Below, piece by piece: positions 1 to 64,000 of a stretch of 64,000 nucleotides of DNA; position 1 is the first letter of the stretch, and each line of letters begins with the position of its first letter. The notes below the pieces were generated by a model that did not search any database, was not told the DNA's origin, and was given only the letters and a program-made list of their open reading frames with translations. Location: contig NC_047029.1 of assembly GCF_902652985.1 (NCBI RefSeq), positions 36,952,001 to 37,016,000 of the forward strand. Direction: 5' to 3'. Position numbers and translations under genes: made by a program. Source of the DNA: Pecten maximus (taxonomy: Eukaryota).

Positions 1-1872
1 AGACTCCTAACGATTTAACTTCATCACGTGTCCATTTAATTCCCTCGTGTATTCTACTTTTGTTTTTTGTTTATTCTCAACCATAACCCCTCTGGTTTCC
101 CTTATTCAACTTCAGACCAGATACATTGCCAAAACCTTCTATAATCTTTAAAGCATTAGATATGTCTAAGAATTTCAAAGTAGTGTCGTTTGCCAATTGT
201 GCAATTGTTTTGTTTTCTGTTTATTTTTAACCCCGGTATATTTCTATCATTTCTGATTCTACAGGCTGTTGCTTCTACTGCTATGACAAAAATAAGACAT
301 GAGAGTGGACAGCCCTGCCGAATACCTCTTGTTATTTCATAATCCTCCGTTATCCAGTTATTATTTTTAACGCGACCCTTTATTTTTGCATAAAAAGTTT
401 TTACCCAATTGATAAAAGAATTTCCAAACCCCAATTTTGATAGACAAGAAAACATGAAATCCCATTTATTTTTTTGGTGTCAAACGCCTTTGCAAAATCA
501 AGAAAAAGTATACACGCGTCTATATTAAACTCTTCCGAATAATCTATAATATCTTGAATTTGTCTAATGTTATATCCAATAAACCTTTTTTATATAACCA
601 TTTTGGTCTGTGTAAATAATTTTTGGCATTACTTATTTCAATCATGAAGCTAAAACAAATGCAGCGATTTTATGATTTATGTTTAGTAAAGAGATTGGTC
701 TACAATTTTCAAGACTTAATATATCATTTTTCTGGTAAACTAAGGAAACTAAACCTACATTTTGCTTTTCACTTAGTTCTTGATGTTCGTACGCTTCATT
801 TAATGATTCTGTAAGTAACTATTTTCCCTATCTGTCCCAAAAACATAGATAAAATTCTACAGAAATTCCATTGGTGCCAGGACTTTGATTTAATTTCATT
901 TTAAAAATAGCCTTAGTGCTCTCTTCATAAGTTATATAGCCATCGCAAGATTTACTTTCATTATCTGTTAATTTATAATCTCATTCTGTATTATTGATAT
1001 ATTCATTAATTTTATTTTTACTTACATTTAAAGAAATGTATAATTTGTCATAGAAATTGTATATAGTTCTTATAATGTCGCTAGGTTCCGATACTACATT
1101 TCCTGTTTCATCTCTAATAATTCGAATCACACTTTTAGACTGTCTCTGTTTTTCAAGGCCCAGAAAATATCTAGTGGTTTTTACCGCCCTGTTCTAACCA
1201 TTCTTATCGCGCCCTTATTTGTGCCCCTCGTGCCCTTACCTCATACAATAGTTCTAGCTCTTTTTTCCAAAGTGTCATCTTCTATTTCTTCTTCTGCAGA
1301 AACATTATTTTTATTCTTCAAGAATTTAACCTATCTCCTAACTTGTTTGTTGTTGACCTTTTTTCTTTAGCCTTTTTTATACAAAATGTTATACATGTAG
1401 TTTCGCTTTTTATTTTAGCTTTACATGAGTCCTATGCTTGCCTTTTGTTCAGTCCTCCCTCTCTACTCTCTTGCAAAGTTTGTTCAATACATTGGTGTAT
1501 GTTGCTTATGTATTCTTTGTTGTCTAAAATGCTATTTTTCCAAATTCCTTGACCGACTATATTATCTTTTTTTATAAGTAATTTCAATGCTATTGCTTGG
1601 TGATCAGTAAATTTTATTTGGGCAGGTCTAATATCCGATTCAATTTGAAAAATTATTATTTCTATCCAAAAATAATATATCCTGCTTGCTAAATATCTGT
1701 TTCGTCTCCATGTGTATTGGTAATTTTGCTTATGTTTGTCTCTCCATATGTCTAACAATTTGTATGTCTTGTATGTATTTCGTACTTTACAATTCCTTAT
1801 GCTACTTTTGCTGTCTTTCTCGTTAAGTACTTTATTGAAATCTCTGCCTATCACTACGAAACCTAAATTCAC
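1..1872 (-). mobile_element. Decayed L1/Tx1-type LINE ORF2 (AP endonuclease + reverse transcriptase), runs off the window start
   Basis: Endonuclease motifs (G.DFN, SRI.YF, TDH) in 1432-1872; RT motifs LDFAKAFD (about 480-510) and GIRQGCPLS in 156-455; multiple stops and frameshifts. Confidence 0.85.
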
Positions 1873-3027
1873 CGTGGAGAAGATTGATGGACTTGGAGGG
1901 CGCAGAACTTGTGTCCCTTTCCATTAGGTGGCTCGGCGAGCATGAACTTTTCGATCCTATCTCGGAGAGACATATCGATAGCTAATCTAATTTCAATTAA
2001 TTTTTGCATATTCAGAAATAACTAATCTATCGTTGTGGGGTGTTGATTGCAGTGAAGAGTTCGCGATTTGCTCAAGCTAAGGCACATTAATGACGCGAGT
2101 GGAGACGAAGGATCGTTGTTTACGTTTTCACTGCTAAAAACAGCGAGTCTTTGACGGTTTTGCGTACTGTATAAACTTCGTATGTGATATAAATAGCTTA
2201 GTCGATGCCTTGATTATTTCTTTATGTGTTATTTGTCTGTTTTCTGTGGCAATGCCATGAATTAGCGAAAAAATGGGAGACGGAGTTATCAGGGAGAATA
2301 TCGGGAGCTGGCAACGGTGTTTCGTGGGGTGCGGGATTCGCCGAAACGGACTATAAGTCTATTGACACGGAGGAAACTGGTGTTGAAATTTGCATATTTT
2401 CAGAGAATGGACCAAAATGTTTATTGATAACATATTGATTTCCATTTTTCACCTGCAAGATATACCCAGAATTTTAATTCCTAAGACTATCTTTATAATA
2501 ACTTAAACCAGATGACAATCATCTTTGGCTGTAGGTTGAAAGATACCGTAAAATTTATCATTTTGTATCGAATTAGAAAACTAGCTTCTGAGCTAGTTAC
2601 ACTTCTTTTGCATTAAAACAGATTTACTTGTGCAATTAATATTAAGTACAAAAAAATTGCATGCAAAATAAATCAAATCTGAAAATAAAAAATGTTTTAT
2701 TTCCTGTTGATTTGACAGTATTCGCAATAATACATACACGCTGTTACAAATCTGGTTTGATTCACCCGCAACGCATTGCCAAACATTTTTTTGACGCCGA
2801 CGGAAGTGACGTCATGTAATCTGGTCTTCATTTATACGGTGATCAATACCATCTGGTTTAACACAGGAGTAATGGGAAACTGTCACACAGAATGTAAATA
2901 TTAGATAATAAATGTAACAGTTAACCATTAACAATATAACAGTTCAAACATCCAACAAATGTAACAATTAACAGTCAACAGTTATAAGGGGCCTTCAACA
3001 TAGCAGAACACAAAACAAATGTCCCTT

Positions 3028-3484
3028 TCACATGTTTAGGTGGTACCCATTACTGAAGAGCTCCAGCAGTTCCTCATCCTTAAATTCCTCAGTGAAATTG
3101 GTAGACGGTGTCCTCCGAAGGGGAACCTTTATTCCATAAGGGGGAATACACTTTTGATTTGCCATCCTACATGATGTAACTGTGGCCACCAGCCTTTTAG
3201 CTTCTGCCACTGGAAGCTAGTGTCGCTTCCTGAAGTGTCTAAGCACCTAGTTTCCCCGGATATGGAAAAATTGTACACCTTGGGCAATGGAACTTCACCA
3301 CAGACACGGCATGACTGTCCGCCCAGTGTCTCAACATGCCTAGATAGGTTTTGTAAACCTTTACTCCACAGGCAGGAACAGGGTACTGCATGCCTCCCTC
3401 AACTCAAATTGTTCTCAGATCCCCGTTCAGAGATGAGACCTCCTCCGGTGCTACCATAAGCTCCACCTCGGTTGCCTTGGCCAT
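3028..3484 (-). pseudogene. Relic ORF3 of Gypsy A with two C2H2-like zinc fingers
   Basis: Manual translation from the ATG at 3484: MAKATEVELMVAPEE...(Y)PVPACGVKVYKTYLGMLRHWADSH...FHCPRC...(frameshift)VLRHFRKRH; preceded by a T-tract-AG acceptor at about 3493-3503. Confidence 0.6.
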
Positions 3485-6286
3485 TTCTGTATCTAAAAAA
3501 AAATGTTAAAGATGAAGTTCGCAGACATTAATCTTTATTTAATATACAGGCTTCAGCCTTCTAAAGAAGCTTAATTAATTCGTTATACTCAAATAAAACT
3601 TTATTTTGAGAGTATAACCCCATAAGACGAAATATAAACAGTAATAACATAACATAATACAAAGACAAGACAAGAACAGTGACACTTCTGCACATCAGAT
3701 GGGACTGTAAATGACCTTGGGTTTGATCTTCCTGCCAAACCTACTAAGTTTGGGACTTTGATGAGGAGTTCTTTCTACAGGTTCAAGGTCAGGACTGGAA
3801 AGGTCAATGTCAGAGTCAGCTTGAGGAGAAACAGATATGTCATTGGCAGACACAACACCTTCTTTCTCCCTCCATGCTTCTGGGATGCAGTCACCTTCAA
3901 AGGGTTTTAAATTGTCCACATGGACTGTCATGGGCCTCAAGCTTGGCTTACTCTGAATCATGTAGGTTAAAGGGGACACAAGTCCTACAACCCTATATGG
4001 ACTTGTCCATCCCTTCCCAAGTTTACAGGACAAAGCAGGGGGTAATATCGCAAAACAAAATCCCCAACACCATAGATTCGAGGCTTTAAACCAGTCATAA
4101 TTGTTTTTCTGTCTTTCAGCATCCAAACTTTTAGTAACAAAATCGAGTGTGTTTCGCATACTGTGCTGCAACCACTTTACATACAAATTTGGACAAACTG
4201 GATACTTTGCAGGGGTGGGCACTCCTATAACTATATCTTATGGACAGTTATTTTCTCTCCCAATCATTACAAGATTAGGGCTACACCAAGTGCTCTTTAA
4301 TAGAGTGGCTCGATATGCCATGAGAACGTATGGTAAATGGTCATCCCAGTCATCGTATTCGGTGTTAACAAAAGTTGATAACATCTGTATACGTGTCCTA
4401 TTAAATCTCTCAACTAAGCCGTTTGGTGGGGGATGATATGGGGTTGTACGACTCTTTAAAATCCCCAACTTTTCACATAACAGGGTAAATAATTCTCCCT
4501 CGAACTCGCCTCCGCGGTCCGTTAATATCTGGTATGGCACCCCAAATCTACTAATAAATTTCGAACACAATTTGTCAGCTATGCTATGAGCTGTATGATT
4601 AGGAAGAGTATAAGCTTCTACCCACTTGGAGAAATAGTCACAGACAACCATAATACAACGCATACCGTTTGCAGTATACAGGTAAACCACTGAGAATGTC
4701 TTTATAAATTCTATCTAAAGGACCAGGTTTACGACGTGCGCAAATTTCACATTTTCTGCACCAGCGTTTAACATCATCAGACAAGCCAGGCTGGTAAAAC
4801 CTTCTCCTGATCTGATATATTGTTTTATCCCTACCCAGATGTATGCGGTCTTACTACTATGTATTTGATACAGAATCTGCTCTCTAACCCTAACAGGGGC
4901 TAGGACCCTATACATTGTGTTACCATCTAGTCCAGCATCTCTGACATACAATAACCCATCCCCAGACTCGGAACTCATATCCCACAATCTGACAGTATAC
5001 TTTAACTTCATAAGCTAAACCAATAGTTTCACTCTTTCTAGGGTTTTTCTCCTATCAGCTTTAAGCTGTCTGAACTTTGAAATATGAGGGCCAGCACACT
5101 GTTCCCTCTCTAACCAATCCATACCCCAGGAATCTAACCAATTAGAAAACATTTTCGGAGCTTCGATCGATGGAGTACCATCATCTGATGAGGAGACTAC
5201 ATTTGTAGTTTCTTCTAGTCTAAAACAGTCAGGACATGCTCCCCTACCACACTGCTTCTTGGGTCTGCGTGACAGGCCAACATCATTACTGTGTTGACTA
5301 CCCGGCCGGTGTAGTATGTCATAATCAAACATATCAATAATGCTAATCCACATAGCGAATATACCTTATTGCTCTTTAAAATTCTTTAACTAGCTAGCAT
5401 AACACAAAACTTTTCCCTCTCCACCCTGGATTTGGGACAGAACACATCCCATGGCTGTACTACTAGCATCACCGTCTAAGATGTAAGTACTCTAGGGATA
5501 TGACAGTATAGGGCTAGTTACTAAAAAGGTATTTTCAAACGAAGTCTGACACTTTTCATCCCATTGAAACACTTTCCCCTTCCTGGTCAATTTTGTCAAA
5601 GGTCTAGATAGATCTATGAAATTATGAATAAATATGAAACTTGGGTTTGGAAAATGGTACATTTTTTGGTTTTTGTTTCAGATTAGCTGTACGGAAGCAT
5701 TCGAAAACACTGATCAGGTTTGCCATAGCAATTTCAAATTTGGAGCCGACAACAATCACGTCATCTAAATAGCACAAGCATTTTGACCACTGTAAGCCCC
5801 CTAACACCAGCTGCATGAGCCTTGAAAAGGTTGTTGGGGCATAACAGAGCCCAAAAGGCATGGCATTAAATTCGTAAAGCCCTTTGTGGGTAGCAAAAGC
5901 TGTTTTAGCTTTGTCTTTCTCCTTTTTCTCATCCATGCGACACTGTCAATAGCCACTTGCCAAATCTAATGTGGAAAACCATTTAGCGGCTGAAAGTGTG
6001 TCCAATGCTTAATCAATTTTTGGTAAGAGATATGCGTTTTTCTTTATGAAAGCATTTAGTTTCCTATAATCAATGCAGAAACGAACATAACTATCTTTCT
6101 TTGTACAAAGACTATTGGAGCTGACCAGGGACTTGAGCTAGGCTCAATAACACCCTTCTCCAGCATACTGTCTAGCTCCTTTTCTACCACTATTTTTTGA
6201 GTGTGCGATATCCTTTTGGGTGCCATTTTTATTTGTGTGAACCCCTGAGTATCTATAGGGTGCTTGACTAATTTTGTCCTGCCTAG

Positions 6287-6340
6287 TGACCTTAGATGTT
6301 AATAGGACGTTAAACAAAATAAACCAAACCAAACCAAACC
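6287..6340 (+). mobile_element. 3' fragment of the tRNA-derived SINE family, inserted in Gypsy A pol
   Basis: ...GTTAATAGGACGTTAAAC followed by an (AAACC)n tail, matching the 3' end of the fuller copies; it splits the pol sequence GPDG/LGRT. Confidence 0.75.
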
Positions 6341-6999
6341 AGCCCCATCAGGACCTGTTATAAATCACTGACTTCACTCCTTTGACTGTTTGTGAACCTA
6401 TCAGTAAATTGACGTTTTGTACAAATGGTTCACATATTCGTGAATTAAAAACACAGAAACAACGATACGTTTGATTAATTGAATGAACCACTGGTGCATC
6501 ACGTCAGCGGCGCGGCAGTGTCTGCCAACTCGCTAGCTTTTATGATCAAATCTCCACCATCTATCAAAGACATCGTTCCAAAACTACTTGCATGGTTTTA
6601 TATGTATGTTTCATTGTATTTCTGTTGATACTTTATCGGGAACACGAGCTAATAATTCGGATTTTTAACACAAACAGAAGACCGAGTATTCTAATTTTAG
6701 TAACACAGATCATGATCACATGACCATATCTTATCCAAGATGGCTCTATAAACACACACATGTGAGTACGTCGATTGATACGAATTCACGATTTGGTTTA
6801 TATTTAATTGCGTGATTTTTTAAAATATTTTGAACTTGTAATTCATATCGTTTTTTACATTCTCGTTACAATCATGGAAACGTATTATATCTACCAATAA
6901 AGTAGCGATCTTTGTTGTCATGTAGTTATTTTGCGTGCTGTCAAAATCTGAAAATTTCTACGGCTTCGATTATTTTGAGAGAAGGCTACGACATATTTT

Positions 7000-8330
7000 T
7001 ACATCAAGGGGAAACACAAGGTCCTTGACTTAAGACAAGGAGTCAGTGGATTATCTGGCATTGTTTTTAGATCAGGTATTAATTGATACACTGATAGAGG
7101 AGATCGGAATTATATGCTCAACACTGCAAATTCGAAATTGACACAAGTGACAAATCCGGAATAAAACAAAATTGCAAGCAACCTAGGAAGGGCCGCATTG
7201 AAAGGCTGTTAGTGTTGTTAAATGAAAGCTTTCCTGTGTCTTTGTATGGCATTGAGTGTGGTCATGAACCAGGCTGTCAGTAAAACTTTATGGTAATGAA
7301 TTGACTACTTCATCAGATACAATATTATCAGCTGATTATGGTATTTTTTTCTCCTACATGTACTTGAATTTTTTTAATACCCATTTTTTATTACATTCAT
7401 ACTGAGTTGTACTCATTGTGAATACATGAATCTCAAACTTCATACAACATCCATAAAGGTGCATATGTAATGCTGTCCCAATCACAATTATAGTGCAAAG
7501 ATACAATTTATTAACACTCAAAATGTATCCACTCATAACAAATAAATCCCTATATTATAATGACATTTTCTGGTGTGTTCATAATAAATTAACTGGAGGA
7601 AGATGCCATAATGCAGAATGAACTCTAGCCAGTGTTGTGAAGAAATGTTTACAGGGGACTGGTATTCAGGGTCAAGGCTGGGGACATGTATACCAGGATG
7701 ACTCTTATATTTAACATCACTTTGAATGAGAACACCTATGACTGTTGTACAGTAATTATATATATAAGGTCTATAGTAATTAAGGTCCAACTGCCATGAT
7801 CTACCAAGGGATATCATGCAGAAAAGGCCAGATGATATTGTACAAAAAAGGCCCACTGGTATCTGTTGTATGGAAAGACAAAAAAAATGTGTTACTGCAC
7901 TCTCTACTTTTCATATCGAACCTGCCACAGAGGTATAAACAGACTCACAGATTATTAAACAAGAAGATGACAAGTTTGCCAGGGAAATATATCTTGCCCA
8001 GAACTAATAACAGACTACATTTCCCATATTGGTGGTGTAAACAAGGCAGATCAAAACCTGCAGTATTTAATTAATCATAAAAGCTGAACTCTTATCAGGT
8101 GTTCCTTCAATGTACCAACAACTTTCCTGGACAGGGCAAGCAATAGTTGTCATTCCTGCAGTTTACATAAAGCATCATATGGGGACTGGTTGATAAATTC
8201 ACCTCAAGAAAGGATTGTCTGACCCTACCTGGGACAAGTTTGCATCTCGGTCATGGTATCATGTTTGTTACATGTGTTGCACAAAGAGACAGCAGGATAA
8301 ATCAGTCAATCTTTTTGCTGAACATTTCAT
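7000..8330 (+). mobile_element. Highly decayed piggyBac-like transposase relic, within an insertion of about 2.6 kb (about 6357-8957) in Gypsy A
   Basis: KGQMILYKKGPLVSVVWKDKKNV (about 7822-7892) resembles the piggyBac W.Dk+.V motif; GGV(N)KADQNLQY at about 8031-8068 resembles GGVDxxDQ. TIRs and TTAA not resolved. Confidence 0.55.
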
Positions 8331-9691
8331 TTTTCTGGCAGTATTAATTTGCTTGAACTACTAAGTTGCAAGCAATGAATATCATTTACAGTGTACCTCA
8401 TTATGAAAATTAAAAAATAATGAAAACAAGAAAAACAAATTAAAAGAAAGGAAGAAAAATTGAAGAAAAAAAAACAAAAGAAAAAAAGCCTTACGAAAAT
8501 GCGTTTTTGTAATATTGCATCAAAATATAAAAAAAGATTCATGTATTTGAAAACACAACTTGTTAAAAAAAAATGGAAAAAACCCAAAAATAAACAAAGA
8601 AAAAGGCTGCCCTTTCATGCTTGCAAGTGACTACCCACCCTTGATGCACGCGTTTAACACTTAATTCACTGTGTTGTTCATTGTATTGTTTTCATTTTCT
8701 TTTCCCCTCGTTTATATTAAATGTTAGAAGAGCTCATTCAAACTGTATTTTGCTTCCTAAGTTTTCGTGGCGGTGAGAGTTATCCTTCTTGATGTTGGAA
8801 CCGCGTCGTCAAAATGGCGGCTAACAACCAAAATCGAGAATTTGCTGTTGGTACTGCATGCTACCGCTGACTGTACAGAGCGGTTTCCAAAAACAATATC
8901 CAATAGGTCCTGTCTAGTACATCCTGTAAATGATGAGGTAAACCAGCACGCGGTGTAACACTATCATCCTGAATACCATGTACCTGAGCAACTGGAGAAA
9001 CACAGACTACAACAGTATTACTATGCATATTTATATCCTTGGCAGTAAGGTTTAACAATGACAGAGTTATCTCCCTTTCCCATCCAAGGGGCTATCACTG
9101 TTTTGGCTATAAGTAAGCCCTGGTTGGCCACTTGTTTGTTTGGTTCCATCACACCTATTCTGCTATCCATTTCCACATCAACATACCCCGGGAAGTAACA
9201 CTCAAAATTTCCTGGTATCGAAACAGTTTCTGACACTCTAAAATGGGCACATTTACTTACAGGCTTTGCATTAAGTTCTTCCCTGTGGCCTCCCAACTTC
9301 AGAGTCTTCTCACCAAAATTCATTTCTCCCCCATGAGAGGAAACCAATACCCAAAATACCTTTGAGTTCCTGAAGTTTTACCACGATAGCTTCCTATGTG
9401 AAAGATCTGCTTTCCCAAACACCACTAAATTACTCCCATAGGCTGTTGTTAGCTTAAGACGCCAGCTTTTCAACTCAGGCTTACACCTTTGGTCTAATTT
9501 GCTGTATAAGTCAATATCAATGAGTGTAACTGATGATTCAGAATCCACTAAAAAACTAGTATTCAAACCACCAACACCAACACCAGCGAACAAACTAGGC
9601 TGAATTGTAATTAGCACTTTGACGGGCCCTTCACTCTCAGATTTAAGAGCTGATCCTCTGGCCCCGTGACCAGCTCTGTCCAGTTTTCCTG

Positions 9692-11751
9692 AGCGGGCTG
9701 AAGTAAGCAGCGGATCCGTTATTCGTTATTGGGGATTCGATTAACGAATCCGCTGCTGACAGTGGATTGGGGATTCGAATAACGAATCCGCTACCAGCAG
9801 CGATTTGGGGATTCAGGTTTTTTTTTTTATGTTTGAATGATATTTCTTGTTATTGACATTTTGACGTTTGGATTCAAATAACGAATCCGCTGCAGCAGTG
9901 GATTCGGGATTCAGTTACATATATATTAGTTATTTTTCTTATAATATATGATTGGGGATTTGAATAACGAATTCGCTACCAGCAGCGGATTGGGATTCAT
10001 TATTTTTATGTTTGAATGATATTTCTTGTTATTGACATTTTGACGTTTGGATTCAAATAATGAATCCGCTGCAGCAGTGGATTAAGGATTCAATTACATA
10101 TTAGTAATTTGTCTTATAATATGATACCAGCAGCGGAATGGGGATTTGAAAAACGAATCCGCTGCAGCAGCGAATTGGGGAATCAAATAACGAATCCGCT
10201 GTCAATAACGAATCCGCTGCAGCAGCGGATTGGGGATTCAGTTTCTAATGTGCAATTGTTATTTTTATACCCCCGCAATGAAATGGTGGGAGGTGGGGAT
10301 GGGGGTATAGAGGGGGATATCTAACAGTGTCTTCAGTAATATCAAATATATTTCACGAGTGTGGCTAATATTTTGATATTTTTGAAAAACAGGAGTGAAA
10401 TATAGTTGGTATTACTGAAGATACTGTTAGATATTATGTTTATTACACATTCATAGCAAAATATACCGAGTCAGCTCAATCTCTCCCAGAATTCATTGCG
10501 GTCCCTTGTCAACGGCTCACAAATGTACGCAAAATCGTGACGTTATATATTCTATCTTACATTATAACGTCATATAACTTCAAATCTTTCTTTTCCGCAT
10601 TGTCGTTTGTAAGCAGTGTTCTGATTGGTCAAATCAGAAAAGGTGATATTTTTCACTAGTGAAACATATCAAAAAAGAGATATTTTTCATCAAAATGTCA
10701 CGTTGATAGAATGAATAATTCTCGATACAAACATCCAAGATGGCCGCCACAGCCCATGATTGGCTGAAAATATATCCTTTAATAACGTTTGTTCTATCTG
10801 ATTGATTCTAATGGATCTTGATGGGAAAGATGATACCATGACAGCACTCATTATAAACAATCAAAAACAACAAAATAACGATTCAAGATGGCCGTCAAAT
10901 AGAGATTTCTGATTGGTCGATATTTAAATATCCTTCGATTTTCATGAAATTTGGTATTATATGCAGTCTGGCTATACAAAGACAATGGCAGTATTTATTT
11001 TTGTAAAAAAAAAAATTGGAAGCCATTTTTCTGGCCCCTTATTGGTCAAAATATAAATATAAGTTTCGGGAACTTATTTCATGTGAAGGCGGGGCCATTT
11101 ATGTCTTACAGACATATCTAGTTCTTATAAGATATGATTGTAGATTCGAATAACGAAACCGCTGCCAGCAGCGGATTGGGGATTTGGTTACATACATGTT
11201 CAATTGAAAGAAAAGAAACTCTTGGCAGCAGATTCGAACTAGAATCCCATTATTGTTAATTGAATTACAAAGTAATTATATCATTGAAATACCCGCAAAT
11301 TACCATTTTCGTACTTTGTGAAAAAAATGCGTCAATTATACATCAAGAACTGAATCCATAATATGCTATTGGCAGCAAATTCGTTATTCGAATCACAAAA
11401 TCAAAATGTAAAATCGAATCTCCAATCATAGTTCATCAGAAAAATACCAAAAGTAATTGAATCCCCAATCCGCTGCTGGCAGCTGCAGCGGATTCGTTAT
11501 TCGAATCCCCGGCAGCGGATTCGTTATTCGAATCCCCAATCACATATTATAAGAAAAACACTTATATGTTACTGAATCCCCAATCCACTGCTGCAGCGGA
11601 TTTTTTTATTTGAATCCAAACGTCAAAATGTCAATAAAAAGAAACATAATTTAAACATAAGAATCTGAATCCCCAATCCGCTGTTTGCAGCTGATTCATT
11701 GTTCGAATCTCCAATAACAAATAACGAATCCGCTGCTAACTTCAGCCCGCT
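9692..11751. mobile_element. Non-autonomous foldback/MITE-like element with long modular terminal inverted repeats, inserted at the gag end of Gypsy A
   Basis: The left end AGCGGGCTGAAGTAAGCAGCGGATCCGTTATT is nearly the reverse complement of the right end AATAACGAATCCGCTGCTAACTTCAGCCCGCT; the arms are built of repeated CAGCGGATTGGGGATTCGAATAACGAATCCGCTG units. Confidence 0.75.
10262..11123 (+). mobile_element. Helentron-like (HINE/DINE-type) non-autonomous element nested in the foldback element; itself contains a hairpin-ended insert at about 10321-10720
   Basis: TTTTTATACCCCCGC start; end GCGGGGCC...TATGTC-TTACA-GACATA-TCTAGTT hairpin; internal inverted repeat AACAGTGTCTTCAGTAATA / TATTACTGAAGATACTGTT (10323-10429). 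Confidence 0.5.
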
Positions 11752-13769
11752 ACAAATGTAACAGTGTCTCTGTGAGGAATTGTCAGAACTCTTGGCTCTA
11801 GGATGATTTCTGTGTCTGGAATTCAATTTCCTATTTAACCTTTGAAATTGCTCTAAAATCAGGGATGCTAAAATAGACTCAGACCCACCTTCTGTAGTTT
11901 TGTTAGAGTCGTTGGGAATAGCCTGAACAAAAGCCGGAGCTTCAGGGTTCAATTCCCTTGGCTTCCTAACTGGAGTCTGACCTACATGTCTCGCACTGAA
12001 AGATTCAAATCTAATAGCAGCACTAACTGCTTGATCTAATGTTTTGACATGAAATAATTGTACATGTCAACTAAGTTCAAAATTGTTTAAACCATCTACA
12101 AACTGGTCAACAATATCTCCTTCTAACCTAACAAATCTACCTGTTGGGGCAGGCCTTACGGGCAGCTAATCTCAGGGCTTCGCCGTAAACCGTTAAACTA
12201 TCACCTTCTTTTCTATGTCTACTGTTGAATTCTGACTTGTAAGCAGCTTCTCTACCAGGAGGATCAAACCTATTGGTTAGTACCACTTTTACTTTATCAA
12301 AAGTAAACATTTCTGAGGGCCTCAACTCTGACAAAACCCTTTGTGCTGATCCCCTTAAACACATAGTTATCTGTTGGGTATTTTCAAAGTTTGTCCACCC
12401 ATTCCAATTTGAAATTTGTTCAAAATGTATAAGGAAATCCTGAAAACTTGTTGTCCCATCACACGTTTGAGGATATATTCTTTCCTTTTTATAGAGATGG
12501 AAGAACTAGTTGGAGGTCTAAAACCAGAATGTGGAACATTTACATTACCTAACCCTGCAGGAAATGTAGGGACAGTATTTGTAACATTTGTGCTCATGAC
12601 CTCTCTTGTATTTGAACAAAGTGGTGCTTACAGACAAAGACTGAGATGGAGAATAAGGCATACTAGGTTGATAACCCAACCTTCGTTCCGAAGACATCTC
12701 TAGGGGACCTAAATTATTATCCCCATATTATTGAGAGTCATATGTGTAATATGGGGTACTACACACTGGAGGTCTTAAATTTGTTTGAAATGAAACTTTA
12801 CCAGAAGCTTTGTATTCTGGGGATTCACCATACATAGTATATGAGAACATGGACAAACAATAAATATGACAAGACAAGCCCCTAAGCGGTGGCTACCGGA
12901 TAGCATACAGTCAACAAACACTCACGTTACAGGACAGCACGCATGGCTTCACCTGCAAATACCCTAAATGACATAAGACGAAGACACCCACCTTACGTGC
13001 AGACGAGGTTAGTAGACAGACAGAGACACAGAACAGAGAGTCCGACCAGCTCCAGGAGCATTTTACAGACTGTCGGAACAATAACAATAGGGATAATTTA
13101 CAGCAAGTCCATCCAATGACAGAAGAGATTAGAGTTCAACCAATGAGAGGCGAGGTTACAGATAGAAAGCGAATGTAGAATCAGAATAGTAACAAGAGGT
13201 CCTTTCCGGGAGCAGCCAACATACACAGGTAAACATTATCCTCGTATTTCACACATATAGATTCAATCACACTCCACCACGGCCGGGTCTACATGACATT
13301 CATACCACAACTTCCACACATCTACCTGTACAGCGTTACCTGTTTGAACTAGGATACGATTGAGTGCCTTCACGGCATTCGCTATGTCTGTATAGCCCAA
13401 TGTTTGTACGTGTAAATGACTCATATTGGATTTTTCTCGCCAAAGTTCACTAAAAACTGCTATCAGGTTTCAACATTCAGATCCTTATATACAATACTAC
13501 CTGAATCCTGGAAACATACACTTCGCATTACTGCTGTAAATCGCCTTATTCATCAGAGCTAAAATCTACCGACCTTCCCATAGCAAGGGGCATATCACTC
13601 TTGCGCTTCACTTTTAATATAGGCTGAAAATCAAAATTGTATAGAAACCATATATAGAAGTCTGCTAAAATATAGACTTTTACATTGATATCTATAGACG
13701 GTGGTCAAATATTAACATGTACTAAGTATATACTTATAGATTAATCTCGACTACAAATACATGTAATAT

Positions 13770-14120
13770 CTCAGGTTCATATATTTACAAAAACCGAATT
13801 ATAGACTTGCATACTAATCTTGACTGTAATTATAGCTGAGCTTTATATATTTACATAAACCGAAGTAAAGACTTACAGCTGAGGTTTATATATATATACA
13901 AAAACCGAATTATAGACTAACATACTAATCTTTACTATAAGTAAAAGCTGAGGTTTATATATTTACATAAATCAAAGTAAAGACTTACAGCTGAGGTTCA
14001 TATATATATATACAAAAACCGAATTATAGACTAACATACTAATATTTACTATAAGTAAAAGCTGAGGTTTATATATTTACATAAATCAAAGTATAGACTT
14101 ACAGCTGAGGTCTATATATA
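13770..14120. repeat. AT-rich minisatellite (GCTGAGGTTTATATAT...AAACCGAATTATAGACT units), split by the Gypsy B insertion
   Basis: Several imperfect tandem units; the same repeat resumes at 20392 and, in the duplicate segment, at about 26426. Confidence 0.75.
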
Positions 14121-14146
14121 TGTAGCGGGAATAGGTTTTACTAGTT

Positions 14147-14765
14147 AACAAGAGGCCCAAGGGCCTTGACGGTCATCTGACTCTAAATTAAAGACCCTTA
14201 TACTATTGTATTATGTATTCTCTGTAGCAAGTATATACAATTTAGTGGGACTGTTGGCCATGGTGGCCATCTTGAATTTCTGACCGACCCAATAAATAAC
14301 AACACTTGGTCAGGACCATCTCAGGATAATTTCTGGTAAGTTAGAGCTAAATCCAACTGTTGAAACTTGAGAAGCTGTTTGAAATAGGTGTTTTTCAGGA
14401 AAACTATGATTGCGCAATCATGTTACAATATGGCCGCCGTGGCTGACATGTCACAGTTTTTACGAGGTCGAAAAATAACAACACTTTGTTGGCTCTCCTT
14501 CCTTAACCACATCACCAATTTCCAGCAATGGCACCAGTGGAACAAGAGAAGAAGTTAAAATGTGTTTTTCAAGATGGCTGCCATGCCGGCCATCTTGGAT
14601 TTCTGGCCGACCCGTAAAATAATAACACTTCGTCAGGGCCATCTCAGGATCATTTCTGGTAAGGTAGATCTGAATCCCACAGGTGGAATTTGAGAAGAAC
14701 TTTAAAATAGATGTTGTTCAGAAAAACCCTGATTGCGCAATCATGTTACAAAATGGCCGCCATTG
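14147..14765 (-). mobile_element. Helentron-like non-autonomous element fragment in the 5' LTR of Gypsy B
   Basis: Terminal palindrome AACAAGAGGCCCAAGGGCCT; internal direct repeat of about 325 bp (GGCCATCTTG.ATTTCTG.CCGACCC at about 14263 and 14588). Confidence 0.6.
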
Positions 14766-17700
14766 GGTTTGGCAAGTCCTAATGAATCCTATAGGGACAG
14801 AGTAGACCCTTATGCTGCTATTCTTAATTCTCTAATTTGGCAAAGCGAGCAGCGCCCCCTGTAGGTGAACCGAGGTTGAGTGAACGGTATGTGACCCCGA
14901 ATAGGCACACTCAAACTCCAAATGTAGGGCCAGCTGTAATTTCGAGTACGCCGGTGCCTTCACAGTTTGATGTTCAGATAAGACATTCTAACCCTATTAG
15001 GGTATCATCAAATACAACAGCTACTACATTATATCAGAGTAGACAGAGTTCAGTTACTATACAGGGACCTGGTACATGTACAGGACAGTCTAGATACCCC
15101 AATGTCCCCAGGCAGCCTTGTGCATTCTCTAGTGGTACTTCACAATCACAGGAGGCCATTCAAGAGTGCAGTCATGATAGGTCACAAGGACAGGCAATAC
15201 AATGGCATACCTGTAAAGTTAGTTGGCAGGAACATGAGTCACAGGGGCTAGGTACATCTACATATAATCCTAACAACTAGTTGGCAAGGAAATGACAATC
15301 TGTCACAGGGACAAGCTAGACAAGTAAATCCCCACAGTGTCCCTATGCGAATTCCAATGGATAATTTGTATAATGTAGGTGGGAATTGGCCCATGGAGCG
15401 CAAGGAAAAGAAACCACAGGCATTTGATGGGAAAGTGAATTTTCGGGATTTTATAATACATTTTGAAAGGGTGGATGTATGGAATCATTGGAACAAATAT
15501 GAGCAGGCTCAACAGCTGATCATGTGTTTTTAGGGGGTCAGCCTTAAAAGTTTTGTCAGACTTGACTCTTAGCCAAGCTAGTGACTATAACATTCTGAAA
15601 GATGCGCTGTTAGAAAGTTTTTCTCCATCTGGTAGGGAATTTGCCTATCAGTTTGAATTCAAGAGTGAAGGAGAGGAGACACTGAGTCTTTAGTAGAACT
15701 TGGCTACAGATTAAGAACTCTGTCATCTTTGGCCTTTCCAAAGTCAATAGGGGAGGAGACGGATCATTGTATAGTGAATCAGTTCATTGAAGGTTGAGAC
15801 ACATATGACTTGAAGAAACATGTACAGTTCAGTCACCCTAAAACAATAGACGAGGCAATCAGTAGTGCTATAGAGTTAGAAGCAATTACAAACAAACAAG
15901 TGTTAAGGAAACCTAGATCTATGTCAGAGGAAGCCAGTCAAGTTCATGCTGTAGGGTCTTCAGAAAATGAAATAGTGAACCCAGATATAGGCACTTTACT
16001 GTTACAGAAAATACCGAAACTCAACAAGAACCTGTCTGCCCCTCCCAGGAACTATACTAAACGACCCATTAGTCAGGTTACCATATCAGAGAGGACGTGT
16101 TACGTTTGTGGGGATAAGGGACATTCGTCCTTTACCTTTCCAAAAGTGGGGAGGAAGGTCAAGGTCATGAAAACTTCTAAGGGCTGGGCTTGAGCCAAAA
16201 AGTACAGCCCCAGAATCTGATAGTGTTGATAAGGTTGGGCCAGTGGCCATGTTAAATGAAATACAACCCAGTGTATATCTTGATGCCTCAGTAGCCAATA
16301 CAAACTCAAAATATTTTATAGATTCAGGTTCATCAGTAACCATAGTTTCCATAGAGGTGTATGACCAGATATCAGTGGAGAGTAAACCTGTGTTAGAGAG
16401 AAGTAACTTAAGGTTAACAACAGCTTCTGGTAACAATTTGAAAGTGTATGGTAAATGCATGTGTAATTTCAGGATGGGGAACAGTAATTTTGCACAGGAA
16501 GTGGTAGTGGCAAAGTTTGTGGGATTTCGTGGAATCATAGGTGTAGACTTTTTGACAAAGCATAAAGGTAAGATAAGCTATGCGGATAAAGTCCTCAGGT
16601 AAGGCCAGCATAAATGTAAATTGCAACCTGCAGTAGCCACTGCTAACACTGGTGCTAGGATACGAGTCAGTGTCACAGTCTCCATTCCTGAAAATACAGT
16701 GTTATTTCCCCCGGATGGTGAGGTAGTACATGAAGAGGGTATACTGGAACCTTTCAAGAATTTTGGATGTCAGGGATTGTTGATGGCCAAAACTCTGGTT
16801 CGACCGAGGAAAGGGAAACAAATAACTTTGTCAGTATTGAACTTGCCGTCTCAACCAGTCAAGTTGTTAGAAAACACACACATAGCTACAGTGGGAAATG
16901 TTCATAGGGTTGAAGAGGCAGATGTAGAGAGTGAGTTACCTGGCCATTTAGAACCAATATTGGAAGGGGTGTCAGATCAGTTGGAAGCTGAGGAAAAGTC
17001 AGAGATCAGGCAGTTACTTATAGAGTATCAAGATATTTCCATGGGGCCTGATGGTAAGTTAGGTCGTACACACCTAGGAGAACACTCGATACATGTCAGG
17101 CAGAGCCAATAAAGATACCAGCACGTCGTATTTCCCATAGTCAGAAACAAGTGGTTGAGGATGAGCTTGATAAGATGCTAAAAAGTGGGGTAATTGAACC
17201 CAGTAACAGCCCTTGGTCTGCTCCCGTTGTTTTGATGACCAAGAAATGCGGTGACCAAAAACGCCTTTCCTCTGCCACTTATTGATGACACATTAGACAT
17301 GCTACATGGGGCAAGGTGGTTCTCAACACTAGACCTAGCAAATGGTTACTGGCAGGTGGGCAGGGATGAGAAAGATAAGGCTAAAACATAATTCTCTACT
17401 AATGCTCTACCGATTTACAGTTGTATCGAAAGCTGGAAGAAGCTGTGATCCTGCAAAAAATAGAGCAGTATTTGAATGGCACCCACCTACAAAAATTTTG
17501 TTTAGGCATGGCGGGGTACTACATACGTTTTATCCCCATTTTTTCTACCATCGCAGGGCCACTGTGATACGTTTCCCCCCTGCATCCCTTAAGGGCCAGT
17601 AATAGCGTGCTGGGGAAGCTATGCGGAGACTGGAAGCTCAGCAGGAGCGGAAAAGGCAGGACGAGGAGGCATTATCTAGGAAAGCCAACTTCTCTATACA

Positions 17701-17859
17701 ACTCCCGGTATATCAGTGCAGGGATAAGGAAGTAAACATTGTTTCGCAGTCAGATGGTAGACTGGCGGGAGAGGTTAGGCTCAGGCACACCAGGAAGAGG
17801 AGGGCAATCGACCTAGGGAGGGATGAAGTGTTCAGCTCCTTTACTAATCAAGCTGGGTT

Positions 17860-18965
17860 TTTTTTTAGCTCACCTGGTCCGAAGGACCAATGCGAGCTTA
17901 TGCAATACCGTAGCGTCCGTCGTCGTCCGTCCGTCGTCCATCCGTTCGTCAACAATTGACTTCTTCTTCATTACCACAGGTCAGAATTCAACCAAATTTG
18001 GTAAGAAGCATCCCTATTGGATGGGGACTCAAAAAAATTGTACAAATTGTGGGTCTGACCCCTCAGGGGTCTGAGGGGTGGGGCCAAATGGGGTCAATAT
18101 AGCTATATTGATATAAACGACTTCTTCTCTGAAACCGAGCAATGGATATTGCTCATATTTGCCTGGTAGCATCACTATGAGGTGGGGATTCACAATTGTA
18201 CAAATGATGGGGCTGACCCCCCAGGGGCCTGAGGGGCGGGGCCAAATGTGGTCAATTGGGCTATATTGATATAAGCGACTTCTTCTCTGAAACCGAACAA
18301 TGGATATTGCTCATATTTGCCTGGTAGAATCACTATGGGGTGGGGATTCATAATGTCCAAATGATGGGGCTGACCCCCCAGCGGCCCTAGAGGCGGGGCC
18401 AAAAGGGATCAATTGGGTTATATTGATATAAACGACTTCTTCTCTGAAACCGAGCAAAGCATATCGCTCATATTTGTCTGGTAGCATCACTATTAGGTGG
18501 GGATTCAAAATTGTACAAATGATGGGGCTGAGCAATGGATATCACTCACATTTGTATGGCAGCATGGTCATGGGGTGGGGATTCAAAATTGTACAAATTT
18601 TGGGATTGACCCCCCAGGGGGCTGCAGCCAAAAGGGGTCAATTTAACTAAATTGATATGAGCAACTTCTCTGAAATCAGCTCATATTTCGGGTCAAAAGG
18701 GGTCAAATGGTTTAAACAACTTCTTTTCTGAAACTAAGCAATGGATATCACTCACACTTGTGTGGTAACATCCCTATGGGGTTGCGCCAAAGTCAATTTC
18801 ATTTCATGGATAAATTCATTTTTTGGCATAAAAACCTCACGTACTCATATAAGACGCCTATGATATATTGACATAGCAATACCAGTGACAAATATGCTAA
18901 ATCAGCATTCTTGTTTCATATTTCATCAATCCAGGTGAGCGATACCTGCCCTCTGGGCCTCTTTT
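17860..18965 (+). mobile_element. Helentron-like (CvA/pearl/DINE-type) non-autonomous element with internal tandem core repeats of about 158 bp
   Basis: T-run insertion site; subterminal inverted repeat GCTCACCTGG...CCAGGTGAGC; (GTCC/GTC)n microsatellite; about 5 core repeats (CTTCTTCTCTGAAAC at 18121, 18279, about 18436); 3' GCCC-TCT-GGGC hairpin. Confidence 0.8.
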
Positions 18966-19391
18966 TTCTGTTCTAATTGTGTGTATTGTCTGCGAAGGAT
19001 GTGATGTGGTTACCCTGTGTAAAATCATGTTTGAAATTAAAATTAAATAGTGAAATAGTGCGCGGTACGTGGCCAGTCCTGGATATATACGGAACGGTAT
19101 GGTAATAAGTGGCACAATAGGCCCGTGCCTTTGTGTCACCCAGTGATGGAAAGTGGGAGCCTGGTGAGGACTTTTACAGTGAAAATGCAACAATAATAAC
19201 TGTAGTATAAACGGTCACAAATATGGCTGACCGTGTCAAAAATAACTATGTGTGTTATGTACATGTTTTCAATATTTTTAGTGTACAGATCGAATGGATA
19301 GTGTTATATAGATTGTGTAGTGTATATTCAAGATAAGCTATACTAGCCAAATGCTTTGTGTTAGTATTTGTCTTTTTTTAGGGGGGAGGTA

Positions 19392-20391
19392 TGTAGCGGG
19401 AATAGGTTTTACTAGTTAAAAAGCTTTAGTTGTGTTAGAATCTATATATACACGGGGTCTCTGGGAGGCTGTTAACGACCCTGTGTTACATTTATATGGG
19501 CTACGTTCGTAATAGTGCTGACATTCTGTCATATTTAATGGTATTTCTTTTCTGTAAGTGACATGTTCACAGGGTCTTATGTTTTACCGGATGTAGACGC
19601 GCTTCTGCTCATTGGTCAATAATTTTATATATATATTTATATTGGTTACGTTTTCTATAGCATTAGGCCAGGATCGAGCATATTAGACTCTGCACGCAAT
19701 TTTCGTTGTAGGGCAACGAAGTATAGATTCAGGCGTTTTGTAATTGTTTGTGAGTCTATAAAAGCCTTTGGCTGGTAGGCTCACTTCTTTTTTTCTCTCT
19801 CCCTCTCTCTTTGTATTTCGTTAGGTAGGAGCGGGGTGGTGACTGTGGGACGGTAAGTGCGTAGGATGTTGTCATGTTAGGTACTATTCTAGCGTGTAGG
19901 TTAGGGTTTATTTACATGTAGTCTGCTGGTAAGGAGCTTGTGTGAGGTTTGTAGCGTTGCATGTTTCTACCTTCGCCTATTTGTATTTAATAAATGTTAC
20001 TTGTATTGTTTGACATGTCTTGAGTTTTACTTAGTACCGGTGTGGTAAGCTGGTATTTCTGACGGTACGGGACGGAACCGCGAGTATTCCCCTGAAACTT
20101 GGTTGCTCAAGGTTGAACGCATCTGACACGACGAAACGGATTAGGTTAGGTTCGGTTTGTTTTGTTTAACGTCCTATTAACAGCCAGGGTCATTTAAGGA
20201 CGTGCCAGATTTTGAAGGTGGAGGAAAGCCGGAGTACCCGGAGAAAAAACCACCGGCCTACGGTAAGTACCTGGCAACTGCCCCAGGTAGGTTTCGAACT
20301 CGCAACCCAGAGTTGGAGGACTAGTGATAAAGTGTCGGCCAACCTTTACCACTCGGCCACCGCGGCCACCCGACGAAACGAAACTGTTACA
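19392..20391 (+). repeat. 3' LTR of Gypsy B (contains a SINE)
   Basis: TG...CA ends; preceded by a polypurine tract; AATAAA at about 19989. Confidence 0.75.
20141..20370 (-). mobile_element. tRNA-derived SINE (central domain resembling Meta/V-type SINEs)
   Basis: Pol III A box TGGCCGAGTGG and B box GTTCGAAACC; core CCGGGTACTCCGGCTTTCCTCC; simple-repeat tail; TSD CGACGAAACG (20129-20138 and 20371-20380). Confidence 0.85.
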
Positions 20392-21926
20392 TATATACAA
20401 AAAAAAAACGAATTATAGACTAACATACTAATCTTTGCTATAAGTAATAGCTGAGGTTTATATTTTTTGTATCTTTATTGATTCCAATGTGCAATACTCG
20501 CATTTTATCAACTCTCTCCGATGGTCTGACGAAATATCCAATATCGTGCTGAAAATCAACATTCAGGACCAACAACTCTTGTACACAATCGACTATAATT
20601 TGTTTATTTGATATCAATCAAATTTGTCCATTATGAGATGTGAATCGACGATACCAAAATGAACAAAGCGGTATCTTTTCAATTAACTTGGCGTCTAGAA
20701 CTTTTCAATGATATTGCTGACATCTAAGAGAGATTGGGAGTATTGAAATACAGAATACCAGTAAAATAAGATAATTTAAACAGCAATGTCGTCCGTCTAG
20801 GAAGATCATTGGTACGTGTATCAAATTGGTCAAAATCACACTTGTTGTTTCATAAAAAATCAATAGATATGAAAATAAACAGTTCCCGTACGCCTATTGG
20901 AGCCCCACCACAGACTCATGGGGTTCAGAATAGTTGCCGATGTTAACAAGTTCTTTTTGGAATGATTAATGGAAGGTTTATTGGCAAATAGACCAGATAT
21001 AAAACTAGGTCACTGTGATCTATTTATTCATCCCATTTTTACAACTTCTTCAACTTACATGGTTGTCAAATCTGACGTTTGGAAAAGCACACCATATGTA
21101 GTTTATCTTAAAGTATCTTTCTCTAAAGTTATGCTATCCCTAATGGGCCAAATTTGTTTACTTTAGTATATGGATTACTCGCAAAAAATGTTTCTACCAC
21201 TAAACTATATCTCAATAGCTTATAACCCCGAAAATGAATACCCCACGCGGATATTTCATGTTAAACAGAACGTTAGTTATCCCATATAATGAGTAACGCC
21301 TGTCAATATATACATTTAGAGATAAGATCAAATCCAGTCCGACATACGAGAGGAGACAGTATCGACCAGCGCTAGGAGGTAAAGGTTTTTTTATCTTTCA
21401 TTTTATAATACATATTATAATCAGACATCGCAATGCTTCACATATTATATGCTTTTACTGTCATCTATTGGTGGAAGTTTTAAATATGCTAATTAACGAA
21501 CTTTGTGTCAAAATATTTTCAAATCCTATAAAATGTACAATGCGTAATTAAAAATTAAGATAATGATGTCAAATAATTTTTATACGAAAAAAGCTTTTAA
21601 AATCTTCTATTAGGAGAATTAGTTAACTTGTTTGCTTGAAAATGGAGACTAATTTCCCGTAAAGTCATCAAAACCATGTGAACATGTCTTCATAATCAAT
21701 ATGTATTTTAAGCATTGTATCGCTGTCTTCCAAATACACATATCTATGTAACCTACCACACTCCACCCCGTCACGACAGAATAGTTGCTCCTCGTGTTAG
21801 TATCAAATCGGCTGTTATCTATCGTCTTATTTTATTAATTTATTTTTTATTTATTTTAGGATAACATCCATACTTTTCGTGAGACAAAAGCTAAAACAGC
21901 AGAATATATCGCAAGTTATATCAAGC

Positions 21927-23999
21927 ATGCAAGAAGCAGGAGAAAATGAAGACATTATTGTATCTGACGGAGAAGTGTCTCGAAGCTTTCAACCGAGATC
22001 CGATAGTAACGAACGAGAGGAGAAGACTGGCTTTATAGACAGGGAACCCCGTAGATCGTCTGATAGGAAAACTTCCTACATGTCCAGATTAAAAACAGAC
22101 TCCGCCTATAAAGAAAACGTTATTGTTAGTCTGGTTTTATGCTGGACCTTTGTCACCTTGGTACGTCGATAAGTGAAACTTATTTTTAAAGAAATTAAAC
22201 TAAATTGCAAGTTTTTAATGTATGTTGTAACTGATGAACAGAACCTTTAAGAAATAATTGCATTATCATATGTACGTGGAGAAGCATAAATTAGGGTCGA
22301 TTTGAATTGATGTTGGTGTCATTAGGAACAAAACAGAAACTTGAACCTGATACATAATTATCTTGAAATGTTCTTTTTCAGGGGTGGGCGTCTGCACAAT
22401 TTGGACCAGCTTTCCTTGACCTTCAAATTATTACAAGGACAAATGTGAAGAAAGCGTCCGGTTTCTTGACCGTTAGATCCGTTGGGTTCCTGGCAGGTTC
22501 AATCTTGACGGGAATTCTTTTTGACAGATATAGCAAGTTACTTTTGGTGTCAATCTTTCCATTGGCGGGTGCAGTGATATCAGCCGTCCTGCCCTGGTGT
22601 TTCTTGTACGAACTCATGATGGCAGTGCACGTTTGTGCCGGCTTCTACCAAGGAGGAATCGGTGCCAGTAAGTTGGCAGTTAGCCAATTTCGACTATATT
22701 ACTATCTACTGACGCTTCCAGGTTACCTTGGTATCAAATTATTATTTTGTCACTTGACTGCAGCCATATTAGCAACACTCAATTTAACTCTAAAGAATAA
22801 TGCAAATTAGTGTAAATGAAAAAACCCACAGTTTTTATAGATGTATGAATCAATACGTCGGGTTGGGTAATGTTGCCGAAATACTCATAAAAATGTAACA
22901 GTTATTGTTTTTAATTTCATCTAACAGGTGGAAACGCTCTTCTCATGTACACTTGGGGGCGAGAAGGGAACTCCTTCATGCAGGCTTTACACTTCTCCTT
23001 CGCCTTTGGTGGTATCATGTCCCCATTGGCGACTTCACCTTTCTCCTGGACACACATGAGGATTCAATTGACACATTTACCACTGATGTCACACCCGTCG
23101 GTCCGTATAGTGACTACAGCATCAACGTGTCTTACTACACAAACACTACTATTATCAATTCTAGTATCTTTGATAATGCTACTGTTTCACTCACTGACGA
23201 CCAAGATAACTCCAGATTGTATATAGCATACTGTTTAACTGCAGCAATGAACATATCCGCTACGATACCGTTGTTCATTATGTATGTAAGATCACGAAAA
23301 CACCAAAAACTTAATTCAATAAAGAAAACAGGCGTTAAACGGATAACGAGGGAGCATACTTTTGGATTCAAAATTCTAATTCTCGTTTGTCTGTGTCTGT
23401 TTATGGCAGTTTACTGCGCCATGGAGGAAACATTCACTGCATATTTTGCATCGTTCTGCGTTACACAGTTGGCCTGGTCAAAGGTCCAAGGATCCTACGT
23501 CACATCGCTGTACTGGGCTGTCTTCGGGCTCGCTCGCTTCTCGGGAATTTGGGTGGCAAAATATGTTTCCCCTACAAAAATCATTTGTGTGTTAACCATT
23601 GTTCTGTGTGTTGATTTAGGAGTGTTGTATGTTTCTTCAAGTTTCTCGATTGATGGAGGTATCTGGGCATGCGCAGTTTTCACGGGAGCATCAATGTCCC
23701 TAATCTATCCATCCTTGATCTTGTTGACAGAAGAAAAACTACTTCCGGTTTCGGGCAAAGTAATGTCCCTCTTTATTATGGCATCGTCAGGTGGTACAAT
23801 AGCCAACCCAATCATTTTAGGATACTTAATGGAAACCTTCACACCTATGTGGTTCACATACCTGTTGTTTGGGGAGAGCGTAGTGTTGATTATTCTATTT
23901 CTCATCCTCTTACTGATAGCGAGGCTGTCGGAATCTAGATTTAGTGTCAGTAAATCGTGTGGCATTGTCAAAGAGGAAACAGCGAACGAACATGTTTAA
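21927..23999 (+). pseudogene. MFSD4/sodium-dependent glucose transporter 1-like MFS gene, copy A (exons 21927-22160, 22382-22667, 22928-23999); 1-bp frameshift at about 23043
   Basis: GT-AG boundaries; motifs FGPAFLDLQ, GILFDR, GNALLMYTWG...FMQALHFSFAFGG and many hydrophobic TM segments; exon 3 is one base shorter than in copy B (TTCTCCTGG vs TTCCTCCTGG), which could be a consensus error. Confidence 0.85.
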
Positions 24000-25704
24000 G
24001 GAAATGAGAGCTTACCGGGGTAAAAACACTTGTGAATGAATACAGATTTGTGCAAGGTAGATCCTTTAAGTGCCTTTTACACCCTTAGATCAGAGAGATG
24101 GTCAGTTATCGTGCCCTCCGTAGGTTCTAATCTCTTTTAATGTATATTGATGCCAAGTTTGGCCAAAATTGGACTTGTTTGGTTTTTGTAAGTTGAGGGA
24201 TGCTGTGTCACCTGTTCCCATATTTGTGACTTCACAGTACACTGAGTTCGTCTGTTTCACTAATTAAAAGTGTCCACGTGTTAAACATGTATGTACAAAT
24301 ATTAACAATCCGATTTTAATAATTGATCTATCAGCTTATAGAAGTAAATAATGCTCTCTTTCTGCACGTTCTCTTAATACAGTAAACGTTATAAATTTCG
24401 CCATTTCCAATCGGCTTTAATATCCTTCAGAATCAACCAATTTTCATTTCCCGCATAGTGTTAAATGTAGAACTTTGGATACGGACGTGTAGCGTTAATC
24501 ACTTTGGTACAATTTTCATGAGAATTACACAACAAAATATAGACCGAAGTTCAGTGATTTACAAAGAATAATTCACAATCAAACTCGACAATATTGTCTT
24601 CGGGAAACAAGATAGAAAACTTCATTTCGGCAAAAGGTCTGAAGAAAATTCTCATTTAGTCGCTTAATTCTCTTAAGCTTGCATGGACAAAAATTACATT
24701 TCTACAGAAAACATTATAACGCTTTAATGACTTGATCAATATAATCCAAATCCTACAAATGTAGCAGATAATCGTGAAAATAGCACATTATTTATGTATT
24801 ATCCATGGACATCCTTCAAGGTGTAAGCACACACGTCTTAATATGCATATATAGAAACAGTGACCAAATTAACCAAATCACCGCAAAGCAAATGCCTCCC
24901 GAAATGGCAGTGTACATCACTGCGCGTGCTACCGATCGCGAGCTGGAGTACATTGTTAACTACATCAATAGTTGACATGCCTCATCAATAATTCATTGAT
25001 GTTAACGTCATGATAGAATATATGATATGGATAAGATAATAACACATATAACGAAGGAAGAATATCTTTTGTTACTATGCATCTAATTATTAGCACAATG
25101 TATCATATGCAATATGTGTTGTTGATCCCAAGGTTAAGATTTCAATTTCATGTTGTAGTTGTATTGAGATGAAGATATGTATGTACAATTCGCATCCGGG
25201 TACATGTGTGTAAATGCATTGCGATCCAGGTATATACACAATCTAATAGACTACTTGTCATTGGCATACTTCGTGTGTCAGCTATTTAATATAATCATGC
25301 TCTCTACACGTGCGCATTACAGGTAACTAAAGTGAGTTCTATTATATAAGATGATAGTCACTATAGAAGGTGCTCGAAGTAGGCCACTAAGATCATGTCA
25401 GGGTATCGGGTCGACCATCACTGCTTCATTGAAACGTTCTTTTTCAGAACGTGGATATGACTGGCTAGGCGATTGGGTGCCGTAAATCGTGAGTCGGCCA
25501 GGACACGAGTCATTAAGTTTTCTTCGTCATTTGTGTTGCTATATATAGATAGTTGTCTTCCTTCGTCAATTGTGTTACTATGCTATATATATAGATTTGA
25601 ATTTCCTGTCGTAGTTGTACTCGATGAACATTTGTAATATGTGTATAATTCGTATCCATGTATGTTAATACATTGCGATCCAAGTATTCATATCATCTTA
25701 TAGA

Positions 25705-25883
25705 TTGGTTTGTTTTGTTTAACGTCCTATTAACAGCCAGGGTCATTTAAGAACGTGCCAGGTTTTGGAGGTGGAGGAAAGCCAGATACCCGGAGAAAAA
25801 CCACTGGACTACGGTCAGTACCTGGCAACAGCCCCACGTAGGTTTCGAACTCGCAACCCAGAGGTGGAGGGCTAGTGAATACG
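25705..25883 (-). mobile_element. 5'-truncated SINE at the duplication junction
   Basis: Same family as 20141-20370; fused directly to LTR sequence at about 25884. Confidence 0.8.
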
Positions 25884-26176
25884 TGTGGGATGGTGCGTAG
25901 GATGTTGTTATGTTAGGTACTATTCTAGCGTGTAGGTTAGGGTTTATTTACATGTAGTCTGCTGGTATTGAGCTTGTGTGAGGGTTGTAGCGTTGTATGT
26001 TTCTGCCTCCGCCTATTTATGTTTAATAAATGTTACTTGTATAGTTTGACATGTCTTGAGTTTTACTTGGTACCGGTGTGGTACGCTTGTATTTCTGACG
26101 GTACGGGACGGAACCGCGAGTATTCCCCTGAAACTTGGTTGCTCAAGGCTGAACGCATCTGACACGACGAAACGAA

Positions 26177-26404
26177 TTAGGTTAGGTTCGGTTTGTTTTG
26201 TTTAAAGTCCTATTAACAGCCAGGGTCATTTAGGACGCGCCAGATTTTGGAGGTGGAGGAAAGCCGGAGTACCCGGAGAAAAACCAACGGCCTACGGTAA
26301 GTACCTGGCAACTGCCCCAGGTAGGTTTCGAACTCGCAACCCAGAGTTGGAGGGCTAGTGATAAAGTGTCGGCCAACCTTTACCACTCGGCCACCGCGGC
26401 CACC
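26177..26404 (-). mobile_element. tRNA-derived SINE (duplicate of 20141-20370)
   Basis: A and B boxes; 12-bp TSD CGACGAAACGAA. Confidence 0.85.
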
Positions 26405-27320
26405 CGACGAAACGAAACTGTTACATATATACAAAAAAAAACGAATTATAGACTAACATACTAATCTTTGCTATAAGTAATAGCTGAGGTTTATATGTTT
26501 ACGTAAACCGAAGTACAGATATAAATACTAATCTTTGCTATACGTAATAGCTGAGGTTTATATTTTTTGTATTTTTATTGATTCCAATGTGCAATACTCG
26601 CATTTTATCAACTCACTCCGATGGTCTGACGAAATATCCAATATCGTGCTGCAAATGAACATTCAGGACCAACAACTCTCTTACACCTGGAGACCTCTAG
26701 AACATTGTTAATATAACCAGTACCACTTGTCAAGTTATGCAAGGTCGACTATAATTTGTTTATTTGATATCAATCAAATTTGTCCATTATGAGATGTGAA
26801 TCGATGATACCAAAATGAACAAAGCGGTATCTTTTCAGTTAACTTGGCTTCTAGGACTTTCAAATGATGATGCTGACATCTAAGATACATTGGGAGTATT
26901 GAAATACAGAATACCAGTAAAATAAAATAATTTAAACAGTAATGTCGTCCGTCTAGGAAGCTCATTGGTGCGTGTATCAAATTAGTCAAAATCACACTTG
27001 TTGTTTCATAAAAAAAATCAATAGATATGAAAACAGTTCCCGTACGCCTATTGGAGCCCCACCACAGACTCATGGGGTTCAGAATAGTTGCCCATGTTTT
27101 TCAGACATTGTTAACAAGTTCTTTTTGGAATGAGTAATGGAAGGTTTATTGGCAAATAGACCAGAAATAAAACTAGGTCACTGTGATCTATTTATTCATC
27201 CCATTTTTACAACTTCTTCAACTTAAATGGTTGTTAAATCTGACATTTGGAAAAGCAGACCATATGTAATTGATCTTAAAGTATCTTTCTCCAAAGTTAT
27301 GCTATCCCTAATGGGCCAAA

Positions 27321-30189
27321 GGGCCTGTTTCCAAAATGGCCCCTTCTCTGATTCAAATTTCCTGTCGGTGGTACATTGCCCATGCCGTTGTGGTCACAAA
27401 TCTATAAAATATAAAGATTTAGGTCACTTGGTTTGTTTTTTTATGGCTCCTCAAAGTTGTACCTTTCAGAAGCTGTCTAAGTGTTGATAAAATGTGCATG
27501 CTATGTAAAATATTAATGAAAATCTAAATGATGGTCACCGTAAAGAATACATTCATGGCATGATTGTGACAAAAAATCATCGCGCCATTTGGCTGTTTTA
27601 TGGAAGAAACAATCTCAAAAATGCAATTTTCAATGATAACATTTTAGACACAAAAACTGTGTTTTTTTTAGAGAATACACCCTTTTATGGGCGTTGGATG
27701 CAAACCAATTTGAATTGCCGATTTTCGACTTTCTTTAGATAATTAACAAAAACACGAGAGTATTTGCTCGGTATGTTGAGAATATGTACACAGATATGAA
27801 AAAAAGTGAAAGAAACACTTTTTTCTTAAAAAATATCCAAGATGGCTACTTCACAAGTCCCCGTGGTTGAAGACATTGGCTGACAAATAGACAGAACAAC
27901 AAACAAAACTAGATTTGATCAAGATCAAAACACGGGATTTCAAACTAGAAAATGATTGCAGACATATTCTCGTTCTGACGAACGCTTTTGTACGTTTTAC
28001 CTACGATTTCTCTTCGTTTTCTCTTCGTTTTCTCTTCGCTTCCCTTCTTTAACCCATCAATTGACTTTCAACCCTCTCTGTGACCTTGAACTTCGAAGGT
28101 CAAGGTCAAATATGTGCATAACTTTTGTAGCCAGTCATTAATGCTTTATATGTGCCAATTATCAAGTCTGTTGGTATCAGAGTATTGGAGGAAAAACATT
28201 TCAAGTGTAATTGTAGGATAATATTTAATTTTGGCAGTTAAATGTTTTCCTATGTATTTTTTCTGAGATAAAGTTGACGTTTTGACCTGGAAACGTTACA
28301 AACATCTTCAAACAAACGTTTTCTTTAATATACAATAAAAATTAACCGTTTGAAAGAGAATTTGAAATTTTTGATTTTTGATCATTTCACCTCTGTGACC
28401 TTGAACGAAGGTCAAGGTCATTGAAAAGCAATCAAGTGTGTAGGCATCCGTACATGCTATCATTGTGCCAAATATAATATTTGTGTATGTAAAGATTCTG
28501 GAGCAGAGGGTAATTAGGTGCATTTTGGGGGAAAATTTGAATTTTGGCGGGAAAACAAACATTTTTCAAAGTGCCATTTCTACGTCATTTTTTTATCGCA
28601 CGACCATCAAACTTGCACCGTTCGTCTTCTTTAATCATGCATTTTGCAATGCAACCAAAAAATAACTCATTTTGAATTTTAATTTTTTTACCTTGATTTG
28701 ACCTCGCGCTTAGACCTTGACCTTGACCTTGACATATTTTCTGATAACATATTGGGGAGAAAAGTGAGCCCCGCCAATGAACTACAAGATGCATTGGAAA
28801 AAAACGAACGAACAAAGAACCTGATTCAAAAGAATTTTTGTTTAATTTTTTATTTATTTTTTGTTATTTGACCTTGAATGAAGTTCAAGGTCAGTGAAAA
28901 ATAACTTCTTTTGTAGCCACTCTTACGTTCTATGGTTGTGCCAAATATCAAGTCTTTATGTGTTTAAATGAAGGAGCTGAAAAATATTTAGGCATTTTTG
29001 CTTGATTTTTGAATTTTGGCGGGGAAAACTTTGAAATTTTCAAAGTGCCATATCTCCGTCATTTTTTATCCGATGATCAAAAATTTTTCAAATTCCGTCT
29101 CAGTGCATCATACTCGTTTATTTACGGTGAAGAAAATTCTCAGATCGAGAAATTTTTTTTCGACATTTTCTTTATCCCATAGCGAGGTCATGACCTTGAC
29201 ATATTCTCTGATAAGATGGCATTGAGAAAAGTTAGCTCTGTCCCTGATCTATCTGGCTGACTGAACCTGAACGCAATAGAACGATGGCGTGGTCGGCAGG
29301 CACAAAGAAAGTGAGACAAGTCAGGGTCCCAACCCTGACAGAGCCACAACGCTTTGCAGATGGGACAATAAAACAAAGAAAGTGAGACAAGAATAGCTAG
29401 CGTCCAGTCAATGATTCCGTAAACGTATAGACAAAGACAAGAAGATACGGATAAATGTACAAGGCCACACGATCAGAAAATTCAAAAGAGGACAACTTGA
29501 GATAGAACAGTATTCATGTATCAGGGTGTCCTCAGTGTAAATCTTTATATCGATACTGTTTATTTAGTCTTTAGATATCATAAAACTGTCATGAAAATAT
29601 CATCTCTGATATTCAATATAAAATTTTGTATATAATAAGCTATATAATAGGGTTTCAAACAAGGTTGTTACTCATTTCCCCTTTTCTTTCAATTTACAAC
29701 CACATTCAGGCGGCGATATGAGAACGTTCCACCACTTGGAATTAGCTGATTTTTGGTACACATATGAAACAAGAAAAGCTCTATCCGATTTTGTGATGGA
29801 AATTTGCATCCAAAACTATATAACGGGAGAAAATTGCACTTTTATGGCATTTTCTTCATAATTGTGTCTCTGCAAGTGCATTTTCATCCGAGAAAATTTT
29901 TGTTTTATGTTTTATGAATAAACACGATGTTTTGGAAGTATGTATCAAAGAAATTTATACTATGTTGCGAATTACAATTTCGAGATAACCTTCTTTTATT
30001 TACGACCTTATGTCTTTGATGCTCAAAATGACAATTTTATAAAAATACATTTTCACTGACATTATGAAATCTGGGTGTCGGAAAGGTGTAAAATTATTCT
30101 TCGGAAAAGAAAAAAACTGTAGTTGAACTAGATAAGAAATTATACGGGGCAGGCTCCTATGGAGAATTAACATTACTGGAAACAGGCCC
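27321..30189. mobile_element. Non-autonomous Spy-like DNA transposon (no TSD, AAA|TTT target)
   Basis: 13-bp perfect TIR GGGCCTGTTTCCA / TGGAAACAGGCCC. The empty paralogous site at about 21145-21161 reads GGGCCAAA|TTTGTTTAC, matching the flanks with no duplication. No transposase ORF; a TGACCTTGA-rich interior (about 27900-29230) may be a nested element. Confidence 0.85.
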
Positions 30190-30960
30190 TTTGTTTACTT
30201 TAGTATATGGATTACTCGCAAAAAATGTTTCTACCACTAAACTATATCTCAATAGCTTATAACCCCGAAAATGAGTACCCCACGCGGATATTTCATGTTA
30301 AACAGAACGTTAGTTATCCCATATAATGAGTAACGCCTGTCAATATATACATTTAGAGATAAGATCAAATCCAGTCCGACATACGAGAGGAGACCGTATC
30401 GACCAGCGCTAGGAGGTAAAGGTTTTTTTATCCTTTATTTTATAATACATATTATAATCAGACATCGCAATGCTTCACATATTATATGCTTTTACTGTCA
30501 TCTATTGGTGGAAGTTTTAAATATCCTAATTAACGAACTTTGTGTCAATAATATTTTCAAATCCTATAAAATGTACAATGCGTAATTAAAAGTTATGATA
30601 ATGATGTCAAATAATGTTTATACTAAAAAGGCTTTTAAAAACCTTCTATTAGGAGAATTGGGTTTGCTTGAAAATGGAGACTAATTTCCCGTAAAGTCAT
30701 CAAAACCATGTGAACATGTCTTCATAATCAATATGTATTTTAAGCATTGTATCGCTGTCTTCCAAATACACATATCTCCACCCCGTCACCACAGAATAGT
30801 TGCTCCCCGTGTTAGTATCAAATCGGCTGTTATCTTATCGTCTTATTTTATTAATTTATCTTTTAAATTTATTTATTTATTTATTTATTTTAGGATAGCA
30901 TCCATACTTTTCGTGAGACAAAAACTAAAACAACAGAATATATCGCAAGTTATATCAAGC

Positions 30961-32583
30961 ATGCAAGAAGCAGAAGAAAATGAAGACATTATTGTATCTG
31001 ACGGAGAAGTGTCTCGAAGCTTTCAACCGAGATCCGATAGTAACGAACGAGAGGAGAAGACTGGCTTTATAGACAGTGAACCCCGTAAATCGTCTGATAG
31101 GAAAACTTCCTACATGTCCAGATTAAAAACAGACTCCGCCTATAAAGAAAACGTTATTGTTAGTCTGGTTTTATGCTGGACCTTTGTCACCTTGGTACGT
31201 CGATAAGTGAAACTTATTTTTAATGTACAAAAAAAATGTATGTTGTAACTGAACCTTTAAGAAATAATTGCATTATCATATGTACGTGGAGAAGCATTAA
31301 TTAGGGTCGATTTGAATTGATGTTGGTTTCATTAGGAACAAAAGAGAAACTAACAAAACTTTAACCTGATACATAAATAACTTCTTTTTTTTTTGCAGGG
31401 GTGGGCGTCTGCACAATTTGGACCAGCTTTCCTCGACCTTCAACTTATTACAAGGACAAATGTGAAGAAAGCGTGCGGTAATAGTTATTGATTCTAATCT
31501 TATCTCACAGGTGGAAACGCTCTTCTCATGTACACTTGGGGGCGAGAAGGGAACTCCTTCATGCAGGCTTTACACTTCTCCTTCGCCATTGGTGGTATCG
31601 TGTCTCCGTTGGCGACTTCACCTTTCCTCCTGGACACACCTGAGGATTCAAATTACACATTTACCACTGATGACACGCACATCTCTCCGTATAGTGACTA
31701 CAATATCAACGTGTCTTACTATACAAACACTACTATTATCAATTCTAGTATTTTTGATAATGCTTCTTTTTCACTCACCAACGACCTAGATAAATCCAGA
31801 TTGTATATAGCGTACTGCATAACTGCAGCAATGAACATATCTTGTACGATACCGTTGTTTATTATGTATTTAAGATCACTTAAACAACAAAGACTTAATT
31901 CAAAAAAGAAAACAGCCGTTAATCGGATAACGAGGGAGCATACTTTTGGATTTAAAATTCTAATTCTCGTTTGTCTGTGTCAGTTTATGGCAGTGTACTG
32001 TGCCATGGAGGAAACATTCACTGCATATTTTGCATCGTTCTGCGTAACACAGTTGGCCTGGTCAAAGGTCCAAGGATCCTACGCCACATCGCTGTACTGG
32101 GCTGTCTTCGGGCTCGCCCGCTTCTCGGGAATTTGGGTGGTAAAATATGTTTCCCCCACAAAAATAATTTGTGTGTTAACCATTGTTCTGTGTGTTGATT
32201 TAGGAGTGTTGTATGTTTCTTCAAGTTTCTCGATTGATGGAGGTATCTGGGCATGCGCAGTTTTCACGGGAGCATCAATGTCCCTAATCTATCCATCCCT
32301 GATCTTGTTGACAGAAGACAAACTACTTCCGGTTTCGGGCAAAATAATGTCCCTCTTTATTATGGCATCGTCAGGTGGTACTATAGCTAACCCAATCATT
32401 TTAGGATACTTAATGGAAACCTTCACACCTATGTGGTTCACATACCTGTTGTTTGGGGAGAGCGTAGTGTTGATTATTCTATTCCTCGTCCTAGTACTGA
32501 TAGCGAGGCTGTCGGAATCTAGATTTAATGTCAGTAAATCGCGTGGCATTGTCAAAGAGGAAACAGCGAACGAACATGTTTAA
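30961..32583 (+). pseudogene. MFSD4/NaGLT1-like MFS gene, copy B (exons 30961-31194, 31399-31477 truncated, 31511-32583); deletion of about 435 bp covering the exon 2 3' part and most of intron 2
   Basis: Alignment by eye to copy A: the sequence jumps from AAAGCGT.CGGT to GTAA.AGTTATTG; exon 3 reading frame intact. Confidence 0.85.
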
Positions 32584-34325
32584 GGAAATGAGAGGTTACC
32601 GGGGTAAAAACACTTGTGAATGAATACAGATTTGTGCACGGTAGACCTTTAAGTGCCTTTTACACCCTTAGATCAGAGAGATGGTCAGTTATCGTGCCCT
32701 CCGTATGTTCTAATCTCTTTTATTGTATATTGATGCCAAGTTTGGCCAAAATTGGACTTGTTTGGTTTTTGTAAGTTGAGGGATGCTGTGTCACCTGTCC
32801 CATATTTGTGACTTCACAGTACACTGAGTTCGTCTGTTTCACTAATTAAAAGTGTCCACGTGTTAAACATGTATGTACAAATATTAACAATCCGATTTTA
32901 ATAATTGATCTATCAGCTTATAGAAGTAAACAATGCTCTCTTTCTGCACGTTCTCTTAATAAAGTAAACGTTATAAATTTCGCCATTTCCAATCGGCTTT
33001 AATATCCTTCAGAATCAACCAATTTTCATTTCCCGCATAGTGTTAAATGTAGAACTTTGGATAAGGACGTGTAGCGTTAATCACTTTGGTACAATTTTCA
33101 TGAGAATTACACAACAAAATATAGACCGAAGTTCAGTGATTTACAACGAACAATTCATGATCAAACTGGAAAACATTGTCGTCAGTAAACAAGATAGAAA
33201 ACTTAATTTCGGCAAGTAAAGTTATGGAGAAAATGTTTCTCTAGTCTTAAGCTTGTATGAACATAATTGACATTTCTACAGAAAGTATTATAACGCTTTA
33301 ATGACTTGATCAATATAATCCCAATCCTACAAATGTAGCAGATAATCTTGAAAATAGCACATTATTTATGTATTATCCATGGACATCCTTCAAGGTGTAA
33401 GCACACACGTCTTAATATGCATATATAGAAACAGTGACCAAATTAACTGGAACATCACCGCAAAGCAAATGCCTCACGTGATGGCAGTGGTACACATCAC
33501 TGCGCGTGCTACCGATCGCGAGCTGGAGTACATTGTTAACTACATCAATAGTTGACATGCCTCATCAATAATTCATTGATGTTAACGTCATGATAGAATA
33601 CATGATATGGATAAGATAATAACACAAATAACGAAGGAAAATCATTTTTGTTACTATGCATCTAATTATTAGCACAATGTATCATATGCAATATGTGTTG
33701 TTGATCCCAAGGTCATGATTACAATCCCTGTCGTAGCTGTATTGAGATGAAGATATGTATGTACAATTCGCATCCGGGTACATGTGTGTAAATGCATTGC
33801 GATCCAGGTATATACACAATATCATAGACTACTTGTCATTGGCATACTTCGTGTGTCAGCTATTTAATATAATCATGCTCTCTACACGTGCACATTACAG
33901 GTAACTAAAGTGAGTTCTATTATATAAGATGGTAGTCACTATAGAAGGTGCTCGAAGTAGGCCACTATGACCATGTCAGGGTATCGGGTCGACCATCACT
34001 GCTTCATTGAAACGTTCTTTTTCAGAACGTGGATATGACTGGCTAGGCGATTGGGTGCCGTAAATCATGAGTCGGCCAGGACACGCGTCATTAAGTTGTC
34101 TTCGTCAATTGTGTTACTATACATATATAGTTGCCTTCCTTCATCAATTGTGTTACTATGTTATATATCAAACAATTAGCACAATTAACCATATGCACTA
34201 TGTGTGGTGATCCAAAGATATATGCATGTATTTGAATTTCCTGTCGTAGTTGTACTCGATGAACATTTGAAAAATGTGTATAATTAGTATCCATGTATGT
34301 AAATACATTGCGATCCAAGTATTCT

Positions 34326-34533
34326 TGTTTAACGTCCTATCAACAGCCAGGGTCATTTAAGGACGTGCCAGGTTTTGGAGTTGGCGGAAAGACTGAGTAC
34401 CCGGAGAATAACCACCGGCCTACGGTCAGTACCTGGCAACTACCCCAGGTAGGTTTCGAACTCGCAACCCAGAGGTGGAGAGTTAGTGAATAAGTGTTGG
34501 GACACCTTAACCACTCGGCCACCGCGGCCACCC
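34326..34533 (-). mobile_element. tRNA-derived SINE
   Basis: A box TGGCCGAGTGGTTAAGG, B box GTTCGAAACC; flank ATCATCTTATAGA (34535-34547) is also found before the 25705 copy. Confidence 0.85.
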
Positions 34534-36964
34534 GATCATCTTATAGACGACTTCCACTATGATCATGTCAGGATTTCGGGCCGACCATCACTGCACCATA
34601 GAACGTTCTCTTTAGAACGCCGATGGGGAGCAATGGTATAAGCTGTGGGTATTTCTGACTAGGCTAGGTCAGGGCAGGAGTCATAAAGCTGTCTTCTGAC
34701 TAGGCTAGGTCAGGGCACGAGTCATAAAGTTGTCTTCCTTATCAATAGTGTTACTATGTTATATATATATATTATATATTATATATAGTTACACAAATCA
34801 CGAAGTTTCGAGGCAATCTGCCCGTTTATCAAGACACTAGTAAATTACAAGCAATCACATATAGACATAGACCATGTAGCACTTACACAAGTTTAGTAGA
34901 TAAACAATGAACAATATCGTTATGTTTGTGTTCCCCTGGGTCCATAATTAATTAGCTTATTGTAATTAATTAGAAAATTTCTTAAGTGGTGTACAGATGG
35001 TAGAAAAAATAGTCAAAATAAAAAGGTTTTGAAAAAAGAATAATTACCCTAAATGAATCGATGTGATGGCAGCGCGTGCTATGGTTTTGATTATCTTCGC
35101 ATTTTGGTTCATTGCGTCCCACAACACTCGGCCAAACCTGCGGGCAGTGGGTAACAATGACACCTTGACACCTTCAGGTGTCATATTACATATTTCTGAC
35201 TTTAAAATGTTTGTCTTATAATATGATACATAACATTAAAAGTCCATTGAAAGGGTGGTCGAAAACTCCTGTCTTTGGGGGTCACGATACCTGACCAAAC
35301 CGGTTACTTGTACAAGTAATCGCACAACTCATTAAGCCAATCAGCTGCTGCTTCACACAGTCCCTAAATAATGTGTGTTTCCGAGATTTGTAGGGATTGT
35401 ATTCTGATTAATAGCATATGGAATGGGTACTTCCTACATGCGATGTTTTGATTAAGAATAGTCTTAGGTTTTGAAAAACAAACATATATACTCCTACTTA
35501 GAATAGAATGGTGTAGGTCTAGATGTGAAAAAGAGCGGAAGTTCCCCAGATTGGAATTCCCCGTCCACTGTAAGTACCAGGGATCAGCCTTACGAGTATC
35601 CATGATATCTGATATCCTACAAACCAGTACAAAACATCAATTTATGGGTGGCGAAAATTGAAACTATAATTTGGAATAAATATCCCGTCATTTGAACTAC
35701 ATATGAAAGATAAAGGTGGTGGAGCCGCTAGTTATAACAGATATTGGTCCTCCAACTACGTAACATGTGGAGAGTTATCTTTCATTCATGCCAAGTGAGT
35801 AGCCGGTTTGGAGTTGGTTGATCCAATTTCGTTCCTTTTTTAGACGTTGCCGATCATCCCAACTCCTACACGAGGTCAATGGGGACCATCTGCATGTCAT
35901 GCCATGTACATTCGTATGGCTCAATCTAATTGAAATCTAGATAATCTCTCTCACTCCGTTACATGATCATCTAACAACATCCCATTAGGGGTCACGTTCT
36001 GATGACCTTTGAGATTATGTGTATTTCAATTTCATGGCGTATTGTCAATTTGTCGATGTCATCGAAGCAAACCATTTCGTCACAGTATGCTTCTGAAGCA
36101 AACCATTTCGGCACAGCATATATTAAGCTATATAAGAAATGACTTGAAACAAATTAACCAATTATGCTAGCTATGTACTCTAGTCATGCTAATTCGCACA
36201 TATAAAATTCACTTCCAAGATTATGGAAGTAGTCATTTGATTGGTTAATCCAAAAGGTCAACCTCGGCATGTTGAAATGTCTCACTACTGGCAAGTCCTG
36301 GCGTTTCTGTTAAATACAACAACGGTCGTTGTTGATCCTCAGATTGAGTGGTGTATACAATATATACTATGTACTATATACTATATAATGTACGATTCTA
36401 CAAGTATATATTTAAAAGTACCAGCCAGGATGCGGCCTAGGCTCACACATCATAATAATCTTGTTTTGTCTGATTGCCATTCATTCCTTTTTTCATAGGT
36501 ACACCGCAGTCATCAAGACTGGAGAAAATATATACTAGTATATAAAAATATATACCAACATTTACTATTAAGTAGGATTAAAACAAAAAAGAACACGGGG
36601 CAACAAGAAGATTTCATCAATTTGTATTGATTATGGAAACAATCGCCGGTACATGTAAGGCTATTGTCGTTAGCTATAAAGATGGTTTTTTTTTTTTTTT
36701 TTTTAAACCGGGATAATTTTTAAGAAATGGTTGAGCATTACCAAAATATACACAATTGATTTGGTTTCGTTATTAATAATATCACCACCACCTCAACCAC
36801 AAACACAACTACCAACACAACTACCACCTCAACCACAAACACAGCTACCAACACAACCACCAACACCACGTTGTAAGTGTAAGAGCTGGATGGATTCATG
36901 AATAGATATTAATGTCAAACCATTGAATGGTTGTGAAAATACTCTCGTCATTGGAAAGGTCATT

Positions 36965-39900
36965 TTACATTGTGGCCTCTTCAGCAGGTTCTTTACAGGT
37001 GCGCGCTTGTCGCCTGACGAGAAGCAGCATGATGATATATACAGCTATTGCTGCAACGCTGTCCCCGAAAAGAAGATATGCAAACCACATAGGCGTAAAG
37101 TTTTCCATAAGATAACCCAACAATATTGGGTTGATCATTGCGCCACAGGAAGCAGATATCAAAAAGAGAGATGCTACTTTCCCGCTCATTGTGATAAAAC
37201 TTTCATTTGTCCATGTGAATACGGTGGGAAAAATTATTGACATTGCAGCTCCAGCACTCACTGCGCATGCCCATATTCCAGCATCAATTTTTAAATATGA
37301 AAACACTACAAACGCTAAAAAAACAAACCCTAACGATGTTGTAAATACTCCAATCAAAACTACCGGCTTTAACATTTTTATCAGCCAAATTCCTAGAAAC
37401 CGACCTGTTCCGAATGTTGCCCAAAATAGCGACGTGGCAAAAGATCCCTGGACTTTTGTCCACGTCATTTGTTCGATACAAAACGTGACAAGGAGGTAAT
37501 TAAATGTATTTTCCAAAGCTGCGTTCAGTGCTAGAAACAAGCAAATTGTACAAAATTCAACAATTTTCCTGCTGCTGTCCACTTTCTGATGAACTTGGGA
37601 AATAGTTCCATCAGCTTTGCTTTCTTTTGTACAGCTATGTTGTTTCTTTGCGCGAATGTATAATAAAAACAGAGGGACTGCGCATGACAGATGTAATGCT
37701 GACGTGATGAGAAAATCCACGTACAATTTAGACTGTCCAGGTCTGTCACTATATGGTGCTGTCGAAAATGACGTAAAATTGTTGGCCCATTTTTCAGAAC
37801 GATGACTTGATATACCTGTAAACACTTGAGAATCAGATATATTAACCTCGGGTGTTAATGAAAGTGAATGATTCACATTTGCATCATTATCCATTTTCGA
37901 AAGGAATGGGACTATCACCATCGGAGATACTATACCACCAATTGCAAAGGCAAAGTGTATGGCCTGCATGAAGGAGCGTCCATCTCCCTCCCATGTCCAC
38001 ACCAAGAGAGCATTCCCACCTAGACAAAGAACCAAGCTGGAGTCAGGAGTGTGACCTAATGGCTTTATACAGGTGTATTGGCAAATGTTAATGTGTTGGT
38101 AGAACAATTTTGATTGGCTTAACTTTCACTCTTGGTGTCTTAATTTCATACTGATATAAATAATGTATGATGATTAGTTTAGCTAAATACAACCTGAACA
38201 GTATAATTTATAAGATCTTGTTCTTGTCGATATCTTTTTCAACATTCATCCCCATTTCTCTTCTCTTTATTCTATATCACACTGGATATCCTTTTTACAG
38301 GAAGGCGATATAAAATGAAAAAAGTACATCTGATCGTCAAAGTGTGTGTGTATGTATGTGTGTGTATATTAAATAAGTATATCGTTTTGTTTATTTACTT
38401 GTATGTTCGTGTATATTAATTTGAACCCTCTTCTTCCTACAAATATTATGTCAAATTAACATTTTGGCCAACCAACATTAGATAGCCGGCTGTTAAAGCC
38501 GCCCGTCGTCCGCGGTCTGTCCGCCCGTCTGTAAACGATCCTTGTTTTGTCTATTTCTAGAGAAATGTCTTAGGGGTTTTTCTCAATTTCCATAGGTATG
38601 TTTCCTTAGGTTCATTTTAGTGCATGATTAAATTTGAGATTGACAAATATACAAAGTTAATTTCTTTTGGATTGTGTATGTTGGTTACCCTTTGTCTCTT
38701 ACGGTACAAATTCCATATATATATGTTCCGCTTGGTTTAAAGCGATTTAGAGAAAAAGAGGAATGAAGAGGAAATTTGAGAAAATGCCAGTCTTGCATAG
38801 ACCCAATAGATTCAATGCTGGACTTCCAATATTTCTCGGGGCCTATTGTATGTTTATGTAGAAAAGATTCGTGAATTGATACGGCAATAAATCTCCTTCG
38901 TCTAGTGTGCTTCATTATCACGTAGAAAAATATCCAATCATGTGTATATTATTGAGTTCTTTGTATAATAATCACACAATTTTCGTGCCACGTCCTTCCG
39001 TTCCAAGAAAAAGACACCTATTTGGTTTTTTCCATGATTTGTTACTTGATGTTTCAACTAAATGAATAATAATTAATTAATGTTTCATGATAAGTAGTTT
39101 TTATAGATAAGGTTGATGATTGATGAGTTTTAGACCGCAGACGCTGTGCCATAGGATAAACTTACAAATATGCATCATATGACTAAAATGTATAATCACT
39201 TCCAACTATCACAGTGTAAAACGTTTCTGATTAACATTATAGATTTCTCATACGTTTACTTTACCCTACTATTTTCAGAGAAATACAAGGTTACCAGCAT
39301 CGAGTCCTCCACCGAACATCCCACGACAGAACTGTACCACGATCATCAGTTCATACCGGTAACACCAAGGGATGATGATAAAGTTGACAAAACCACAGAC
39401 GGTGAAGGAACACACAAGTAGGTGTTTGTTTAACCGATCAAACAGTATCCCGCTCAGGAGGGAACCAACCATGTACCCTGTAGCTCCGGCTGTTAGGAAC
39501 GCCGACGCTTTTTCTAAGGGCGATCCGGTGATGATTTGGAGTTCAGGAAGAGCCGGACCAAACTGACCTACCACCCAACCCTGCACAAAGAACAACAGGT
39601 TTATGGAGCAATGTAACATTAGCTAAATTATTTAGAACTTGAAGAGACCAAACCCAAAAAACAAAAGCAAATTAGATAACACAAACACTAGAGGATTCAG
39701 TATATCAATGAAGTTGATACATGGTTGTATATACAATGGACATTCACGGTATTAATTAGCATGTTTCAATACAAATTTGATGTTAAATAGAAAAGATAAA
39801 AAAAAATGATAAAAACATGACTATACTGCTGTTTTGTCCTTTTATGAATCGTTATTGAAACTGAAAGCCGAAATTGATGATACATAGAAGGAGATAATTG

Positions 39901-40357
39901 AATTGAGTTCCAAAATGTTTAAATATTCATACGGATGTACAAGAGCTCCAAGATTATACAAATGTCATAATTTTCAAAGTTCAGAAGGAAGACAGTTTGT
40001 ACTGTTATAATGGATATTTACCAATACAAAAAAGGACCTGTTATGATGGATATTTACCAATACAAAAAAGGTCCAGCAGATAGTAAGACTGAGAAAAACA
40101 TTTTCTCTATAAACAGCGTCGTGTTTTATTCTCTGTATAACTCCTGATCTTTCGCCGTGTGTGTCGTCCACTGTTTCGTCCACAGGGAATTCCGAGATAT
40201 CGCTACCTTCATTCAATGGGATAACTTCTTCTTTGTCATCCTCTGTGTCTTTTGAAATGGGTGTTTGTGTAACTTCCTCGGAGACAGATTTGTCCCCTTC
40301 GCCAGTATGAAGTGACTCAAAGCAAAGCTCACTCGGTGATTCTAGCACGGGGTCCAT
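36965..40357 (-). CDS. Intact MFSD4/sodium-dependent glucose transporter 1-like MFS transporter, 546 aa (exons 40357-40058, 39580-39295, 38019-36965)
   Basis: Exon lengths 300+286+1055 = 1641 nt, in frame; same 286-bp middle exon and splice phases as copy A; motifs QFGPALPELQ, GILFDRLN, GGNALLVWTW...FMQAIHFAFAIGG. Confidence 0.9.
38461..38650 (+). mobile_element. Intronic Helentron-like fragment
   Basis: GCCCGTCGTCCGCGGTCTGTCCGCCCGTCTGTAAAC microsatellite-like head, similar to the 17860 family. Confidence 0.4.
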
Positions 40358-52700: not shown

Positions 52701-53759
52701 TCATATCGACTTCCTGGGGCCGTTACCAAGAACAGAAAATGGGAACGAGAACATTTTGATGATGGTGGACCAGTTTACGAAATGGGTGGAAATTGTTCCT
52801 ACATCCTCTCAGACAGCTGAAGTCACAGCCAAAGCGGCGGTAAACTCTTTCTTCTCAAGGTTTGGGATGCCATTCCAGTTGTTTTCTGACCAAGGACGAA
52901 ATTTCGAAAGTGATCTTTTTACTGCCATATGCGATATTCTGCGCATCCATAAGGCCCGAACCACTCCATATCGACCATCCTCCAACGGACAAGTCGAACG
53001 TTACAATCGGACTCTGATGGACGCAGTCAGGTGTTTCGTTGGTAACCGACAAAAAGACTGGGACGTCTTACTTCCTCAGCTTGCGGGAGCAATGAGATCG
53101 ACAGTAAACCGGAGCACGGGCAGACACCAAATATGATGATGTTGGGCAGGGAGGTTAATCTCCCAGCAGATCTTATGTTCGAGTCCTGTAATACTCCCCT
53201 TCAACAGGGGGTTGCACCCTATATTCATCGATTAATAGGCGCTTTGCAGGAAGCTCATCATATAGCTAGACAGAAATTGAAGGAGACACAGCGCCGGATG
53301 AAGAGGAACTATGACCTCAGGGTATTGAAGCGGTCTTATCAGAAAGGAGATATTGTCTACATCCTGGATAGTGGGGCAACTAAAGGCAGATCCAAGAAGT
53401 TGTGCCCTCCCTGGAAAGGGCCCGGTATAATTGTGGAAAAGATCACACCATACTTGTTTGGGTTCAGCTTAACAACAAGGTCTTGGTCTTAAACCACGAT
53501 AAGCTCAAGCCTTGCAGGGACCGCCAAATGCCTGCATGGATAAACAAGTTCACATCCAATCTTCTGGTGGGTAACGAGGCAGAGGGTGAAGTTGATACGG
53601 AGGCAGATGATGAGGCTTATTGTATTTGTAGAAAGCCATGGAATGGTCAATTTATGATACAGTGCGACTACTGCGGGGAATGGTACCATGGGTCATGCCC
53701 TGGATATTGACCGGTTCAAGTGTTCTTCTTGTAAGAACAATGTGGTCACTCAAGCATAG
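49705..53759 (+). CDS. pol: Pol polyprotein (aspartic protease, RT, RNase H, integrase, GPY/F, PHD finger); 3' end broken by frameshifts at about 53120 and 53460 and a deletion at about 53697
   Basis: IVDTAA; [19 protein letters not shown]; LDTDAS, TDHNSL; HHCC (H...GH...CEVC); [22 protein letters not shown]; WKGPG; YCICRK...[12 protein letters not shown]...FKCSSC. Confidence 0.93.
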
Positions 53760-53783
53760 TTTCTCTCTTTCTGTTCTTCACAG
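53760..53783 (+). promoter_or_regulatory. Putative splice acceptor for an ORF3 subgenomic mRNA
   Basis: Polypyrimidine tract TTTCTCTCTTTCTGTTCTT followed by CACAG|G, 8 nt upstream of the ORF3 ATG (context GGCATGG). Confidence 0.65.
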
Positions 53784-53791
53784 GTGAAGGC

Positions 53792-56410
53792 ATGGCGTAC
53801 GGAGGCAGATGGACTGAGGTGATGTCTAAACACCTCAAGACAGTAGAGGATGCCACCCGAAAAGGTGACACCCTGGACGCTCGAGATGTCATGAGCCACC
53901 TGTATAGGACCAACATCTCCGATCGTAGGATGAAGGAAGCGGTAATGGGGCAGGTCAAGATCGCCATCAAGAAAGGCAGGCGGGGTTGGCTAAGGCGCAT
54001 GGCAGAGGAGGCTCGCAGCGCTGGATTGTTTACAGACGACTGGATTGAAGGTAACATCTTCAAATTACAGGGTCGCCGTCATCGTCGTGACAATCGCCGA
54101 GAATCCATCGCGGAGCAGGCGGTGTTCGAGCTTGTGAGGGACTATCGGCTTCAACAGGACCCGACACTCCCAAAATATGTTGAAGAGGTTAGCGCTCAAG
54201 ATGGCCCGACTAGGTTGGATCAGCGCTCCTACAGAGATGCCTTAATGGACTGCCCTAGAGAAGAGAAGAGATCGTCTCCGGAAAAGTATTCGTCGGGCGT
54301 GTCCAATCATTCGGGAGGGGACTACCAGGAGGAGTTGGCCGGCGAATCTTCAAGGGAGGACCTTTATGTTGACAATCAGTCAACCGGTGAGGGTCAGGAT
54401 TCCCAGTTACGGGGAGGAAGCTCGGAAGGCAAGGATTCCCGGTTCTCGGGAAACACAGATACGCAACGTGTCGTTGTATTAATGCCTGCAGAGAGGGACA
54501 TGACGGATCAGGGCAAGTCGCAGAGGGGTAGCCCCCGTTATCAGCGACAGTCTAGCTCTCGGCTAAGGGGCTCGGATTCGAGCAGGGGGAGGAGTATGGC
54601 ACGTTTCTCACAAAAACGGAGACCCTCCCCGAGGAGTTATCAACGGAACAAAGGAACCTATTCCACAAGAGAGGCAAGGTCTCCGACCCCACGTATACAG
54701 AGTACGAGGGGAGCCGGACCAAAGGTTCATTCAGTCCGGGTACGGACAGATCATCAGCATAGTTCGGGGGTTGGACAAGTACCAGTACGAACTAGGGAAA
54801 TATGGAATTCGTCTTATTCCCGTAAGAAGGAGTCTTCCAAGCCGGAAGAACAGCCCACTCCAACAAGGCACCGGAAACGGAAAGCTAAGTTGCAAGGTCA
54901 GGAGGGTCAGCCACCTGAGAAGAAGTCTCACAGAGGTCATCGGAAGGGGGAGATTTGCAAGATAGGCGGTTGTGGCAAGGAAACTTGGTATCCCAAGCGT
55001 CATCTAGTCGAGGCTCACCTCCCCAATGTCTTAGAAGAGCGTCATCCGTTGACAGTGGACCTACACCGGACCCGATATTCGTGTCTGGCCATGTTTGCTG
55101 TATGCACTGTGGGGCCAACAGCAGGGCTGCAAGACCTCTGTGATTGGATCAACCGATACAGGTTCATTGAGCCAGGTTGGAAGATCACCGATAGACAGAG
55201 GGAGTTGATGGTAGGACTGTGTGAGGAGCAAGGCTGGGAAGTTCCACAGGATTTCAGCTTGTCCCCAATAAACTCTCCCGCTGCACTCCTGCATTGGAGG
55301 TGCCTGAAAGCTATTGCCAATCAGATAGCTAGGGGGACGATGAAAGAGCTGAGGGAAAGGTTCACCTTTACCTCTGAACAGGTTCTTGTGGAGCCGGAAG
55401 CTGAGGTCCAGGATACGGCTGGTGTCGACGTGAAGGATCCGATAGAGGCCATGGAGACGTCATCAGGACTTCGGGTATCCATCGGTAGATCGGCAGAGGA
55501 CCCGGGGTTAGAGCATGCTGGGGATTCGTTGGAGGACATATCAGTACCAGAGTCCAAGCGAATGGAGGAGTCCAAACCGGTGATGAGCGCTTTCGATAGC
55601 CATTTCCATCTGGATAGGATACGAAGGTACCTGAAGCTTCACCATGATGCGTCAGTGCATGATGTACTAGCAGCGGTGCCAACAACACCAGGGGAGTACC
55701 AGCTAGAAGTCTCGGGAGGTGTCGCGGTATACTGCGACCCCGAAACCTACCCATCAGTCGACGAAATATCTCGATTAGTGGAGGAAGGCTTTAAGGCGGT
55801 GATTGGAGTCCATCCTAAGCACTGCATTTCCAAGGTTGACAAACAACGCCTGGTGGACTTGCTGGTGGTACCTGGAGTGGCTGGACTCGGTGAGGTCGGT
55901 CTCGATCACACCTGTCGGCCTGATACTTGGTATCCTCAGGAGCAGCTACTCAAGAATCTCCTGTCCTATCTGTGTCCAGGCATGGTACTGGTGCTGCACA
56001 TCAGGGGAATGAAGAGGGATGCTGCAGGAGTGGAGGCCTTCATGCGCTGCCTGGATATCCTGCAATTGCAGGGAGTATCATCACGCCAGAAGATTCAACT
56101 CCACTGTTTCTCCGGTACAGCGAGAGTAGTGGAAAGTTGGTTGGAAGTCTATCCAAACACCTACTTTAGTGTGTCGGGCCTGGTGTTTCACTTCAATGAT
56201 GCCCAGAGAAAGGCTGTCAAGTCAATTCCCCTAGATCGGCTCCTTTTAGAGACAGATGCCCCTTACTTTCCGGTAAGTGCGGAAAGTTCGTGCAGTGCCC
56301 CCCACTTAATTGATATCACAGCCAGGAAAGTGGCAGAGATACGGGGAGGCATTACCGTCAGAGAGGTCCTTGGAGCCACAGAGGAGAACGCCCGGACCTT
56401 CTTCTGTTAA
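53792..56410 (+). CDS. ORF3: 872-aa protein with an R/S-rich low-complexity region, a C2H2-like motif and a C-terminal TatD-family nuclease domain (about 55592-56407)
   Basis: TatD motifs in order: FDSHFHLD, GVHP, GLGEVGLD, LVLHIR, LHCFSG, DRLLLETDAPY, closing TEENARTFF; CKIGGC-x9-HLVEAH at 54956-55018. Confidence 0.92.
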   Translation: MAYGGRWTEVMSKHLKTVEDATRKGDTLDARDVMSHLYRTNISDRRMKEAVMGQVKIAIKKGRRGWLRRMAEEARSAGLFTDDWIEGNIFKLQGRRHRRDNRRESIAEQAVFELVRDYRLQQDPTLPKYVEEVSAQDGPTRLDQRSYRDALMDCPREEKRSSPEKYSSGVSNHSGGDYQEELAGESSREDLYVDNQSTGEGQDSQLRGGSSEGKDSRFSGNTDTQRVVVLMPAERDMTDQGKSQRGSPRYQRQSSSRLRGSDSSRGRSMARFSQKRRPSPRSYQRNKGTYSTREARSPTPRIQSTRGAGPKVHSVRVRTDHQHSSGVGQVPVRTREIWNSSYSRKKESSKPEEQPTPTRHRKRKAKLQGQEGQPPEKKSHRGHRKGEICKIGGCGKETWYPKRHLVEAHLPNVLEERHPLTVDLHRTRYSCLAMFAVCTVGPTAGLQDLCDWINRYRFIEPGWKITDRQRELMVGLCEEQGWEVPQDFSLSPINSPAALLHWRCLKAIANQIARGTMKELRERFTFTSEQVLVEPEAEVQDTAGVDVKDPIEAMETSSGLRVSIGRSAEDPGLEHAGDSLEDISVPESKRMEESKPVMSAFDSHFHLDRIRRYLKLHHDASVHDVLAAVPTTPGEYQLEVSGGVAVYCDPETYPSVDEISRLVEEGFKAVIGVHPKHCISKVDKQRLVDLLVVPGVAGLGEVGLDHTCRPDTWYPQEQLLKNLLSYLCPGMVLVLHIRGMKRDAAGVEAFMRCLDILQLQGVSSRQKIQLHCFSGTARVVESWLEVYPNTYFSVSGLVFHFNDAQRKAVKSIPLDRLLLETDAPYFPVSAESSCSAPHLIDITARKVAEIRGGITVREVLGATEENARTFFC

Positions 56411-56504
56411 GCTTGAGTGTGGACCGGTAGCAGGGCCCCCATCTTGATTAGGCCATGCCGGTGTGAGGGTTAGTGCCCGTTCGGAGATGGCTATGGACTT
56501 TCCC

Positions 56505-56524
56505 AAAAAGAAAACGGGGGGGAA
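56505..56524 (+). promoter_or_regulatory. Polypurine tract of Gypsy C
   Basis: AAAAAGAAAACGGGGGGGAA immediately before the 3' LTR. Confidence 0.85.
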
Positions 56525-56809
56525 TGTAGTGAAAACGGACTCAAGCGCGCCGGTGACACGGGTCAGCGTGCGCGAGCGGCTCACGTGCGCACTTAGAAAA
56601 AAGAGACTAGAAATTAGACAACGCAATCTACACCACGAGGTAAATTCGTAAACAGAAAAGCTTATCTAGCAAGACACCCCGGTAAAACGGTGCATACGTC
56701 GCTGGAACCCCCCTACCCACGGTTAACCCCGGTATAGGAAGTAGGGAACTGACCACCTGTAACAAGGTAAACGGTAAGCTGTCCTCGTGAACCACGCGTT
56801 GAAACTTCA
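56525..56809 (+). repeat. 3' LTR of Gypsy C
   Basis: Matches 46903-47187 with 3 substitutions. Confidence 0.97.
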
Positions 56810-57199
56810 ATTGTATATATCATCCAATCGTGTTTTCATTAACATCAAAACTGCGTTCATAATGGCTTTGAGAGTAAATGTTTGAATACCATATGAAAAA
56901 AAGCTGTGAAATTGTTAAAACAATTATAATTCAAAATATTTGTCGAGAGGAGATGATTTAAATCCTCAAAAACCATGTGACTTATAGCCCTCATTACTGC
57001 TCCGATGGAATACAAAATATATTAATCCTCAATTAAAATACATTAAGCAGTGCGAAAGTTATAACCCATCGGCTACAATAAAGAATCATATCGGGACACG
57101 CCCATTGATACGTCCTTCGCCACCATGGTACCTTGCTAATTATTTCCCTTATCTCAACAAAAATTGTAAAAATGTCGTAAAGCTATGTGGTATTCCATC

Positions 57200-57810
57200 T
57201 AATTGCGAATTATCATGTGCACAATTTGTAACATCTTTGTAGAAGATACAGTTTATTATTGTATACTTGATTGTTCTAGTCCCTTGGTGCTAACTTCACG
57301 TGACGTATTTTTCACCAAATTAGTTAACGACTATCCGGTCCATGTGTACGTATTACTCGCTACAGTTCTCGTGGCGGGAGATTCAAATCGTAACGATCCT
57401 AGGTAGTCCTCCTGTTGTCATAAAACTTATATTTGGTCATGAAGATCGCCTTTTTGTATCATTTGCAAGATATTGTTGTATTTTTGCCGAAAAGTATCCC
57501 TCGTTACGATTAATTAACAAAGATAAACTGCGTGTTTTGTAAAAACTACATATGCATGTAATATACGTGTATATACTTTCATAATGGCAAGTTGGCAGTC
57601 ATTGCGTTCTATGACTGACTTCATATATTCCAATATGTCTCTACTATGACATCGTATATTTTTTCTTATTTTACCTCCTTTACTTCATTTCATTACCACT
57701 CATTACCACTCATTACAATGATTTTTGTCATTTCGTATTTGTCTTTGTAACACATTATTGATGTCATTTGTAACCCTTCAAATTTTGGGGGAATAAAGAT
57801 ATGAATGAAA
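57200..57810 (+). mobile_element. Possible ancient LINE 3'-end relic
   Basis: CTICNIFVEDTVYYCILDC resembles the CxxC...ED..H...C terminal motif of LINE ORF2; AATAAA plus a short repeat tail near 57792. Confidence 0.3.
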
Positions 57811-58239
57811 TCTACAAAATGACTATTTTCTAGCATCTGACCCTAAATTCTTTCTTATGTTTTCATTAACCTTTCATAACTATCCTTGCTTTGAAATATA
57901 TTGAACAGCCGTATAACATGTAAAGTGGTAGTGATATAAGGGCGGACACGTACTAATATGGTCCTTTATTACCCCGAGCCAATTATAGCTTAAAGTTAAC
58001 ATCAGTGTCGACGCTGACGTAACAGGAAACAGTGGAAGAGAACAGACATGTGCAGTTCTATACAACGTCAGCCATGTAGCCGCTAATACACAAAAGTATG
58101 TAACGAGAGTGTATCTATATTTATCAGCCCTTCTATTTATAAACGTATTGTCTTATTTATCTTATAACAATGTATATATCTTATTATATATCTTATTATT
58201 TATCTTATTATATATCTTACAACAATTGCGAAACAAGTT

Positions 58240-58465
58240 ACACCGACTTCTATTAATCACGTTTGTTTGTCCTGACGGAAGCGGACGGAAGCGGACGGAA
58301 GCGGACGTGGAGTCTTACTGTGGGAGGACACGGAGTACCCGGGGAAACCCACGTGGTCGGGCATGACCCCATACCCTCGTTCGATCGGGGATTCCAACCC
58401 CGGCTGTCTAGGTGAAAGGCTTTGGTTTTAACAAATGTGTCACCCGACCATCCAACCAACCCCCT
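58240..58465 (-). mobile_element. Second SINE family (V-domain-like)
   Basis: The minus strand reads a tRNA-like head, then CCCGACCACGTGGGTTTCCCCGGGTACTCCG..TCCTCCCACAG; tandem GCGGACGGAA units. Confidence 0.55.
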
Positions 58466-59900
58466 CCCCCTTCGTCATGTGTATTACTATGCTATATATT
58501 ATATATCATTGTAGGTATATCAAGTCGTTCATACTTGGATGTATTTCTCAAATTTGAAAATAAAGCAAAAACAAAAATCAAAATCAAAAACAAAACAAAA
58601 AGGACACTTTATTACAAAGCACAATATCATTCTGATCACGTTAATTACACAATCTTCGGTGTCTTTCAGTGTTTTTCAATATTAATGTGCTGGAAATTAA
58701 AAAAAAAAAAATTACCGACACCGATTTTTTTCTGACAATTCTGTTAGCTATAATGATGGAACAAAATAGAATCACCTTATATACGACATCCTTCTCTACC
58801 TTCCGGCTATATTCAAACCTAGCAAATTAAACAAATAAATAGGTACACCTCGCACCTTCCTATCGCCTACACTCGACACAATCTTGCCACAACCGTATCT
58901 TACCACGCCCATTGTCAATATCCTGCTTTCTTATAAGATCCTAATTATTGTGCAACTCCCCACCTGGAGGTTCAGCCGTTTTATTACATCCGGGTTCCCC
59001 TCTACAAACATATCCCATGATAGCTTCCCCCTGGCCAATTCACTCAGTATCTAGTTTGAGTTTGATATTTTGACCGGAAGTAGAATACTTAGATAGTTTC
59101 CGGTTTGTGCTATTGTTTATCATGGTGTGATCGTAGAAATGTGTATCATGTGTCAATACATACGTATGTGTTCTGTGTTGTACAGGAAGGGCGTGCTTTT
59201 GTGGTTTCATAGAATTACATGGTATACAAATAAATTTTCCTCATGCCACATTTTGATATCAAAAAGGATTTCCTATTCGAGGATGACTACATTTCAAAAT
59301 ACAGATAACGTATTAAAATATTACTGACAGGAGGAAAGGCCAATGACAACCTTGTAAAAAACCCGGACACCAATTAAGGAGGGGAGGAGGTTGACGGGGC
59401 TTGTCTGTAGCATAGATTGCTAGGGTTATGACAGCCTCACCACATAGTCTATAACCGAGATGTACACAAATCAAGTTGTCCCCATTTTATACCCTAACCC
59501 CGGCGTAACGAACGCGCATGTACGCATTATCATTAAGGAGAGTATTACCGAATCATACCGAGTGTTAGCATAAATAGCCAAGCTACTTTTACTTTTGTAA
59601 AAGATTATTCCTACAACCCAATATCTTACAGATAGACTTTCTAATTAAATGAATTAAATATTAACAGTGGATAATCCCGATTCTGCCAAACAATGTTTAC
59701 ATTATGAGACTGCAGAACGAAAGTAGATTTCTATTTGCACCGTTTGGTCAATATACGAAGTTTTTTTTTTTTTTTTTTTACAGCGACAAAAGGGATTAAT
59801 TTGCACAAGGATTTCACGTAAATGCGCAAGGGCCGCACTCACAAACACAACAAAATAATACACATATATTAAACGAGGAAAATATAACTTTGGAATAAAT

Positions 59901-60290
59901 AACATGAGATCGCACAGGGGCCTTAGCGCCCACCATTAATGATCTATATTGGTTAGTTCTATCCCTACTTTCCCACTTTTCCCTCTCTTTTCTATGTAAC
60001 GTTTTGATAATTTTATGCAAAAAGAAGAACTTTCTGAGAAATAGCGATAACAAATTTCAACTACCAAACTCCAAGATGGCTGCTTGTTAGCCATGTTTTT
60101 TTCCCGATCAGACTCAAAATTGAATTTGTACAACAAAAGAGAAACTACACCTACAGTTTGAAAATCATCCTTCGGTGCTTTTCAAGATATAGCGATAACA
60201 AGGATTGTTTAAGGACGGACGACAGACAGACGGCGGACGGACGGACCACGAATGTAAGGTGATTTGAATAATGATGACGGTGAGCTAAAA
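59901..60290 (-). mobile_element. Helentron-like non-autonomous element
   Basis: (GACG/GACA)n microsatellite followed by GGTGAGCTAAAA, mirroring the 17860 element. Confidence 0.6.
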
Positions 60291-60385
60291 TATATTTAAA
60301 TTTTATGTATAAACAATCATCGTGAAATTAATCAATCAGAATGTATATATGTAAATTTTTAGAATTCTGTCGGGAAGGAGGGGAT

Positions 60386-60560
60386 TTGGTTTGGTTTGTT
60401 TTTGCTTAACGTCCTATTAACAACCAGGGTCATTTAAGGACGTGCCAGGTTTTGAAGGTGGAGGAAAGCCAGAGTACCCGGAGAAAAACCATCGGCCTAG
60501 CTACGGTCAGTACCTGGCAACTGCCCCACGTAGGTTTCGAACTCGCAACCCAGAGGTGGG
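60386..60560 (-). mobile_element. 5'-truncated tRNA-derived SINE
   Basis: Same core and tail as 20141-20370. Confidence 0.8.
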
Positions 60561-61690
60561 GACGATCATAATTTGAAATAAGACTAGTTATGTTGCAAAT
60601 GTTGGGCGTCATACCGTTGTTAATCTGCGTTACTCACAAGCCTTGAATACGTAGATAGGGCTCGACTCCATGTGGTATGATACAGACCTCCCCCTAAAGA
60701 TAAGTAAACCTTACATATATTTTAAACATGCAAAACATCTGGTCATACAGTAGTTGGGGTTACCATATGTTATAAAACTGGGAGGGGGACCGCTGACTCC
60801 CCGTCTACTCCGTGGCTATCGGCTTCCACGATATATAATTTGTTTAGACAATATTTTAAATATTTCTCTATCTTGCATTAACACTGGCTATGTTACGTTA
60901 TGACTTACATATGTTTCTCACTCACTCACGGTTAAGCACACAATACCCGCTAGTCTGACATGAGGATGTGTTCTCCACTAGGGTTACAGCGCGCGCATTC
61001 TCCAGCTTCCCGTTTCACATCCGCCTGGTTACAATCGAGCCCTGTGTGTCTGCATCACGGTTTAGAAATGAATAAATAAGGAGTGCTAATTCTAGAATGG
61101 ATTTATGTTCAAGTTAAAACTAAATATTGTGTATTGTAGTGTGGATTGTGTGTTTTAAGGGGAGTTAGTGTTTGTCATGGCGACCCCGGCTACACGGTAT
61201 CTACTGCTGGTCGTGTTTGTGGAAGGAACTTTGGGATTTAACTTCGATACAGAAAATGTTATGATACTTGACGGACCTAAGAAAGGAATTCAGTTTGGAT
61301 TTTCCTCTGGACTGTTTTATCGGGGGGATGACCCGTGGTAAGATATATACTTCCTGACTCTCTGACCCGGATGTGTATGTCCGATACACTTACAAACAGA
61401 ATGTTATCGTTTTCATTTGTTCTTATCATAACAGATCTTTTGATACTAGATACATATGCTGTTCGTATGCTCTTTTTCAATTCCAAACTTTAAAAAATGT
61501 AGCCGATCACATATTTCAACTGTTCAATATATGTACGTGTTTAAACTAAACTCTAAAATAACAACTACAGGCCTAATTGACCTTTACTCCTACACAGATC
61601 CTTTTATGTATATCAACAGCACTGCTTGTATGTCAACCACAACCACACACCTCAGTACTACCGAACTCTCCTCATTCTGTCCCCCAGGAA

Positions 61691-61691
<1 letters not shown>

Positions 61692-61773
<82 letters not shown>
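61692..61773. repeat. Poly-C run (about 49 nt) followed by an (AC)n microsatellite
   Basis: Directly visible; homopolymer length is unreliable. Confidence 0.9.
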
Positions 61774-61775
<2 letters not shown>

Positions 61776-62564
61776 ATACTCCGTTCCGTTATTATGATCT
61801 CGCTCTATCTTTTGATGTGTTGCAGGTCCAGATGTCATTCTTTGTATCACAAGTATCTGTACGTTTGGTACTAAAGCCAAAAGTTTCTGTTCTCCCGACC
61901 CTACCTTGATGCTAAACATCAACAGATTTTTTTTTCATTGGCTTAATTATGGGCTTATAGAAAAAAAACTGTCCTTGATTGATAATTCTCGGATTTTCGA
62001 TACATTTTCCAGGTTCAATTTCGTCTCTGGTAGTCTAGATCAATATAGATTGTCCACCAGCCCCTAAGTTTTTGTAATAATTGCTCCACTAAATTCTAAT
62101 ACTAGATTATCTCCCCCTAGATTGAAACATATACTGGAGACTAAAATCATTAACCTCAATGTAACTCATAATTTTGATATTCTAGAGAAAGGTGGCCAGC
62201 CTATCGTTATTAGAACACGACCAATGATATATTTTCAGTATACGTATCCAGCGAACATCATTTTGTCAGGAGCCATTACCATACCGGGTACTTACTTGAG
62301 CCGATATAAGTGACACATACAACGATATAACAATACCACACGTGTCTATAAAAGTGACACGAGGGATGATTGATATGTTGTGAGCCTCGTATTGAAGGAG
62401 GTACTCAAGGATGTTCTTTTTAAGTCCTACTATTCTCTGACTATAGGGCCGTGTACCCAAAGACTGGTCTCGTTTGGTTAGTTTATATCGACGAGGTAGA
62501 ACTCTAAAGTAAACAAGATAAGTGGCTTTTGCAAAATGGACAAAATCGGTTAGGGTTAGGGTGA

Positions 62565-62887
62565 AAGAGTCTGTCATCATGGCTACCATTCACGATTGGG
62601 GACTGAGCATCCGCCTTATTCACCTGACCTCGCTCCATCAGACTTTCATCTTTTTCCAAAATTGAAAACAGCTATTTCAGGCACCCTAACCCTAACATGC
62701 AGTGGATGACTTTCTGAACAGTCAAGAAAAGGAGTTCTATTAAAGTGGCATTGTGGCCCTCAACCACCGCTGGCAAAAGTATATAGATACGGGAGAGGAT
62801 TACTGTATGTTGAAAAATAATTCAATATTTTCGGCAAAATTCAAATCCTTCAAAACGAGGCTCACAACTTATCAATCAGCTCTCGTA
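62565..62887 (+). mobile_element. Mariner transposon 3' fragment with right TIR and TA
   Basis: EHPPYSPDLAPSDFHLFPKLK motif (about 62605-62667), ...RWQKYI...VEK*; ends ...TTATCAATCAGCTCTCG-TA. Confidence 0.85.
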
Positions 62888-63059
62888 ACCTTTGTCATCA
62901 ATGATACATTAATACAAATGTCTTACTAACTTACCCTAGAGTTTTGGCCAATGCAAAATATGGCCAGACTTATCATGTCGAACCATCCAGTGTAGCTCGT
63001 AAGGCATACATTACATTAAACTGTACATATATAATATAGGCATTCTACACTAGTTTTAG

Positions 63060-63345
63060 TCATTATGTCAGCATCAGTCCCCGATACTTAGATGTAGTAA
63101 GGTCGTCTTCTATACCTACACTAGTTATATCATTATACTCCCTTTGTATAGATGATAATTACTAATTATATATCTAACATACAGACTGTTATCAATAAAG
63201 TAGATCTAGTCATTGTGTCAGCCTCCGTCCCCGACACTTAGATGTAGTAAGGTCGTCTTCTATACCTAAACTAGTTATATCATTATACTCCCTTTGTATA
63301 GATGATAATTACTAATTATGTATATAATATGCAGACTGTTATCCC
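63060..63345. repeat. Two-copy direct repeat, period about 150 bp
   Basis: TTAGATGTAGTAAGGTCGTCTTCTATACCT at 63088 and 63238. Confidence 0.8.
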
Positions 63346-64000
63346 TACACTAGTTTTAGGTATTGTTTCAGCATCAACTCTTAGATCTTACAATGTTAAT
63401 ATTTTTGATGTGTGTGAGGGTGACAGAGCTAGGAGGTCGTCATTCCCTAGCTCCGTAAGCTTAAGTCCTTTGACGTGAAAAATGGCCGGATATTGTAGTT
63501 TAAACTTAGAAACACATCACACCATCTTTTGTACAACTTAACCACACATGTATGACACATTGCTTTAAAATATTGAATAAATTAAACAATGATATCATAT
63601 ATCTTTTTGTGATTTTTTAATTTTTTTTGTGTATTTTGATTGTTAGGGTTTTCGGTTCGAGAGTATGTATGCTACACTGTTTAAAACATCGGATGTTGCT
63701 TTATTTATTTATTTATTTATTTATTTACATCTATTTTTTCATTCTTTTTTTTATCTTTTTATTTATACCTATTTTTATTTTTTTTCATTCTTTTTTATTT
63801 ATTTACTTATCTAATATTATCTATTTATCTAAATATTTATTAATTATGTATTGATATTTATTTAGTTACCCAAAATTGACCTCAAATTAAAAGGTTTTAA
63901 CAATAATTCTTCGTTTTGGCAATAACTTTTAAACCGTTAGAGGTAGAACGTTACCTTTATCCACCACAGATGATGGACATTCATCTGTCATTGTATCTTG

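Follow-up and report, generated by a model that had tools for sequence, protein, structure and literature searches.

A TatD nuclease gene retained under purifying selection as the third gene of Gypsy retrotransposons in a scallop genome

In errantiviruses and retroviruses, env is the third gene, lying between pol and the 3' LTR with a splice acceptor just before its start. Identifiable enzymes are rare among the non-envelope third genes of LTR retrotransposons. According to the accessible text of the relevant paper, the Juno and Vesta LTR retrotransposons of bdelloid rotifers encode a DEDDy 3'-5' exonuclease as ORF3 (PMC5408684), a case that comes without evidence of selection. The CopiaMBD lineage has captured and kept a host nuclear domain, and PHD fingers occur in many retrotransposons (PMC6673714, accessible text). 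As for the nucleases themselves, the available portions of three further papers describe human TATDN2 as degrading the RNA of R-loops and cutting RNA hairpins, with a disordered N-terminus that is required for binding, little activity on DNA and very weak AP activity (PMC10711561), medaka tatdn2 as acting in germ cells and protecting primordial germ cells (PMC12709183), and other HxH-class TatD proteins as DNA 3' exonucleases and AP endonucleases (PMC10085689).

Here we examined a window of 64,000 nt from the genome of the scallop Pecten maximus, which holds a complete LTR element of 9,907 nt (46903-56809) with a TatD gene in the third position. Features of the element are on the plus strand. 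The near-identical LTRs and perfect target-site duplication reported in a preliminary description of the sequence were confirmed: the 5' LTR (46903..47187; 285 nt, TG...CA) and the 3' LTR (56525..56809) agree at 282/285 positions, sequence comparison places ATTG on both flanks (46899..46902 and 56810..56813), and a polypurine tract (56505..56524) precedes the 3' LTR. The primer-binding site (47189..47199) is complementary to the 3' end plus CCA of tRNA-Ser(GCT), as matched against the tRNA-Ser(GCT) genes of the same genome. Pfam matches outline a gag gene (47957..49618) with an N-terminal helix-hairpin-helix (HHH_3, E 1e-4), a capsid (Retrotrans_gag, E 0.003; both scores under the cut-off) and a CCHC knuckle (zf-CCHC, E 1e-6), followed by pol (49558..53759) with protease, RT, RNase H and integrase domains in Gypsy order and a C-terminal PHD finger. 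Within the gag-pol overlap, TTTAAAC (49570..49576) is presumably a slippery site at which a -1 frameshift is likely; the heptamer recurs in two related families described below (B and E), and TTTAAAT is found in a third (D). Assignment to Ty3/Gypsy rests on the paired TG...CA LTRs with their target-site duplication, the order protease-RT-RNase H-integrase, and the tRNA primer site with polypurine tract, all of which are present. The pol of this copy is not open, being spread over three frames (49558-53136, 53046-53492 and 53384-53710) with breaks near 53.1 kb, near 53.45 kb and within the PHD finger.

Four-base target-site duplications in this genome are AT-rich (ATTG here; ATAA twice, TCAT, ATAT and GTAT twice at L032, L033, L036, L037, L047 and L048), which hints at a weak target preference. 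Elsewhere in the window we observed degenerate Gypsy-like sequences of gag, protease and integrase, lying on both strands (3695-17112), a tandem array (44184-45854; 49-nt period) situated some 1 kb upstream of the element, and three paralogous MFS-type transporter genes (22367-23999, 31498-32583 (+) and 36965-40357 (-)), two of them in a tandem duplication of about 9 kb.

The claim that an unbroken 872-codon frame ending in a TatD domain lies between pol and the polypurine tract and 3' LTR also stood. ORF3 (53792..56410) translates into 872 aa without stops, and PF01026 matches aa 601-871 over positions 1-252 of its 253 (E 7.5e-35; 121 bits against a cut-off of 27), a full-length match. The TatD nuclease domain (55592..56404) is of the HxH class, with H604, H606, E701, H736, H771, E820 and D822 and a TATDN2-type Y-C-D-P motif; the N-terminal HxH and the catalytic E, H, H, E and D place it in TatD class II as defined in the accessible text of PMC10085689. 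Intactness of the metal and catalytic motifs extends beyond this copy, since in an alignment of 46 ORF3s of about 33% identity D, H, H, H, E and D are present in 46/46 rows and the first H and central E in 45/46 (one gap). An AlphaFold model of aa 380-872, the last 493 aa, has a mean pLDDT of 88.4 and consists of a C-terminal TatD barrel preceded by a distinct, confidently modelled helical domain. Foldseek matched this model to TatD-family structures or uncharacterised metal hydrolases in each of the first 16 rows listed (ranks 1-17; best E 2e-13), and a sequence search of solved structures returned YcfH as the best of 12 hits (E 4.5e-17), among which there was no TATDN2 chain. No DEDDy exonuclease domain was found in ORF3 by Pfam or Foldseek. 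A role for TatD as a substitute RNase H was rejected, since pol has its own RNase H domain.

Upstream of the barrel are two further conserved domains. Our own profile defines an N-terminal domain (53819..54175) that ends in an RD-x-RL-xxx-P motif; it is followed by a basic low-complexity linker that is rich in Ser, Arg and Pro and has short basic clusters (54182..54946; linker pI 9.3-11.4 in five families) and by a middle domain, recognized by profile and AlphaFold model, that combines a zinc-finger-like C-x4-C-x9-H-x4-H motif with a helical bundle (54953..55381). The N-terminal profile matched 60 stored sequences at E<0.001, including its 27-row training set, was undetected in family F and gave no usable match in the Atlas search. 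The middle-domain profile matched 526 clusters (50% identity) at E<=0.001, with TatD downstream in 72 of the 75 top hits long enough to hold it. This domain has no Pfam family, found no match in a profile search of solved structures and nothing above the bar in the Atlas, and with VIA reached a best Z of 3.8 from a weak model (pLDDT 60), where several HEPN entries among the top rows were far below significance. Neither domain falls in a known family. Three proteins (P0254, P0307 and P0312) have the middle domain without TatD, P0254 being a gene model from Mytilus with EF-hands as well, and domestication or fused models are possible explanations. Hydropathy over 19 residues peaks at 1.4-1.8 in five families, so that ORF3 has no transmembrane-like segment, and with TatD as its only Pfam match it is not recognizable as an env-type membrane glycoprotein. 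The preliminary description had overlooked both extra domains, as well as the pol PHD finger, the gag helix-hairpin-helix and the splice acceptor considered below.

A search of the same genome returned 105 TatD matches. In the 10-kb stretches examined for 40 of these, mostly the best-ranked, pol pieces lay upstream on the same strand at 32; two of the remaining eight loci have assembly gaps and one begins at a contig end. The full pol domain set was present at four of seven further intronless TatD loci. At least six Gypsy families (A, that of the window, and B-F), each with LTR pairs, share the layout gag-pol-ORF3(TatD)-PPT-LTR, the other families being 60-69% identical to the window element in RT and 29-40% in TatD. 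The PHD finger accompanies TatD in families A-E and is missing from family F. All six families have a helix-hairpin-helix gag, with an N-terminus like that of the window gag in B-F; the helix-hairpin-helix also occurs in relatives L175 and L176, which lack TatD. Loss of ORF3 from sister copies had been proposed as the sign of a one-off passenger; ORF3 is present in all 13 family-A copies examined, where gag is open in nine, pol in six and ORF3 in seven. At 20 RT loci picked for the absence of a nearby TatD match no TatD was found; the closest of these are cut-off copies of TatD families and the rest are two-gene elements or elements with other third genes. Among the relatives are complete two-gene elements that lack TatD, some of them with LTRs that are nearly identical, and TatD is therefore dispensable in the wider group. 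The third ORFs of other Gypsy families (L185:6484-7533, L183:5856-6635 and L181:5808-6446) start with C2H2-type zinc fingers and lack TatD, and that of L185 has no Pfam match.

An RT-RNase H tree of families of this genome only joined families A-E in one clade (100/99) and placed F among TatD-less families. This topology requires two changes for TatD, and a single origin was not rejected (p-AU 0.165). Within A-E the pairs (B,E) and (C,D) are recovered with TatD as well as with RT, as expected from co-descent.

Ratios of dN/dS near 1 had likewise been named as a refuting sign, and the outcome depends on the depth of comparison. Between lineages the TatD values are mostly 0.04-0.33, well under 1, with 0.22 for B/B2 (p 4e-7), 0.17 for E61/E63 (p 3e-10), 0.22 for C48/C50 (p 1e-4), 0.04-0.06 for C/D and further values of 0.16 and 0.33; five family-F pairs gave 0.08-0.44. 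The N-terminal and middle domains have ratios of 0.12-0.22 where measurable (0.12 for the N-terminal domain in one pair). Weaker pairs occur in C (0.49, 0.56 and 0.90), D (0.68) and B/J66 (p 0.15); pair B/L056 was left out for a frameshift and saturated pairs yield no ratio. Copies of the young family A give a ratio of about 1, and all nine variable TatD codons are non-synonymous (p 0.13). Such values in family A and in close C and D pairs are the pattern expected of post-insertion decay and are not support for selection. Between families synonymous sites are saturated, yet frames and catalytic residues persist. The TatD ORF3 is kept under purifying selection and is not a one-off passenger.

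The named sources of ORF3 homologues are scallop, oysters, pearl oyster, clams, zebra mussel, Lingula and three sea urchins, and one protein of 99% identity is assigned by NCBI to Pecten maximus. Outside the scallop genome, apparent linkage to pol comes from P0210, P0267 and P0340, gene models in which ORF3 is fused to pieces of protease or integrase; P0210 is near-identical to a Lingula protein. A metagenome scan returned 80 loci, nearly all with prokaryote-type TatD and one of element type on a 2.7-kb contig, and a viral scan gave four loci with weak matches.

Comparison of TatD domains points to animal TATDN2 among the groups compared. The C and P of the [FY]-C-x-P motif are present in 55/67 and 65/67 element rows and in 39/39 TATDN2 rows, as against 2/30 and 3/30 prokaryote-type rows. 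The equivalent of C538 is found in 55/67 element rows and that of C656 in 58/67; the latter is not diagnostic because it is also present in 27/30 prokaryote-type rows. In a tree of 58 rows chosen from 309 domains, with TATDN1 and TATDN3 left out (only scattered exons were found), the element TatDs formed one clade (100/99), with a long stem branch (0.61), sister to animal TATDN2, and elements plus TATDN2 and one metagenome row were separated from 13 bacterial-type rows at 100/99. Of the phylogeny called for in the preliminary description, the tree covers bacterial TatD and, among the host proteins, TATDN2. Nesting of element TatDs within bivalve TATDN2 was not rejected (p-AU 0.21). Host TATDN2 has five exons across the domain and the element gene is intronless, which fits capture of a message. 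On these sequence comparisons, TatD was likely acquired in the distant past from the message of a host TATDN2 gene. P0085 has the element's middle domain and a TatD that nests inside host TATDN2, possibly reflecting a second capture or a slow-evolving lineage. Two other TATDN2-like proteins (P0142 and P0144) have several N-terminal CCHC knuckles, and at L078:8460-8990 the end of a host TATDN2 exon with the ETD motif is repeated about ten times in tandem in the next intron.

ORF3 is also predicted to be expressed in the manner of an env gene. A pyrimidine tract plus CAG ends 2-8 nt before the ORF3 ATG in all six families (in the window element 53760..53783, 8 nt upstream); by a threshold, and a choice of the second ATG in families E and F, that were set after inspection, such predicted acceptors precede 35 of the 1005 ATGs of these elements, a count that includes the six ORF3 starts, and one of six gag starts. 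Candidate GTRAG donors lie within the 5' LTRs of all four families scanned (the window family plus B, C and D), and the candidate in the window element, GTAAGC (47152..47157), close to the LTR end, is one of two such sites in the LTR and leader. The donor-to-acceptor joint was not seen in contigs of four runs compared with the window element or of four compared with a family-C copy, runs whose RNA status was mostly guessed. Run contigs matched the elements in short pieces, some within ORF3, and gaps in their coverage carry no evidential weight. ORF3 is likely to be translated from its own env-style spliced RNA, to judge from these predicted sites.

An element-encoded accessory nuclease was the proposal of the preliminary description, and this part holds, given selection, six families and a conserved active site; the DNA-directed jobs attached to it (cDNA clearance, proofreading and AP processing) reflect TatD proteins at large and appear disfavoured by TATDN2 kinship. 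Because TATDN2, RNA-acting in humans, is the closest group among those tested, we favour an RNA-directed role over DNase ideas, and because ORF3 has a basic low-complexity region before the barrel, on a TATDN2-like plan, a nuclear role on RNA or R-loops is ranked first. Our preferred reading, tentative and close to an even call, is that the window holds a young Gypsy copy with a stable TatD ORF3, likely captured from a TATDN2 message and likely expressed from a spliced RNA, whose product is predicted to cut R-loop or hairpin RNA for the benefit of the element. A donor close to the end of the 5' LTR would be joined to the acceptor before ORF3, so that the protein would be made apart from Gag-Pol; lacking a transmembrane-like segment and bearing basic clusters, it would be intracellular and probably nuclear rather than an envelope. 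By analogy with the human enzyme TATDN2, RNA-DNA structures may be bound by the basic linker together with the zinc-finger domain, and the barrel may remove the RNA strand, which would keep element transcription or insertion from stalling or from harming germ-cell DNA. Against this explanation, the substrate is that of a single human enzyme, which is separated from ORF3 by a long branch and shares roughly 30% identity with it. GC skew, taken as an indicator of R-loop load, gave no signal, the pol of TatD families being not more G-skewed (six families against nine without TatD, p 0.41).

The strongest of the other readings, which we consider unlikely, makes ORF3 a DNA 3'-5' exonuclease or AP endonuclease engaged in trimming cDNA ends or, together with the PHD-tailed integrase, in cleaning the gapped integration intermediate. 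TATDN3, also of the HxH class, and E. coli YcfH and YjjV have such activities (PMC10085689, accessible text), YcfH is the best solved-structure match, and the PHD finger in families A-E and the helix-hairpin-helix gag in all six would fit; against it, family F is PHD-less and L175 and L176 are TatD-less, the closest group is reported to have little DNA activity (PMC10711561, accessible text), and a separate spliced message would not automatically put the protein in the particle. Alternatively, ORF3 may be a counter-defence RNase that blunts piRNA or siRNA silencing by attacking dsRNA, small-RNA precursors or guide-bound nascent RNA. Cutting of hairpin RNA by TATDN2 (PMC10711561, accessible text), a stand-alone protein able to act in trans, the long element stem branch and the extra element-specific domains would fit this role, and silencing was raised in connection with the bdelloid DEDDy ORF3s (PMC5408684, accessible text); purifying selection on the TatD domain speaks against it, and we regard it as improbable. 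The suggestion in the preliminary description of a TREX1-like activity that clears cytosolic cDNA, and so avoids cGAS-like/STING sensing, has in its favour the frequency of single-strand DNA exonucleases among TatD enzymes (PMC10085689, accessible text); it seems to us very improbable, as kinship with TATDN2 and the basic clusters suggest action on RNA and in the nucleus, and a free DNase would presumably threaten the element's own cDNA too. A neutral passenger or annotation artefact, for which the family-A ratios and the relatives without an ORF3 TatD might speak, is scarcely credible, being largely refuted by between-lineage ratios far under 1 in all three domains, by frames and active sites that outlast synonymous saturation, and by an ORF3, broken in some copies, in every family-A copy examined.

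Extending the preferred RNA-directed reading, an ancient Gypsy lineage of bivalves, brachiopods and sea urchins may have acquired TATDN2, the R-loop nuclease of the germ line, before these phyla diverged, assembled a three-domain protein around it and given it env-like expression to clear RNA obstacles or silencing, a history that we offer as possible, if rather doubtful. If true, a host genome-stability enzyme has been turned into a transposon accessory or counter-defence factor. With an intact, selected and widespread nuclease one can ask directly whether retrotransposons in germ cells are limited by R-loops, cDNA end processing or small-RNA silencing, and there are in addition hundreds of natural TATDN2-like variants to draw on, as well as two new protein domains. 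Many of the TatD genes annotated as 'uncharacterized' in bivalves, brachiopods and sea urchins probably belong to transposons, and counts of gene families would be inflated as a result.

The TatD ORF3 is a real, selected and apparently undescribed module. In literature listings, a scope outside which lie Repbase, Dfam, GyDB, supplements and most subscription journals, no published description of TatD in an LTR element was found, and the accessible text of the main mollusc LTR survey mentions no ORF, PHD or DNase (PMC6238403). The preliminary description did not know of TatD as a recognised LTR-element module, and these listings agree with it; a nuclease in the ORF3 slot has precedent in Juno and Vesta. 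Like the present element, these are Gypsy-like and have an enzymatic, non-envelope ORF3 after pol, with intact nuclease residues and a function that is predicted in both cases; their fold is RNase D-like DEDDy rather than a TatD barrel, and their ORF3s reportedly show no clear departure from neutrality within the genome, in contrast to the clear selection seen here (PMC5408684, accessible text). The TatD elements further stand apart by having two additional domains and by occurring in three phyla. CopiaMBD is alike in host domain capture by an LTR lineage, but is a Copia element with a binding domain, whereas ours is a Gypsy element with an enzyme (PMC6673714, accessible text). With env, ORF3 shares the third-gene slot before the 3' LTR and a predicted acceptor just upstream of its start, and differs in having no transmembrane-like segment and a sole Pfam match to TatD. 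Finally, host TATDN2, as far as its available descriptions go, has the same C-terminal HxH-class TatD behind a long low-complexity region, with the catalytic residues and [FY]-C-x-P motif, whereas the element gene is intronless, mobile and fast-evolving and adds N-terminal and zinc-finger middle domains, the latter absent from 119 of 120 hits of the TATDN2 search.
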